A stretch of DNA of 63,975 nucleotides, the filler included, from Acidimicrobiia bacterium (GTDB lineage Bacteria > Actinomycetota > Acidimicrobiia > Spongiisociales > SHLN01), in assembly GCA_041619515.1 (NCBI GenBank). It is 3 parts of 3 records of this genome, joined end to end, with 100 filler letters (N's around TTAATTAATTAA, not from the genome) between each part and the next. Parts side by side here need not be neighbours in the genome. Positions count along the whole stretch, not along the records: positions 1 to 30,253 come from JBFKDW010000031.1; 2 more parts are not named here. One strand, written 5' to 3'. The stretch's first letter is position 1. The number at the start of each line of letters is the position of its first letter. A model generated the notes under the pieces. The model searched no databases, had not been told where the DNA came from, and saw only the letters and a program-made list of their open reading frames with translations. The position numbers and the translations under genes were made by a program. Of the stretch, positions 1-63,975 are shown in pieces.

Positions 1-216
1 GTATTCCTTGTTGGCCCGGTTGAATCCGCGCAGCTTGGGAACCCGGCGGGCCAGGGGCAGCTGCCCGCCCTCGAACCCGGGCCGCAGCTTGTTGCGAGCG
101 CCCGTTCCCTTGGTGCCGCGGCCTGCGGTCTTGCCGCGCCGCCCGGCCTCGCCCCGTCCGACCCGGCGCTTGCGCGTCCTGGAGCCCTCGGGTGGCTTGA
201 GATGATGGAGTTTCAC
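1..216 (-). CDS. rplO: 50S ribosomal protein L15 (3' part outside window)
   Basis: Manual translation from GTG 216: [55 protein letters not shown]; overlaps rpmD stop (GTGA). Confidence 0.95.
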
Positions 217-395
217 TGCTCCTCCACTTCTACGAGGTGCGCGACGCGGGCAATCATGCCACGGACGTCGGCGCTATCGGAGTGTTCCACCGTTTGGCGG
301 ATCTTGCGCAAGCCGAGGCTGCGCACGGTGGCGCGGGTCTTCGGCTTCTGCCCGATCGGGCTCTTCTTGAGTGTGATCCTGAGTTTCTTGGCCAT
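213..395 (-). CDS. rpmD: 50S ribosomal protein L30
   Basis: [12 protein letters not shown]...[14 protein letters not shown]; spc operon position. Confidence 0.97.
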
Positions 396-403
396 TCGAT
401 GTC

Positions 404-988
404 CTACGAGGAGGCCTGGTTCCGGCGAGCGATCTCGGTCGCCCGATACGCACCGAGCAGGGCGGGCGGAGTGATTTCCTCCGAGCTCTTCCCGCGGACG
501 GCTGCCACATCCTCGGGCCGTCGCTGGCTCTTGAGCCCGGCGATGGTCGCCTGGGCGACGTTGATGTGGGTGGGAGACCCGAGGCTCTTGGCCAGCACGT
601 CACGCACCCCGGCCGCTTCGAGGATCTGGCGGACCGCTCCGCCGGCGATGACTCCGGTTCCGGGAGCCGCCGGCTTGAGCAGCACTCGCGAGGCGCTGTG
701 GCGTCCGATGATCTGGTGGATGATGGTGCTCCCGGCCATGGGGACATCGAACATCTCCTTGCGAGCGATGTCGATGGCCTTCTGAATGGCGGCAGGCACC
801 TCTTTGGCCTTGCCGTAGCCGAGGCCGACTTTGCCCTTGTTGTCGCCGACTGCCACGAGGGCAGTGAAGGAGAACCGGCGGCCGCCCTTCACGACCTTGG
901 CGACCCGGTTGATGTGGATCACCCGCTCGTCGAATTGGACTCCGTCACCGCCGCCGCGATCGGGCTGGTTTCTTCTGCGCTGGGACAT
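404..988 (-). CDS. rpsE: 30S ribosomal protein S5
   Basis: [36 protein letters not shown]. Confidence 0.98.
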
Positions 989-991
989 CGT

Positions 992-1339
992 CTAGAACCT
1001 CACTCCTGCTTCTCTGACTGCCTCGGCGAGCGCTTTGACGCGGCCGTGGAACGGATAGCCGCCGCGGTCGAACACAACCTCGGCGATGTCGGCGTCTCCC
1101 GCCCGCTCGGCGAGCAACTTCCCGACCTCGGCGGCCCGCTCGACACTCAGGCTCTTGCCCCGCAGGGTCGGCTCCTGGGAAGAGGCCGCTACCAGGGTGC
1201 GACCGACCTCGTCGTCGATGATCTGGGCATAGATGTACCGATTCGACTTGTAGACCGCCAGACGGGGCCGGGCGGCGGTCCCGTGCACCTTCTTGCGAAC
1301 CCGGGCATGACGCCGGTCGCGGGCTGCTCGGCGTCCCAT
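992..1339 (-). CDS. rplR: 50S ribosomal protein L18
   Basis: [38 protein letters not shown]. Confidence 0.97.
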
Positions 1340-1887
1340 CACGCAGCCCCGGGTACGCCGGCCTTGCCGGCTTTGCGACGTACGTACTCGTCGACGTAGC
1401 GGATACCTTTGCCCTTGTAGGGCTCGGGAGGCCTGACTTTGCGGATGTCGGCCGACGCCTGACCGACCCGCTCCTTGTCGATGCCGCTGACGATCACTTT
1501 GGTCGGCTCCGGCACCTCAAACGACACACCCTCGGGAGGCTCGATCGCCACCGGGTGCGAGAAGCCGACCTGGAGCTCGAGACCCTTGCCCTTGAGTGCG
1601 GCCCGGTAGCCGACCCCCACCAACTGGAGCTCGCGGGTATACCCTTCCGAGACCCCGGTGACCATGTTGGCGAGCAGGGCACGGGCCAGGCCGTGCATGG
1701 CGCGCGAACGGCGGTCGTCGGCCGGGCGCTCCACCCGCACCTCGCCGTCGGCAACGGAAAAGGTGACCTCTTCGGGGAAGGTCCGCTCCAGGCTCCCCTT
1801 GGAGCCCTTGACCGCGACGGTCCTGCCGTCGACCTTGACCTCGACGCCCGACGGGATGGGGACTGGTTGTTTGCCAACGCGGCTCAT
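1339..1887 (-). CDS. rplF: 50S ribosomal protein L6
   Basis: MSRVGKQPV...[16 protein letters not shown] overlaps rpsH stop. Confidence 0.98.
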
Positions 1888-2282
1888 TACCACACCTCAC
1901 AGATGATCTCGCCGCCCAGCTTGCGACGGCGGCATTCACGGTCGACCAGCAGGCCCTGGGAGGTCGACACGATGGTGACGCCCAGGCCGCCCTGCACGCG
2001 CGGCAGGTCCGAAGCGCTGCTGTACAGGCGGCGCCCCGGCTTGGACACTCGCCGGAGGCCCTGCAGCACGCGTTGGCGATCCTCGGTATACCGCAGCGAC
2101 ACGGTGAGATCCTTGCCCGGGTCTCCAGGGCGGACCTCGAAACCGTCCACGTACCCCTCGGCGGCCAGGAGCTTGGCGATCTCCTCCTTCACCTTGGAGG
2201 AGGGCATCGTCACCTGCTCCTTCATCGCCAGGTTGGCGTTGCGGATGCGGGTGAGCATGTCGGCGATCGGATCGGTGGGCAT
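1887..2282 (-). CDS. rpsH: 30S ribosomal protein S8
   Basis: TDPIADMLTRIRNA, RVSKPGRRLY, GGEIICEVW. Confidence 0.98.
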   Translation of the reverse strand: MPTDPIADMLTRIRNANLAMKEQVTMPSSKVKEEIAKLLAAEGYVDGFEVRPGDPGKDLTVSLRYTEDRQRVLQGLRRVSKPGRRLYSSASDLPRVQGGLGVTIVSTSQGLLVDRECRRRKLGGEIICEVW

Positions 2283-2467
2283 TACCAGGATCCCTTTCTC
2301 ACGCCGGGGAGCTCACCGCGATGGGCCAGCTCGCGCACGCATATCCGGCACATGCCGAACTTGCGCATGTAGGCCCGGGGACGTCCACAGCGCCGGCATC
2401 GGTTGTAGGCGCGCACGGCATACTTCGGTTTGCGGTTTGCCTTTGCGATCATTGATTTCTTGGCCAT
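2282..2467 (-). CDS. rpsZ: 30S ribosomal protein S14, short Zn-binding type Z
   Basis: 61 aa, CRRC...CRIC zinc motif. Confidence 0.96.
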
Positions 2468-2470
2468 TGG

Positions 2471-3031
2471 TCAGACTCTCGCTTCTTGTTGGCGGAAGGG
2501 GAAGCCGAACGCCCGCAGCAGTGCTCGCCCGCCCTCGTCGTCTTCGGCGGTCGTGACGATCGTGATATCCATGCCTTCGATCTTGCCGACTTCGTCGTAG
2601 CTGATCTCGGGAAAGATCAGCTGCTCGGTCACTCCGAAGGTGTAGTTGCCGCGACCGTCGAACGAATTCGGGTTGAGGCCACGGAAGTCCCGGATACGCG
2701 GAATCGCCAGGGCAATCAATCGATCGAGGAACTCCCACATGCGATCGCCCCGCAGGGTGACCGACACACCGATGGGATTGCCTTCTCTCAGCTTGAAGTT
2801 GGCGATCGACTTGCGGGCCCGGTTCACCTTGGGCGCCTGACCGGTGATGACGGCCAGGTCCTTGACCGCCCCGTCGATGATCTTCGAGTCACCGAGGGCA
2901 TCACCGAGGCCCATGTTCACCGAGATCTTCACCAGGCGGGGCACCCGCATGACGTTGTCGAGGCCCAGCTCCTCCTGGAGCCGGCTCTGTAGTTCGTTGA
3001 CGTAGCGCTCTTTGAGCCGGGGGGAGGTCAC
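2471..3031 (-). CDS. rplE: 50S ribosomal protein L5
   Basis: [21 protein letters not shown] 3031 overlaps rplX stop. Confidence 0.97.
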
Positions 3032-3333
3032 AGTTCGCCCTCGCATTTCACACAGATGCGCACCTTTTCGCCCTTGTCGTTGATGCGGCTTCCGATGCGG
3101 GTCGGGCCGCATTTGGGACAGATGATCATCACGTTCGAGGCGTCGATCGGCATGTCCTTGTCGACGATGCCTCCCTGCATGGTCTGTCCACGCGGGCGCT
3201 CGTGGCGCCGGGCGGTGGCCACGCCTTCCACGATGATCCGGTTCTTCTTCGGGATGATCCTGGCGATCTTGGCTTCCTTACCGGCATCCTTGCCGGTGAT
3301 GACTTTCACGGTGTCTCCGGAGCGGAGTTTCAT
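3028..3333 (-). CDS. rplX: 50S ribosomal protein L24
   Basis: KOW motif [22 protein letters not shown]. Confidence 0.97.
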
Positions 3334-3701
3334 CACAGCACCTCCGGGGCGAGTGAGACGATTCGCATGAATTTCTTGTCACGCAGTTCACGAGCCACCG
3401 GCCCGAAGATGCGGGTGCCGCGCGGCTGTTTCTGCTCGTTGATGATCACGCAGGCGTTCTCGTCGAAACGGATGTAGGTTCCGTCGGGCCGACGCCGCTC
3501 CTTCTTGGTGCGAACCACGACGGCCCGGACCACCTCGCCGCGCTTGATGCCGCCCCCGGGGATGGCGTCCTTGACGGTGCAGACGATCTCATCGCCGATC
3601 CCGGCGTACCGGCGGCTGGAGCCGCCGAGGACGCGGATGCACAGGACCTCACGGGCCCCACTGTTGTCCGCTACCTTGAGACGGCTTTCCTGCTGAATCA
3701 T
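3333..3701 (-). CDS. rplN: 50S ribosomal protein L14
   Basis: [16 protein letters not shown]...IVSLAPEVL. Confidence 0.99.
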
Positions 3702-3713
3702 GTGCCTGTTTCC

Positions 3714-3971
3714 TTACTCGGCCCGCTCGACCACTTCGGCCACCCGCCACCGTTTGGTCTTCGAGATCGGCCGGGTCTCCTCCACCCGCACGGTGTCACC
3801 GAGGTGGGCGTCGTTCGACTCGTCGTGGGCATGAAGGCGGGTCTGGCGGCTCACCGTCTTCGCATACTTGGGGTGCAAGACCGAGTTGGTGATTTCGACG
3901 GTAACGGTCTTGTCGCGTTTCTCCGAGACGACGACCCCTACCCGGGTCTTGCGGCGAGCTCGCTCAACCAT
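3714..3971 (-). CDS. rpsQ: 30S ribosomal protein S17
   Basis: [25 protein letters not shown]. Confidence 0.97.
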
Positions 3972-4185
3972 TGCTCTTCTCCTGCTCGTAGTACGCCTCG
4001 ATTTCCATTTCGCGCATGATGGTGGCAATGCGGGCAACCTCCCGCCGCACCTCCGGGAGCCGGGCGGTGTTGTCAAGCTGATTGGTGGCGAACTGGAAGC
4101 GCAGATTGAACGCCTCCTCTTTCGCCTCGACCAGCTTGTCGGCCAGCTCCTCGTACGACAGCTCTCGCAATTCGGAGGCCTTCAT
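3964..4185 (-). CDS. rpmC: 50S ribosomal protein L29
   Basis: [10 protein letters not shown]...[18 protein letters not shown]. Confidence 0.97.
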
Positions 4186-4595
4186 GTCTCCTCCCGGGTC
4201 ACGAACTTCGTGCGCAGCGGCAGCTTGTGGCCGGCCAGGCGCATCGCCTCTCGAGCGAGGGCCTCGTCGACCCCCGACAGCTCGAACATCACCCGGCCGG
4301 GCTTCACGACTGCCACCCAGTACTCAGGATTGCCCTTGCCCGACCCCATGCGCGTCTCGGCCGGCTTCTCGGTGACCGGCTTGTCGGGGAACACGTTGAT
4401 CCACACTTTGCCGCCACGCTTGATATGGCGGGTCATGGCAATACGAGCCGCCTCAATCTGGCGTGCGGTGATCCAGCCGGCCGTCTGAGCCTGCAATCCG
4501 TAGTCTCCGAAGGTCACCTGGTTCCCACCCTTGGTGGTGCCCTTCATCCGGCCCCGGTGCTGTTTGCGGTACTTCGTCCGCTTGGGCATGAGCAT
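4182..4595 (-). CDS. rplP: 50S ribosomal protein L16
   Basis: [27 protein letters not shown]. Confidence 0.99.
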
Positions 4596-4598
4596 CGC

Positions 4599-5621
4599 CT
4601 AGGCCTCCTCCTCGGGTGCCCCGGCACTCTCGTCGGTGGCCTCGGCTGCGGGTGCCTTTGCCTCGGGCTCGGCGCCGCTTGCCTCGCCGTCGGCCGCACC
4701 GGTTTCCAGCTCGTCGGCGGTCTCGTCGGGCTCGACGGCGGGGGTCTCGAGGTCGTCGCTCGAATCATCGTCGGTGTCGTCGTCGAACGAGTCTTTGGCC
4801 TCCGGCCGGCCCTCACCCTTGCGGCGCCCACCGCCGGCTTCGATGAGGCGCTTGCCGCCACCGGCCTCGATGAGCTTCTTGGAACGGTCTTCACCGGCTG
4901 CCACCTCAGCCCTCGCCTTGACGGGGGCGACGTGGGACGGGGCACCTGCGGCCAGGGCGGCTTCGGCGGCGATCTTCTCGCGGGTGGTGGATAGAGAGGG
5001 AACCACGTCGCCCTTGTAGACCCAGCATTTGATGCCGATGGCGCCGACGGTGGTGCGGGCGGTTGCCTCGCCGTAGTCGACGTCGGCTCGCAAGGTGTGG
5101 AGAGGCACGCGGCCTTCTCGATACCACTCACGCCGTCCCATGTCGGAGCCGCCCAGCCTGCCCTTGGCTTCCACGCGCACTCCGAGGGCGCCGGCCTTCA
5201 TGGCGGTTTGCACGGCTCGCTTCATGGCACGGCGGAACGCCACCCGGCCTTGGAGCTGGTCGGCGATACCGCGAGCCAGCAGCGCTGCGTCGGTCTCGGG
5301 GTCCTTCACCTCAATCACATTGAGCTTGACGGGTCGGCCGGTGATCTTGTCGAGCCCGGCCCGCAGCCGGTCTGCCTCAACCCCGCGGCGGCCGATCACC
5401 ACTCCGGGGCGGGCGGTGTGGACGTCGATCTGGATTTGATCGCCGATGCGCTCGATCTCGATTCTGGACACGGCGCCGCGCAGCAGCTCCCCGTTCAAGT
5501 AGTCGCGAATCTCAGAATCCTCGTTGACGAGATCGGCGTAGCCCTTGTCGGCGTGCCAGCGTGATTTCCAGTCGGTGGTTATCCCGAGACGGAAACCGTA
5601 CGGGTGGACCTTTTGACCCAT
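4599..5621 (-). CDS. rpsC: 30S ribosomal protein S3 with long acidic C-terminal tail
   Basis: [13 protein letters not shown] start at 5621; [14 protein letters not shown]. Confidence 0.97.
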
Positions 5622-5962
5622 CAGGCGTCCTCTCGTTCTGCCACACCGACCACGATGTGGCTGGTGCGCTTGTCGATTCTTCCGGCCCGACCTCGTGCCC
5701 GGGGCCGGAACCGCTTGAGTGTGGGCCCTTCGCCGGCGTACGCCTCGGCCACATAGAGACTGTCGACGTCGAGCGCGTTGTTGTGCTCGGCGTTTGCGAT
5801 CGCCGAGTTCAGCACTTTGGCGACGGACTCCGCGGCCCGCCGGTTCGTGAACTCGAGCGTGACGCGGGCCTCCTCCACCGGCAATCCCCGGATCAGATCG
5901 AGCACGCGGCGCACCTTCGAGGGTGACTGGCGAATATGGCGGGCCTCGGCTTTTACGATCAT
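5621..5962 (-). CDS. rplV: 50S ribosomal protein L22
   Basis: [24 protein letters not shown]. Confidence 0.98.
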
Positions 5963-6237
5963 CCTCGCCTCGCTCTGCTGTCACCGGCGTGGCCGCGGAA
6001 GGTGCGGGTAATGGCGAACTCGCCCAGCTTGTGGCCGACCATCGACTCGGTGATGTACACCGGCACGTGCTTGCGGCCGTCGTGCACCGCGATCGTGTGC
6101 CCGACCATCTCGGGGAAGATCGTCGAACGTCGGCTCCAGGTGCGGATGACACGCTTCTCGTTGCGCGAGTTGAGGTCCTCGACCTTCTTCATCAGATGGT
6201 CATCGACAAACGGGCCCTTCTTGAGGCTTCTCGTCAT
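5959..6237 (-). CDS. rpsS: 30S ribosomal protein S19
   Basis: [20 protein letters not shown]. Confidence 0.99.
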
Positions 6238-6271
6238 ATCAATTCCCCCGGAAAGCTGGTTCTACCGTTCA

Positions 6272-7105
6272 TCAGGACCGCCGTTTCTTCGAGCGACGCC
6301 GCACGATGTCGCGGTCGCTTTGCTTGTTCTTCTTGCGGGTGCGCCCCTCCGGCTTGCCCCACGGGCTCACCGGGTGGCGTCCACCCGAGCTCTTGCCTTC
6401 TCCTCCACCGAGCGGATGGTCGACGGGGTTCATGACGACACCCCGGGACTGGGGTCGCTTGCCCTTCCACCGGTTGCGGCCGGCCTTGCCGATCTTGATG
6501 AGCTCGGCCTCGGGATTGCCAACCTGCCCAACCGTGGCCCGGGCGTCGAGCGGGACGTTGCGCATTTCACCCGAGGGCAGGCGCAGCAGCGCAAAGTCGC
6601 CTTCTTTGGCCACCAGCTGGACCGACGTGCCCGCCGAGCGTGCCAGCTTGGCGCCCCCGCCCGGACGCAGCTCGATCGCGTGGACCGACGTGCCGGCGGG
6701 AATGTTGCGCAGCGGCAGCGCATTACCAGGACGGATATCGGCTCCGCTGCCTGATTCGAGGACGGTGCCGACCGTGACGCCGACCGGAGCGAGGATGTAG
6801 CGCTTCTCTCCGTCGTAGTAGTTGAGCAGGGCGATGCGGGCGTTGCGGTTGGGGTCGTATTCGATGGAAGCCACCTTGGCCGGTACGCCGTCCTTGTTGC
6901 GGCGAAAGTCGATGACCCGGTACCGGCGTTTGTGCCCGCCGCCCCGATGGCGCGATGTGATGCGGCCGTGGACGTTGCGGCCGCTGGAGCGGGTCTGGGA
7001 CTCGAGCAGGCTCTTCTCCGGCTTCGAGGTCGTGATCTCGGCGAAGTCCGAGACGGTCTGAAACCGGCGGCCCGGCGACGTTGGCTTGTAGCGCTTGGTT
7101 GGCAT
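6272..7105 (-). CDS. rplB: 50S ribosomal protein L2
   Basis: [27 protein letters not shown]. Confidence 0.99.
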
Positions 7106-7113
7106 GGTCTGTC

Positions 7114-7401
7114 CTATACCTCGAAGATGTCGATCGAGTCGCCGTCGGCGAGGGTCACGATGGCGTGCTTGCGGTCGGGGCGCTTGCCGACTTTGTAGCC
7201 GTAGCGGCGCTTCTTGCCTTTGCGGTTGATGGTGTTGACCTTGCGGACCTTGACTTCGAAGATCTCCTCGACGGCGTGGCGGATCTCGGTCTTGTTCGCC
7301 CGCCGGTCGACGATGAACGTGTAGGCATTGAGGACATCGATGCCGTCATAGGCCTTCTCAGACACGACCGGCTCGATGATGACGTCGCGGGCGCTCCTCA
7401 T
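7114..7401 (-). CDS. rplW: 50S ribosomal protein L23
   Basis: [21 protein letters not shown]. Confidence 0.97.
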
Positions 7402-8120
7402 TCGGCCGTCTCCTCGTCGTCTGCTCCGGCCCCAGCCTCGGCTTCAGCCGGCTGATCGGCAGCCTCCTTGACAAAGTCCTCGTCGCCGACCGAGTAGTCG
7501 CTCGACCCGCTGGCAGAACCGAGGGTCCCGGTGGTGAACACAACAGTGTCGGCCCACAGGACGTCGTATGGGTTGAGCTGACCATTCACGATCACGTTCT
7601 TCAGGTTGCGGAGCGACAGGTAGGCAGTGGTTTCGGAGCGGTCGAGCACCACGAGCACCTTGGCGCCGGTCTCCATCGCGGCGAGGAGGTCCAATGCCCG
7701 CTTGGTTTTCGGCTCGTCCCAATCGAAGCCCTCCACCACCCGGATCTGGCCATCGGCGGCTCTCGCCGACAGGGCCGAACGAAGGGCAAGGCGCTTCATC
7801 TTCTTCGGGGTGCGCTGGGAGTAATCGCGGGGCTTGGGCCCGTGGGCGACGCCGCCGCCGGTCCAGCTGGGGGACCGAATCGAGCCGTGCCGGGCCCGGC
7901 CGAGGCCCTTCTGACGCCACGGCTTGCGGCCTCCGCCGCGCACTTCGGCGCGGGTCTTCGTGCTGTGGGTGCCCGCCCGAGCAGCCGCCAGCTGGGCAGT
8001 TACCACCTGGTGCAGCACCGCCGCGTTCGGCTCGATCCCGAACACGGTAGCGTCCAGCGTGACATCGCCCCTCGGCGAGCCGTCGGCGGCAAACAGCGGG
8101 GCGGTGAGCTTCTCAGCCAC
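7398..8120 (-). CDS. rplD: 50S ribosomal protein L4
   Basis: [29 protein letters not shown]. Confidence 0.98.
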
Positions 8121-8751
8121 CGGCTTTCACCGCCTTTCGCACCACTACAACCGAGCCCTTGGAGCCGGGAACGGCACCGCGCAGCATGGCAAGGCCGCGG
8201 GCGGCGTCCACTTGCACGATGTCGAGGTTCAGCACCGTGGTCTGTTGTCCGCCCATCCGCCCCGCCATCGGCATTCCTTTGAACACGCGAGCGGGAGTGG
8301 CACAGGCGCCGATCGACCCCGGGGCCCGATGCACCCGGTGCACACCGTGGCTGGCGCCCTGGCCGGAAAAGTTGTGCCGCTTCATGACGCCTGCGAAGCC
8401 CTTCCCCTTGCTGATACCGGCGACGTCGGCCTTCTGGCCGACCTCGAGCACGTCGGAGACATTGATCTCCTGACCGACCTTGTACTCACTGGCATCGGGG
8501 ACCCGCACTTCGATGAGATGACGCGCCGGCGGCACGTTCGCCTTGCCGAAGTGCCCGGCCATCGGCTTGTTGACCTTGCGGGGATCCAATTCCCGGTAGG
8601 ACATCTGGATGGCGTCGTACCCATCGGTGGCGACCGTCTTCACCTGGACGACCCGGCACGGGCCCAGTTTGACGACGGTGACCGGAATAGTCCGGGAGTC
8701 CTCGTCGAACAGCTGGGTCATGCCCAACTTCTCGCCGATGAGGGCGTTCAC
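8113..8751 (-). CDS. rplC: 50S ribosomal protein L3
   Basis: [28 protein letters not shown] 8751 overlaps rpsJ stop. Confidence 0.98.
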
Positions 8752-9059
8752 AGCTTGATCTCCACTTCCACCCCGGCAGGCAGGTCGAGGCGCATCAGCG
8801 AGTCGACCGTCTTGGCGGTCGGCTCGAGGATGTCGATGAGGCGCTTGTGGATCCTCATCTCGAAATGCTCCCGCGAGTCCTTGTCCACATGGGGCCCGCG
8901 AATCACGCAATAGCGGTGAATCTGGGTCGGTAGCGGCACCGGTCCGCGGATCTTCGCCTGGGTGCGCACTACCGTTTCGGCGATCTTGCGCGCCGACTCG
9001 TCGACCACTTCGTGGTCGTACGCCTTGAGGCGAATGCGGATCTTCTGACCGGTTGCCAT
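8748..9059 (-). CDS. rpsJ: 30S ribosomal protein S10
   Basis: [28 protein letters not shown]. Confidence 0.99.
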
Positions 9060-9080
9060 TGCTATTTGCTCGTTTCTGTC

Positions 9081-10271
9081 CTATTCGAGGATCTTGGTCA
9101 CGCGGCCGGCGCCGACGGTGCGCCCGCCTTCGCGAATGGCGAAGCGCAGGCCCTCGTCCATGGCGATGGGAGCGATGAGCTCGACGGTCATCTCGGTATT
9201 GTCGCCCGGCATGACCATCTCGGTGCCTTCGGGGAGCGTGACGTTGCCCGTCACATCCGTCGTGCGGAAATAGAACTGGGGCCGGTATCCCGAGAAGAAG
9301 GGGTTGTGGCGCCCACCCTCGTCCTTGGTGAGGATGTACACCTGGGCCTCGAACTTCGTGTGGGGGGTGATGGAGCCCGGCGCGCAGATGACCTGCCCTC
9401 GCTCGACATCATCCTTGCCGGTGCCGCGCAGCAGCAAGCCGACGTTGTCGCCCGCCTCGGCGCTGTCGAGCAGTTTGCGGAACATCTCGACGCCGGTGAC
9501 CACCGTCTTGGTGGTGGGCCTCAGCCCGACGATCTCCACCTCGGTGTTGATCGCCAGAGTGCCTTGCTCGACGCGACCGGTGACAACCGTGCCGCGGCCC
9601 GTGATCGAGAACACGTCCTCGATGGGCATCTGGAAGGGCTTGTCCTTGTCGCGAACCGGCTGCTCGATATAGGTGTCGACAGCTTCCATCAGCTCCAGGA
9701 TCTGGCCGGCAGCGGCCTCGTCGCCCTCGAGCGCCTTGAGCGCAGAGCCTCGGACGACCGGGATGTCGTCCCCCGGGAACTCGTATTCGGTCAGCAACTC
9801 GCGTACCTCGAGCTCTACGAGATCGAGCAGCTCCTCGTCGTCGACCATGTCCACCTTGTTGAGGAATACCACGATGGCGGGCACACCCACCTGCCGGGCG
9901 AGCAGCACATGCTCACGAGTCTGCGGCATGGGCCCATCGGCGGCCGAGACCACGAGAATGGCGCCGTCCACCTGGGCGGCGCCGGTGATCATGTTCTTGA
10001 TGTAGTCGGCGTGGCCGGGCATGTCGACGTGGGCGTAGTGACGATTGTCGGTCTCGTACTCGACGTGGGCGATGGCAATGGTGATGCCGCGCTCTTTCTC
10101 CTCCGGCGCTTTGTCGATCTCGTCGAAGGCGGTGAAGGAAGTCGTGCTGCCGCTCTTTTCCGACAACACCTTGGTGATGGCGGCAGTCAATGTGGTCTTG
10201 CCATGGTCGATATGACCCATGGTCCCAACGTTGACGTGGGGTTTTGTCCGCTCGAACTTTGACTTTGCCAT
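9081..10271 (-). CDS. tuf: Elongation factor Tu
   Basis: [29 protein letters not shown]. Confidence 0.99.
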
Positions 10272-10286
10272 TGCCTTCTCCTCTTC

Positions 10287-12377
10287 CTATTCGCCGCGGG
10301 TCTTCTTGACGATTTCCTCAGCGATTGTGTTTGGGACTTCTTGATACGAATGAAACTGCATGCTGTAGGCCGCCCTTCCCTGGGTTTGTGACCGCAGGTC
10401 GGTGGCGTACCCGAACATCTCCGAAAGCGGGACGAGGGCGGTGACCACCCGGGCGTTCCCGCGCTGGTCCATGCTTTCGATCTTGCCGCGCCGTGCCGAC
10501 AGGTCGCCGATGACGTCGCCCATGTAGTCCTCAGGCGTGACGACTTCGACTTCCATCACCGGCTCGAGCAGCTTAATGCCGGCCCGCTTGGCGGCCGCCT
10601 GCAGCGCCATCGAGCCGGCAATCCGGAATGCCATCTCGTTGGAGTCGACCGCGTGGAAGGAGCCGTCTACCAGCGTCGCCCGCAGGTCGACGAGCGGGTA
10701 TCCCGCCAGCACGCCCCCCTCGAGGGCTTCCCGCACTCCCTTTTCGACGGCGGGAATGAATTCCCGGGGAATGCGACCGCCGGTGATCTTGTCGATGAAC
10801 TCGAAGCCCTCTCCGGGCAGCGCCGGCTCGAGGTTGATCACGGCGTGGCCGTACTGGCCTTTGCCGCCGGACTGCTTGACGTACTTCCCGTCGATCTTCT
10901 CGACGGCCTTGCCAATCGTTTCGCGGTAGGCGACCTGCGGGCGGCCGACGTTGGCGCCCACGTTGAATTCCCGCACCATCCGATCGACGAGAACGTCGAG
11001 GTGCAGCTCGCCCATCCCGGCGATGATCGTCTGGCCGGTTTCCTCGTCGGAGTGAACGACGAATGTGGGGTCCTCTTCCGACAGACGCTGGAGTGCCTGG
11101 CCCAGCTTCTCCTGATCGCTCTTGGTCTTGGGCTCGATGGCCACCGAGATGACCGGCTCGGGGAAGGTCATCGACTCCAGGACGATGGGCTCCCTGATAT
11201 CGCAGAGGGTGTCGCCGGTCTTGGTGTTCTTCATCCCAATCGCAGCGACGATGTCGCCGGTGAAGACGGCGTCGATGTCTTCCTGGGTGGCGGCGTGCAT
11301 CCGCAGCAGGCGGCCGAACCGCTCTTTCTTGCCATTCGTCGAGTTGGCGACCGTGTCACCCTTTTCGACGCTGCCCGAGTACACGCGGAAGTATGTGAGC
11401 TTGCCGACGTAGGGATCGCTCATGATCTTGAAGGCGATGGCAGAGAACGGCTCGTCGTCGCTCGGCTTGCGCGTGAGGATCTCGTCCTCGTTTCCGGGCT
11501 TGAAGCCGGTCATGGGCGGGAGGTCGAGCGGGTTGGGGAGGAAATCGACTACGGCGTCCAGCAGCGGCTGCACACCTTTGTTCTTGAAGGCGCTTCCGCA
11601 CATGACGGGCGTGAATTCGAGCCCGATCGTCCCGATCCGCAGCCCCTCGACGATGTCTTTCTCGGAAAGGAACCCTTCCTCGATGTAACGGGTGAGCAGA
11701 GTGTCGTCGGTTTCGGCGACGGCCTCCATCAGCTCGCCGTGGTAGGTGCGCGCCTGCTCCTCGTACTCGGCGGGGATGTCCAGCTCGTCCCACTCGGCAC
11801 CCAGATCCTCGTTCTTCCACACCAGCGCCTTCATGCGGACGAGGTCGATGACGCCGGCAAAGTCGGCTTCCGAGCCGATGGGGAGCTGGATCACGACCGG
11901 CCGGGCATCGAGGCGCTCCTTGATTGATTCGACGGCGGCATAGAAATCAGCCCCGGTACGGTCCATCTTGTTGATGAAGCAGATCCGGGGCACACCGTAC
12001 TTGTCGACCTGGCGCCATACCGTCTCGGACTGCGGCTCGACACCGGCCACCCCGTCGAACACCGCCACGGCGCCGTCGAGCACGCGCAGCGATCGTTCCA
12101 CCTCGACGGTGAAATCGACGTGGCCGGGAGTATCGATGATGTTGATCCACTCGTCCTTCCACTTTGCCGTCGTGGCGGCCGAGGTAATAGTGATGCCCCG
12201 CTCTTGCTCTTGCTCCATCCAGTCCATGACCGCGGCGCCCTCGTGGACCTCGCCGATCTTGTAGGTACGGCCGGTGTAGTAGAGGATGCGTTCGGTGGTG
12301 GTCGTCTTGCCCGCGTCGATATGCGCCATGATCCCGATGTTGCGGACCTTCTCGAGGGGGTAGGGACGTTTGGCCAT
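10287..12377 (-). CDS. fusA: Elongation factor G
   Basis: [30 protein letters not shown]. Confidence 0.99.
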
Positions 12378-12382
12378 GACGG

Positions 12383-12850
12383 TTACCAGCGGTAGTGGGC
12401 GAATGCCTTGTTCGACTCGGCCATCTTGTGGATGTCGTCGCGGCGCTTGACGGCCGCCCCGGTGTTGTCGGAGGCGTCGAGGATCTCATTGGCCAGGCGT
12501 TCGGTCATCGTGTTCTCGCGACGCTTGCGAGCAAACTCGACCAGCCACCGGACCGCCAGGGTATTGGCGCGACGGGGACGAACCTCGACCGGCACCTGAT
12601 AGGAAGAGCCGCCGACGCGGCGCGAACGCACCTCCACCGAGGGCCGGATGTTGTCGATGGCGCGCTTGAGCGTCAGAAGCGGGTCGTCGCCCCGGCGGCG
12701 CTCTACGAGGGCAAGCGCGTCGTACACGATCTTGCGCGACAACTCCTTCTTGCCTTTCCAGAGCACCTTGTTGACGACCTGGCTGACGAGCACCGATCCG
12801 TACACGGGATCAGGGCGGACCTTGCGGACTTCGGCGGCTGAGCGGCGCAT
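12383..12850 (-). CDS. rpsG: 30S ribosomal protein S7
   Basis: [31 protein letters not shown] overlaps rpsL stop. Confidence 0.98.
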
Positions 12851-13218
12851 TAGGACTTCTTCGATCCGTACCGCGAGCGCGATTGGTTGCGCTCGGTGAC
12901 GCCGGCGGCGTCGAGGGCACCGCGAATCACCTTGTAGCGAATTCCGGGGAGGTCCTTCACCCGGCCGCCGCGGACGAGCACGATCGAGTGCTCCTGGAGG
13001 TTGTGGCCTTCGCCGGGAATGTAGGCGGTGACTTCGACACCGGAGCTGAGCCGCACGCGGCACACTTTGCGCAAGGCCGAGTTGGGCTTCTTGGGGGTGA
13101 CGGTGTAGACGCGTGTGCATACACCCCGCCGCTGGGGGGCCCCGCCCAAACCGGGCGTCTTCTCCTTGTTGCCCTTCGGCGTCCGGCCCTGACGAACCAG
13201 CTGCTGAATGGTTGGCAT
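12850..13218 (-). CDS. rpsL: 30S ribosomal protein S12
   Basis: [29 protein letters not shown]. Confidence 0.99.
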
Positions 13219-13463
13219 GCTTTCTACTCTCTGTCGAGTGCCGGGAGGGCCCGGCCCGATCCACGGGCGAGCCCGCTACTTCCTACTCGAGCCGCCGGAA
13301 GGCAGCTCTCAAACTTGCCGCAGACACGCGCAAAGTCGGCGCTTCACTCTGAGCGAGCAAAACCGCCGACCTATGAGGTCCGTCTCCCGTGGGTCAGTCC
13401 TTCAACTGGTCGGGGTGAAGGACCCTCTGGAAGCGGACGGGTACGCGCTACCGCGGACCGGGA

Positions 13464-13493
13464 AGTATAGGACGGTTCCTACCCAAGTCGCAA
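13464..13493 (-). promoter_or_regulatory. Putative sigma-A promoter of the str-S10-spc operon
   Basis: Minus strand TTGCGA-N18-TATACT about 245 nt upstream of the rpsL ATG. Confidence 0.6.
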
Positions 13494-13538
13494 AGGTCTT
13501 CCGTTGTGTTTCGCGACGTGTCGCGGTAGCCCGGCCCG

Positions 13539-14750
13539 CTAGGGCGGTGCGTTGGCGAGGGCCATCCGTCGGAGGCGCCCTCGTCCGTAGTTGCTGATGC
13601 CGTCGAGCAGGTCACCAACGTGTCCAGGATCGAAGCGGGGGCGGATCGGTTGGTGGATGACGCCCCATTGGTTCAGGAACAGCAGCTCTCCGTTGGGATT
13701 GCCGACAACGTCCCACCCCTGGGAGTGGATAAGTCGATGATGGAACCCGCAGAGAGTCACGAGATTGTCCAGGTTGGTGGGACCGTCTTCGGCCCAATGA
13801 ACGATGTGGTGGCTGTGAGTCCAACGGGTGCGCCCACATCCGGGAAACCGGCATCCCCCATCGCGGGCGAAGACCAGACGACGCAGCCAGCCGGGAATCT
13901 GGCGGCTCACCCGTCCGATCCCGACGGTGAACCCGCCCGGATCATCAATAGCGGGTTGCACCCGGCCATCACAGGTGAGCCTGAGCAGCTCGTCGCGCAG
14001 GATCCGCCTGCCACCCACCACGGCAGTTGCGTTTCTGTCCCGGAGTTCATCGGCTGATACGTGGACGACCACGGTGGCCCGGTCGTGATCCCGGTCCTCG
14101 GCGAGGGACTCAGAGGCCATTTGCACGAGTGCTTCGCCGTAGCGCTCATCCGGATCCCGGAACAGCCCGCTGGCGGGGTCGAGGGGCGCCTTGGCGCCGA
14201 GGCGAAGCAAGGCCGTTTCCACCAGCACGCCGTCAGCACCCCGGATGCGGCCCCGCAAGTTGAGGTCATCCTCCTCCCACCACATCCGCAGCTCAGCGGC
14301 CGGCGGCTCCTCCACCAGCCCGACCGGCTCTTCCTGTTTCGTTACCTCATCGAGCTGCTCTTTGATGGCAGTTGCGAGGTCGGCCTGGGGCACGTCGCGT
14401 GCCAGCTGAATTAGCCGGCCTTGATTGTCGGGAGTGGCGAACCGGCAGAGCACCTGGACTTCGTCGAATGACAGCGCTCCGGCCGCCAGTGCCTCCCGGA
14501 CCAACGGGAGATCAACCAAGCGCCGGCCCACCCGCACCCACGCCCGAGCGGTGCGGGGGGCGACACCGAGATCGAAGGTCAACCACGACACCATATCGGT
14601 CGCCGCATTGCGAAAGTAGGCCTCGTCGGATTCCAGCTCAGGGACGAGATCCAATAGCCCGACAAACGCCCGGGTCAGTGTTGTATGGGCTTCGGACACC
14701 CGCCTCGCGTCCGGTCGATCACCCACGCGCCTTCTATCACCTAACTCCAT
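13539..14750 (-). CDS. DUF222 + HNH endonuclease protein (13E12-repeat family-like)
   Basis: C-terminal RDGGCRFPGC...HHIVHWAEDGPTNLDNLVTLCGFHHRLIH; N-terminal DUF222-like helices; start MELGD chosen from the upstream promoter. Confidence 0.88.
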   Translation of the reverse strand: MELGDRRRVGDRPDARRVSEAHTTLTRAFVGLLDLVPELESDEAYFRNAATDMVSWLTFDLGVAPRTARAWVRVGRRLVDLPLVREALAAGALSFDEVQVLCRFATPDNQGRLIQLARDVPQADLATAIKEQLDEVTKQEEPVGLVEEPPAAELRMWWEEDDLNLRGRIRGADGVLVETALLRLGAKAPLDPASGLFRDPDERYGEALVQMASESLAEDRDHDRATVVVHVSADELRDRNATAVVGGRRILRDELLRLTCDGRVQPAIDDPGGFTVGIGRVSRQIPGWLRRLVFARDGGCRFPGCGRTRWTHSHHIVHWAEDGPTNLDNLVTLCGFHHRLIHSQGWDVVGNPNGELLFLNQWGVIHQPIRPRFDPGHVGDLLDGISNYGRGRLRRMALANAPP

Positions 14751-14756
14751 ACCCGC

Positions 14757-14778
14757 AACGTACCAGCCGGGTGTGACA
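14757..14778 (-). promoter_or_regulatory. RecA-NDp/PafBC-type DNA-damage promoter, leaderless
   Basis: Minus strand TGTCAC-N10-TACGTT then 6 nt to ATG; resembles the TGTCGG-N10-TANNNT motif. Confidence 0.5.
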
Positions 14779-14947
14779 CAAAACGCGCCCCTGGAACGTG
14801 TGACCTGGATGGCCGGTTGCCCGGGATGCGGCCCGCTCATTGGTCGGTTCGTTTCCCACTCCGGGCGACGTTGTGGGTGGCCGGCCACCTCCGAGGCGAA
14901 ATGGACGGTGAGTGGATGGGGTCGATCAACGACCGAAGGAGATCGTC

Positions 14948-15478
14948 ATGTTCGCGTCAATAGCCACTCGTGCCTCTCAGCTTGCGCCACTTACGGCCGG
15001 TGTCTTGTTGATCGCAGTCATCTCGACCGCCTGTGGCGGCGATGACAGCACCGTTACCACGGGGACTCCAGTCGTCCCGACAACCCAGGCCGGTGCTGGA
15101 GGGGACGGAGGGTCAGGCGGTGGAGACGGTGGGGGAACGTCTGGAGGCTACGGAACCGCCACGGTCACCGTGTCTGCCGGTACGTTCGAGCTGCAGGTCG
15201 AGGAGGCCTGCATGATCAGCGACATCGGCATCGGAGCCGTTGCGAGCAGTGGCGACAAGTTGCTGACGCTCACGGGCATCCCGGGCTTTGTGGCCGTCGG
15301 GTTCGAAACCTCCCCCGATGACGTATGGCTGGTTGCGCCGACAGACGTCGTGATTGACGGGACCACCATGAGCTACAGCGGGACTGCCGATGTCCTCGCA
15401 GCTGGCGTCCAGGCCGAGGATTCTCCCATTGATGTAGAGGTCTTCTGTGACGAGGTGGTGCCCGTGCCCGGCGGGTGA
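14948..15478 (+). CDS. Hypothetical lipoprotein
   Basis: AAGGAG RBS; lipobox ISTAC; Thr/Gly-rich linker then small beta domain with two Cys. Confidence 0.75.
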   Translation: MFASIATRASQLAPLTAGVLLIAVISTACGGDDSTVTTGTPVVPTTQAGAGGDGGSGGGDGGGTSGGYGTATVTVSAGTFELQVEEACMISDIGIGAVASSGDKLLTLTGIPGFVAVGFETSPDDVWLVAPTDVVIDGTTMSYSGTADVLAAGVQAEDSPIDVEVFCDEVVPVPGG

Positions 15479-15505
15479 CCCAACATCTCGGCCGCCACCT
15501 TCTAA

Positions 15506-15550
15506 CTCATAACCCGAAGGTCGCGGGTTCAAATCCGGCGCTCGCTACGA
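15506..15550 (+). pseudogene. 3' half of tRNA-fMet (att-like remnant)
   Basis: CTCATAACCCGAAGGTCGCGGGTTCAAATCC... matches the CAT anticodon loop, variable region and T-arm; no 5' half or D-arm upstream; acceptor end degenerate. Confidence 0.75.
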
Positions 15551-15620
15551 GCAAAGGCCATCGGCCGAGCTTTTTTCGTTCCTTGGCCGATTTGAGGGAC
15601 TCAGCCTGTCAGGCAACCTG

Positions 15621-16097
15621 TCACACTTTGCGCGGCACCGCTCCGGTCAGCGTGAGGATCGGCTTCATGCACCTGTGACCGAAATCAGCGGTGGGGCCAA
15701 ACATGAGGGGGCAACCGCCGTCGATCACGTTGATTCCCTGCTCGCGGCCGTAGGCGGCTGCGCTCTCCGACACGCTCCCGGGGCCCGGGCCCCGGTGCAT
15801 CCACACGTGCCGGATTCCGAGCTCGACACACTCGCGCATGGTGGCCTCCGCGGTCTCAGGGCGAGTCCCGATCACCACCGCCTCCACCCCCTCCGGGACA
15901 GACTTCAGGTCGTGGTAGCACGGGTCCCCTTCGACCTGATCGGCGGACGGGTTGATCGCGAAGACGTTGTAGCCACGTGCGCGCAGCCGCTGATAGACGA
16001 GGTTGCTGCCGTGCCCTTTCGGTTGCCGGGAAACGCCCGTGACGGCGATGCGCTTCTTGGCTAGGAACTCCGCGGTGGCGTCCTTGATGGTCTGCAT
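15621..16097 (-). CDS. CoA-binding protein (YccU-like)
   Basis: KRIAVTGVSR, VFAINP, GIRHVWMH, VIDGGCPLMF; GAGGAGG RBS. Confidence 0.9.
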   Translation of the reverse strand: MQTIKDATAEFLAKKRIAVTGVSRQPKGHGSNLVYQRLRARGYNVFAINPSADQVEGDPCYHDLKSVPEGVEAVVIGTRPETAEATMRECVELGIRHVWMHRGPGPGSVSESAAAYGREQGINVIDGGCPLMFGPTADFGHRCMKPILTLTGAVPRKV

Positions 16098-16372
16098 ATG
16101 CACCCTCCTCGTCGTTTCCAGGTCCAGTATGTGCGATCAGACGAACGTTGAGCCAGGGTCGAAGGTCTCAGAACCGGCGGCGGGTTGTGGGGGTGAGGCT
16201 CATGGGTGACCTTTCCCGCGCTCATCGGTCTCGCCGAGAGCGGTCTGGTCGACTCATGTCGCCTCGGTCGGGATCGAACCGCCCCCGCTGTTAGTGAGAA
16301 GCCGGGCTTGCGGATTCTCGGTTTGGCTCGTGGCCGCCTCGGGAGGTGCCTGACTCCGGGTAGCCTCGGTCC

Positions 16373-17782
16373 ATGTCGCTGACGGCCGAGCTCACGGCCC
16401 TGCTGGGCCCCGGCCGGGTCAAGACGGACCCGCTCGAGCGTCATGTGTATGCCCGCGATGCGGGCATGAGGACTGGACCGGTCGAGACCGTCGTGCATCC
16501 CCGAACGACCGACGAGATTGTGGGGATCGTGCGCATCGCCGACCGGTACGGACTCCCGATAGTGGCACGGGGGGCCGGCACCGGCTTGGCGGGCGGCGCG
16601 GTGCCCACAGAGCCGGCGGTCCTCGTCGTGCTGACCCGGATGGATGACATCCACGAAGTCGACGCCGCCTCGCGCACCGCATGGGTCGGACCCGGGCTGA
16701 TCAACCTGGAGCTCTCGCAGCACACCGCGCCGCTCGGCCTGCACTACGCGCCCGACCCATCGTCGCAGTCCGCGTGCACCATTGGAGGCAACGTCGCCAC
16801 CAACGCCGGAGGGCCGCACTGCCTGGCCGACGGCACCACCGTTGCTCATGTGCTGGCGGTCGAGCTGGTAACCGCCGACGGCGAAGTGGTCGTGCTCGGG
16901 GGGGCGGCGCCGGACCCGATCGGCCTCGACCTGCGCGGAGTCGTGGTGGGATCGGAGGGGACGGTCGGCATCGTCACTCGCGTCCTCGTGCGGCTGACCG
17001 AGGACGCTCCCGCCACTCGCACCTTGCTCCTCGCCTTCGGCGATACCGCCGATGCCGCGGCGACCGTTTCGGACACCGTGGCGGCAGGTGTCATACCGGC
17101 GGCCCTCGAGATGATGGACGGGGTGATAGTGGAGCTCGTCGAGAACTGGATTCACGCCGGGTTTCCCACCGACGCCGCCGGCGTCCTGCTCGCCGAGCTG
17201 GCCGGTCATCCGGCCGCGGTGGAGGCCGAGGCCGAAATCCTCTCCGACATCGCTCGAAAACACGGTGCGACGTCGGTCCAAGTCGCTGCCGATGCTGCCG
17301 AGGCCGCCACGTGGTGGAAAGGGCGCAAAGCCGCCTTCGGTGCGGTCGCCCAGCGGGCGCCCGACTACTACCTGCACGACACCGTCGTGCCGCGCAGCCG
17401 GCTGGTTGAGGTGTTGGACACGGTGAACGAAATTGCCGAACGCCACGGCCTGGAAGTGATGAACGTCTTCCACGCCGGCGACGGCAACCTCCACCCGCTG
17501 ATGTCGTTCGACGCCTCGGTGCCCGGAACCATGGAACGAGTCCAAGCGGCGGGCGACGAAATCGTGGCGGCATCGGTGGCAGTTGGTGGCACGCTGTCCG
17601 GTGAGCACGGTATCGGGCTCGAAAAACGGGACCTCATGCCGCTCGTGTTCTCACCGGTCGACCTGGATGCGCAAGCACGGCTGAGTGAGGCTTTCGACCC
17701 AACCGGGTTGTTCAATCCCGGCAAGATACTTCCCGCCGGGTCTCGTTGCTTCGACTACGGACGACCGGCGCCTGCTCAATGA
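16373..17782 (+). CDS. glcD: Glycolate/lactate oxidase FAD-binding subunit
   Basis: ARGAGTGLAGG, PDPSSQSACTIGGNVATNAGG, HAGDGNLHP, GEHGIGLEK, NPGKI. Confidence 0.9.
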   Translation: MSLTAELTALLGPGRVKTDPLERHVYARDAGMRTGPVETVVHPRTTDEIVGIVRIADRYGLPIVARGAGTGLAGGAVPTEPAVLVVLTRMDDIHEVDAASRTAWVGPGLINLELSQHTAPLGLHYAPDPSSQSACTIGGNVATNAGGPHCLADGTTVAHVLAVELVTADGEVVVLGGAAPDPIGLDLRGVVVGSEGTVGIVTRVLVRLTEDAPATRTLLLAFGDTADAAATVSDTVAAGVIPAALEMMDGVIVELVENWIHAGFPTDAAGVLLAELAGHPAAVEAEAEILSDIARKHGATSVQVAADAAEAATWWKGRKAAFGAVAQRAPDYYLHDTVVPRSRLVEVLDTVNEIAERHGLEVMNVFHAGDGNLHPLMSFDASVPGTMERVQAAGDEIVAASVAVGGTLSGEHGIGLEKRDLMPLVFSPVDLDAQARLSEAFDPTGLFNPGKILPAGSRCFDYGRPAPAQ

Positions 17783-18900
17783 CCGTCGAGACGATTGCCC
17801 GAAAGTTCGGCCACCTCGAGGTGGAAGCCGGTGCGCCCCTTACTGAAGGCCATCTGGTCCTTGCCCCCGCCACCTCCGAAGAGGCTGCGGCCGTGCTCGA
17901 CGCCGCCGCCGAGCGCGAGTTGCCCGTGCTGTTCTGGGGAGGCGGATCCCATCAGGGCTTCGGCCACCGGATCCAGCCCGCCATTGTGATCTCCACTGAG
18001 CGTATGAACCGGATCCTCGAGTGGAGCCCCGCCGACCTCACCGTGGTAGCAGAGGCCGGAGTCGGCGTCGCCGACCTCGCCACCCGCTTGATGGAAGGAG
18101 GCCAAACGGCGGTGCTGCCGGAGCGTCCGGGGGCGTCGACCGTGGGGGGTGCGATCGCAGCCGGGCAATCCGGCTGGGGCCGGCTCCGTTACGGACCGAT
18201 CCGCGACCGCACCCTCCAGGTCGTGCTCTCCACCGGCGATGGCCGGGTGGTGCGGGCGGGCGCTCCCCTGGTCAAGAACGTGACCGGCTACGACCTGCCC
18301 CGCCTCGCCACCGGATCGTTCGGAGCGCTCGGTTTGATCACCCGAGTTGCCCTCAAGCTGTGGCCGCTCGGTGCCCGCGCAGCCACGGTCACAGTCGAAA
18401 GCGCCGAGAAGGCCCTGGCCACCGCCTATCGACCCCTGGCCGTCCTCGAAGAAAACGGCACCGCCCGGGTGTATCTCACGGGAACTTCGGCCGAGGTGGA
18501 GGCACAAGCTGCCGAGCTGGGCGGAACCGTCGTCGATGGGCTCGACTGGCCCGAGTCGCTGGTCGGGGAAACGGTGCTCGTGATACGCGTTCCGGCCAGC
18601 CTCACGCGGGCGGCCGCCGACCGGGCCCCACCGGGGTGGAGCTACCAGGCCGCCTTCGGAGTCGGTGAGGTTCGGCTGGCCGGGCCGAGCGCGCCGGCCG
18701 CCGGGGTCCTCGATACCCTCCGGGAGTGGACGACCGGTGTCGGAGGCGCCGTCGTCGTCGAGCGAGCGCCGGACACTCTCTACGAGCACGTCGACCCGTG
18801 GGGTCCGCCCGGTCCGAGTCTCGAGCTGCAGCGACGCGTCAAGGCTGCCTTCGACCCGCTCGGGATCTGCAACCCGGGACGACTGCCGGGGAACCTATGA
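17779..18900 (+). CDS. glcE: Glycolate oxidase FAD-binding subunit
   Basis: VKNVTGYDL, GSFGALG, FDPLGICNPGR; ATGA overlap with glcD. Confidence 0.85.
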   Translation: MTVETIARKFGHLEVEAGAPLTEGHLVLAPATSEEAAAVLDAAAERELPVLFWGGGSHQGFGHRIQPAIVISTERMNRILEWSPADLTVVAEAGVGVADLATRLMEGGQTAVLPERPGASTVGGAIAAGQSGWGRLRYGPIRDRTLQVVLSTGDGRVVRAGAPLVKNVTGYDLPRLATGSFGALGLITRVALKLWPLGARAATVTVESAEKALATAYRPLAVLEENGTARVYLTGTSAEVEAQAAELGGTVVDGLDWPESLVGETVLVIRVPASLTRAAADRAPPGWSYQAAFGVGEVRLAGPSAPAAGVLDTLREWTTGVGGAVVVERAPDTLYEHVDPWGPPGPSLELQRRVKAAFDPLGICNPGRLPGNL

Positions 18901-20120
18901 GCAGGGGATGGGTGACCCCCGACGCGCCCCGTCGGGAGGAGCTGGCCGCCTGCATCCAATGCGGGCTGTGCCTGCCAGCATGCCCCACTTTCCGGCTGAC
19001 GGGCGAAGAGACTGCCTCACCCCGGGGCCGATTGACGGCCATGAGTGCTGTGGCTGACGGGCTCGTCGAGATCAACGAGACCTTCGAGGAGATGATGGGT
19101 TTCTGCCTGCAATGCCGGGCGTGCGAAGTCGCCTGCCCGTCGCTCGTGCCCTTCGGTCGAGCGATGGAGGGCGCCCGAGCAGAGCTCGCTGCTCAGCGGC
19201 CTTCGCCCACCCGGCGGGCCCGGGGCCGCCTGCTCGGCAGACGGGGCCTCGGCAGCAGCCGAGCCGTTGCTGTGGTAACAATGCTGGCAGCGATCGGTCA
19301 GCGCCTGCGAGCTCCCCGGTGGTTGCCGAGTCGTCTCGGCCGGCCGCTCGGCGGGATCCGTCCGCTTCCCATTCGCGTGCTGAGTACGCGTGGCGAGGCG
19401 TGGGAGCCGCTTTCTCCGCAGGTGGGCACCGCCGCGTTCCTGGCCGGATGCGTAATGGACCCGTGGTTCTCAAACGTCCACACCGCCTCGATTGAGGTGC
19501 TGCGACGGGCCGGCTACCGGGTGGAAGTGCCGGCCCGGCAAGTCTGCTGTGGGGCGCTCGCCGCCCACGACGGCGCTGCCGACGAAGCCCGGGCATTGGC
19601 CGCGACCAACGAAAAGGCCTTCGCCGGCTACGACCTCATCGTGGTCGACGCGGCGGGGTGCGGGGCCCACTTGAAGGAGTACGGGGGCTGGGCGCCGGGC
19701 GAAGATCCATGGGCCGACCGGGTCCGGGACATCACCGAGGTCGTCGCCGGCGCCATCGCCGACGGCCGCCTCCCGACGCTGGCCGAGACGGGCACTCCGG
19801 TTGCCATGCAGGACCCCTGCCACCTGCGCCACGCCCAAAGAATCATCGAGCCTCCCCGCGCACTTATCCGCGCCGCCGGATACCTCCCGGTCGAAATCGA
19901 CCCGCTGGCGATGTGTTGCGGAGCCGCCGGGGTCTATTCGGTGCTTCGCCCCGAGACTTCGGCCGAGCTGGGAAGCCGCAAGGCCGATCAGATCGCCGCC
20001 ACCGAGGCTCGGATCGTGGCGTCGGCCAACCCGGGGTGTGAGATGCAGCTCCGCATCCACCTGGCATCGGACTACCGGGTCATGCACCCGGTTGAGCTGT
20101 ACGCCGAGGCGCTGACATGA
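18897..20120 (+). CDS. glcF: Glycolate oxidase Fe-S subunit
   Basis: CIQCGLCLPACP, CLQCRACEVACP, two CCG motifs, ANPGC. Confidence 0.88.
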   Translation: MSRGWVTPDAPRREELAACIQCGLCLPACPTFRLTGEETASPRGRLTAMSAVADGLVEINETFEEMMGFCLQCRACEVACPSLVPFGRAMEGARAELAAQRPSPTRRARGRLLGRRGLGSSRAVAVVTMLAAIGQRLRAPRWLPSRLGRPLGGIRPLPIRVLSTRGEAWEPLSPQVGTAAFLAGCVMDPWFSNVHTASIEVLRRAGYRVEVPARQVCCGALAAHDGAADEARALAATNEKAFAGYDLIVVDAAGCGAHLKEYGGWAPGEDPWADRVRDITEVVAGAIADGRLPTLAETGTPVAMQDPCHLRHAQRIIEPPRALIRAAGYLPVEIDPLAMCCGAAGVYSVLRPETSAELGSRKADQIAATEARIVASANPGCEMQLRIHLASDYRVMHPVELYAEALT

Positions 20121-20127
20121 TCGATGC

Positions 20128-20425
20128 GTGGTAGATGCTCGCTGCACCCTGGGTGAAGAACCCGTGTGGAACGCGGAAACCGCTCGTCTCTACTGGATCG
20201 ACATCAAGCAACGCCGCCTCCACTGCTATCGCCCCTCCGGCCACTTCCACGACACGTGGGAGCTCCCCGACCAGCCGGGAGCGCTGGCGCTGCAGCCCGG
20301 TGGGGGCCTGGTGCTGGCCCTGGCCGGAGCCTCGCCGGCTTCAACCTCGCCACCTGCCAAACGACGAGCTGGACGGACCCAGAACCCGATCGGCCCCGCA
20401 ACCGGCTGAACGACGGCAAGACAGA
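20128..20425 (+). pseudogene. SMP-30/gluconolactonase fragment, frameshifted and truncated
   Basis: LGEEPVW...LYWIDI in one frame, shift near 20330 to PEPDRPRNRLNDGKTD in another, then unrelated sequence. Confidence 0.75.
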
Positions 20426-20818
20426 CCTCGAATTGCTTGAGGCGCATCTTGCTGAAATCGACAGCCATATCGCCTCTCTTCGAAAGACCCGCCGGTGTTG
20501 ATCTCCGTCGCCATGGGTAACCCCCTTGCTAATGGCCGCGTTCACTGTGCCAGGACGTGACCGATCCACACGCCTCGTCTCGTATCGGTGCCCCGTTATA
20601 CACCTTCCAGTCAAATGGAAGGCCAAGCACTTCTGACAGATTTCCTATCCCGTCACCGATCGGCAGCCTGTCGAACAATGTCTCTATCGGGAGCCTGGGA
20701 AAGCCGACGAGACCGGCCTGATCTTTATCAAAGCTTGACACAAGCGATGTTCTTGGCTTGACCGCCCCGTGGTCCACTTACCGGGTAATAGAAACCGACC
20801 GACTTGAAAGGCAGTCTC

Positions 20819-21037
20819 ATGATTTGGGGATTTGGTGGATACGGAGCTCTCTGGATGCTCCTGTTCTGGGGCTCGATAGCCGTGCTCATTGCATGGTTGG
20901 TGCCGCGCCCAAACGACGTGCGGGATATCAGCCCCTACCGACGTGCCGAGCAGATCCTTGCCGAGCGATTTGCCCGAGGAGAGATCGAACGTGCCGAGTA
21001 CGACGCTCGTCGCGCCGAGTTGGCGAACTCACGATGA
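20819..21037 (+). CDS. SHOCT-domain small membrane protein
   Basis: One TM helix then AEQILAERFARGEIERAEYDARRAEL; GAAAGG RBS. Confidence 0.88.
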   Translation: MIWGFGGYGALWMLLFWGSIAVLIAWLVPRPNDVRDISPYRRAEQILAERFARGEIERAEYDARRAELANSR

Positions 21038-21087
21038 AGTCGCCGCTCACTGATACCAACAATCAAGCACCGAAAGGAACGACGAAC

Positions 21088-21507
21088 ATGTTGAAGCGAA
21101 GCATCACAACAATTGCCGCCCTCGCTCTGGTAGCGGCCATCCCGGGAATCGCCCTCGCCGGGGCCGGTTCCAGCCAAGCACCCTCAGAGCGAGACCAGGG
21201 GAACACACCGTCGCAGTTTCACCCCGTCATGGATTCTGAGGACTGGGACTCGATGATGGGCGCCAACGGTCACATGGACTCCCAGGACTGGGACTCGATG
21301 ATGGGCACCAACGGTCACATGGACTCCCAGGACTGGGACTCGATGACGGGCACCAACGGTCACATGGACTCCCAGGACTGGGACTCGATGATGGGCACCA
21401 ACGGTCACATGGACTCCCAGGACTGGGACTCGATGATGGGCACCAACGGGGACATGGACTCCCAGGACTGGGACTCGATGATGGGCACCAACGGGGACAC
21501 CACTTGA
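21088..21507 (+). CDS. Secreted Met/Asp/His-rich tandem-repeat protein
   Basis: GAAAGGA RBS, signal peptide ending ALA, six copies of MDSQDWDSMMGTNG(H/D). Confidence 0.82.
   Translation: MLKRSITTIAALALVAAIPGIALAGAGSSQAPSERDQGNTPSQFHPVMDSEDWDSMMGANGHMDSQDWDSMMGTNGHMDSQDWDSMTGTNGHMDSQDWDSMMGTNGHMDSQDWDSMMGTNGDMDSQDWDSMMGTNGDTT
21229..21498 (+). repeat. 6 x 45-bp near-perfect coding tandem repeat
   Basis: ATGGACTCCCAGGACTGGGACTCGATGATGGGCACCAACGGTCAC repeated head-to-tail without spacers. Confidence 0.97.
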
Positions 21508-21538
21508 CAGGTCTCATTCCGGTTCTCGGATTTGGCCC

Positions 21539-21566
21539 GAGGGCCCGGCTCTTATGCCGGGCCCTC
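21539..21566 (+). terminator. Stem-loop after the repeat-protein gene
   Basis: GAGGGCCCGGC-TCTTAT-GCCGGGCCCTC, 11-bp perfect stem, no U-tract. Confidence 0.6.
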
Positions 21567-21578
21567 TAGCATCGCGCG

Positions 21579-22277
21579 GTGGACGGTCGCCGCATTCTCA
21601 TCGTGGACGACGAACTTGAGCTTCGCGGCATGGTTCGTCGCTATCTGGAGAGCGAAGGGTTCGAGATAGTGGAAGCATCCAACGGCGCCGAAGGGCTGGA
21701 TCGTATCCGGGCCACGTCGCCGGATCTCGTGATCCTCGACATCGGACTACCGGACGTTGACGGAATCGAGTTGCTGCGCCAGATCCGGGGTCGATCGGAG
21801 GTTCCGGTGATCATGCTGACGGCCCGAGCCGAGGAGATCGACCGGGTAGTGGGACTCAGTGTCGGTGCCGACGATTACGTCACCAAGCCCTTCAGCCCGC
21901 GTGAACTCGTGGCGCGCATCAAAGCGGTACTGCGCCGGGGCCGATCCCTAGCCGGGGGCCCGATCACCGAGGTGGTCGAGTTCGATGGACTCTCAATTGA
22001 CACCGCCGCTCGGACCGTGGTTAGGGACGGTCGGCCTGTTGAGTTGAGCGCCCTGGAATTCGATCTCCTCACGGCCCTCTCCGCCGCCCCCGGACGAGTG
22101 TTCACCCGAGCCCAGCTTCTGGAGCGCGTCTGGGGATTCGACTATTACGGGGTCGAACGGGTGGTTGATGTCCACATCGGCAACATCCGAAAGGTCCTCG
22201 GCGACAACCCTGCCGATCCCAGCTTCATAGGCACGGTGCGCGGTGTGGGGTACAAGTTCGTGGGACGGCCCATGTGA
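21579..22277 (+). CDS. OmpR-family response regulator
   Basis: ILIVDDE, LVILDIGLP, GADDYVTKPFSPREL, TVRGVGYKF. Confidence 0.96.
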   Translation: MDGRRILIVDDELELRGMVRRYLESEGFEIVEASNGAEGLDRIRATSPDLVILDIGLPDVDGIELLRQIRGRSEVPVIMLTARAEEIDRVVGLSVGADDYVTKPFSPRELVARIKAVLRRGRSLAGGPITEVVEFDGLSIDTAARTVVRDGRPVELSALEFDLLTALSAAPGRVFTRAQLLERVWGFDYYGVERVVDVHIGNIRKVLGDNPADPSFIGTVRGVGYKFVGRPM

Positions 22278-23413
22278 CGAAGCGTTTTCGGAGCTTACGC
22301 ACCCGACTGTTCGCTTCCCACATCGCGGTGGTCCTCGTCGGGCTCGTCACGATGCTCGTGATGGGAAACCGCCTCGCACCCACCTTCGTTGACGAACATA
22401 TTCGAGCGATGGAGTCAACAATGGGTGGCTCCATGGGTCATAGCGTCGCCGTCGACCTCGAGACCGGCGTTCTCGGCGGGTTCAACCGGGCGCTCCTGGT
22501 AGCGGGAGCAGCCAGCACAGTAACGGCGCTGCTGGTTGCAGCCTTTGCGTCTGGTCGTGTGTTGCGACCATTGGAAGCCGTCGGGCGTGCCACCCGGAGG
22601 CTCGCCGGCGGCTCCTACGCGGAGCGTGTGTCCATTCCCGATGAAAGCGAACTCGCCGACCTGGCCGAAGACGTCAACCAGCTGGCCGCAGCCCTTCAGG
22701 ACACCGAGCAGCGGCGGATTCAACTGATATCGGAGCTCGCACACGAACTCCGGACCCCTCTGGCCACCATCAAGGGCTACATGGAAGGCCTCACCGATGG
22801 TGTCTTCGAACCAACCGAAGAGATCTTCGCGGCTGCCGGCCGCGAAGCCACCCGACTCGAACGACTGGCCAACGATCTGAGCACACTGTCCCGTTTCGAG
22901 GGGGGCCCCCTCGACCTACGACCCGCACCGGCAGACCTGGGAGCGATCGCCCGTGAGGTCGCAGCCCACCTGGAGCCTCAATTCCGCGACAAGGATGTCG
23001 AGCTCGTGATCGCCGACCAACCTCCAATCCCGGTCGTGGTAGACCCCGATCGGATCGCCCAGGTGTTCACCAACATCCTCGGCAACGCCCTGAGCTATAC
23101 AGCGTCAGGTGGCCGGGTCGAACTCAGCGCAGGAACCGACAACGCAACTGCCTGGGTGACGGTCTCCGACACCGGCAAGGGAATCGATCCGTCACAGCTC
23201 GAAGCGGTGTTTGACCGGTTCTTTCGTGGTGAACGGTCCAGCCCCGGCGGAACCGGCATCGGCCTGACCATTGCCCGCCGAATCGCCCGCCTCCACGGCG
23301 GGGACGTCACTGCCCACTCCGATGGCACCGGCACCGGATCGTCCTTCAAGATCAGTCTCCCGGTCGCCTCCCTCACCCGAGGGAACGAGCCCGGCGAGAA
23401 CATCGCACCGTAA
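22274..23413 (+). CDS. HAMP sensor histidine kinase (CopS/BaeS-like)
   Basis: Two TMs flanking HIRAMESTMGGSMGH; AHELRTPL, NILGNA, DTGKGI, GTGIGL. Confidence 0.95.
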   Translation: MTKRFRSLRTRLFASHIAVVLVGLVTMLVMGNRLAPTFVDEHIRAMESTMGGSMGHSVAVDLETGVLGGFNRALLVAGAASTVTALLVAAFASGRVLRPLEAVGRATRRLAGGSYAERVSIPDESELADLAEDVNQLAAALQDTEQRRIQLISELAHELRTPLATIKGYMEGLTDGVFEPTEEIFAAAGREATRLERLANDLSTLSRFEGGPLDLRPAPADLGAIAREVAAHLEPQFRDKDVELVIADQPPIPVVVDPDRIAQVFTNILGNALSYTASGGRVELSAGTDNATAWVTVSDTGKGIDPSQLEAVFDRFFRGERSSPGGTGIGLTIARRIARLHGGDVTAHSDGTGTGSSFKISLPVASLTRGNEPGENIAP

Positions 23414-23519
23414 CGGCGCCATCCACTCCCACGGCTCCAGACCCCTCGCGATAGCTGACCATTCAGGTCCGACGGACCCTTTGGCCGCCAAACACCACAA
23501 CCCGGGCGGAATCACCGAC

Positions 23520-23538
23520 CTCATAACCCGAAGGCCGC
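23520..23538 (+). repeat. Second tRNA-fMet anticodon-arm fragment
   Basis: CTCATAACCCGAAGGCCGC, 18/19 identical to 15506-15524. Confidence 0.6.
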
Positions 23539-23640
23539 CTCGAGCTTGGAGACCAACAGGCCATATTTCGCCCCGCTACGAATCGAGAAGGAACGCAATC
23601 GCAGCGTCGGCGATCGAAAAGCTATCGGTGGAGGTTCGCT

Positions 23641-24999
23641 CTAGGGTCCTGCCGCTATTTCGGCAACCGGCCCGAAGATGAACTCGACTCGACGGTTTTG
23701 TCGGCGACCCTCGACGGTGTCGTTGCTTGCGGAAGGCCGCAGCTCTCCGAATCCGAGCGCTTTCAGCCGCTCGGGTGCGATCCCGCTCGCGATGAGGTAG
23801 TCGACGGCCGCTTGTGCCCTGGCTTCGCTCAGCCCCTGGTTGAATCCCTCTGCGCCGACCGAGTCGGTGTGACCTTCCACCCGGGTACCGAGCGAAAAAT
23901 CGCGGGAGAGCACCGCCACCCCGATGTCCAGTACCTGTCTCAATTCGGGTGTCAATTCAGCACTGCCAAACGCAAACGAGGCGCCTCCCCGAAACGCACC
24001 GGAGGTGACGCCGTCGACGACTTGAAACTCGTAGGCAGGGAACGGCTGCAAGAGTTGGAACACCCCCGGCATAGTGAACATCCAGAAGGACGTGTAGAGG
24101 TCCTCGCCGAGGTCGAGCTCATTGACGACTGCAGACTCGCCATAGGTCGCGACCGCAGCCCCCACGAGGAGCTGGCGAATATCCTCGCTCGGAAGCGTCC
24201 CAGTGAGTGTGAGGATGCCATCGTCCATTCGGGCCTTGAACACCGGTGGCGTGAGGTTGGTAATGGCAACGTTGTTCTCGATGTCGTCAATGCCGAACGC
24301 CTGAGAGACTGCGCCCTCGAATAGGGCGAGATACTCCCCATTCGGCGAGCGGCCGGTGAGCTCCACCCTGTCGCCTTCCACCCGAATCGTCCCGTCGGTG
24401 ATCATCGGCAAAAGACTCAGCCCGAACCGGGCTCCGGCGAGCCATGGCGGAGCCGAGACGTCCTCCGAAACGATGAGGTCGGATTCGACAAACGGGGCGT
24501 ATGCAATATTGGCGGCAGCCAGCAGCTCATCGGCGATTTCCTGGCTAGGCACGACACCGGACAGCAGAAAATCCGGTCCATCGAGCGTCGCCACCAAGCT
24601 CGCCTGCGGGGCCGCCTGGGGAAGCGAGGTGGTGGTTGTGGAGGGAGGTGGCGTCGTAGTTGTCTGGTCCGCTCCCGGCACCGTGGTAGCCGTCGGATTA
24701 TCGGGCGAGGCTTGGCCCGCTTGGACACTCTCAAAGTCGACCCGGCGCACACCTTCGAGCGAACCCACCACCGCCAGCACCGTCTCGGCCGGCACGGTGC
24801 CGACATCCTCCACGATGATGTCGCGGCCCTCCACCCGGAGCTGTACATCGACAATCCCGACCGTCTCCAGGGCCAGGGCAGCTCGCTCCTCGATGTCGGA
24901 TTCGAACCGTTGGACGGCCCATACCGCCGCGACGCCCATCCATGCGACCGCCACCACTATTCCGATTGTCGTACGAGTGCGGATTGACATGAATGTCAC
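23641..24999 (-). CDS. Membrane-anchored BON-like + OmpA-like peptidoglycan-binding protein (ArfA/Rv0899-like)
   Basis: N-terminal TM, repeated LxGxxPS BON-like units, VEGHTDSVG...NQGLSEARA...NRRVEF. Confidence 0.85.
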   Translation of the reverse strand: MTFMSIRTRTTIGIVVAVAWMGVAAVWAVQRFESDIEERAALALETVGIVDVQLRVEGRDIIVEDVGTVPAETVLAVVGSLEGVRRVDFESVQAGQASPDNPTATTVPGADQTTTTPPPSTTTTSLPQAAPQASLVATLDGPDFLLSGVVPSQEIADELLAAANIAYAPFVESDLIVSEDVSAPPWLAGARFGLSLLPMITDGTIRVEGDRVELTGRSPNGEYLALFEGAVSQAFGIDDIENNVAITNLTPPVFKARMDDGILTLTGTLPSEDIRQLLVGAAVATYGESAVVNELDLGEDLYTSFWMFTMPGVFQLLQPFPAYEFQVVDGVTSGAFRGGASFAFGSAELTPELRQVLDIGVAVLSRDFSLGTRVEGHTDSVGAEGFNQGLSEARAQAAVDYLIASGIAPERLKALGFGELRPSASNDTVEGRRQNRRVEFIFGPVAEIAAGP

Positions 25000-25064
25000 C
25001 CCCCTGTCTTCCCTTCGGGCAACGCTACTTGAAGCGGCTGGCTACCGGCCGTGAGCTCGTGCCG

Positions 25065-26114
25065 TCACCTCCAGATCAAGTAGGCAACTACCCCCGCATG
25101 ATCCGAGGGCCAAAGCCCGCTCGGTGTCTTCTGCCACCATCGATCGCCGACGGTGCCGGCGAGCACGAACCGGGGATTCACGCCCTTGCCGAGCCAAATC
25201 TGATCGATGCGCTGGTCGAGCTTCGATTTCTCGTTGTCGAGCTGTTCGTCCTGGCAGCAGGTGAAGCCGGGCCGGTGGCGGAACAGCTGGTCGTTCCACG
25301 CATCTGCAAGCCCGGCCCCTTTGATGATGTCGTACGCCGTGGTACCCGGCTCGGCGTTGAAGTCGCCGAGCAAGACCGTCGGGTGCTCACTCTTGGCCAA
25401 GACCTCGTTGACGAGCTCCTCGGCTTGAGGAATCTGGCACGGCACCGGGGCACTCTCGACCAGACAGATGCCTTCGAAGGTTGTGAAGTCGGGCTCGACC
25501 TCGAGATGCGTGTTGACAAACGTGAATTGCGCGCCGCCCACCTTGGCGTCCACCGAGGTCCAGCCGCGGGTGAACTCGATGCCAAATCCTGGGACGGCGA
25601 AATTGACCCGGTAGTTGCCGCTCCTGGCATTGGACGTGCTGGTGGTTCGAGACCGGGCCAGGATGACGTCCCGGTCGGTGAGGTTGCCGAAGACCGTGAA
25701 GCTGTCATCGAGCGGAAGCGAAACCTCGGCGTTCACAACCTCGGAGGCAACCACGTACTTCTCGCCCCGTGCTTCAAGTGCGTCGAGCAGGATGTCGAGA
25801 TAGTCGAGTTGTGGCTGGCCCGGGACAGGCGTCCCGTCTGCAAAGGTCACGCTGAGGTCGGACACTTCCTGCAGTCCGATCACGTCGGGATTGCGCCGAT
25901 CGATCTCGGCGGCAATGGCCTGCGCGCGCTCGGGGAAGTTGGTCTTGACGATTGTCGGGAGGATGAGACCCGGATTGAGGCTCCCGAGATCGGCGCCGAC
26001 GTAGAGGTTGTAGGTCATGGTCGTCAATACCGAGAACCGATGTGACGCTCCTGCCGGTGCAGCCAGTCCCGCCACTAAGAGCCCTGTCACGAAAAGAACT
26101 GTGAACCTACGCAT
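25065..26114 (-). CDS. Secreted endonuclease/exonuclease/phosphatase-family protein
   Basis: Signal peptide; MTYNL, DVIGLQEV, NTHLE, LGDFNA, RIDQI, PSDHAGV. Confidence 0.9.
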   Translation of the reverse strand: MRRFTVLFVTGLLVAGLAAPAGASHRFSVLTTMTYNLYVGADLGSLNPGLILPTIVKTNFPERAQAIAAEIDRRNPDVIGLQEVSDLSVTFADGTPVPGQPQLDYLDILLDALEARGEKYVVASEVVNAEVSLPLDDSFTVFGNLTDRDVILARSRTTSTSNARSGNYRVNFAVPGFGIEFTRGWTSVDAKVGGAQFTFVNTHLEVEPDFTTFEGICLVESAPVPCQIPQAEELVNEVLAKSEHPTVLLGDFNAEPGTTAYDIIKGAGLADAWNDQLFRHRPGFTCCQDEQLDNEKSKLDQRIDQIWLGKGVNPRFVLAGTVGDRWWQKTPSGLWPSDHAGVVAYLIWR

Positions 26115-26248
26115 GTCATCCCCCTCATCGGAACTGTGACTAATCGGTGGCCGAATTTACCACTTTCGGTGGCAACACGCAAAGTGGTAATCCGCTCGGC
26201 GCTTCAGCTCAAGCCTGCCCAGGGGTGAATTGCGGCATCGGGACCCCC

Positions 26249-27169
26249 TCAGGTTTGGCTCTCGCTGGTCGGTTGCCGAATCGCGATAACGACGAACTCG
26301 GCAGGTTTGAGCGGGGCGAAGCCGAGGACAATGTTCACGACTCCCTGGTCGATGTCTGCTTGCGTCGTGGTCTCGCGGCCGACCTTCACGAAATACGCCT
26401 CTCGCTGTGTGGTGCCCTGGAAGGCCCCCTGCCGGAACAGGGTGTCCATGAAGGTGCCGATGCTCAACCGGAGCTGTGACCAGAGCGGCTCGTCGTTCGG
26501 CTCGAAGACCGCACACTTGATGCCCCGGTAGATGCTCTCCTCGATGAAGAGGGCAGTCCGGCGAACGGGCACATACTTGTACTCGTCGGCCAGTTCATCG
26601 GCACCCCGCAGCGTGCGAGCTCCCCACACCACCGGTCCGGCCGATGGCAGGATGCGAACCGAGTTGGCGCCTCGCCTGTTGAGGCCGTCGTTCTCCGCAT
26701 CGGTGAGCAGATACGCCAGGTCCCGAACGCCGATCATCGTGGCCTCGACTCCGGCCGGCGCCTTCCACACGCCCCGGCGAGCGTCCGTCCGGGCGTACAC
26801 GCCTGCGATGGTCCCGCTGGGCGGCACGGCACGTGTCTGGCCGGGCCGCAGGGGGTCTGTGATCACCAGCCACGGCCAGTAGACGGCGGCGTAATTGGAC
26901 TTGGGAAGATCGGTACCGTTGATCAGCGTTTCCAGAACCACCGGGGTGTCGGTTGTCACCGGAGGGTCCACGACCAGGAACGCCCGTCGCTTCTCGCAAA
27001 GGGCGGCCGCTTCCGCCAAGACCGTCGGATCAGAGACCCCGGGCACGCACAGCACATTGAAGAGGTCCACACCGTCCAGCGCGGCGAGACGGCCGGTCGG
27101 GCCGCTCGTGTGACCGGCGGCCCCACCGTCCTCCATGCCACGCCAAAACCCGTCGTCAAATCCGTGCAC
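26249..27169 (-). CDS. Contractile tail-sheath protein, C-terminal core only (eCIS-type)
   Basis: YAAVYWPWL, PPSGTIAGVYARTDARRGVWKAPAG, VWGARTL, KYVPVRR, VFEPND, GFAPLKPAEFV; in-frame TGA immediately upstream of the GTG. Confidence 0.9.
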   Translation of the reverse strand: MHGFDDGFWRGMEDGGAAGHTSGPTGRLAALDGVDLFNVLCVPGVSDPTVLAEAAALCEKRRAFLVVDPPVTTDTPVVLETLINGTDLPKSNYAAVYWPWLVITDPLRPGQTRAVPPSGTIAGVYARTDARRGVWKAPAGVEATMIGVRDLAYLLTDAENDGLNRRGANSVRILPSAGPVVWGARTLRGADELADEYKYVPVRRTALFIEESIYRGIKCAVFEPNDEPLWSQLRLSIGTFMDTLFRQGAFQGTTQREAYFVKVGRETTTQADIDQGVVNIVLGFAPLKPAEFVVIAIRQPTSESQT

Positions 27170-27198
27170 TCACGGCCGGTGGGACGGTGCGCAACGAG

Positions 27199-27726
27199 CT
27201 ACGAAGTGCCGCCACAGACCCAGGCATTGGGCGGGAACCCGGTATACCCGAAATCGAAGAGAGAAACACCGAGGAGGAGGGAGCCGTTGAGGGCCAGGCA
27301 CTTGGCATCGGCTGCGGCCGAGTCGTCGGCGACGACCAATGCGAGGCCCGAGCCCGACGCCAGTCCGCAATTTCCGTCTGTGGTGTTGGAGGCTTGAATG
27401 TTGCTCGGCGTATCCACCGGGCCCGCGTACAGAAGATCTTGTTTCGAATCGGAAACATTCTCGTAGCAGCCAGGGGCCGGACCGACCGGCTCGGCGATGC
27501 AGTCCTCGCCGAAGACGAACCCATCCATGCCGGGAACCGGGTCACCAATCAACCCGTCGCCGTGGTTCTGATGGGCGGCAACGGCGTTGTCCGAAACCTC
27601 GATGGCATGGACGGCGCCGTTGCCCGTCTGATGGCACACCACCGTCTTGGAAGCCTCGGCCCCGGCCGGCACCGCCGCAGTCAACACCAGCAGCACCGCC
27701 ACGACCGAAGCAGTAGAGATTCTCAT
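27199..27726 (-). CDS. Secreted hypothetical protein with CH...HxxHGD motif
   Basis: Signal peptide; KTVVCHQTGNG...AVAAHQNHGD; six Cys in total. Confidence 0.75.
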   Translation of the reverse strand: MRISTASVVAVLLVLTAAVPAGAEASKTVVCHQTGNGAVHAIEVSDNAVAAHQNHGDGLIGDPVPGMDGFVFGEDCIAEPVGPAPGCYENVSDSKQDLLYAGPVDTPSNIQASNTTDGNCGLASGSGLALVVADDSAAADAKCLALNGSLLLGVSLFDFGYTGFPPNAWVCGGTS

Positions 27727-27826
27727 GACACCCGACCCCTTTCCATGTTCATCCAGACGGCATGCTAGCCCTGGAAGAAAGCGGAAATCAAGATGGGCTC
27801 GGCAGCCGTGCCGCAGGCGTGTGCGG

Positions 27827-28243
27827 TCAGCCTGTCTCGCCGGCGCCGGCCGGCCGCTCGCTCGTGCCCAGGAGGTTCGCCACCTGTCCGACGAGGGTGG
27901 CGATCCGGAACGGTTTCTCGACGAACAGGTTGGCGCCTCGCCTCAGTGCCGCCGCCTCCCAATCGGATTGGCCGTGAGCGGTGACGATGATGACCGGCAC
28001 GCCGGCCGCATCGTCGATCGATCGGAGCTCGGCAAGGATGTCCCAGCCGCTGACGCCCGGCAAGGCAATATCGAGCAACACGAGATCGGGTTGCACATCG
28101 CGAAAGCGTGCCAGGGCATCCCGCCCATCGGTGACGCCGACAACGACGACATCGAGCGGCTTGAGCGCCTCGCCGACGAGCGCCTGGATGCTCGGGTCGT
28201 CCTCGACGAGCAGCACCTTGTGTATGCGCCGTGGAGAGGTCAT
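27827..28243 (-). CDS. Stand-alone CheY-like receiver-domain response regulator
   Basis: VLLVEDD, LVLLDIALPG, IIVTA, EKPF; ATGA overlap with the upstream gene; no output domain. Confidence 0.92.
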   Translation of the reverse strand: MTSPRRIHKVLLVEDDPSIQALVGEALKPLDVVVVGVTDGRDALARFRDVQPDLVLLDIALPGVSGWDILAELRSIDDAAGVPVIIVTAHGQSDWEAAALRRGANLFVEKPFRIATLVGQVANLLGTSERPAGAGETG

Positions 28244-30253
28244 TGGCCGTCCACCCTCTTGAGCCGGCGGGCGTAGTCTCGCTGCGGCCCCGAAACGGCC
28301 CGGTATTGCACGACCGCGCCGGGCTCGAACCACCCGTGCTGGCCCCGGCGGAGAGCCGTGCTGTGGACGAAGACGTCCTTGCCGTTGTCGTCTGGTCGGA
28401 TGAAGCCGAAGCCCCGTTCGGCGTCCCACCGCACGACGGTCCCGGTGTGCGAACGGCCTCCTTTGAGCAGTGGAAACAGGCTCACCCTGCCGACCGTGGC
28501 GAGCAGCAGGAGGAGCGTTGTGATCACCAGCATCGGGATGCGAAGCGCCCCGGTCGTGAAGGCGGCCGCCCGGCCCATGATCACGAGCGTTCGTTTGACG
28601 ACGGGCCGGGTATCGCCCTCGACGAACGCCCCGCCGTCCGCAAAGCCGGCGCCTTGCTGTACGAGGAGATCGCGTCGCGTCAGCGCGCCCGGGTCTGTGA
28701 CCCGAACGACGAACTGAATTTCCGCGCCAAGGCCGGACTCGTCTGTGACGACCGCCGAGACGGGATAGCTGCCTGGGCTCGGGCGAACGGAGCCCGCCCA
28801 GCCGATGATGCCGGTGATGGGATCGATCTCCAACCCGGTCGGTGGCCTGCCGGCAAAGCTGTAGCGGAGCGGACCGGCCGGTTGATCGGGGTCGAAAGCG
28901 GTCAGCTGCACGACCCATCCCTCTCCCGAGGTGAACGCCTGGTCGGCGACGGGAACCAGCACCGGCGCCAGGTTGACCTCGGCAACCGCCACCTGGAACG
29001 CAGTGGTGGCGGTGGAACCACCTGCCGCAACCCCGACCACCACTTCGAACACAGCGGGGCCCTGGTTCTCGGCGGGCGTCCAGCTGAACACTCCGGTCGT
29101 CGGGTTGATGCTCGCCCCGGGCGGGCCGGTGAGGAGGTGGAAGACGGGTGGATCATCGGTGTTGCGGGCGACCACGCTGACACTGAGAGGCGTGAGCTCG
29201 TCGACATGGTGCAGTGCAATCGGCGCAATCTCCAGTGATGGAGGAATCGGAGCCGGCGGAAGGGGGGCGCTGGGCTGGAGGACCACAACGGAGAAGCTGG
29301 CGGGGACGGTAGAGGATGCGTCGCTCACCAACAGGGTGACGGTGTGGGTCCCGATCTGCTCCGGGCCCGGAGTCCAGCCGAACACTCCGCCGGCGCCGAG
29401 TACAGCGCCAGCCGGAGAGCCTGAACCGAGGGCGAAGACCAGTGACGCTGGGGGCGTGTCGACGTCGGTGACGGCTACCGAGAACCCCAGCGATGCGCCG
29501 TATTCGAGGACCCTGTCCCCCACCGGTGCGACGACCGGGGCGTCGTCGACAGGGTCGACCGTCACCGTTACCGTGGCGGATGCCCGGCCACCCAGCCCGT
29601 CCCCGACCGCATAGGAGAACGAGTCGGGCCCGGCAAAGTCCGGAGCTGGAACGTACCGCAGGCCGGCCCCCTCACGGACGATCGTCCCAGCCATCGCCGA
29701 CAGCGCATCGTGTGACACAATCGTCAGCGTGTCACCGTCGGCGTCCGAGTCGTTGGCGAGCACCGCGACGAGAGCCCCGGGCCCGTCTTCGACGGCGACT
29801 GCAGAGTCGGCGATGGCAACCGGCAGCCGGTTGTTGTCGACGATGATCCACGTGAACGAGTCGGTGGCGTCCAGGCGGGGTGTGCCCTCGTCGGTGACGG
29901 TGACGGCCACCGTATAGGGAGAGTCGGCGGCCGCGGAGAAGGAAACGGTGCCGCTGATGAGACCCGATGCAGGGTGGATGCTCAGGCCGGGGGGCAGTCC
30001 CGTAGCCGCGAAACCGAGGGCCTGGCCAGGAAGGTCGGGATCTCGGGCCCGAACTGAAAAGCTGATGCCGGCTCCCTCTCCATCGCTGCGATCGAGCAGG
30101 TCCTCGTCGAAAACCGGTGCCTGGTTGGTTTCGGCGACGGTGACGGTGACGGTCTCAGAATCGGTCAGGTTGGGCGTGCCATCATCGGTCACCACCACAT
30201 CAAAGGAATACACCCCCGGCCCCTGCCCCTCATCCGGAGTCCACGTGAACACA
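28240..30253 (-). CDS. Ig/cadherin-repeat surface protein with TM helix and C-terminal cold-shock domain (5' end cut by contig edge)
   Basis: He_PIG-like GLPPGLSIHPASGLISGT, Big_9-like VLANDSDADGD...DSFSYAVGDG, TM IPMLVITTLLLLLATVG, CSD GTVVRWDAERGFGFI...DVFVHS. Confidence 0.88.
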
Positions 30254-30353
30254 NNNNNNNNNNNNNNNNNNNNNNNNNNNNNNNNNNNNNNNNNNNNTTA
30301 ATTAATTAANNNNNNNNNNNNNNNNNNNNNNNNNNNNNNNNNNNNNNNNNNNN
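30254..30353. other. Artificial contig linker
   Basis: N-run + TTAATTAATTAA (stops in all frames) + N-run. Confidence 0.98.
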
Positions 30354-30725
30354 GAGGGGGAATCCGACGACGGTGCCGACGGCCACGCCGGTTCCCTTCA
30401 GGCGGGCGGCTGCGTGCTTGACCCACGAGGGGTTGATCATGACCGAGGCGAAGTTGTACTCGACCGCCTCGTCACAGATCTGGTCGATTTGGGCTTGTGT
30501 GGCTTCCGGTTTGAGAAGGGTGTGATCGATGTACCGGTGGAGGTCGGCCGGCACTTCTGCGGCCGGCCCCGAGAAAGTGACGCGACTGGCACCGTTGGCA
30601 ACGATCGCTCTGACCTTTTCGGATGAATGGACCGCGCAGTCGTCGCCGGTGCACTCCTCCTCGGCGGCGAGGAAGGCGATGACCTCCCGAGTGACCGCCT
30701 CGATGAGGGCGTCGCGGTCGGTCAT
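30354..30725 (-). CDS. deoC: Deoxyribose-phosphate aldolase, N-terminal part, with N-terminal extension
   Basis: [33 protein letters not shown] overlap with rpiB. Confidence 0.9.
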
Positions 30726-31303
30726 GAACTGCTCCGATAGCTGCGCTCGATGGCTGTGATCTTGTCCACTCGGCGGGCGTGTCGCCCCTCTCCCCACGGG
30801 GTCGCCAGCCACGCTTCGACAATCTGCCAGGCGAGCGCTTCGCCGATCAGACCGGCTCCGAGGGTGAGCACGTTGGCGTGGTTGTGCTCGCGGCTGTTGC
30901 GGGCGGAAGAGATGTCGTAGCTGAGGGCCGCCCGCACGCCGGGTACTTTGTTGGCAACCATGGCGGAGCCGATGCCGGCACCGTCGACGACGATGCCTGC
31001 GGTGCAGACGCCGTCGGCCACCAGCCGGGCAACTGCATGGGCGTAGTCGGGGTAGTCGACCGACTCGGGGGTGTGAGTCCCGCAATCGTGAACCGTGAAG
31101 CCGGCCTGCTTCAGCTTGAAGCCGATGCGCTCCTTGAGGGCGTACCCGCCGTGGTCCGCTCCAATGGCGATGTCGGCCGGGTCGAGCCGCCCGGCCGAAG
31201 CCGTCGTCGGAATAGGTGAAGCCGCCGGTGGCGGTGTTGCATCCGGATTGAGGCCGTCAACAACCCGTGCCACTACCTCTCGGATTTCCTGCTCGGTCGC
31301 CAT
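30722..31303 (-). CDS. rpiB: Ribose-5-phosphate isomerase B with N-terminal extension
   Basis: [51 protein letters not shown]. Confidence 0.92.
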
Positions 31304-31373
31304 TGCCCGTCCTCGTTCTCGGGTCGAATCCTAGAAGGCCCGCAGCCGGCTGTGACCACTGCATGATCCGTGG

Positions 31374-32162
31374 ATGGTTCCTAAGCTTGCACTCGTGGCG
31401 GATGATCTGGCTTTCCTGTTCAGTGATCCGGGTCGGAAACCCGATCCGGGTGCCCGGCGGACCGCGGCCTCCCCCCGGCCCCGGTCGGCCCCACGTGCGG
31501 CGAACCGGCTGCCGGCTGAAATCGAATGGATGACGCTGCGGGAGGCACACGAGCAGACGTCGATTCCCATCGCCACCCTCCGCAAGTGGGCCAAGAAGGG
31601 GAAGGTGCGGGCACGGCTGGAGCGCTCGGCCGGCACGGAGCTTCGGCTCGTCGCCTACGGTGATGTCGTCGACCGGGCGCGGGCGCTCGACCGAACGATC
31701 GCGCCGGCCGAGGTGATCGTCGACTTGCGGGAGACCGGGGCGGCCTCGACCGCAGAGCCGCACCCTGAGCCGGAGCCGCACCCTGAGCCGGAGCCGCACC
31801 CTGAGCCGGAGCCGCACCCTGAGCCGGAGCCGCACCGTGAGCCGGATGGTCCCGATGCCCGCTCGACCGACGGATCGATCCTCGTTCCGCTCGATGCGTG
31901 GGACAACATGCTGGCTCAGCTCGGCAACCTGCATGAGGCCGGCCAACAGCTCGCCGAGGCTCGGGAACGGGCGGCCAGGGCCGAGACGGAAGCCGAATTC
32001 CTCAAAGAGCGGGTCCGTGAGATGCGCAAACGGGTGGAGGAAGCCGAGCTGGCCCTCGAACTGCACAGCGAAGATCGCAATCTCCCGCAGGCATCCCCTC
32101 AACCGGAGCCGGTCCTGCGGATCGGGTGGCGTCGTTTTCGCGACCGCTGGCTCGGCACTTGA
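31374..32162 (+). CDS. Hypothetical protein: HTH-like segment, EPHPEP repeats, coiled coil (start uncertain)
   Basis: WMTLREAHEQTSIPIATLRKWAKKG; LAEARERAARAETEAEFLKERV. Confidence 0.65.
   Translation: MVPKLALVADDLAFLFSDPGRKPDPGARRTAASPRPRSAPRAANRLPAEIEWMTLREAHEQTSIPIATLRKWAKKGKVRARLERSAGTELRLVAYGDVVDRARALDRTIAPAEVIVDLRETGAASTAEPHPEPEPHPEPEPHPEPEPHPEPEPHREPDGPDARSTDGSILVPLDAWDNMLAQLGNLHEAGQQLAEARERAARAETEAEFLKERVREMRKRVEEAELALELHSEDRNLPQASPQPEPVLRIGWRRFRDRWLGT
31755..31844 (+). repeat. 5 x 18-bp coding tandem repeat
   Basis: GAGCCGCACCCTGAGCCG units encoding EPHPEP. Confidence 0.93.
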
Positions 32163-32187
32163 GTAATGTGGGATTCGGAGGCCTGAT

Positions 32188-32385
32188 ATGAGCGATCGAG
32201 AAGCAGGCTGGCTGGCGGTTGCGTCCGGCGTTGTGTTGATCCTGGCGGCGCTCCTCGCCGACGTACTGGGTTACGGCCGGGAGGGGGATTCCTTCGGGCC
32301 CGGCCAGATCATCGTGACGGTGGTGGGCGCTGCCCTGGCCGGCTACGGCGGATGGCGGCTGCTCCGGTTTCGCCAAAAACCCTGA
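32188..32385 (+). CDS. Small two-TM membrane protein
   Basis: GGAGG RBS; two hydrophobic helices around GYGREGDSFGPGQ. Confidence 0.65.
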   Translation: MSDREAGWLAVASGVVLILAALLADVLGYGREGDSFGPGQIIVTVVGAALAGYGGWRLLRFRQKP

Positions 32386-32406
32386 CCGCCCGGCGGGATC
32401 CGGTAG

Positions 32407-33390
32407 GTGAAGTCGAGCGAAGAGAGTTCTGTGACCGACCGTGACCATCAAGGCAGGCTGAGTCACTCGCCCACCGCACTCCCTCCGAGCCCCGACTTCC
32501 ATCTCGGCGGGGGTGAGTTCCTGGGGGCCGGGCTCAAGCGAATCAGTCTCGAACAACTCGACTTCGCAGTCGCCGCTCTCACCCAGGCGCGCATCGACGT
32601 AGGAATTCACGAAGCCCGCAAGGCGCTCCGGAGGGTGCGGGCCGTGCTCCGCCTGGTTCGCGATCCGCTGGGAGCCGGGGCCTATCGCCGTGAAAACGTG
32701 GCACTGCGCGACGTCGGACGCCTCATCGGCAGCTCCCGGGACGCCACCGTCATGGTGGAAACGGTGATCGGCCTCTCGTTCCTGTACCGGGACGTGCTGC
32801 AGCCGGGCGCCTTCGACAGCCTCCGGGAACGACTCACCGAGCGCGACAAGCTGATCCGGCGCCGCGTGTCCGGAGCCCGGCTGGAGCAGGTGGTGCTCGA
32901 TCTCATCGCCGCCCGGAGCCGTTTCGCCGCCTGGCCGGCGGCAGGGTTCGAGGACGGGTTCTCCCAGGTCGGCGGTGGCCTCCTGCGCGTATACCGGCGC
33001 GGCCGCAATCGCATGAACGATGCCTATCGCGCCGGGACCGTTGAGGCCTTCCACGAGTGGCGCAAGCGCACCCGCTATCTCCGATTTCAGATGACGCTGC
33101 TGGAGGGGATGTGGCCCGAGCTGCAGCGAAGCATCGTGACCGATCTAGCTGATCTTGCTGAGGCGCTTGGCGCCGACCACGACCTGGCACAGCTCTACCG
33201 GCTGCTCGATGAGGAGCCAGAGATGCTGCCGGATGAGAACGCCCGACATGTTCTCCAAGGAATTCTGGCTCGCAACCGGTCCCGCCTCCAGCTGGCGGCG
33301 CGGCCCATCGGCACCCGGTTGTACGCCGAGGAGCCGGCCGATTTCGTTCGCCGCCTCGGCGCCTACTGGGAGGCGTGGCGGCCTGCCTAG
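32407..33390 (+). CDS. CHAD-domain protein (polyphosphate-binding family)
   Basis: IHEARKALRRVRAVLRL, FHEWRKRTRYLRFQ, LGADHDL. Confidence 0.9.
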   Translation: MKSSEESSVTDRDHQGRLSHSPTALPPSPDFHLGGGEFLGAGLKRISLEQLDFAVAALTQARIDVGIHEARKALRRVRAVLRLVRDPLGAGAYRRENVALRDVGRLIGSSRDATVMVETVIGLSFLYRDVLQPGAFDSLRERLTERDKLIRRRVSGARLEQVVLDLIAARSRFAAWPAAGFEDGFSQVGGGLLRVYRRGRNRMNDAYRAGTVEAFHEWRKRTRYLRFQMTLLEGMWPELQRSIVTDLADLAEALGADHDLAQLYRLLDEEPEMLPDENARHVLQGILARNRSRLQLAARPIGTRLYAEEPADFVRRLGAYWEAWRPA

Positions 33391-33433
33391 GACCATTCGG
33401 GCCCGTATCGCCCACCGGCCCTCTGCTCCATGG

Positions 33434-34600
33434 ATGCGGAAGTGGGGCGTCGTGGTTGTGGCTCTGGTGTTGCTGGCCTCCGGGGCCTGCACCGGCAGCG
33501 AGGAAAGCGGACGGCGGCCCGGAGTGACGGCGCCGACCGGCCCTTCGACTTCGGCGCAGCCCCGGTCATCGACGCCTGTGCAGGCCGCCGTCTCGTTCGA
33601 GCTCCTCGCCGCCCGGGCGGTCCACACGGCGAGTGAGCTGTCGAGCGGAAGGGTGCTCGTCGCCGGGGGTTGTGTCACCGATGGCTGTGGGCTCGCCACC
33701 GCCGAGACGTTCATCATCTCGAGCGACGGTGCCTCGGTAGTACGCGGCCCGGACCTCCTGGGACCGCGCGACGGCCACACGGCGACGGTCGTTTCCGATG
33801 GCGATGTGGTGCTGATCGGTGGGTATCCCGGCGAAGGCCGGCCGCCGCTGGCCGCCGTCGAGGTCTTCGACGCCGACTCCGGGAGCATCCGGCTGCTCGG
33901 GGAGCTGAGCCAGCCCCGGGGCGGTCACGGCTCAGCGCTGCTCGGCGGCGAGTCGATCCTCGTCGTCGGCGGCTGGATCGCCCGCCGCACCTTCACGGCG
34001 TCGGCCGAGGTCGTCCACGTCTCCGCCGGATCGGTCGCCCGGGTTGAACCGCTCCCGGTTGCCCTCCACGCGATGGATGCGGTGAGCCTCGCGGACGGGA
34101 GGGTGCTCGTCACCGGTGGAGAGCTCGAGGGAGGCGGCGTCACCGACGGTGCCTGGATCTACGACCCGGAGTCTGATTCCTGGTCGGAGACGGGTGCGAT
34201 GACGGAGCCGCGATCCAAGCACTTCTCGCTGCTCCTCCCGAATGCCACGGTGCTGGTGATCGGGGGCGCCGGCGATGACCAGGCGATCCACAGCAGCACC
34301 GAGGTCTACGACCCGGCTACGGGCATGTTCACGGCCGGTCCCGATCTCGTCGAGCCGAGGTACAAGCTGCGCGGTGGCGCGGTGCTGCTCGACGGGGAGC
34401 GGGTGGTGGTCGGTGGCGGGGGTCGGACCGTTGAGATGATCGATCTCAGGCTGGGATCCTCGGCGATCGTCGCGGACCTGGGGTCGCAAGGTTCCTTTGC
34501 CACGACAACCGGCCTCGGCACCGACCAGGTTCTCGTGCTGGGCGGATACGACCAGAACATCGATCTGCGCCGCCGGGTGCGTGTGATCTCGGTCACATGA
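33434..34600 (+). CDS. Kelch-repeat beta-propeller lipoprotein
   Basis: Lipobox-like LASGAC; repeated R..HTA..L..GRVLVAGG units. Confidence 0.85.
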   Translation: MRKWGVVVVALVLLASGACTGSEESGRRPGVTAPTGPSTSAQPRSSTPVQAAVSFELLAARAVHTASELSSGRVLVAGGCVTDGCGLATAETFIISSDGASVVRGPDLLGPRDGHTATVVSDGDVVLIGGYPGEGRPPLAAVEVFDADSGSIRLLGELSQPRGGHGSALLGGESILVVGGWIARRTFTASAEVVHVSAGSVARVEPLPVALHAMDAVSLADGRVLVTGGELEGGGVTDGAWIYDPESDSWSETGAMTEPRSKHFSLLLPNATVLVIGGAGDDQAIHSSTEVYDPATGMFTAGPDLVEPRYKLRGGAVLLDGERVVVGGGGRTVEMIDLRLGSSAIVADLGSQGSFATTTGLGTDQVLVLGGYDQNIDLRRRVRVISVT

Positions 34601-34634
34601 GGCCTGCCGTCGGGCCCCAATCAGTGGAGGCGGC

Positions 34635-36233
34635 TCATCGGGCGGGAACCCAGCCGGCTTCCCCGAATCGATAGGCCGTTTCGGCGGGGCCGGTGGTGTT
34701 GACGTCGCGGACATACACGGTTGCGTCGCCGGGACGAAAGACCCCGACGGTGTCGACGCCATCCCCATCCCAGTCGCCGATCACAGGCCGGTCACCCGGG
34801 ACCCCGAAGAACAGGCTCCCGTCCGTGGGTGCGACGACCCCGAACCCCCCCGGCGGCGAGTCGGTGTAGTAGAAGGCGCCGGTGGAGGGTCGGTACAGGA
34901 ACACGCCGTCTCTGCCGTCACCGTCGGGATCTCCACCAAAGGCCACGTCGGTCGATGTTCCAAACCAGAACACGAGGTCGGCGGCGCCGGTGCCGGCGTC
35001 GTCGGCGAGAAAAAGGCTGCCGTTGCGATGCACGCCCAGGGTGTCGAGCCCGTCGCCGTCCCAGTCACCGACGAGGACTTGGTCGCCGGGAATCCCGAAG
35101 TGGAAGGTCAGCGCCGGGTCCCCGGCCCCTTCCCCGCCATCGGGCGGCAGCTCGTTCGTGAGGTAGGCGAGCCCGGTTTGCGGCCGATATCTCCCCGGGG
35201 TACGCACACCGTCCCCATCCCAGTCTCCGAGCAGCGCCACGTCGCCGGGATCGCCGTAGAAGAACGTGTAGTCGGGCTGGCCGGGCCTGCGCACGTGCCA
35301 CCGGCCGTCCGGCTCAACCAGGACGACCCCGTCGATCGCCTGCATCGGCGAGCATCGGGTGCCGACGGTTTCCGAATCGACGAGGCCGGCGTCCACCGCA
35401 TGGAATTCGATGGTCATGCCGGATGCGCAGGCGTCGACGAGAACGGCCCCGTACCCGGCGTTGTGGCGAGCCCGGCTCTCCGGCAGCGGGCTCCCGAGCC
35501 CATACAGCGAGCGCCCTCCGACGCCGGAGATGACGTACGGGATGCCGTCGACTGCAAGCCGCTCGTAGATGTGCTCGTGGCCGGAGAGCACCAGATCGGC
35601 TCCCCAGGCCGAAAAGGGCCATTGGAGGGAAGGTGTCGAACCCCGGACCAGGCCCGAGCTGAAGGGTGGATGGTGGAGCACCACCACCTGCCATGGCGCG
35701 GTCGAGGCCGCCAGGCCGGCTTCGAGCCACACCTCTTGCGCAGAGGCCTCCGCGTCGAAAAGGAGGACCGATTCCGAGTCGAGTACGAACACGTGCACCG
35801 GTCCCTGGATGAAGTCGTAGTAGCGCTCGTTTCCGGAGGTGGCGGTGGTGGCGATGCCGGTGCCCGGCAGCGTGAAATAGTCCAGATAGGCGGAGATCCC
35901 TCCCGGTGGATCGGTGTGATCGTGGTTGCCAGGGGCCGGGAAGAAGCCGTTCGGGGATGAGTCGACGTAATCGCCGTAGTACCGACCCACCGCGTCCTCG
36001 TAGGAGGTGGCGTCGTACACGTTGTCACCCGTCGTCACGACGAAATCCGGGGCGAGGGAGTCGACGAGGGCTGCGACGGAGGCCTCGGCCGGGCCGGGAG
36101 AGCCGTAATCGCCCACTACCGCGAAGCTGACACGGCCGGCTTCTGCGGCGGCCGGAACTTCCGTCCCGGCAACCGACGGCAGCAGAGCAGCGGCCATCAG
36201 CAGCGCACCCACTCCGATCCGATTCCGCACCAT
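34635..36233 (-). CDS. Secreted metallophosphoesterase with C-terminal GDWDGDG repeats
   Basis: VGDYG, TTGDNVY, PGNHD, HHPP, LSGHEHIYER; four GD(W/P)DGDG repeats. Confidence 0.88.
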   Translation of the reverse strand: MVRNRIGVGALLMAAALLPSVAGTEVPAAAEAGRVSFAVVGDYGSPGPAEASVAALVDSLAPDFVVTTGDNVYDATSYEDAVGRYYGDYVDSSPNGFFPAPGNHDHTDPPGGISAYLDYFTLPGTGIATTATSGNERYYDFIQGPVHVFVLDSESVLLFDAEASAQEVWLEAGLAASTAPWQVVVLHHPPFSSGLVRGSTPSLQWPFSAWGADLVLSGHEHIYERLAVDGIPYVISGVGGRSLYGLGSPLPESRARHNAGYGAVLVDACASGMTIEFHAVDAGLVDSETVGTRCSPMQAIDGVVLVEPDGRWHVRRPGQPDYTFFYGDPGDVALLGDWDGDGVRTPGRYRPQTGLAYLTNELPPDGGEGAGDPALTFHFGIPGDQVLVGDWDGDGLDTLGVHRNGSLFLADDAGTGAADLVFWFGTSTDVAFGGDPDGDGRDGVFLYRPSTGAFYYTDSPPGGFGVVAPTDGSLFFGVPGDRPVIGDWDGDGVDTVGVFRPGDATVYVRDVNTTGPAETAYRFGEAGWVPAR

Positions 36234-36295
36234 GTCCGTCAACGCTACCGCCCGGACGGGCGTCGCGTTCTCCCGGTGCACCGGCATGTGAGCCC

Positions 36296-37024
36296 TTACG
36301 GATGGGCCGCCAGGAACTCCGGACTGAGCAGGGCTGCAGCCGGCCGGTCGAGGAACCAGGTGACGTCGGCTGCTCCTTCCATTGCAGTCCGCGCCGGGTA
36401 GGCGGCTTCCCCTTCGAGGATCTGCGCAACTACCTCGGCTTTGGAGTCTCCGGTTGCCAGAAACATGACCTTGGCGGCACTGTGGAGCAGTCGGAAGGTG
36501 GCACTCAGCCGCCACATCTCCTTTTCCGGAACCCAGTTGGCCACGTACAGTGCCTCGGTCTCGTCGAGGGCCTCGGTCCCGGGGAAGAGGGAGGCGGTGT
36601 GCCCGTCGCTTCCGATGCCGAGGATCACGAGGTCGGGGCGGAACTGGTCGCGGCCGAACAACTCGGCGAGGGTCTGCTCGTAGTGGTCGGCGGCCTCGTG
36701 GGGCGACTCGAAATGGGTGGGAAGCACATGGAAGGTGGCCTCGATGTCTTCGACGAAGGCTTCCCGAGCCATGCGGGCGTTCGAGTCGTGGTGGTCGTGG
36801 TCGACCCAGCGCTCGTCGCCGAGGAATATGTGCACTCGCGACCAGTCGACATCCTGGTCGACCAGCCGGGTGTAGGTGATCCGGGGTGTGCTTCCTCCAG
36901 ACAGGAACAGGCTGACGGGGCCGGCGTCGGCGGCCAGGGCGCTGTTCAGCGACCGGGCGATGGCCGTTGCCGCCAGATCTGCCAGCGTGTCTGCATCGTC
37001 GATGACGCGAATGTGCAGCTGCAT
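36296..37024 (-). CDS. pgl: 6-phosphogluconolactonase
   Basis: LSGGSTP, GDERWV, DSNARM, LGIGSDGHTASLFP. Confidence 0.93.
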   Translation of the reverse strand: MQLHIRVIDDADTLADLAATAIARSLNSALAADAGPVSLFLSGGSTPRITYTRLVDQDVDWSRVHIFLGDERWVDHDHHDSNARMAREAFVEDIEATFHVLPTHFESPHEAADHYEQTLAELFGRDQFRPDLVILGIGSDGHTASLFPGTEALDETEALYVANWVPEKEMWRLSATFRLLHSAAKVMFLATGDSKAEVVAQILEGEAAYPARTAMEGAADVTWFLDRPAAALLSPEFLAAHP

Positions 37025-37096
37025 CCCGCCAGGGTAGGTAGGTTGGCGCGATGCCGCTCGCCATCTCACATCCGTCCCTGAGCCCCCGGGTCGCTC

Positions 37097-37753
37097 GTGG
37101 TTGAGCCGGTCGTCATCCAATGGGAAGACGGGGAGGTTTCGGGCCGGTACGTCGATGCGCCCGCCTCCACCGGGGTCCTGCTGGCGCACGGTGCCGGTCT
37201 CGGGCAGGATCACGAGTGGATGGTCACGGTTCGTGACGGCCTGGCCGCAGCCGGGCTCCCCGTGCTCACGTTCAACTACCCCTACATGGAGGCGGGGCGC
37301 AAGGCTCCCAACCCCAGCCGCATCCTCCTCGCCTGCCATGAAGCGGCCTTGTCGGCGATGCGGGGCAGGGTGGACGAGGTCGTGCTGGCCGGCAAGTCGA
37401 TGGGGGGCCGCTTGGGATCGCATCTCGCCGCCGGCGGTGAGGCGGTGGCCGGGGTGGTGTGCTACGGCTATCCGCTGGTGGCGGTTGGCAAGACGGAGCC
37501 TCGTGACGTTGCCCACCTCGCCGAGGTGGGCGCCCCGCTGCTGTTCGTGCAAGGAACCCGGGACCGGCTGGCCCCGCTGGCGTTGATGCGTGCTGTCGTA
37601 GAGAAGCTTCCGGCCGCCGCCATGCACATCATCGAGGACGGCGACCATTCGTTCCGGGTGCCGAAACGTGCCGGTCGGACACAATCCGATGTGCTCTCGG
37701 AGGTCGTCGAGGTGACCGTCGACTGGATCGCCGGGATCTCCCCGCCGCGCTGA
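37097..37753 (+). CDS. Alpha/beta hydrolase (DLH/KANL3-like)
   Basis: LAHGAG, GKSMGGR, QGTRD, DGDHSF. Confidence 0.9.
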   Translation: MVEPVVIQWEDGEVSGRYVDAPASTGVLLAHGAGLGQDHEWMVTVRDGLAAAGLPVLTFNYPYMEAGRKAPNPSRILLACHEAALSAMRGRVDEVVLAGKSMGGRLGSHLAAGGEAVAGVVCYGYPLVAVGKTEPRDVAHLAEVGAPLLFVQGTRDRLAPLALMRAVVEKLPAAAMHIIEDGDHSFRVPKRAGRTQSDVLSEVVEVTVDWIAGISPPR

Positions 37754-37782
37754 GCTGGGAGGTTCCCCCGGGCTGTATCGGC

Positions 37783-38238
37783 TCAGTTCTCGCCGAAGTG
37801 CTCTTCGAGCTGCTTGACCTTCTCGAGGCGCTGCACATGGCGGCTTTCGCCGGAGAACCTGGCGCCGAGGAATGCCCGCACCAGCTCCGACGCCTGGGCG
37901 GTGCCGATGACACGGGCTCCGAGGGTGAGGATGTTGGCGTCGTCATGCTCGACCGACTGGTGGGCGGTGTAGGTGTCGTGGGCCACCGTTGCCCGAATGC
38001 CCTTGAGTTTGTTGGCCGCTATGGATGCCCCCGCTCCCGAGCCGCAGATCAGGATGCCCCGTTCGGCTCGCCCGTCGAGGACGGCCCGCCCGAGGGCGGC
38101 CGCGTAATCGGGGTAATCCACCGGCTCGCTCGAGTAGGTGCCGACGTCGACGATTTCGTAGCCGTCTTCGATGAGCTCGGCGGCGATGGTCTCCTTGAGC
38201 TCATAACCGGCGTGGTCGGCACCGAGGGCGATTCTCAT
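37783..38238 (-). CDS. rpiB: Ribose-5-phosphate isomerase B, canonical-length copy
   Basis: [32 protein letters not shown]. Confidence 0.93.
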
Positions 38239-38274
38239 GACCGGGGAGGCTAGTGGCTCGCAGCCGACGCGCTG

Positions 38275-38298
38275 GGCCCCCCGGAGTTCCGGGGGGCC
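38275..38298 (-). terminator. GC-rich hairpin downstream of the secreted-protein gene
   Basis: GGCCCCCCGG-AGTT-CCGGGGGGCC. Confidence 0.55.
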
Positions 38299-38316
38299 GC
38301 ACAGGGTTGGTTCGGG

Positions 38317-38652
38317 CTAGTCGTCTCCGTCGAGATCGTCGCCGTCGAGATCCCGGCAGGTGATGATGTGACTGATGTCTTTGCCGGACTTGGTGGTGAC
38401 GTCCTCGAACTGCTCGACCGGCCGGAACTCGTCGTTGTTACGGGACGACTTCAGCACGACCAGGGCGTACTCATCGTCGCTGATCCACGTCGGGCCGGCA
38501 TCCTCGTCCATTTCGATCTTGGTGCACTCGAATCCGGGATTCAGCTGCTCCCAGTGGTCGACCTGGTTGGTGCTCTTGGCCAGCGCCGCCGGGGCCAGGA
38601 CCAAGCTGGCCAGCAGGCTGAGTGCCAATATCATCGCGAGTCTCGTTTTCAT
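38317..38652 (-). CDS. Small secreted hypothetical protein
   Basis: AAGGAG RBS, signal peptide ending ALA, CTKIE...VVLKS...KDISHIITC. Confidence 0.75.
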   Translation of the reverse strand: MKTRLAMILALSLLASLVLAPAALAKSTNQVDHWEQLNPGFECTKIEMDEDAGPTWISDDEYALVVLKSSRNNDEFRPVEQFEDVTTKSGKDISHIITCRDLDGDDLDGDD

Positions 38653-38797
38653 GGTCCGTCTCCTTTGATTCTCACCTTACTTAATCCCTCCCAATCACCA
38701 TACGACCACTCTGAGTGGTTGGAGGTGGGTCGGACGGCTCATTGCGAGCGGGTGGTAAAACCGGGGGGATACAGCCCGGGACTCATATCATCCACCT

Positions 38798-40051
38798 ATG
38801 CCCGAAATCGTTGTCACCGGCGGAGCGGCTCTGGCCGGGTCCGTCGCAGTCCTCGGTGCCAAGAACGCCGTGCTCAAGCAGCAGGTGGCCGCCTTGCTGG
38901 CGCCCGGCAAACATCTATTGGAAAACGTCCCCCATATCGTCGATGTCGAGCTGATGGGCGATGTGCTCCAATATGTCGGCGCTTCCTGTGCGCTCGACCA
39001 GCACACCCTCACGATCGATGTGCCGGAGGACATTACTCCCGAGGCTCCGCTCGACCTGGTGCGTCGGATGCGAGCATCCATCCTCGTGCTGGGCCCACTG
39101 CTCGCCCGCTGCGGCCGGGTGAGGGTGGCACTGCCCGGCGGTGACGACCTCGGCGCCCGACCCGTCGACATGCACATCGACGGCCTTCGGCAGCTGGGCG
39201 CCGAGTTCGAGCTGCGGCACGGGGTGCTGGAAGGAACCGCCCACCGCGGCTTGCGAGGGGCCGAGGTGGCTTTCGACTTCCCCAGTGTCGGGGCTACCGA
39301 GAACGTGTTGCTGGCGGCGGTGCTGGCGCGGGGCGAGACGGTCATCGACAACGCCGCTCGCGAGCCCGAGCTAGAGGATCTCGCCGCCTATCTGAACGCC
39401 ATGGGCGCGCGCATAACCGGAGCCGGCACCTCGACGATCCGGGTGCTCGGGGTGGAGGCGCTCCAGCCGGCCACCCACCGTGTGGTTCCCGACCGGATCG
39501 AGGCGGGAACGTATGCCGTGGCCGCCGCCATCACCGCCGGTGAGGTCACCGTGACCGAATGCGTCCCCGATCACCTGCGCATGGAACTGCGCAAGCTGCA
39601 GGAGACGGGGTGCCGGGTTGAGGCAGGCGACGATTGGGTGCACGTGCTTGGGCCCAAGCGGCCCACCGCCCTCAATTTCGCCACCCTGCCCTTCCCGGGG
39701 TTTGCCACCGACCTTCATCCCCAAATGGTCGCGCTGCTGGCCACCGCCGACGGCACGTCGGTGATCACCGAAAACGTCTACGAATCGCGGTTCAAGTACA
39801 TCGGAGAGCTGAGCAGGATGGGGGCCGACATCTCCACCGATTGGCAGCACGCCGTCATCCGCGGTGTGCCCTACCTGTCGGGCTGCCCGGTGGTTGCCCC
39901 CGACATCCGGGCCGGTGCCTCGCTGGTGCTGGCCGGGCTGCGGGCCGAGGGCTACTCGACGGTCACCGAGGTCCACCACATCGATCGCGGCTACGAGGGA
40001 TTCGTCGAGAAGCTGGCTGCGCTCGGGGCCGTCATCGAGCGGCGGCCCTAG
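38798..40051 (+). CDS. murA: UDP-N-acetylglucosamine 1-carboxyvinyltransferase
   Basis: [53 protein letters not shown]. Confidence 0.96.
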
Positions 40052-40071
40052 CCCCCGGCACGAGGGCGGCT

Positions 40072-41448
40072 TCAGCCCGCCAGCGTCATCACCCGGTCGG
40101 GCCGCAGCAGGAACGGGGGCAGATAAGCGGGTATGTTCGAGAACGGCAGGACCTCCGGATGCAGATCGATGCCGATGGCGTTCGTCATGAACGCCCGTCT
40201 CGCCTGAATGCGGGCCCAGGCATCCGGGTAGCGTTCGGCCAGCTCCCGTCGCAGCGACTCGTCGGCCAGGGCTACCCCGTCCTCGATATTGGTCGTGAAG
40301 TAGGCGGTGCCGGTAGCCGGGATGACATCGACCTGGAATGCCATGCCGGATCGGAGCTCGATGGTCGAATCCGGCCAGATCGGGGAGTTGACCCATTCAT
40401 CGAGGCTGATCTGATGGCCCGGGTTGAGGAAGATCCCGAAGAACGGATCCCCGAGGTGGCGATCGACGATTTCCTGGAGTGCCCCGCCGGTCTGGCCGAT
40501 GCGGAGGGCGCCGTACCACTCGGCCACGGCTTCGAAATAGGGCCCGACCAGCCGGTCCACGTAGTCCTGGATTTCGGCGGGCAACTCGGAGGCATCCTCC
40601 ACGACGAAGCCGGCCCGGCAGTTGAGCGCCCCCCAGATCCCGAATGCGACCGTGAATCGGTCGCCGCGTTCGATGCGACGCTCTCCCGGGCTCAGCAGTC
40701 CCAGCGAGGCTCGCTCGCCCGCGGTCAGCATGAGATGGCAGGAGAGCGGCATCCCGTTCCACTCGAGCAGCCGCACCGCCTCCCGCTCTCGCATGCCGGG
40801 TTGCAGCGAGAACAGCAGGTTGCGGACCCCGCTCGACGTGTGGCAGGCGGCGTACTCGAACGCGGCCAGTTGTTCCACCTCGTTGATGACACGCAGCCCG
40901 TCGGCGGCGTCGATGAGCAGGTCGGTGGCGTTCTCCACCTTGCCGTGCGGCCCCGTCAAGTGGCGCAGCTCATCCACGACAAACGCGGGTGCATCGATCA
41001 GGGCCGGGTCTCCGTAGTCCTTCCACCCCACCACGCCGACCCGGGTTCCTGTCGCTACCCCCTCGTCCCTGAGGATGTCGGCGAGCGGACGCGAGCGATG
41101 GCGCGGCTGGCTCGGCAAGCTGAGGTCCTGGAACATGTGGCGGCGCAGCGTCACCGGGGCCGCTCCGGCCATGCCCCAGCATTCGTTGCCCACCAGGACG
41201 GCCGGCTCGCCCGACGGTCCCAGCACGAGCAGCGTCTCCTCGAATCTCGGGTCGAACCCGGTGAGGTAGGCGAGGTTGGCGCTGTGCTCACGATCGGCGT
41301 ACACGATGAGCGCCTCATAGCCGCGCGAAGCGCCCCGTTCGCGGAAACGCCGCAGTCGGGCTTGGTAGACGGCGGCGGGGATCTCGGGGGCCGCGTCTGG
41401 CATTCCGAAATCCGGCAGGTCGACGCGGGCTATGCGGGCGCTGGTCAT
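40072..41448 (-). CDS. Creatinase/aminopeptidase P (M24)-like protein
   Basis: HSANLAYLTGFDPRFEE N-domain; LNPGHQI...QVDVIP...NIEDG pita-bread-like C-terminus. Confidence 0.75.
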   Translation of the reverse strand: MTSARIARVDLPDFGMPDAAPEIPAAVYQARLRRFRERGASRGYEALIVYADREHSANLAYLTGFDPRFEETLLVLGPSGEPAVLVGNECWGMAGAAPVTLRRHMFQDLSLPSQPRHRSRPLADILRDEGVATGTRVGVVGWKDYGDPALIDAPAFVVDELRHLTGPHGKVENATDLLIDAADGLRVINEVEQLAAFEYAACHTSSGVRNLLFSLQPGMREREAVRLLEWNGMPLSCHLMLTAGERASLGLLSPGERRIERGDRFTVAFGIWGALNCRAGFVVEDASELPAEIQDYVDRLVGPYFEAVAEWYGALRIGQTGGALQEIVDRHLGDPFFGIFLNPGHQISLDEWVNSPIWPDSTIELRSGMAFQVDVIPATGTAYFTTNIEDGVALADESLRRELAERYPDAWARIQARRAFMTNAIGIDLHPEVLPFSNIPAYLPPFLLRPDRVMTLAG

Positions 41449-43088
41449 GCCGGCTCCTCCTCGCGGGCGACGGTCAGGAACTGGTTGGCGTCTACGGTTC
41501 TCCACGGATCCGCTGTGCCGTCCGGCCACAGAATGCGGATGTCGGCACGTTCGGACGGTCCCAGCCCGAAATGGACCCATCCGAGCTGTCCGCCGGCGTG
41601 GCCGCCTCCGATCGTCAACTCTCGCTGCATCGTCTGCCCGCCGGCTCTGACTTCGATCCAGGCACCGATCGCGTCGCGGTTGGGGGTGGGCTGCTCGAGG
41701 TGGACCGCCACCCAGTTGCCCATGGGGATCGGCAAGGAGCCATCACCCCACCCCACGTTGCGCCACAGTTTGACGTTGTCCCGGCGGTTGACGTACACGA
41801 GGTCGAGCATCCCGTCGAGATTGAAGTCGACCAGGGCGGCGCCGCGGCTCCGCCCAAAATCGACGATCCCGGCCTCCGGCGCGCTCTCGACGAACGTGCC
41901 GTCGGCCTGGCCCAGCAAGAGGTTGTTGGGGTCGTTGACCGCGTACCCGGGGGTCTCCTCGACGTTGCCTTTCGAGATGAACAGGTCGATGAAGCCGTCG
42001 TTGTTGACATCCTGGAATTCGGGATGCCAGGCCGTCGACGGCAGGACGTCACCGCCGGCAAAGGGGCGGTGAGCGGTCGCCCCCCGCCGGATTGCGATGT
42101 CGCGGTAGTGGGGCCGGGCGGGCCCGTCGGTCAGGCTCTGCAGCTTGTTGTCGGCCTGGCTGGTCAGGAAGACCTCGGGAAACCCGTCGCCGGTGAGGTC
42201 GTGGCTGGCGATGCCCATGCCCCAGATCTGCATCTTCTCCCAGCCGGCATCCCTGGTATACGGGAAGGGCAGCTCTCCTTGGCGCATGTGCCACAACTGT
42301 TCCTCTCCGTCCCGGTAGTAGTGACGGTCGTTGGTCATCCGCAGCTCGGCGGCGCCGGACCGGTTCCAGTCGCTGAACAGAACCGAGAGCGTGCACCAGC
42401 CGGGCGCCAGATCGACGGCGTCGGCATAGCCGGTGCCGCCGGTCAGCGGCCGTATGAAGGCGTGGTCGGAGCATCCCCCGAATTGCCGGCCGTTCTCGTC
42501 CAGCTCGATGTAGTTGCCGAAGGCGAGGGTCGGGAGGGGGGCGCTGCCCTCCCACGTGGCGCTGAAGGCGGTGGTCCAGGCGGCTCCGCCGTCGAGCGAC
42601 CATGCCTCGTTGGCCCGCTCGAAGCGGCAATCGCCCAGGCCGCGCAGGATCACGTTCTCGCCGAGGCGCAGGACTGCCAGGTCTGTGATCCCGTCGCCGT
42701 CGACGTCGATCGGGTAGGCGCCCGTGACTCCCGTGAGATCGGTGCCTGCGGCGGGGATGTGCTCGAAGTCGAGGGCACCTCCAGCCGGGCTGGTGTTGCG
42801 ATAGAGGGCGGCCCGGTTGGCACCGCCCGCCAGGTAGAGGTCGGCCATGGCGTTGTCGTCACAATCGAACGCCGCCACGCCGCCGCCGACGAAGTAGGTG
42901 AACTCTCCGTCGTAGACGTGCTCGATGCCGGCGGCGGCGGCTTCTTCGATGAATCGAGGGGCGTCGAGAGCCCTTTCCAGCGTCCCGGCGCCCCCTACCC
43001 CGATCGCCACGGCAAGCACCCCGGTGCCCGCTACAGCCAGGACGGCACCGCCGGCCGCTGCGGCCCGGCCTGCTCTCAACTCAGCCAT
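41445..43088 (-). CDS. CRTAC1 / ASPIC-UnbV family FG-GAP repeat protein
   Basis: DVDGDGITDL, DVNNDGFIDL, DFNLDGMLDL; NRDAIGAWIEV...GGGHAGGQLGWVHFGLG. Confidence 0.88.
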   Translation of the reverse strand: MAELRAGRAAAAGGAVLAVAGTGVLAVAIGVGGAGTLERALDAPRFIEEAAAAGIEHVYDGEFTYFVGGGVAAFDCDDNAMADLYLAGGANRAALYRNTSPAGGALDFEHIPAAGTDLTGVTGAYPIDVDGDGITDLAVLRLGENVILRGLGDCRFERANEAWSLDGGAAWTTAFSATWEGSAPLPTLAFGNYIELDENGRQFGGCSDHAFIRPLTGGTGYADAVDLAPGWCTLSVLFSDWNRSGAAELRMTNDRHYYRDGEEQLWHMRQGELPFPYTRDAGWEKMQIWGMGIASHDLTGDGFPEVFLTSQADNKLQSLTDGPARPHYRDIAIRRGATAHRPFAGGDVLPSTAWHPEFQDVNNDGFIDLFISKGNVEETPGYAVNDPNNLLLGQADGTFVESAPEAGIVDFGRSRGAALVDFNLDGMLDLVYVNRRDNVKLWRNVGWGDGSLPIPMGNWVAVHLEQPTPNRDAIGAWIEVRAGGQTMQRELTIGGGHAGGQLGWVHFGLGPSERADIRILWPDGTADPWRTVDANQFLTVAREEEPA

Positions 43089-44979
43089 CGATGGAGCCGT
43101 CGTAGTAGAGCCGCGCCATTGCCCAGGCGTCCTCACCGATGGCTGCTCCCATTATCCGACCCGCCAGATCGTCGGCCCGGACGTGAATGCCCCCGTAGAG
43201 CCTCGAGATGCCCGCCTGATCGGAAGCGTCGGCGTAGCTCGCCCACTGCAGCGTGATGTCGGTGGCGGGCCCGGCCTCGAACTCGAGCGACCCTGCCGGG
43301 ATCGTCCATTTCCCGAGACCGTCCGGGAAATACGGGCTGCCGGTGAATCCGGCCAGAACCTCGGCGGCCGCCCGGCTGAACGTGCTGTGTCCGGACACGT
43401 AGCCGGCGAACGCCGGCGTCACGAACGTGGGCTTCTGGTAGGGGACCCAGTCGTCGGCCAGGATCCAGTCGACGCCCGATATGTCGTTCTCGGCGTCGAG
43501 CGGGGTTCCCGACCAGGCTCGGATGGCGATGCGTCCGACCGAGTCGGCCAGGTGGGCGTGGCGCTCACCAACGGCGCTGCTTTCCGGTGTGACGACTTCG
43601 ACGAGGCCGGGCTCGAGCGGGAGCCCGTCGGGGTGGTAGCTGGGCCCGAGCGGGTCGCTCGATTGTCCGAGGCCGCCCATGTAGCGGATCATCGATATCG
43701 GACGGGTGTAGTCGTAGTAGCCCTTCGCTCCCCAGGCGGCCACGGCGGCGTCGTGAGTGGCGCCGTTGAGGGCCAGATAGAGCTTGACGTCCCACTCGAG
43801 TCGATCGACCGGCGCCCCGGTGCCTTCGATCCGCAAATCGGTGCCCCGGTCGTCTGAGATGGCATTGGCGAGCGTGTTCCAGTGGCCGGGAGGGGTCTCC
43901 GAGTCGGGGCCATCGGCCCAGAACTCGGCCAGCGCCCGGCCGAAGTCGGCCTGGTTGACGATGGTCGGCTCGTAGGGCTCACCGGTCACGGGGTTGACCT
44001 CGTACCCGCTCCCGTCGTAGGTGCCGAGCGGGTTCGCTCCCATCGCTGCCGGCGAGATGTCGATGCTGACGCCGTCGGCGGGGTCGAGCAGGCTGCTGTA
44101 GCGAATCACCTCCACCGCCGAATCCTTGAAGGCCTGGTCGGTCTGCGGGTCACCCAGGTAGGGGGGATCCCCCGGATCCATTGGCAGACCATCGGGGCCG
44201 CCGTCGGGGAGGGCGAAGCCGTCGACATGGCCCCAGTGGGGGTCGATGAACTCCTGAGAGGCGTTTTCGACAGGGATCCCGTTCTGGGAGATCATCTGCT
44301 CCAGCTGCAGAGGCTGCCATCGGTTCGGGTCGCGCATTCGCACCCGCGACGCCTTGACCACCAGCGGAGGATTGACGGGGGCGTAGTCGGGATCCACATA
44401 GCCCTCCGCTTCCTGCGATCCGTCGGCCGGGGTTGTTTCGAGGATGGTGGCCGCAATCCGGTTGCCGAAGGCGGCCGGGTCGTCACCATCTGTGCTGATG
44501 AAGTCGATCGGATAGCACAGCGACTCCATGAGGGCATCGATCTCCGTGATGGTGTCGACCGCTCCGACGGAATCGAGGTAGCGAGCGTCGAGGATGCGAT
44601 AGGCGGCGTAGCTGATGGCTTCGGCTCTGGCGGCGGCAACACCCGAAGCGGTGTGCTTCTCATCGACGAAGTATCCGGCTGCGACCGGGTCGTAGGCGGC
44701 CCAGGCGTCCCACATTGCCGCCGAAGTATGGAAGAGATTGCGGGCGTGCACGGTCGGGGCGGGGACGTCGCGGCGGATGGCGTTGAGCAGCGCCTCATTC
44801 CAACGGCGGGCCACCGACCACTCGGCATGGTCGGTGGGCCCCGGGCAGGCGGGGGTGCCCGACCGGTCCCCGAGCGCGAGGAACAGCCCGCCGGCGGCAA
44901 CGAGCACGACGAGGAGGGCGCCGGCGATGACGGCGGGACTCCGCGGTCTGGAGTTCAGGGGTACCTCTCCGATTGCCAC
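43081..44979 (-). CDS. Vanadium-dependent haloperoxidase-family protein, membrane-anchored or secreted (start uncertain)
   Basis: KGYYDYTRP, PAFAGYVSGHSTF, SRLYGGIH vanadate-binding motifs; N-terminal TM. Confidence 0.85.
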   Translation of the reverse strand: MAIGEVPLNSRPRSPAVIAGALLVVLVAAGGLFLALGDRSGTPACPGPTDHAEWSVARRWNEALLNAIRRDVPAPTVHARNLFHTSAAMWDAWAAYDPVAAGYFVDEKHTASGVAAARAEAISYAAYRILDARYLDSVGAVDTITEIDALMESLCYPIDFISTDGDDPAAFGNRIAATILETTPADGSQEAEGYVDPDYAPVNPPLVVKASRVRMRDPNRWQPLQLEQMISQNGIPVENASQEFIDPHWGHVDGFALPDGGPDGLPMDPGDPPYLGDPQTDQAFKDSAVEVIRYSSLLDPADGVSIDISPAAMGANPLGTYDGSGYEVNPVTGEPYEPTIVNQADFGRALAEFWADGPDSETPPGHWNTLANAISDDRGTDLRIEGTGAPVDRLEWDVKLYLALNGATHDAAVAAWGAKGYYDYTRPISMIRYMGGLGQSSDPLGPSYHPDGLPLEPGLVEVVTPESSAVGERHAHLADSVGRIAIRAWSGTPLDAENDISGVDWILADDWVPYQKPTFVTPAFAGYVSGHSTFSRAAAEVLAGFTGSPYFPDGLGKWTIPAGSLEFEAGPATDITLQWASYADASDQAGISRLYGGIHVRADDLAGRIMGAAIGEDAWAMARLYYDGSIDG

Positions 44980-45032
44980 CAGGATCGTATCAAGGTATCG
45001 GGTTTCCGGTATCGGTCCAATGGGACTTGCGT

Positions 45033-45053
45033 AGTTTGTCGGTTGTTCATACT
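45033..45053. promoter_or_regulatory. Candidate ROK/XylR-type operator
   Basis: AGTTTG-N9-CATACT imperfect palindrome in the divergent intergenic region. Confidence 0.4.
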
Positions 45054-45114
45054 CTTCGGCCCGCACGCGACTACGGTCGTGCACCTTATCTTTTCCAAAC
45101 GGAGGAAAGCACTC

Positions 45115-46209
45115 ATGAGACGATGGGCAAGACTGCTGGTCCTGGTCGTAGCGTTCGCGATGATCGCGACCGCCTGCGGCGACGACTCCAGCGACACCAC
45201 CGCTGGCGGCGGTGGAACGGATACCACGGCAGGAGGGGACGGGGACTTCACGGTCGGCGTTTCCTGGAACAACTACAACGAAGAGCGCTGGGCCAAGTCC
45301 GACGAGCCGGCGATCAAAGCCGCCCTCGACGCCGCCGGCGTCGCCTACGTCAGCACCGACGCCGGTTCCTCAGCCGAACAGCAGCTTGCCGACGTCGAGC
45401 AGCTGATCTCACAGGGAGCCGACGCCCTCATCATCCTCGCCCAGGACGGCACCGCCATCCTGCCGGCGGTGCAGAGTGCGCTCGACCAGGGCATACCGGT
45501 CATTGCCTACGACCGCCTCATCGAGGATCCACGCGCCCTCTACATCACGTTCGACAATGTGGAAGTGGGACGGATGCAGGCCCGGGTCATCTTCGATCTG
45601 GTCCCGGCGGGCAATTACGTGTTCATCAAGGGCAACGCCGCCGACGCCAACGCCGACTTCTTGCGCGGCGGCCAGCAGGAGGTCCTGCAGGCGGCGATCG
45701 ACAGCGGCGACATCGTCAACGTCGGTGAGTCCTACACCGACAACTGGGATCCGGCGGTTGCTCAGACCAACATGGAGCAGTTTCTGACGGTGAACGACAA
45801 CGACGTCGACGCGGTTGTCGCCTCCAACGACGGAATGGCGGGCGGCGTCGTCGCCGCTCTCGAGGCCCAGGGTCTGGCCGGTATCGTGCCGGTGTCCGGA
45901 CAGGACGGCGATGCCGCCGCCCTCAACCGGGTCGCCCTCGGCACCCAGGCGGTGTCGGTGTGGAAAGACGCTCGTGAGCTCGGGAAGGCAGCCGGCGAAG
46001 CGGCCGCCGAACTCGCCAAGGGCACGCCTCTCGGCAGCATCGCCGGCACCGTCCAATTCGATTCCCCCGGCGGGAACTCGATGACGTCGATTCTGCTGGC
46101 GCCGATTCCGATCACTCAGGACAACCTTGATGTGGTCCTCGACGCCGGTTGGATCGATGCGGCCACGCTCTGCCAGGGCGTTGCTGCCGGCAGCGTCGGC
46201 GGCTGCTAG
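45115..46209 (+). CDS. xylF: Monosaccharide ABC substrate-binding lipoprotein (XylF-like)
   Basis: GGAGG RBS, lipobox ATAC, EERW, VIAYDRLI, ASNDGMAGG, VSGQDGD. Confidence 0.85.
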   Translation: MRRWARLLVLVVAFAMIATACGDDSSDTTAGGGGTDTTAGGDGDFTVGVSWNNYNEERWAKSDEPAIKAALDAAGVAYVSTDAGSSAEQQLADVEQLISQGADALIILAQDGTAILPAVQSALDQGIPVIAYDRLIEDPRALYITFDNVEVGRMQARVIFDLVPAGNYVFIKGNAADANADFLRGGQQEVLQAAIDSGDIVNVGESYTDNWDPAVAQTNMEQFLTVNDNDVDAVVASNDGMAGGVVAALEAQGLAGIVPVSGQDGDAAALNRVALGTQAVSVWKDARELGKAAGEAAAELAKGTPLGSIAGTVQFDSPGGNSMTSILLAPIPITQDNLDVVLDAGWIDAATLCQGVAAGSVGGC

Positions 46210-46229
46210 CGAGTTAACGACGAATGATT

Positions 46230-46274
46230 GACGAACGCCGCTTCCACGGGAAAACCGCGGAAGCGGCGTTCGTC
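46230..46274 (+). terminator. Long intercistronic stem-loop (mRNA stabiliser or partial terminator)
   Basis: GACGAACGCCGCTTCC...GGAAGCGGCGTTCGTC, 16-bp perfect stem between binding-protein and permease genes. Confidence 0.75.
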
Positions 46275-46299
46275 GTTCGGCTCTAAGGTTGTACCGGAA

Positions 46300-47625
46300 A
46301 TGACTGAATTGACCACCGCACCTCCGGAGCAGATCGAGCCACCGGCCGGGGGTGAAGCGGCGGGCGGATCGGTCGGCTCGCTCCTGCAGAGGATGGAGAT
46401 CGACACCCGGCTTCTCGGCATGCTCGGAGCCCTGGCGGTCATCTGGATCGGATTCCACGTCTGGTCGGGCGGGACCTTCCTCACCCCTCGCAACCTGTGG
46501 AACCTCTCGGTGCAGACATCCGCCGTCGCCATCATGGCAACCGGGATGGTGCTCATCATCGTCTCTCGCAACATCGACCTCTCGGTCGGTTCGATGCTGG
46601 CCGTGGTCGGAATGGCCATGGCGCTGCTGCAAGCGGAGATCCTCCCCGACTGGCTCGGTTTTGACCACCCGCTGACGTGGGTGATCACGCTCATTCTCGG
46701 CATCGCCTTCGGAGCGCTGCTGGGAGCATTTCAGGGGGCCATCGTGGCCTACGTCGGGGTTCCTTCGTTCATCGTCACCCTCGGTGGATTGCTCGTATGG
46801 CGCGGGGTTGCCTGGTGGATGGCCAGCGGCCGGACCATCGCCCCGATGGATTCGACGTTTCAACTGTTCGGTGGAGGCTCCCGCGGCACGATCGGCGGGG
46901 GCTGGAGCTGGCTCGTCGGCCTCGCCGCCGCCGCCGGGATCGTTGGTCTGCTGGTCAACAATCGACGGCGGCGCCGTCGATTCGGTTTCGGCCTGCGGCC
47001 GCTCTGGGCGGATGCGAGCCTCGGGGTGGTGGGGGTCGGCATCGTCCTCGGCGCCGTCGGCTACCTCAACCGCTACTACCTGCCCGAGCGGCTGGCCATG
47101 CAGCGCTACGAGGACAAGGGTCTGGCATTTCCTGAGGGCGGGGTGAACATCTCGCTGGGATTGGCCAATCCGGTGATGATTGCGATTCTCGTGGCCCTGG
47201 CCATGACGTTCATTGCAACTCGCTTGAGTTATGGCCGCTACGTGTTCGCCATCGGCGGCAACCCCGAAGCGGCCGAGCTGGGGGGCATCAAGACTCGTTT
47301 CACGATCGTCAAGACCTTCGCCCTGATGGGGGTGCTGGTCGCCATCGCTGCCGCTATTCAAATCGCCCGTCTCAACGCGGCGGTGAGCGGCCTCGGCACG
47401 CTTTCCGAGCTCTACGTCATTGCCGCGGCAGTGATCGGCGGGACTTCCCTATCGGGAGGAATCGGGACCATTCCGGGGGCGATTCTGGGGGCCCTCGTCA
47501 TGCAGTCGCTCCAATCGGGCATGGTGTTGGTGGGCGTGGACGCGCCGCTGCAGGACATTGCCGTCGGCGTGGTGCTCGTGGTAGCGGTCGCCATCGACAC
47601 CTTCTATCGAAAGAGGTCGACCTGA
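46300..47625 (+). CDS. xylH: Sugar ABC permease (XylH-like)
   Basis: [45 protein letters not shown]. Confidence 0.88.
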
Positions 47626-48419
47626 TGACCGTTGAGGCGCAAACCCGGACTCCTCTGGTCGAGATGCGCGACATCCGGGTTGCATTCGGCGGTGTCCACG
47701 CCGTCGACGGTGTCACCATCAACCTCTTTCCGGGCGAGGTGGTTGCTCTGGTCGGAGGCAACGGTGCCGGCAAGACCACACTCATCAAGACGCTGTCCGG
47801 GGCTCACAAGTGCGACTCCGGGCAGATCTACGTGAACGGGAAACCCGTTGCCATCAGCACGCCCCGTGACGCGAAGGAATACGCCATCGAGACCATCTAC
47901 CAGACGCTGGCGCTGGCCGAGAACATCGACGCGCCCTCCAACATGTTCCTCGGGCGCGAGCTCAAGACCCGGTTTGGAACGCTCGACGACTCGGCGATGG
48001 AGTCGGCCGCCCGCGAGGTCATGGGAAGGCTCAACCCGAAATTCAAGAATCTCAAGGTGCCGGTCGCCTCACTATCGGGTGGACAGCGCCAATCGGTCGC
48101 CATTGCCCGGGCGGTCCACTTCAACGCCAAGATCCTCATCATGGACGAGCCGACCGCTGCCCTCGGTCCTGCCGAGACCGAGCAGGTCAACGAGCTGATC
48201 ACGCAGCTCAAAGCCGAGGGGATCGGCATCTTCCTGATCAGTCACGACATCCACGACGTCTTCGACCTGGCCGACCGCATCAGCGTCATGTCGCAGGGCA
48301 AGCTGGTGGGCACCGTGAACAAAGAGGAGGTCACGAAGGACGAGGTCCTCGCCATGATCATCATGGGAATCCCGCCCGGCCAGGCAACCAAGTCCGATCT
48401 AGAACACCTGCACGACTAG
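47625..48419 (+). CDS. xylG: Sugar ABC ATP-binding protein (single domain)
   Basis: [22 protein letters not shown]. Confidence 0.85.
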
Positions 48420-48434
48420 ACGGTCGGTTGGGCG

Positions 48435-49154
48435 TTAGTCGGCTTCCTTGATGCTCCGCATCGACCACAGGAGCGTGCGCATCGAACGCGGTTGTTTGAG
48501 GACGGTGACGACCGCCGCGGCCACGTCCTCGGCGTTCATCATGTCGGCCAAGCCGGGCATGTCCGGCGTACGGCCTGCCCCCATGGCGAACTCGGTGGCA
48601 GTTCCACCGGGAGCCAGCGTGCTGACCCGGATGTTCTTGTCCCGCAGCTCGCGATCGAGGCCGCCCGCCAGGCCGACCTGTGCGAACTTGGTAGCCGCGT
48701 AGACCGCCTCGTCGCCGGCTCCCCGCAGTCCCGCCACGGAAGCGACGATGACGATGTCCCCGCTTCCAGCTTCGAGGAAATGGGGAACCGCCGCCCGAAT
48801 CGGCCAGACGGTGCCGGCGATGTTTATGTCCATCATGTCGGCGAGTTGGTCGTCGGTGAGGTCCATGATGCCGCCGTATGCTCCGATACCCGCGTTGGCC
48901 ACCAGGGCGTCGAGCCGACCGAACTTCACGATCGCTTCTTCGACGAGGCGCCGTGAGTCCGCAGGCGTCCGAACGTCCATCTCCACCACCGCCGCCCTGT
49001 CGCCGAGTTCGGCGGCGAGCTCGTTGAGGCGCTCGCGGCGGCGCGCTCCCAGCACTACGGCAGCCCCTTCGGCCACCAGAGCCTTGGCCGTGGCCGCTCC
49101 GATGCCGGCGCTCGCGCCGGTAATGGCCACAGTGATATCGGTCAGGTCCCGCAT
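48435..49154 (-). CDS. SDR-family oxidoreductase
   Basis: TGASAGIG, ANAG, YAATK. Confidence 0.93.
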   Translation of the reverse strand: MRDLTDITVAITGASAGIGAATAKALVAEGAAVVLGARRRERLNELAAELGDRAAVVEMDVRTPADSRRLVEEAIVKFGRLDALVANAGIGAYGGIMDLTDDQLADMMDINIAGTVWPIRAAVPHFLEAGSGDIVIVASVAGLRGAGDEAVYAATKFAQVGLAGGLDRELRDKNIRVSTLAPGGTATEFAMGAGRTPDMPGLADMMNAEDVAAAVVTVLKQPRSMRTLLWSMRSIKEAD

Positions 49155-49186
49155 CGTCGGTTACTCCTTCGGTTGTCGTCTGAAAT

Positions 49187-50149
49187 CTAGGCAGTGGTGA
49201 GTATCGCCTCGATCGCTTCCATGTTGGCGATGGCGTCGTCGACGCCAACCGGCACGGCCGTGTCGTTGAGGATGGCCTGGGCGAAGAGCTCGGCCTGAAT
49301 CGTGTACTGGTCGACGGCCGCGAACGTCACGGTCTCGGTTTCTCCCCCGCGGCTAACGAAGATCCTCGTCTCCCGGTCGGGCGGGATGTTGAAGGGGATC
49401 TCGATATCGATGCGGCCGGTGCTGCCGACGATGTGGACGCGCTGGTATTCCTCGGCGCGAGTGGAACAGGTGAAGGTGGCGTGGCCGGCGGGGAACTCGA
49501 GCACGGCCGAAGTGAGGATGTCGATTCCCATCACCGGGTCGCGACGCACCGCAGCCTCGACCCGTACGGGCTCTGCGGCGAACAGCATTCGGGAGAGGTT
49601 GATGTTGTAGCACCCGATGTCCATGAGAGCGCCACCGCCGTTCTCCACCCGATTGCGGATGTTGTCCGGGTCGTCGTTGTAGTAGCTGAACCAGCTCTGC
49701 ACGGCCTGGAGCGAGCCGATCGCCCCGCTGTTCACGAGCCGCACCGCCTCCACCCAGGTCGGATGGTGGCGATACATGAACGCCTCGGCCAGCTTCACCC
49801 CGGCGTCCTCGCAGCTGCGCGCCATCTCTTCTGCCTCGGCGGTGTTCATGCCGAGTGGCTTCTCGCACAGCACGTGCTTGCCCGCTGCCGCCGCCTTCAT
49901 GGTCCACTCGGCGTGCAGGTCATTCGGGAGCGGAATGTAGACGGCGTCGACGTCGTCGGCGGCCAGCAGTGTCTCATAGCTGCCGTAGGCGGCCGGGATG
50001 CCCAGCTGCGCGGCGGCCTCCGTTGCCCGGTTGGCGTTGCGTGAGGCAATCGCCACCACGTCGCAGTTGGCGGCAGCCTGAATGGCGGGTGTGACCTTGG
50101 CCATGCCGATGTCGGCGGTGCTGAGGACTCCCCAGCGCACGTTGCTCAT
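49187..50149 (-). CDS. Gfo/Idh/MocA oxidoreductase
   Basis: WGVLSTADIG, GKHVLCEKP, GGALMDIGCY. Confidence 0.93.
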   Translation of the reverse strand: MSNVRWGVLSTADIGMAKVTPAIQAAANCDVVAIASRNANRATEAAAQLGIPAAYGSYETLLAADDVDAVYIPLPNDLHAEWTMKAAAAGKHVLCEKPLGMNTAEAEEMARSCEDAGVKLAEAFMYRHHPTWVEAVRLVNSGAIGSLQAVQSWFSYYNDDPDNIRNRVENGGGALMDIGCYNINLSRMLFAAEPVRVEAAVRRDPVMGIDILTSAVLEFPAGHATFTCSTRAEEYQRVHIVGSTGRIDIEIPFNIPPDRETRIFVSRGGETETVTFAAVDQYTIQAELFAQAILNDTAVPVGVDDAIANMEAIEAILTTA

Positions 50150-50158
50150 GCGATCCTC

Positions 50159-50572
50159 CTATTCGGTATCGATGACCGCCGCGCCCAGGCGGGCCAGCGC
50201 CACGTCTTCTGCTTCCGGCAACCCGCTCACTCCGACCGCCCCAACCACTGCACCGGCCTGGAGCACCGGCACGCCGCCCCCCCAGGCCGTGTAGCGCAGG
50301 TCGCCGAAGTTGGTCATCGGGAACCCCTCGGTTCGTGACCGCTCGCCGATCACCCCCGACTCCACGCCTTCGCGGGCGGCGGTGAATGCCTTGTGAATGG
50401 CGTTGTTGATCGAGGCCAGTGGGCACCCGTCTGTGCGCAGCAGGGAGATCAGCTCACCGTGAGGATCGACGACGGCCACCGCTGCGCCCGCCCGGCGCTC
50501 GTCGAGCACGGCGCGGACGGCCTCGATGATCTGCTGGGCCTGGTGGTGGCTGAGCTCGGTTCGTACCGGCAT
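50159..50572 (-). CDS. GlcG/HbpS-family heme-binding protein
   Basis: VAVVDPHG, AIHKAFTA, GGGVP...VGAVGVSG. Confidence 0.88.
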   Translation of the reverse strand: MPVRTELSHHQAQQIIEAVRAVLDERRAGAAVAVVDPHGELISLLRTDGCPLASINNAIHKAFTAAREGVESGVIGERSRTEGFPMTNFGDLRYTAWGGGVPVLQAGAVVGAVGVSGLPEAEDVALARLGAAVIDTE

Positions 50573-50587
50573 GAGGTTGCTCCTTGG

Positions 50588-51763
50588 CTAGTCGAGAAGG
50601 GCGGGCTTCCAGGCACCGCCGGCGGCGCTGGAGGCCATGACGGCGTCGACGAACTTCACCCCGCGGGCGCCGTCGCCGACATTGGGAAACTGCAGGGCCA
50701 GCGGATCGGCGGAGCCACCGGTGCGCCGGGCGGCAATCGCCTCGGCGGCGTCGGAGTAGAGGTTGGCGAAACCCTCGTGGAACCCCTCCGGGTGGCCGGC
50801 GACGATACGGCTGGCACGGGCTGCCAGCGGGAGGGTGCCGGGGCCGTTGGGCGTCCGGATCTCGGCGGGCCCGTTCAACGGCCGGAAGACCAGTGTGGTG
50901 GGGCTTTCCTGCTGCCATTCGAGCGTCCCACCCGTCCCGGACACGCGAACGCGCAGGCAGTTCTCGACCCCGGCCGCCGCCTGCGTCACCCAGAAGCTGC
51001 CCCGGGCGCCGCGCTCGAAGCGAAGGAGAGCACCGGCGTAGTCGTCGACGAGCCGATTGGGGACGATGCGACCCACTTCGGCGGCCACTTCCGCCACCTC
51101 GAGGCCGGTGATGAACCGCACCAGATTATGGGCGTGGGTCCCGATATCGCCCATCACGAGCGACGGCCCGCCCCGGACCGGGTCGTACCGCCACGGAAGC
51201 TCCTTGCCCGGTTCGGGATCGTCCTCAGATGCTTTCCCGCCCTGCACGTACTCGACCTGGACGAGGCGGATCTCACCCAGCAGGCCCTCTTGCACCATGG
51301 CGCGGGCCTGGCGCACCATCGGATAGCCCGTGTAGTTGTGGGTCAAACAGAAGATGAGGCCGGTCTCCTCGACCTTGGTGAGCACCTCGAGTGCTTCGGC
51401 CAGGGTGTTGGTGATCGGCTTGTCGCTGATCACGTCGAAGCCGTGCTCGAGTGACGCCATCGAGAGCTGATGGTGGCTGTCGTTCGGCGTCATGATGGCG
51501 ACGACCTCGGCGCCGTCGGCCCGCCGGGCCTCCGTCTCGATGAGCGCCAGCCCGTCCCCGTAGCCGCGGTCGATGTCGAGGGCGCCGGCGGCGGCACGCG
51601 ATCGTTCTGGGTCCGACGACAGGGCACCCGCCACGATTCGATACCGATCATCGAGGCGGGAGGCGGTTCGGTGCATGGCGCCGATGAAGCTGCCCGGACC
51701 CCCGCCGATGACGGCAAGCCGCAAGCGGCGGCCGAGCATCTCGATTACCGGGTTCCTGTCCAA
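50588..51763 (-). CDS. Gfo/Idh/MocA oxidoreductase
   Basis: GGGPGSFIGAMHR, ISDKP, THNYTGYPMV, GDIGTH, GHPEGF. Confidence 0.92.
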   Translation of the reverse strand: MDRNPVIEMLGRRLRLAVIGGGPGSFIGAMHRTASRLDDRYRIVAGALSSDPERSRAAAGALDIDRGYGDGLALIETEARRADGAEVVAIMTPNDSHHQLSMASLEHGFDVISDKPITNTLAEALEVLTKVEETGLIFCLTHNYTGYPMVRQARAMVQEGLLGEIRLVQVEYVQGGKASEDDPEPGKELPWRYDPVRGGPSLVMGDIGTHAHNLVRFITGLEVAEVAAEVGRIVPNRLVDDYAGALLRFERGARGSFWVTQAAAGVENCLRVRVSGTGGTLEWQQESPTTLVFRPLNGPAEIRTPNGPGTLPLAARASRIVAGHPEGFHEGFANLYSDAAEAIAARRTGGSADPLALQFPNVGDGARGVKFVDAVMASSAAGGAWKPALLD

Positions 51764-51784
51764 CCTCGCCCTCCGGCCCTCACG

Positions 51785-52612
51785 CTACTGCGAGCCAACC
51801 CCGGCGGTGTCGCTCACGATCCGGCCGTCGAGCAGATCGACCACCCTATCTGCCAGATCGATGAGGCCGGGATCGTGGGTTGCCACGATCGCGGTCACAC
51901 CCTCGCTGGCCACCAGCGCCTTGATCAGGTTCATGATCGAGCGCCCGGTCGCCGAGTCGAGCTGTCCGGTCGGCTCGTCGGCCAGGAGCAGCGGGGGATG
52001 GTTGGCCAGGGCGCGAGCGATCCCCACCCGCTGCTGTTCGCCACCCGAGAGCTCGTCGGGCCGATGCTGGGCGCGATCGGACAACCCGACGAGGTCGAGC
52101 AGCATGGCAACCCGGTCGTTGCGCTCCTTCACCTCTGCCTGCATCATCCGCAGCGGGATCTCGACGTTCTCCGCTGCAGTCAGTATGGGGATGAGGCCGA
52201 AGGCCTGGAACACGAAGCCGATCTTCTCCCGCCGCAGCTTCACCAGGTGCGATTCGTCCATGGTGGTGACGTCGCTGCCGTCAATTCGGACGCGACCGCC
52301 GGTGGGCCGATCGAGCCCGCCGATGAGGTTGAGCAATGTGGTCTTTCCGCTTCCCGACCGTCCGCGCACCGCCACCAGCCTGCCTCGCTCGATCTGCAGA
52401 TCGATGCCCTTCAGCGCTTCAACCGTGTGGACGGGCATTCGATAGTGGCGGGTCAAACCGTCGAGGTCGACGATGGGGCCGCCGACGGCGGGCCCCCGGC
52501 GGCGGGTCGGGACCGCCTCGGTGGCGGGCTCGCCGGTCACCTCCTCGCCGACGACGTACACGAGCTCGGTGTCCGGATCCCGCCGGCGTCCTCTGCCTCT
52601 CCGAGCGCTCAT
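51785..52612 (-). CDS. ABC ATP-binding protein (LolD/MacB-like)
   Basis: GRSGSGKTT, LSGGEQQR, LADEPTG. Confidence 0.93.
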   Translation of the reverse strand: MSARRGRGRRRDPDTELVYVVGEEVTGEPATEAVPTRRRGPAVGGPIVDLDGLTRHYRMPVHTVEALKGIDLQIERGRLVAVRGRSGSGKTTLLNLIGGLDRPTGGRVRIDGSDVTTMDESHLVKLRREKIGFVFQAFGLIPILTAAENVEIPLRMMQAEVKERNDRVAMLLDLVGLSDRAQHRPDELSGGEQQRVGIARALANHPPLLLADEPTGQLDSATGRSIMNLIKALVASEGVTAIVATHDPGLIDLADRVVDLLDGRIVSDTAGVGSQ

Positions 52613-53565
52613 TGGTCGCCGTCCTCCCGGTCGGTCCGGCGCGAAATGCGATCGGTGTCCGGCCACACGTTGGCGTGGTCGTCGTCCAGAGTGAGTCGGA
52701 CCCGGCGCTCGAGATGGAGCTGTTCGACGTAGTGCTCGGGCAGCTGCAACCGGCCGGCGCGATCGAGGATGACGAACTCCTCGGCCACTCCCGACCCGTC
52801 CCGCTGGGTTGCGCGCAGCGTCTCGGTGCTGGTGCGACCGTCGCGGATCGCAACGGTTCGGTTCACATGCTCGGTGACGAGCGGATCGTGGGTCACGACC
52901 ACGATGGTCACGCGCAGGTCGCGGTTGGCGGTTCGGAGGACCCGGAAGACCTCGTTCGAGGTCACGGTGTCGAGCTCCCCGGTCGGCTCGTCGGCCAGCA
53001 GCACCGATGGGGAGTTGGCCAGCGCCACGGCGATCGCTACCCGCTGCTGCTCACCGCCGGAGAGCTCGAAGGGCCGGTGCGTGATGCGCTCGCCGAGCCC
53101 AACCAATTCCAGGAGTTCCACGGCTCGACTGCGGCGATCGCCCGCGCCCTTCAGGATCATGGGCATCTCGACGTTCTCGACTGCGGAGAGATACGGGAAG
53201 AGGTTGCGAGCCGATTGCTGCCAGATGAACCCGATCGTGCTCCGGCGGTACTCGGTGCGCTCCCGGCCCGACATGGCCATGAGGTCATGGCCATCGACTA
53301 CGGCTTTGCCGGCCGACGGAGCATCGAGCCCGCCGAGGATGTTGAGCAACGTCGACTTGCCGCTGCCGGAAGCACCCACGATCGCCACCAGCTCGCCGGG
53401 ATCCACGAGCAAATCGAGGCCCTGGAGGGCGACCACTTGTAGGTCGCCGATCTCGTAGATCTTGACCAGGTTGTCACAGGCAATGACCGAGGTGCTGCCG
53501 TACGCGGCCCGATCGCGGCGGGCCGACTGCTGCTGCAGTTCCCAAAAGCTTTGCGCGTCGGTCAT
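52609..53565 (-). CDS. ABC ATP-binding protein with C-terminal AbrB-like extension
   Basis: GASGSGKST, LSGGEQQR; tail ILDRAGRLQLP. Confidence 0.9.
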   Translation of the reverse strand: MTDAQSFWELQQQSARRDRAAYGSTSVIACDNLVKIYEIGDLQVVALQGLDLLVDPGELVAIVGASGSGKSTLLNILGGLDAPSAGKAVVDGHDLMAMSGRERTEYRRSTIGFIWQQSARNLFPYLSAVENVEMPMILKGAGDRRSRAVELLELVGLGERITHRPFELSGGEQQRVAIAVALANSPSVLLADEPTGELDTVTSNEVFRVLRTANRDLRVTIVVVTHDPLVTEHVNRTVAIRDGRTSTETLRATQRDGSGVAEEFVILDRAGRLQLPEHYVEQLHLERRVRLTLDDDHANVWPDTDRISRRTDREDGDQ

Positions 53566-56378
53566 CCGCGGTCTCCAAGTCGCAGCACATCGCCGAGATT
53601 CAAGCGGCGGGCCCGGTAACTGTAGAGGGCGGTGGCGAGCAACAACGCCAGGAGCACGCCGCCCGCCACAGCCAGCACTGTCCCCCAGTCGACCAGGATG
53701 TGGTTTGTGGTTTCGCTTCCGGTGAAGGGGCTGAGGTCGAGTCCCGGCTGGATCAGCCGGGTGAGAACGATGGCAAAAGCCGCCCCGGCTCCGGTGGCAA
53801 TCACGGCCCAGGGAAGCTGCTCGAGCACCGTCAGGGCGGTCACCTGCGGTGTTGAAAGCCCCATGGTGCGGAGATAGCCGAGGTCCCTGGCCCGGTCGTG
53901 GGCGGTCAGTGCGATCGCCGCCAGCGCAGCCAGGACCGCCAGGCCGGTTGCCAGCACGACGCTGGAGCGATAGCCGCGGTCGACGGCCTTCACCAGTGGG
54001 CTCCCGGACAACTCCTCCAGGAGGCCGGCGCGAGACACCACCAGCGTGCCCACCGATTGACTGAGGACGGCCGACTCGATCGCCGGGCCGGCGTCCACGG
54101 TGGCCCGCACATACCTCCTCGTCGGCCGCAGGTCCCAGGGCGTTGACAGCGCATCCACGCTCGCACGGGGCACGACGATGAATGGTTCGCCGGGAGCGAA
54201 GCCCGGGAACCGGCTCCGCACGTCCCGCACGAGCAGGCGCACCTGCACCTGCCGGGGCCCTTCGACAAGGAGAATCTCTCCGGGAGCAGGTCGGCGGCCG
54301 GGCAGACCCGAGGAGACGACAGCGGGCACCGGCTCGTCGCCGCCGACCACCGGTAGAAGGATCGATTCGGGGAATTGGGCATCGGCTCCCGTCCCCGCAG
54401 TCACTTCCTGGTAGGCGGCAGTCTCCAGGACGACCATCGGCGCCCGCTCGCTCGATCCGACCTCGTCTCCCAGTCTGACCCGAACGACCGTGGAGTCGGC
54501 GGTTGCCTGCACCTGGGGCAGATCGGACAGTCCAAGCGAGGCAGGAAGCGGCACTCCGCTGCGGAGGGATTCGATCGCATAGTCGGCCCCCACCGACTGC
54601 CAGGTGAAGGCTTCCCGGTTTGCGGCGATCGAATCGACGAGCAACGCTCCGAAGATGGCGATGCCCACCGCCAGCAGCGTCACCGGCAGTGGGAGCTGGG
54701 CTGCGGGGGATTGGCGATCGAGCCGCCGCACCCCCACAAATGCCACCACGTCGCGCCGGGTGCGGCCAAGGCGGCCGGCCCCCCGCACCATGATCGGATA
54801 GAGGCGCAGCAGGGCGATCCCGAGGGCGAGCGCCAGCAGCACGGGAACTGCGGCAAGAAGCGGGTCGAACCCGCTGCCGTCGCCTGAGATCCCGCCTGCT
54901 TGCAGCCCGCGCAGCCGGAAAACCACCAGCCCGCCAACCGCCGCCGCTCCCAGGGTCGCCTCGACGACCAGTCTGCGTATCGGACGACTGCGATCCGGCG
55001 CGACGGTGCCGATGAGCTCGCCCAGGTTGCCACGCAATAGCGGCCGGCCGGGAGCGGTTGCGAGGGCCGCCACCCCGCCCACGCCCGCCAGCAAACCCGG
55101 GATCAAGAAGCTCGGCTCGCGTCCGTCCACCGTGAACCGCGCGGCCAGGTAACCGATGAGCGCCACCGGTAGGAACAGGAGGATGGCTTCCAACAAGCGG
55201 GCAGCGCCGAGCTGGCGGCTGGACCCTCCCCGGCTGCGGGCGAGGGTGATTTCGGCCCGGCGCCGGTGGGCGTTGAGCGCTCCGAGCAGGGCGATCACGG
55301 CCAAGGACAGGCTGAGCAGCCCGGCCTGAGTCACCGAGAGAATCGAGACGGTGAGCTCACGCTGCTGCTGGTAGCGGCTGAATATTCGCTCCAGGCCGGT
55401 CGTCAGCCGGGGCTCGTCGATGGCGGCCAGCGCTGGTGAGCCGAGCCGCAACTGGAGATCCTGCAAGCCGGCGCCGATCGCTTCGACGTCACTCGCATCG
55501 AACCGATCCGGATCGACGAAGAAGCGCCAGCTGTAGCCCCACAGCGCCGATCGGGTGAGCGTGAGCAGGCGCTCGTAGTCGGCGCCGCCCATCAACCCGG
55601 TGGCCGACACCACGATCGCATCCGGGTTGGCAGCATCGGCTTCCAGCGACGGCTGATGGATCCGCCGATCCGACATCCAGTACTCGGCATCGGGCTCGGT
55701 CGGCTCAACGATGCCGGAAACCTCGACGATCAGCCGGTAGGCGAGCTGACTCAAAGGAACACCTACCGTGAGCGGATCGCGGGCTTGTGGGCTGAGCACG
55801 GCCCGGTCGCCGACGCCGAGGCGCATCAGATCAGAGGTTGGTTGCGTGATGGCGACTTGGAACACCGGAACTTCGAGCGGTGGAGCACCCGGGAAGGTGA
55901 TCTCGACCGGTGCCGCCGGAGCAGGCAGCGCTCCGTCGATCAGCCGGATGTGCCGGTCGATGTCCTGTTGGTAGCGAAAGGTCAGCCGCCGAGCCGGGGG
56001 ATCGCCTCCCTCGTCGGGAAGCTTCGAGACGTCGAACGTCTGGGAGTCCACGACGTACTGGTACGTGCCGATGATTTGCTCGACCGGGGGGGAGAGCTGC
56101 GCAGCGAGCTCGGCGGCCCGCTGCTCGACTCCGCCGAACGGATCCTCGGCCCCGGCGGAGATTCGCATTCCCTGCTCGATGATGATGTTGCGGGCCAGGG
56201 GCCGGGCGCTCGTGACGGCTGTCGCGAGCGCTTCGTCCGAGACCGAATTGAAGAAGCGGGGGGTGGCGGTCGCCCAGAACGCGGCCAGCAGCACAACGCC
56301 GGCCAAGACCCACGGGGCTGCGCCATCGCGGCGGAGCCGGCGCAGGTTGAGCCGGGTGATGGCGAGCAGAGCGGCCAT
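53562..56378 (-). CDS. Large FtsX/MacB-like ABC permease
   Basis: Multiple TMs, EITLARSRGGS, DLGYLRTMGLS, large extracytoplasmic domains. Confidence 0.88.
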   Translation of the reverse strand: MAALLAITRLNLRRLRRDGAAPWVLAGVVLLAAFWATATPRFFNSVSDEALATAVTSARPLARNIIIEQGMRISAGAEDPFGGVEQRAAELAAQLSPPVEQIIGTYQYVVDSQTFDVSKLPDEGGDPPARRLTFRYQQDIDRHIRLIDGALPAPAAPVEITFPGAPPLEVPVFQVAITQPTSDLMRLGVGDRAVLSPQARDPLTVGVPLSQLAYRLIVEVSGIVEPTEPDAEYWMSDRRIHQPSLEADAANPDAIVVSATGLMGGADYERLLTLTRSALWGYSWRFFVDPDRFDASDVEAIGAGLQDLQLRLGSPALAAIDEPRLTTGLERIFSRYQQQRELTVSILSVTQAGLLSLSLAVIALLGALNAHRRRAEITLARSRGGSSRQLGAARLLEAILLFLPVALIGYLAARFTVDGREPSFLIPGLLAGVGGVAALATAPGRPLLRGNLGELIGTVAPDRSRPIRRLVVEATLGAAAVGGLVVFRLRGLQAGGISGDGSGFDPLLAAVPVLLALALGIALLRLYPIMVRGAGRLGRTRRDVVAFVGVRRLDRQSPAAQLPLPVTLLAVGIAIFGALLVDSIAANREAFTWQSVGADYAIESLRSGVPLPASLGLSDLPQVQATADSTVVRVRLGDEVGSSERAPMVVLETAAYQEVTAGTGADAQFPESILLPVVGGDEPVPAVVSSGLPGRRPAPGEILLVEGPRQVQVRLLVRDVRSRFPGFAPGEPFIVVPRASVDALSTPWDLRPTRRYVRATVDAGPAIESAVLSQSVGTLVVSRAGLLEELSGSPLVKAVDRGYRSSVVLATGLAVLAALAAIALTAHDRARDLGYLRTMGLSTPQVTALTVLEQLPWAVIATGAGAAFAIVLTRLIQPGLDLSPFTGSETTNHILVDWGTVLAVAGGVLLALLLATALYSYRARRLNLGDVLRLGDRG

Positions 56379-56380
56379 CG

Positions 56381-59300
56381 CTACACCCCACCCACCCGGA
56401 GAATTGCCTCCAGTCCCGAGCGCTTGAGGACCGCGCTGAGGACTGCCACGGCGACCATGAGAACCATCACCACCCCGAGCTCGAACCACAGAACTGTTCG
56501 CCACGGGTACACGACGATGACGGCTGGAACCGCCGCGGTGGCATCCTGCGCCAGAGCCGTCAGGGGCAGGATCAGCCAAATGAGCAGGGAGCCGAGGGCG
56601 GTGCCCGCCAGCAGCCCGAACCCGACGAGCACGACGTTCTCGAGCGAGAGCCAGCCGACTAACTGCCTGCTGGAGAGCCCGGCCGCCCGCAGCAGCGCGA
56701 ACTCGGCCAGCCGCTCTCGAGCCGAGACCGCCGCGTTGACCGCGAACCCCACCCCGGTGAGGACGGCGGTGGCAACGAAGCCCAGGAACAGAGACCCGAT
56801 GGTGCCTCGCGCCACGGGGTCGGACTCGTAGGTCGCCTGCTGCTCGGCGCGGCTGACCACACCGGCACCGGTGAAGGGTGCCTCCGCCAGCTGGGCGGTG
56901 GCTGCGGCCAGCGAGACATCCGCCACGCTGAGCCAGACCTCGTCAGGGGAGGGGATGCTGATCCCGGGGCGGTAGCGGGCGGCCATGTACGTCTGGTAGT
57001 CGAGAACGATCGGCTCACCATCCTGGGGGTCGATCGTCGGGAAATCACTCACCGTCCCCGTGATCACCCCGCGGCCATCCAGCCCGGGCAGATCGAGTGG
57101 GATCTCGTCTCCGACTCCGAGACCGAGCTCGTCTGCCAGTTCGGACGACACGATGACGGGAATCGGTCCCTGTGCCTGGTTTCCCTTCGGAAGGATTCCG
57201 AAGAAGACCGGCACTGCCCCCTCGGCCGGGGTGGAGCCGGACATGATGTCGAGAACCAGACGGTCGGCTGGGTCGGCGATGAGCGAGGCCGTTGGACGCT
57301 CGATGGTGACTCGCGGCTCGGCGACGGAGGTGACCCAATCCGCACGGCCGGGTACCGACAGCTCCTGCTCGGTTCCGTCGGCGTCGAGCACAGCGATCCG
57401 ATTGATGGTCAGCGTCGCCCGGCGGACGACAAAGCGGGGGAGAGCAGAACGCACCTCCAAAGCGGCGATGGAGAGGGGGTAGCTCGGCTGGAGAACGAGG
57501 CCGCGGTCGATCCGGTGATCCAGCTCGGCCACCATTCGCATGCCGGCGCCGGTCTGTTCGATGCCCCCGAAATCAATGCGAAACAGATGCCCGTTGCCGT
57601 CGAGGATCACGGCTCGCAGGCCGGCGGGCAGCTCCAAGCGCTCATCGGGGACGTTGGGCGGCGCGATGAAATCATCGGCCAGAGGCTCCACCTGAAGCCC
57701 CACGTCGATTGCGAGACCGGCCGGCTCACCCGGAAGGGCTACGGCGGCGGGCTGCGTGCGGGCTCGCGACAGCGGGGCCATGAGGTCGGCCAAACCGATG
57801 TCGGACAGGTCGGGGCGAAATGCAGCGACGTCAGGCGCCCGGGCGGCGTCGAGGATCAGATAGCGAACCGTCGAAGGTGAGCGGGCCAGCCTGCCTCTTT
57901 CTCGCAGCACAGGTGTTGCCGCTCGCAGGCCCTCCAGCTGCTCGTAGGCATCGTCCAGGACCCTGGCGGGGAAGTCGGCATCGAACCGGCGATTGCGATC
58001 GTGGCGGATATCGGCGCCGACGTCGTATGCCGCCCGATCCGATTGCGACGCTTGCCAGGTGCCTGCGTAGCCGACCGTGAAGGATCCAATCGCCACCGCC
58101 ATCGTGAGAAACAAGGCGATGCGGGCGTACCTGTGGGGCCGGCGTGCCACTTGCCACGCTCCGAGCACCGGCACCAGCCGGCGACTGGCCGACATCACCG
58201 ATTCGGCCGTTTGTGTCAGGAGCGGGAGGGTGCGGAGCGCCACCATCCCCCCCGCCAGCAGCCCGAGGGCGGGGGCGGCCACCAGGAGCGGGTCGATGCC
58301 GAGGCCGCCTTCGATGGTCTCGGTGATGGGAGCGCCGTAGCGTCGCAGCTGCCAGAGCGCGACTGCGGCCACTGCGAGCAGGACGCCGTCCAGCCGGGCC
58401 CGCTGGGCGAGCCCGCGGCTCTGCTGGCGCGAGCGGCGGGCGCGTACGGTTCCAAAGGCGCGGGCGGCCCGAAATGACGGGGCGGTCAGCGCAACGAGAC
58501 AGCCAACCCCCACGAGACCGGCGACGACGTAACTGACGGCAGTCGGCTGCGGGGCGATATTCAGCTCGATGTCGGCCAGCGGGCCTGCATAGTTGAACCC
58601 TCGTAGCGCCAGAGCGGCCAGGCTGGGGGCGGCTGCGGCTGCGACGGAGATGAGCACGACCCCTTCCATGAGCGCAAGCGACAAGACCTGGCGGCTCCCG
58701 GCTCCGCGCGACCGCAGCAGCTCGATCTCGACCTGACGGGTCTCGGACAGCAGTCCGGCGGTCAGCAGAAGGGCATATCCGGCGAACAGTGAGAATTGCA
58801 GGGTGATGATCAGCATCGTTGAGCGAGTCACCAACAGGGAACGCTGGGTGTCACCGAGGATGTCGACGAGGTCGGTCGTCACCAGCATCTGGTTACCGGC
58901 CTCGCGGCCGACGTTGAGCTGGCCCTCCAGCCCCTGCAGACGGCCGCGCACCTCACCGATGTCACCGACCGTGAGGTTGGCGTGGACCGGATACACCCGC
59001 CAGTCGAGTTTTGCTCCCGTCGGAGCCGCCGAGGCAAAGAAGCTCTCGACGGGGATCACGAACGGCCCGTAGGTCGTGAACGAGGTCCCCTCCGAGATTC
59101 CGGCCAGGTCGAGCTCGTCGCCGAACCAGAACGGGTCGCCGGCATCGTCGACCTCGTAGATGCCTGCGATTGCGATCGAGATCTCGGTGGTGCCGTCCCG
59201 GCGGCTGAGCAGCCTCAGCTCGTCGCCCAGGCCAAGCCCGAGCGCCTCGGAGGCCGGTCGGGGGAGGGCGACTCCGTGAGGCGGGCCGGATGCCGTCGGC

Positions 59301-59722
59301 CAGGACCCGTCGACGATGGTGGCGTGCTCCTCGATGCCTTCGAGGTAGCGGAACACTGCCAAATCGGTCACCGCCGCCCCCGGAGCGACCGGTAACGAGT
59401 AGGAATCCGAGGTACCTCTCCGCGTGCCGTCGTAGCCGGTGATCGAAAACGTGCGCTCGAGCTGTTCGACGACAACGGCGTCGGTTTCGGCAAACGTGGC
59501 AGCGGTGACCCTGGTCGAGACCGAAACGTTGGCCGCCGCCACCTCCGCATCGTCCAGTGTTGCCTGCAGCGCGCTCAGCGTGACCGCATCGGCGTAGATG
59601 GGGCCAGAGGCAACCAGCATCGTGGCCAGGACGATGGTCAAAGCTGCTGCCAGGAGAATCATGCGGTCCGAGAGGGCTCGCCGGACTACGACATGCCAGG
59701 CGGTGGAGAGCATGGACCACAT
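56381..59722 (-). CDS. Large FtsX/MacB-like ABC permease
   Basis: EIELLRSRGAG, EFALLRAAGLS, multiple TMs. Confidence 0.88.
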   Translation of the reverse strand: MWSMLSTAWHVVVRRALSDRMILLAAALTIVLATMLVASGPIYADAVTLSALQATLDDAEVAAANVSVSTRVTAATFAETDAVVVEQLERTFSITGYDGTRRGTSDSYSLPVAPGAAVTDLAVFRYLEGIEEHATIVDGSWPTASGPPHGVALPRPASEALGLGLGDELRLLSRRDGTTEISIAIAGIYEVDDAGDPFWFGDELDLAGISEGTSFTTYGPFVIPVESFFASAAPTGAKLDWRVYPVHANLTVGDIGEVRGRLQGLEGQLNVGREAGNQMLVTTDLVDILGDTQRSLLVTRSTMLIITLQFSLFAGYALLLTAGLLSETRQVEIELLRSRGAGSRQVLSLALMEGVVLISVAAAAAPSLAALALRGFNYAGPLADIELNIAPQPTAVSYVVAGLVGVGCLVALTAPSFRAARAFGTVRARRSRQQSRGLAQRARLDGVLLAVAAVALWQLRRYGAPITETIEGGLGIDPLLVAAPALGLLAGGMVALRTLPLLTQTAESVMSASRRLVPVLGAWQVARRPHRYARIALFLTMAVAIGSFTVGYAGTWQASQSDRAAYDVGADIRHDRNRRFDADFPARVLDDAYEQLEGLRAATPVLRERGRLARSPSTVRYLILDAARAPDVAAFRPDLSDIGLADLMAPLSRARTQPAAVALPGEPAGLAIDVGLQVEPLADDFIAPPNVPDERLELPAGLRAVILDGNGHLFRIDFGGIEQTGAGMRMVAELDHRIDRGLVLQPSYPLSIAALEVRSALPRFVVRRATLTINRIAVLDADGTEQELSVPGRADWVTSVAEPRVTIERPTASLIADPADRLVLDIMSGSTPAEGAVPVFFGILPKGNQAQGPIPVIVSSELADELGLGVGDEIPLDLPGLDGRGVITGTVSDFPTIDPQDGEPIVLDYQTYMAARYRPGISIPSPDEVWLSVADVSLAAATAQLAEAPFTGAGVVSRAEQQATYESDPVARGTIGSLFLGFVATAVLTGVGFAVNAAVSARERLAEFALLRAAGLSSRQLVGWLSLENVVLVGFGLLAGTALGSLLIWLILPLTALAQDATAAVPAVIVVYPWRTVLWFELGVVMVLMVAVAVLSAVLKRSGLEAILRVGGV

Positions 59723-59827
59723 GTAGCCGCGAGGCTACCGCCCTCGCCCAGGTGAATAGGCCGGCACAACCGCTGGGGGAAAGCATCGAATCCGCCCTAG
59801 ACTGATGGAACACATCACCCGATCAGG

Positions 59828-60002
59828 ATGTTGACTCCACCAGTGAATGAACCAACGCTCGCGCCCGACGCCTCCGAGGCGATGCCAACCGATGGTCCCG
59901 GCGCGTCCTCCGACGCGCCGCCCGAGCCCGGTGCGGTGCCGGCTTCACCGGTCGACATGGAAGCGCTGCTCGAGACGATCGAGTACATCCGCCCGGCGCT
60001 GC
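59828..60002 (+). CDS. Probable NifU/NfuA-domain protein, 5' fragment
   Basis: Ends at the contig edge in LETIEYIRPAL, resembling the start of NifU C-terminal domains. Confidence 0.5.
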
Positions 60003-60102
60003 NNNNNNNNNNNNNNNNNNNNNNNNNNNNNNNNNNNNNNNNNNNNTTAATTAATTAANNNNNNNNNNNNNNNNNNNNNNNNNNNNNNNNNNNNNNNNNN
60101 NN
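60003..60102. other. Artificial contig linker
   Basis: N-run + TTAATTAATTAA + N-run. Confidence 0.98.
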
Positions 60103-60334
60103 ACGCCGGAAGACCCGCCTCGATCCGGTGGACGCCGGCATCGGAAAGCGCTTCGGCGATGCGGATCTTGTCATCGGTGCTGAATTCGACCCCCGCCTGC
60201 TGTTCGCCATCGCGGAGGGTGGCGTCGTGCAGTTGGAGATTGGGTGAGATCTCGAAGTTCTCGGTGATCTCGGGAAGGAAGTTCCACGGACTCGAGAACC
60301 ATTTCTCGGATCGCCACGGTTCGTGCTCGGACAT
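60103..60334 (-). CDS. DRE-TIM metallolyase (LeuA/homocitrate synthase/HMGL-like), 5' fragment
   Basis: HDATLRDGEQQAGVEF...KIRIAEAL...GVHRIEAG; GAGGAGG RBS. Confidence 0.85.
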
Positions 60335-60415
60335 GTCGTCCTCCTCGTCTGCGACGGCCCGGCCTCCGAAAAGTGCACTGTTTTGCGGGCCCTCACGCCC
60401 ATCCGATACTATGAG

Positions 60416-60433
60416 TGCATTGTACACAATGCA
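60416..60433. promoter_or_regulatory. Palindromic operator, probably GntR/FadR-type
   Basis: TGCATTGT-AC-ACAATGCA perfect inverted repeat between divergent genes. Confidence 0.6.
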
Positions 60434-60462
60434 AGGCCGCCACCTTCGAGAGAGGACGACAG

Positions 60463-61410
60463 ATGGGGACGTTCAAGGTCGTCATCACCGACCAGGTGTT
60501 TCCAACCATCGACATAGAGACTGCCGTACTTGCTGAAATCTGCGCCACGCTCGAGGTGGCGGACGGCACCCTCGAGGACGTCCTTGCCCGGGGAACGAAC
60601 GCCGACGCCCTCCTGACCACCTACTTCCCCATCACCGCCGACACCGTCCAACGGCTCGAGAACTGCAGGATCATCGCCCGCTACGGCATCGGCGTCGACA
60701 ACGTCGACATCGCCGCCGCCAACGCCGCCGGGATCGTGGTCACCAACGTGCCTGATTACAGCGTCGAGGAGGTGTCGGCGCACGCCCTCGCGATGCTGCT
60801 CAGCCTGTTGCGGCGGCTGCCGCAAGCCGACGCGTTCGTGCGGAGTGGCGGCTGGAGCATCGACTCACTCCGCCCCATCCGGCGCCTGTCGACCCTCACC
60901 GCCGGACTGGTGGGCTACGGCCGGATCTCACGGCGGCTTGCCGAGTCGCTCACGACGCTCGGGATGACCATCGTGTGCCACGACCCGTATCTGGAGCCTG
61001 CCGAAGGGATTCCCCCGCTCCTGACGCTCGAGGAGCTGCTCCGCATCTCCGACGTCGTCTCACTCCACGCGCCGCTCACGCCCGACACGCGGGGGATGAT
61101 CGGCGCCGCCGAGCTGGCACTGATGCCGAAGCATGCGGTCCTGCTGAACACCTCCCGCGGCCCCCTCGTCGTGCTCGACGACCTCCTCGACGCCTTGCGC
61201 TCCGGAGAGATTCAGGCGGCGGCGCTCGACGTGTTCGAACAGGAGCCGCTCGATGCCGGCCGGCTCACGGGGGTCCCCGGACTGATGGTCAGCCCCCATA
61301 TGGCCTACTACTCCGAGGAAGCCCTCCAGGAGTCCCAGCGCAAAGCATCAACCCAGATCGTTAAGGTCTTGACCGGCGAGCCTCCCGACTATCCGGTGCG
61401 TCCGCTCTGA
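60463..61410 (+). CDS. D-2-hydroxyacid dehydrogenase (CtBP/SerA-like)
   Basis: RYGIGVDNVD, GLVGYGRI, LHAPLT, NTSRG, LDVFEQEP, SPHMAY. Confidence 0.92.
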   Translation: MGTFKVVITDQVFPTIDIETAVLAEICATLEVADGTLEDVLARGTNADALLTTYFPITADTVQRLENCRIIARYGIGVDNVDIAAANAAGIVVTNVPDYSVEEVSAHALAMLLSLLRRLPQADAFVRSGGWSIDSLRPIRRLSTLTAGLVGYGRISRRLAESLTTLGMTIVCHDPYLEPAEGIPPLLTLEELLRISDVVSLHAPLTPDTRGMIGAAELALMPKHAVLLNTSRGPLVVLDDLLDALRSGEIQAAALDVFEQEPLDAGRLTGVPGLMVSPHMAYYSEEALQESQRKASTQIVKVLTGEPPDYPVRPL

Positions 61411-62084
61411 TCGGGTCCAGCCTCCTCGCGTAGCTGGACCTCGCCGATCTCGAGGGTGTGGCGCAAGTGGAGCAGTTCCACCTCCTGGGCCCGGGCGACA
61501 TCGCCTGCCGCGATCGCCTCGATGAGCAGGCGGTGCTCCCGATTGCCGGCCTGGATGCGCTCGGGCAGGCCCTCGATCGACCGCACGATGTAGAGAGCAG
61601 AGATATTGCGTAGTCCGGTGAGCAAGCCCGAGAGACGGGCCCGGCCCGAGGCTTCCGCCAGCAGCGAATGAAAACGAGCGTTGAGCTCGGTCCAGGTGGC
61701 CGGGTCGGCTTCGGCTTCCATGGCCTCTATGAAACGGCGGGCTTCGTTGAGGTCCTCCTCGGTGATGCGGGCGACGGTCGCCTCCATTGCGAGCGGCTCG
61801 AGCCGCAGCCGGATCTCGTAGATCTCCTCCAGCTCCTGCAGGCTGATCTCGTGCACGGTGACGCCCCGGTGCGGGTCTCCGTCCAGGAGCCCCTCGGCTA
61901 CCAGCTGGCGGAGCGCCTCACGCACCGGCGTCGTCGAGATGGCATAACGTTCGGCCACCTCGCTCTGGAGGAGGCGGGTGCGCGGCGGCAGCCGCCCCGC
62001 CAGGATTTCGGTGCGGAGCATTTCGACCACGGCCGCCTGGGCAGTCCGAAAGCCGGCCGGACCGGAGCGCTGAGTTGACACCAT
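61389..62084 (-). CDS. GntR/FadR (FCD) transcriptional regulator
   Basis: ISTTPVREALRQL wHTH; NARFHSLL, EHRLLIEAI. Confidence 0.93.
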   Translation of the reverse strand: MVSTQRSGPAGFRTAQAAVVEMLRTEILAGRLPPRTRLLQSEVAERYAISTTPVREALRQLVAEGLLDGDPHRGVTVHEISLQELEEIYEIRLRLEPLAMEATVARITEEDLNEARRFIEAMEAEADPATWTELNARFHSLLAEASGRARLSGLLTGLRNISALYIVRSIEGLPERIQAGNREHRLLIEAIAAGDVARAQEVELLHLRHTLEIGEVQLREEAGPDQSGRTG

Positions 62085-62092
62085 GTCCCTCC

Positions 62093-62113
62093 GATCGTGC
62101 ACAGTACACGATC
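62093..62113. promoter_or_regulatory. Candidate GntR autoregulatory operator
   Basis: GATCGTG-N7-CACGATC; core TGCACAGTACACGAT is 12/15 identical to 60416-60430. Confidence 0.5.
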
Positions 62114-62138
62114 CGACGGATCACGAGACCCGGGGGCC

Positions 62139-63146
62139 TCAGCCGCCGAAGTCGATCACGACTTTGAGAGATGACTCATCTGCCACCGCCTCGAACGCCG
62201 CTCGAGCCTCGTCGGCTGCGAACGTATGGGTGACGAGGTCCTCGAGGGCGAGCCGTCCCGAGGCGGCGAGGTCGATGCCGGCGTCGTAGTCGGCGGGCAG
62301 CGCCGCCCGCGGGTTGTAGACGGTCAGCTCCTTGTGGTACAGCTCGTAGTACGGCAGGCCCTCGTCTCCGCCGGTGATCGTCCCGAAAACGAGCAGGTCG
62401 GCCCCCGTCCCCGCCAGCCGAATCGACTGGGCCAGGGTCGCTTCTTTCCCGGCCGCCTCCACGACGAGCTCGGCCCCTCTGCCGGCCGAGTAGCGATCCA
62501 TCACCTCCCCGGCGGTTTCGGGGGTGGCCGTCACCGCAGCACCGAAACGTTCGGCCAAATTCAGCTTCCATTGCGACCGTGTGATTCCGACCAGGCGCTC
62601 GACGCCCCTCGCCGCCAGCAGCTGGACGTGCAGCAAACCCGAAACACCGAGGCCGAGAACCGCCACCGTATCGGTGGGGAACACCGACACCGACCGCTGG
62701 GCGTGGACACAGGTGCCGAGAACCTGCAACAGCGATGCGGCCCGATCTGAGATCCCGTCCGCGATGACGTGCAGCTTCTCCTCCGGCACCGCCACGAGCT
62801 CGGCGAACACCCCGTCGCTGTCGCGGCCGAGCAGGCCGCCGTTGCGGCACAGATTCCCGCGTCCCCGCCGGCACAGGTCGCAGTATCCGCAGGTAGTAGC
62901 CGGATCGATCATCACGCGGGTCCCGGTTCCGACCAAGCCCCGGCTCCCGGGCTCGACGACGGTTCCGACCATCTCGTGGCCCATGACCAGGGGACGCGGT
63001 CCGGCGATCTGACCTTTGAAGACCTTGACGTCGGTGCCGCAGACTCCGGCGCGGGCGACACGGACGAGAGCGTTGGAACCCGGTTCGGGAGCGGGCATAT
63101 CGACGACATCCAACTGCGAGGGTCCGACTACCCGTATTGCCTTCAT
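62139..63146 (-). CDS. Zn-dependent alcohol/polyol dehydrogenase (MDR)
   Basis: GVCGTD, MGHEMVG, CGYCDLC...C, GLGVSG. Confidence 0.93.
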   Translation of the reverse strand: MKAIRVVGPSQLDVVDMPAPEPGSNALVRVARAGVCGTDVKVFKGQIAGPRPLVMGHEMVGTVVEPGSRGLVGTGTRVMIDPATTCGYCDLCRRGRGNLCRNGGLLGRDSDGVFAELVAVPEEKLHVIADGISDRAASLLQVLGTCVHAQRSVSVFPTDTVAVLGLGVSGLLHVQLLAARGVERLVGITRSQWKLNLAERFGAAVTATPETAGEVMDRYSAGRGAELVVEAAGKEATLAQSIRLAGTGADLLVFGTITGGDEGLPYYELYHKELTVYNPRAALPADYDAGIDLAASGRLALEDLVTHTFAADEARAAFEAVADESSLKVVIDFGG

Positions 63147-63943
63147 ACCTTCCTCCCGCTCGGGGACCATGCCCGATATCGGTCTTCGTGCCGCGCCAAC
63201 CGAAGCGGCAGTTGGAAACACTCGGAGAGTGTCGCATCCGTCAGCGTGTCGCCGATGGGTCCGTCGGCCAACACCTCGCCGTCGGCGAGCATGAGGATAT
63301 GGTCATAGCCGGGCGGTATCTCCTCGACGTGATGCGTGACGAGCACCACCGCCGGCCCGGCCGGATCGAAGGCCAGGCCAGACAGAGAGGCCACGAGCCG
63401 TTCGCGGGCCCCGAGGTCGAGCCCGGTGGTGGCCTCATCCAGCAAGAGCAGCTCGGGGCTCGTCATGAGGCTCCGAGCGATGAGCACCCGCTGCTTCTCC
63501 CCCGCCGACAACGTGTCGAACCGCCGGTCGGCCAGATGCTCGGCCTGGAGCCTGCCCAGGCGGGCGCGGGCGGTATCCCAGTCATCGTCGTCGTAATCGT
63601 GCCAGCGTGAGTCGACGAAAGCCGCATGCTTGCCGGTGACCACGATCTCGAGGGCCGGGAGGTATCCGCGAATCATGTCTGCGAGGCCCGCTCCGGCATA
63701 TCCGACCCGGCGGCGGAGCTGGCGGACGTCACCCCTGCCGTGCTCGACGCCGAGTAAGCGGACGGTGCCTCGACTTGGGGTGACATACGTGGAGGCAACC
63801 TGGAGCATGGTGGTCTTGCCGGCGCCGTTTGGGCCGAGCACCACCCACCGCTCATGCGCGCGGACCTCCCAGTCGACGGCGTTGAGGAGATGGCGCCCAT
63901 CGCGGATGACCGACACACCCTGGAGATGGATGACCTCGTTCAT
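63143..63943 (-). CDS. ABC ATP-binding protein (YlmA/ModF-like)
   Basis: [30 protein letters not shown]. Confidence 0.9.
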   Translation of the reverse strand: MNEVIHLQGVSVIRDGRHLLNAVDWEVRAHERWVVLGPNGAGKTTMLQVASTYVTPSRGTVRLLGVEHGRGDVRQLRRRVGYAGAGLADMIRGYLPALEIVVTGKHAAFVDSRWHDYDDDDWDTARARLGRLQAEHLADRRFDTLSAGEKQRVLIARSLMTSPELLLLDEATTGLDLGARERLVASLSGLAFDPAGPAVVLVTHHVEEIPPGYDHILMLADGEVLADGPIGDTLTDATLSECFQLPLRLARHEDRYRAWSPSGRKV

Positions 63944-63975
63944 GCCGGCCTCCCGCACGATTCGCCCGGACCGTG

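Follow-up and report, generated by a model that had tools for sequence, protein, structure and literature searches.

The window, a stretch of 63,975 nucleotides from an Acidimicrobiia bacterium, consists of three contigs joined by N...TTAATTAATTAA...N spacers, with N runs at 30254-30353 and 60003-60102. A gene at the right end of the first contig (G000:C31, window 1-30253) codes for the last 670 aa of a large type I membrane protein with a cytoplasmic cold-shock domain (CSD). It encodes Ig-like repeats, a transmembrane (TM) helix and the CSD, and is followed by the gene of a stand-alone receiver:

28243-30252, minus strand: Ig-TM-CSD open reading frame (ORF), open for 670 aa and running into the contig end
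28693-30253, minus strand: ectodomain fragment, aa 1-520 of the 670-aa piece, from Pfam and the translation; 5' end missing
28546-28692, minus strand: predicted extracellular juxtamembrane segment, with helices at aa ~521-538 and at aa 554-569 (R-T-L-V-x-M-G) joined by a variable linker
28492-28542, minus strand: single TM helix, IPMLVITTLLLLLATVG, from a hydropathy scan, the predicted helix 91-107 of the model and the alignment
28447-28491, minus strand: basic linker, predicted cytoplasmic, GRVSLFPLLKGGRSH, of fixed length in the aligned tails
28264-28446, minus strand: CSD, aa 603-663, from Pfam, followed by 7 residues and the stop at 28240-28242
27827-28243, minus strand: stand-alone receiver, 138 aa (27830-28243) plus stop, Response_reg at aa 10-120 (3.5e-25)

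The initial annotation had read the larger gene as an uninterrupted ORF of more than 670 aa that loses its 5' end at the contig edge, and we found the frame open over 670 aa up to the contig end. Its TGA (28240-28242) is overlapped by the receiver ATG (28241-28243), reproducing the ATGA overlap with an output-less CheY-like receiver that had been noticed from the sequence; Response_reg is the sole domain of that receiver. The source genome is a fragmented metagenome-assembled genome of 146 contigs. In four runs the terminal 141 nt of the contig (30113-30253) have 4-5 times the read depth of the rest, indicating that the assembly broke there because of a repeat. Contigs from three runs, one of them from another study, span at least 27700-29126 without an indel or a joint, and the contig from the independent study crosses the TM-CSD junction with 3 substitutions and 0 indels. 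A frameshift or chimeric join at this junction, raised as a concern in the initial annotation, is thus not seen in the contigs covering 27700-29126.

Ectodomain, membrane segment and cold-shock domain

Pfam matches to the 670-aa ORF include He_PIG (2.1e-33, 115 bits, five stretches) and Big_9 (4.3e-33, 114.5 bits, four stretches), with further matches to Cadherin_4, Cadherin_5 and Cadherin. The ectodomain fragment comprises about five complete Ig-like repeats and part of another (He_PIG, Big_9/cadherin-like and PKD-like), or ∼5.5 by Pfam, in fair agreement with the six or so of the initial annotation. Tandem repeats above the Pfam cut-off together with a putative export signal place the protein among Ig-repeat surface proteins. 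Signal-peptide-like N-termini occur in the putative 5' half described below and in full-length relatives (hydropathy scan and inspection), and in the hydropathy scan of the full-length relatives this segment is followed by exactly one other hydrophobic helix. In the window that helix is IPMLVITTLLLLLATVG at nt 28492-28542, the single hydrophobic helix of the initial annotation. It begins with a nearly invariant Pro, is followed by G-R-V/I in the alignment, and is separated from the CSD by a basic linker of 15-16 residues in 30 of 30 aligned tails. On the outer side, the Arg of the juxtamembrane motif R-T-L-V-x-M is kept in all 28 alignment rows that cover it. The tail model has two short helices here (41-58 and 74-89), and no autoproteolytic or site-1 domain was found in this segment by Pfam, whose library perhaps does not include the SEAL profile.

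The topology that these sequences imply has the ectodomain outside and the CSD in the cytoplasm, where it is placed because of the signal peptide, the single TM helix and the basic linker. The same three features agree with the earlier proposal of a one-pass receptor with its CSD inside. A C-terminal sorting signal (LPXTG/sortase or PEP-CTERM) was considered and rejected: there is no LPXTG-like motif before the helix, and the 83 residues after it include a folded domain.

The CSD itself (PF00313, aa 603-663) is matched by Pfam with E 3e-11 and 43.5 bits against a cut-off of 27, and scored 48.2 bits in the genome scan. RNP1 is defined as K/R-G-F-G-F-I and RNP2 as V-F-V-H-F; the window protein has RGFGFI and VFVHS, so that both motifs of the terminal ∼70-aa domain placed at about 28243-28449 by the initial annotation are present. 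The terminal Phe of RNP2 is replaced by Ser, at a position that is not conserved across the family. Among PDB sequences the best match is E. coli CspA (1mjc, 1.3e-9). The same entry is the top Foldseek match of the model (TM 0.87, rmsd 1.8 A over 67 columns), in which residues 121-186 are predicted with pLDDT ∼95 to form a five-stranded OB-type beta-barrel.

As judged from the alignment, the aromatic and His positions through which Csp proteins touch nucleic acid are retained in the CSD. F is found at the F31-equivalent in 30/30 aligned tails, H at the H33-equivalent in 28/30, an aromatic residue at the F12-equivalent in 29/30 and F or Y at the F18-equivalent in 26/30. The F20-equivalent in RNP1 is Leu in 10/30 and the W11-equivalent is Trp in just 13/30, a drift suggesting that some members may be weak binders of nucleic acid or have a different binding partner. 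The cytoplasmic part has a pI above 10 in 23 of the 30 tails (11.1 in the window protein). Our searches found no canonical stand-alone Csp in the source genome or its genus. Among 41 relatives, 0 genomes have the fusion plus a high-scoring small Csp; G127 and G135 have both, and we therefore rejected the idea that the fusion substitutes for stand-alone Csps.

Distribution of the family

We defined the tail as the juxtamembrane R-T-L-V-x-M helix, the TM helix, the basic linker of 15-16 residues and the CSD. Among 41 close relatives, 9 have it at the end of long open frames (252-2050 aa). It was also found in 7 of the 401 genomes of a class sample, all seven belonging to the order of the source genome, and in 22 of 301 genomes sampled from that order. 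When residues 530-670 were used as query in a word-indexed homology search limited to 368-1173 aa, there were no matches; an exhaustive profile search over 1.84 billion proteins then retrieved the family, with the whole tail at the C-terminus in 25 of the best 150 representatives. Sixteen of the 18 database representatives that were scanned combine Ig-like repeats with the CSD, and the ESM Atlas returned only generic CSD clusters with scores of at most 0.81. The Ig+TM+CSD fusion proposed from a single sequence therefore recurs, both in the order sample and among the best database representatives, and we are highly confident that the architecture is real and conserved rather than a product of assembly.

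Within the genomes searched, such proteins occur in only four families, all of the same order. Every member is from a metagenome-assembled genome, and those with names are Acidimicrobiia. Their database names are automatic (for example 'cold shock domain-containing protein'), and no paper on a membrane-anchored Ig-repeat/CSD protein was found among the open-access papers and preprints searched, in line with the earlier remark that no characterised protein of this architecture was known to its author. We also looked for the juxtamembrane/TM module in front of other cytoplasmic domains. In the order sample, matches to the module are directly followed by a CSD at 28 of 29 places, and the remaining match (G573:C109, E 9.8e-5) is weak and looks unrelated.

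Kinase and receiver genes

A histidine kinase with two TM helices lies directly upstream of the Ig-TM-CSD gene in 22 of the 22 loci with upstream DNA. These partner kinases match a family-specific profile with E values of 1e-101 to 1e-298, as compared to 5e-17 for an unrelated kinase in the window; their stop is overlapped by ATGA or GTGA in 14 of 19 loci, and all 15 kinases inspected have intact H, N, G1 and G2 boxes. The initial annotation could not see the kinase because in the source genome it is on another contig, at the end of C25 (HisKA 1.5e-16, HATPase_c 1.1e-18); in its stop-to-stop frame, ∼150 aa separate two hydrophobic helices (aa 24-42 and aa 193-211). With HisKA, HATPase_c, the conserved boxes and a membrane-spanning sensor part, the upstream partner is a class I histidine kinase.

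Overlapping the stop of the C25 kinase is the ATG of a He_PIG ORF with a signal peptide, which continues past the contig end. Over 407 aa this ORF shares 51% identity with the N-terminus of a tail-bearing protein (1257 aa) from G127. The He_PIG ORF is likely the missing 5' half of the window gene. The join of C25 to C31 rests on synteny and repeat register, not on overlapping sequence, and a search for an exact overlap between the two contig ends, with C141 and C112 as bridges, found none. C141, a 2578-nt contig with a single long open frame made up of Ig repeats, could still occupy the gap between them.

In 13 of 27 loci the receiver gene comes next downstream, in the same orientation, and its in-frame start is overlapped in 7 of the 8 loci looked at. 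No other family scores above the Pfam cut-off, as expected of a single-domain receiver, and an alignment of 10 receivers shows little or no variation at D15 of the acidic pocket, the phospho-acceptor D58, T88 and K110. The coupling of the CSD receptor to a receiver, as first proposed, holds for the adjoining genes seen here but not as a constant partnership, which belongs to the kinase (22/22) and not to the receiver (13/27). Missing from about half of the loci, the receiver cannot be essential to the core mechanism. Complex prediction of the tail (alignment residues 108-190) with the receiver gave a score of 0.00 against a mark of 0.32 and, run without controls, speaks neither for nor against binding.

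Interpretation

The architecture and the kinase pairing point to a link, so far undescribed, between the cell surface and the binding of nucleic acid. The initial annotation had proposed contact, mechanical load or proteolytic release as triggers for RNA binding or localised translation, with tuning by the receiver; all of these stay hypothetical. We think it very probable that the Ig-TM-CSD protein works together with the adjacent kinase, and we propose that kinase, Ig-TM-CSD protein and receiver would act as one signalling module. The giant ectodomain, whose heads appear to vary distally (BNR propeller, LTD, a DUF6923-like domain, and an unnamed Y-R-D-x-F...W...GESDGP module), would bind a surface or polymer, and the conserved juxtamembrane/TM segment may act as a co-sensor for the kinase. 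The CSD, at a fixed short distance under the membrane, would be a single-strand nucleic-acid-binding output or adaptor, with its access to RNA depending on the state of the kinase and, in loci that have one, on the phosphorylated receiver. This lineage-specific module of three parts, in which a membrane-tethered CSD would serve as output or adaptor, is the mechanism that we favour, tentatively, giving it as a whole a little less than an even chance. No RNA data set is listed among the sequencing runs that contain the locus. That the module is a bacterial counterpart of cadherin/Notch-type receptors, in which contact of the ectodomain with a particle or polymer would lead, through a dedicated kinase and the single-domain receiver, to specific mRNAs being captured, released or remodelled at the membrane, a post-transcriptional rather than a DNA-binding output, is possible but doubtful.

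The protein might instead be only a co-sensor that modulates the kinase from outside, its CSD binding no nucleic acid but serving as a compact cytoplasmic anchor, basic and fast-folding, or as a docking surface for the kinase DHp or another protein. The invariant pairing with the kinase would follow directly, and the CSD lies at most 16 residues from the membrane, near the start of the kinase HisKA ∼30 residues past TM2. The drift of RNP1 in part of the family is consistent with this explanation, as is the ability of CSDs to bind proteins, for example in the CspC-endolysin complex (PDB 8h1i). However, the residues of the nucleic-acid face are the best conserved of the domain (F31-equivalent 30/30, H33-equivalent 28/30), and this conserved aromatic and His face is more than a mere anchor would need. 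We regard a purely co-sensory role as unlikely.

Somewhat less likely again is regulated proteolysis, in which cleavage at the juxtamembrane R-T-L-V-x-M would let an intramembrane protease free the ∼85-aa CSD as a soluble RNA chaperone or antiterminator, by analogy with the release of Notch or of anti-sigma factors. One-pass proteins with a cytoplasmic regulatory domain are typical substrates of regulated intramembrane proteolysis, the juxtamembrane motif is strongly conserved (Arg 28/28, Pro at the start of the TM helix), and a released CSD would fit a source genome and genus where canonical stand-alone Csps were not found. The TM-CSD linker, on the other hand, is 15-16 aa in 30/30 tails, and a fixed length argues for fixed geometry at the membrane and not for function after release. 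Pfam recognised neither a protease gene in the conserved core nor an autoproteolytic domain, and the constant attachment of an intact kinase is left unexplained.

An ordinary TM-anchored adhesin, whose two-component system controls only its transcription and whose CSD is an evolutionary passenger, is an improbable reading. Ig, cadherin, BNR and LTD modules are typical of adhesins, and two-component genes frequently adjoin their targets. Gene adjacency is equally expected if the two-component system merely regulates adhesin expression, a point that counts against the module mechanism. Yet the adjacent receiver has no DNA-binding output domain, and the three genes, for kinase, adhesin-like protein and receiver, form a single translationally coupled operon. 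Purifying selection on the CSD is visible, and the domain is present on the tail at 28 of 29 places, the exception being weak and probably spurious. Practically negligible is an artefact in which chimeric assembly or a frameshift fused an adhesin fragment to a small csp gene: the gene does lie at a contig end of a fragmented 146-contig assembly, but the fusion recurs in 22 genomes and 25 database clusters, and the contig of the independent study bridges 27700-29126 with no indel.

The known endpoints of transmembrane signalling in bacteria are DNA-binding regulators, second-messenger enzymes, sigma/anti-sigma pairs and motor switches. If the favoured module mechanism is true, a nucleic-acid chaperone would be added as a membrane-tethered signalling output, and a large adhesin-like surface protein would be physically tied to the RNA of the cell. 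The hosts are abundant, uncultured marine Acidimicrobiia, for which attachment to particles and polymers is ecologically central. The parts (the 83-aa tail, the 138-aa receiver and the ∼480-aa kinase) are small enough for heterologous work.

Relation to described systems

The CspA family (E. coli CspA, 1mjc; B. subtilis CspB) has the same CSD, with a five-stranded barrel, RNP1 and RNP2. Its members are soluble proteins of ∼70 aa, whereas here the CSD forms the final ∼70 aa of a protein that spans the membrane in type I orientation and has at least 1100 aa; it lies 15-16 residues below the membrane, is strongly basic and has lost the terminal Phe of RNP2.

DUF1294 is a membrane-spanning domain. 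CSD-DUF1294 proteins, in which a CSD is joined to a hydrophobic region, are mentioned in PMC7404187. These have the CSD at the N-terminus, DUF1294 at the C-end and no ectodomain. The window protein, with its C-terminal CSD and no DUF1294 match at E ≤ 1 in Pfam, does not belong to this group. We know of no association of CSD-DUF1294 proteins with a kinase.

In the actinobacterial three-component systems MtrAB-LpqB and CseABC, a two-component pair is accompanied by an adjacent extracytoplasmic accessory gene that is thought to modulate the kinase. Our loci resemble these in having an accessory gene next to two-component genes, as a three-component adjacency with the kinase upstream in 22/22 loci and the receiver downstream in 13/27. 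The accessories of MtrAB-LpqB and CseABC are lipoproteins without a cytoplasmic domain, unlike the giant one-pass protein with a cytoplasmic CSD described here, where the gene order is kinase-accessory-receiver and the receiver lacks a DNA-binding output.

ToxR and CadC are one-pass membrane regulators, and RsgI-type anti-sigma factors with SEAL domains are described as such in PMC10556640. In all of these, as in the window protein, a single TM helix connects a sensing part outside the cell with a regulatory domain in the cytoplasm. They are oriented N-in/C-out with an N-terminal anti-sigma or winged-helix domain, in contrast to the N-out/C-in arrangement, C-terminal CSD and obligatory kinase neighbour found here. 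By analogy, the repeated Ig/cadherin-like ectodomain, one TM helix and short cytoplasmic effector tail may be likened to eukaryotic cadherins and Notch, although the tails are not homologous and the bacterial module is wired to a histidine kinase.

A surface protein fused to a cold-shock domain

The fragment of the big gene, which encodes Ig-like repeats, a transmembrane (TM) helix and a cold-shock domain (CSD), lies at the right end of contig C31 (window 1-30253) in an assembly of 3.1 Mb and 146 contigs rated 95.65% complete.

Features of the contig and domains of the big-gene fragment
404-13275 (-): str/S10/spc ribosomal-protein region (S12, EF-G, EF-Tu, S10, L4, L23, S19, L22, L16, L14, S8, L6, S5)
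21579-23410 (+): OmpR-type response regulator and HAMP-HisKA-HATPase kinase pair, unrelated to the module
23644-24999 (-): OmpA/BON-domain protein
25065-26114 (-): secreted endonuclease/exonuclease/phosphatase-family protein
26249-27169 (-): 306-aa ORF with phage tail sheath domains (Phage_sheath_1 1.5e-11, Phage_sheath_1C 3.7e-08)
27199-27726 (-): 175-aa secreted protein without Pfam match
28243-30252 (-): big-gene fragment, 670 open codons in a frame reaching the contig end
Its aa 1-520: He_PIG (Pfam 2.1e-33, five stretches), Big_9 (Pfam 4.3e-33, four stretches), Cadherin_4, Cadherin_5 and Cadherin (Pfam)
Its aa 603-663: CSD PF00313 (Pfam 3e-11, 43.5 bits against a cut-off of 27)
30254-30353 and 60003-60102: artificial spacers between the window's three contigs, N(44)-TTAATTAATTAA-N(44), across which features cannot be read

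A single hydrophobic helix separates the repeats from the CSD, and the TGA stop of the big gene overlaps the ATG start of a 138-aa protein that consists of a receiver alone. Pfam, translation and the stop/start positions bear out every particular of the initial annotation regarding the ORF, the Ig-like repeats, the TM helix, the CSD and the receiver overlap. The NCBIfam CspA, CspE and CspD models also match aa 603-663, all far under their full-length cut-offs, as expected of a divergent domain. The best solved relative of the CSD by sequence is E. coli CspA (1.3e-9), to which the predicted fold is also closest (TM 0.87, rmsd 1.8 A). Since the ribosomal-protein region is on the same contig, the module (kinase, big gene and, in some loci, receiver) is chromosomal. 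The adjacency of the three same-strand genes 3' of the module (175-aa, phosphatase-family and OmpA/BON proteins) is not kept in relatives; in G006 and G003 a THAP4/nitrobindin-like gene comes after the module. The sheath-like ORF either falls below the length of a usual sheath or is an isolated remnant, and no other contractile-tail genes were recognised near it.

The 5' half of the gene appears to lie on C25, another contig of the genome. At the end of C25 the TGA stop of a histidine kinase gene overlaps an ATG that opens a second ORF, cut off by the contig edge after 447 codons. This second ORF encodes a signal peptide, a DUF6923-like region and He_PIG repeats. It breaks off at …SLSGEPAGAVI and the window piece starts with VFTWTPDEG…; the two match consecutive stretches of a single He_PIG unit. 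The two contig ends, when compared, share no overlapping sequence; the gap between them amounts to 13 nt or more, and the frames on either side of it are compatible. Over 407 aa the C25 piece shares 51% identity with the N-terminus of a 1257-aa tail-bearing protein of G127, a relative. From the He_PIG register, the frames and this identity we infer that the two pieces belong to one gene; extra repeat units, for example those of contig C141, may lie between them.

The distal heads of the ectodomain vary by member (BNR/sortilin-like propeller, lamin-tail domain, DUF6923-like, or an unnamed conserved module). The unnamed head (Y-R-D-x-F ... W ... W-x-E-x-G-E-S-D-G-P ... C ... C), a candidate ligand-binding module without Pfam match, directly follows the signal peptide in many members, among them G006, G325, G390, G300b, P0054, P0087, P0010, P0139, P0086 and P0156.

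Topology and the cytoplasmic tail

By hydropathy scan and inspection, the N-terminus of full-length relatives has a basic stretch, then a hydrophobic core and an Ala-rich cleavage-like site; beyond it lies just one other strongly hydrophobic helix, immediately before the CSD. A basic segment (G-R-x...R-x-R) follows this helix, and the cytoplasmic part has a pI >10 in 23/30 tails. Ig/cadherin-like repeats are extracytoplasmic modules. Together these features place the CSD, by prediction, in the cytoplasm, as the initial annotation had supposed, and make the big protein a type I surface protein. The model built from an alignment of 30 rows (mean pLDDT 81) comprises an extracellular helix, a low-confidence linker, then the R-T-L-V-x-M and TM helices, and ends in a CSD barrel modelled with confidence. 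The linker between TM helix and CSD is invariant at 15-16 residues (30/30 tails). By Csp numbering, the F31 equivalent is kept in 30/30 tails and H33 in 28/30, the F12 position is aromatic in 29/30 and the F18 position is F/Y in 26/30; residue conservation shows that the CSD keeps its predicted nucleic-acid-contacting face.

Distribution of the tail

With the final 151 aa of the big protein as query, a search of 41 close relatives located the TM and CSD tail in nine genomes, the window's own included, where it closes open frames of 252-2050 aa; the remaining eight matches were CSDs only, in small frames. The nine tails align readily, and at each of the nine loci an ATG or GTG overlaps the TGA stop. 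With a profile built from these tails, a search of 1.84 billion representative proteins gave 30,780 CSD matches; among the best 150, the whole tail (profile ~2-15 to 123-130) is C-terminal in 25, with two further tail fragments. He_PIG/Big_9/cadherin-like repeats accompany the C-terminal CSD in 16/18 scanned tail proteins, the other two being short Pro-rich fragments. Database names are automatic only ('cold shock CspA family protein', 'cold shock domain-containing protein [Acidimicrobiia bacterium]', 'Ig-like domain-containing protein').

The tail is present in 7/401 genomes of a class-wide sample, every one in the window's order. Within this order a juxtamembrane/TM profile matches 22/301 genomes: 7/13 of family f1 plus the window's own, 10/75 of f2, 2/8 of f9 and 2/22 of f12, with no match in the other eight families (including 0/74 and 0/41). 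These tallies count two unpublished genomes, G017 and G028, both without a match and from which no sequence was used. The CSD directly continues 28/29 match sites, so juxtamembrane segment, TM helix and CSD form one obligatory unit of single origin; the initial annotation's fusion thus has homologs. The remaining weak match looks unrelated.

All family members come from metagenome assemblies, and a look through the sequencing runs turned up no expression data for the locus. Six f2 genomes (G300, G524, G528, G553, G557, G573) carry two or three paralogous kinase and Ig-TM-CSD modules each. In G524, G528, G553 and G557 the long form (about 2200-2300 aa) has a receiver downstream and the short form (about 1000-1230 aa) no same-strand receiver; the G573 long form has none within the flanking DNA examined, and in G300 the two copies are both of the short, receiver-less form. 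Possible frameshifts, due to sequencing errors or decay, occur in G004 (L021, contig C39; start region 9813-10592 out of frame with the body, 4793-10123), G571 (L079; kinase split across two frames, big ORF only 340 aa) and G032 (L023, 7158-7548; stop-overlapping ATG in another frame than the receiver domain, whose match begins at profile position 26).

Kinase, receiver and stand-alone Csp proteins

By local profiles, the gene directly upstream of the big gene is an orthologous kinase in 10/10 loci and in 12/12 further ones, hence in 22/22 with upstream DNA; in one of these, G571, kinase and big gene both look decayed. An ATGA or GTGA overlaps the kinase stop in 14/19 loci. The kinase has two TM helices flanking a ~150-aa helical domain, then HisKA and HATPase_c; 15/15 kinases retain intact H, N, G1 and G2 boxes, with or without an adjacent receiver. 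The pairing of the big gene with an intact sensor kinase is obligate and translationally coupled.

The receiver coupling proposed in the initial annotation holds in the window and does not extend to a constant partnership, a same-strand receiver following the big gene in only 13/27 loci. G004 has two tandem copies of the receiver, G127 carries it upstream of the kinase, and in G553b it is convergent; none was detected beside the big gene in the flanking DNA examined at the remaining loci. Its phospho-acceptor residues are conserved.

Besides the membrane-tethered CSD, the window's genome has only one other CSD match (locus L045, C16:25979-26146), a divergent CSD-like ORF (31.6 bits) that lacks the aromatic residues of RNP1. 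Neither this genome nor the seven others of its genus that were searched yielded a canonical stand-alone Csp. In another family, the fusion coexists with a canonical Csp in G127 and G135.

A proposed three-component module

In actinobacterial three-component systems, accessory proteins act on the kinase. We tentatively propose, in a scheme that is plausible as a whole, that the ectodomain attaches to a surface or polymer outside the cell, that the conserved juxtamembrane/TM segment communicates with the kinase as such accessory proteins do, and that the CSD would be a membrane-tethered output or adaptor, binding single-strand nucleic acid under the control of the kinase and, in loci that have one, of the single-domain receiver. 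It is rather unlikely that the big protein is a co-sensor whose CSD is merely an anchor or protein-docking module, and slightly less likely again that the CSD is freed by regulated proteolysis. An ordinary adhesin adjoining its regulatory two-component system is improbable.

An assembly artefact is dismissed almost entirely by Logan contigs from four public marine or soil metagenome runs (three studies), compared with window 27700-30253: X5 (1435 nt), from a different study, spans 27700-29126 with three substitutions, joining receiver, CSD, TM helix and last repeats without indel or joint, including the TM-CSD region that the initial annotation had singled out for read mapping. X1 (3696 nt) and X2 (2346 nt), possibly derived from the source samples, extend to position 30142. 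Depth rises from ~12 to ~55 across 30113-30253, so C31 ends in a multi-copy repeat unit, which accounts for the assembly break.

The full text of open-access papers and preprints yielded no paper on such an Ig-repeat/TM/CSD protein, in agreement with the initial annotation, which knew of no characterised protein of this architecture. Every part of the proposed module belongs to a known family. Taken together they fit no characterised system that the comparison turned up, be it Csp proteins, CSD-DUF1294 proteins, sortase-type anchors or RsgI/ToxR-type one-pass regulators; the novelty would be a three-component signalling module whose accessory protein has an unprecedented cytoplasmic domain.
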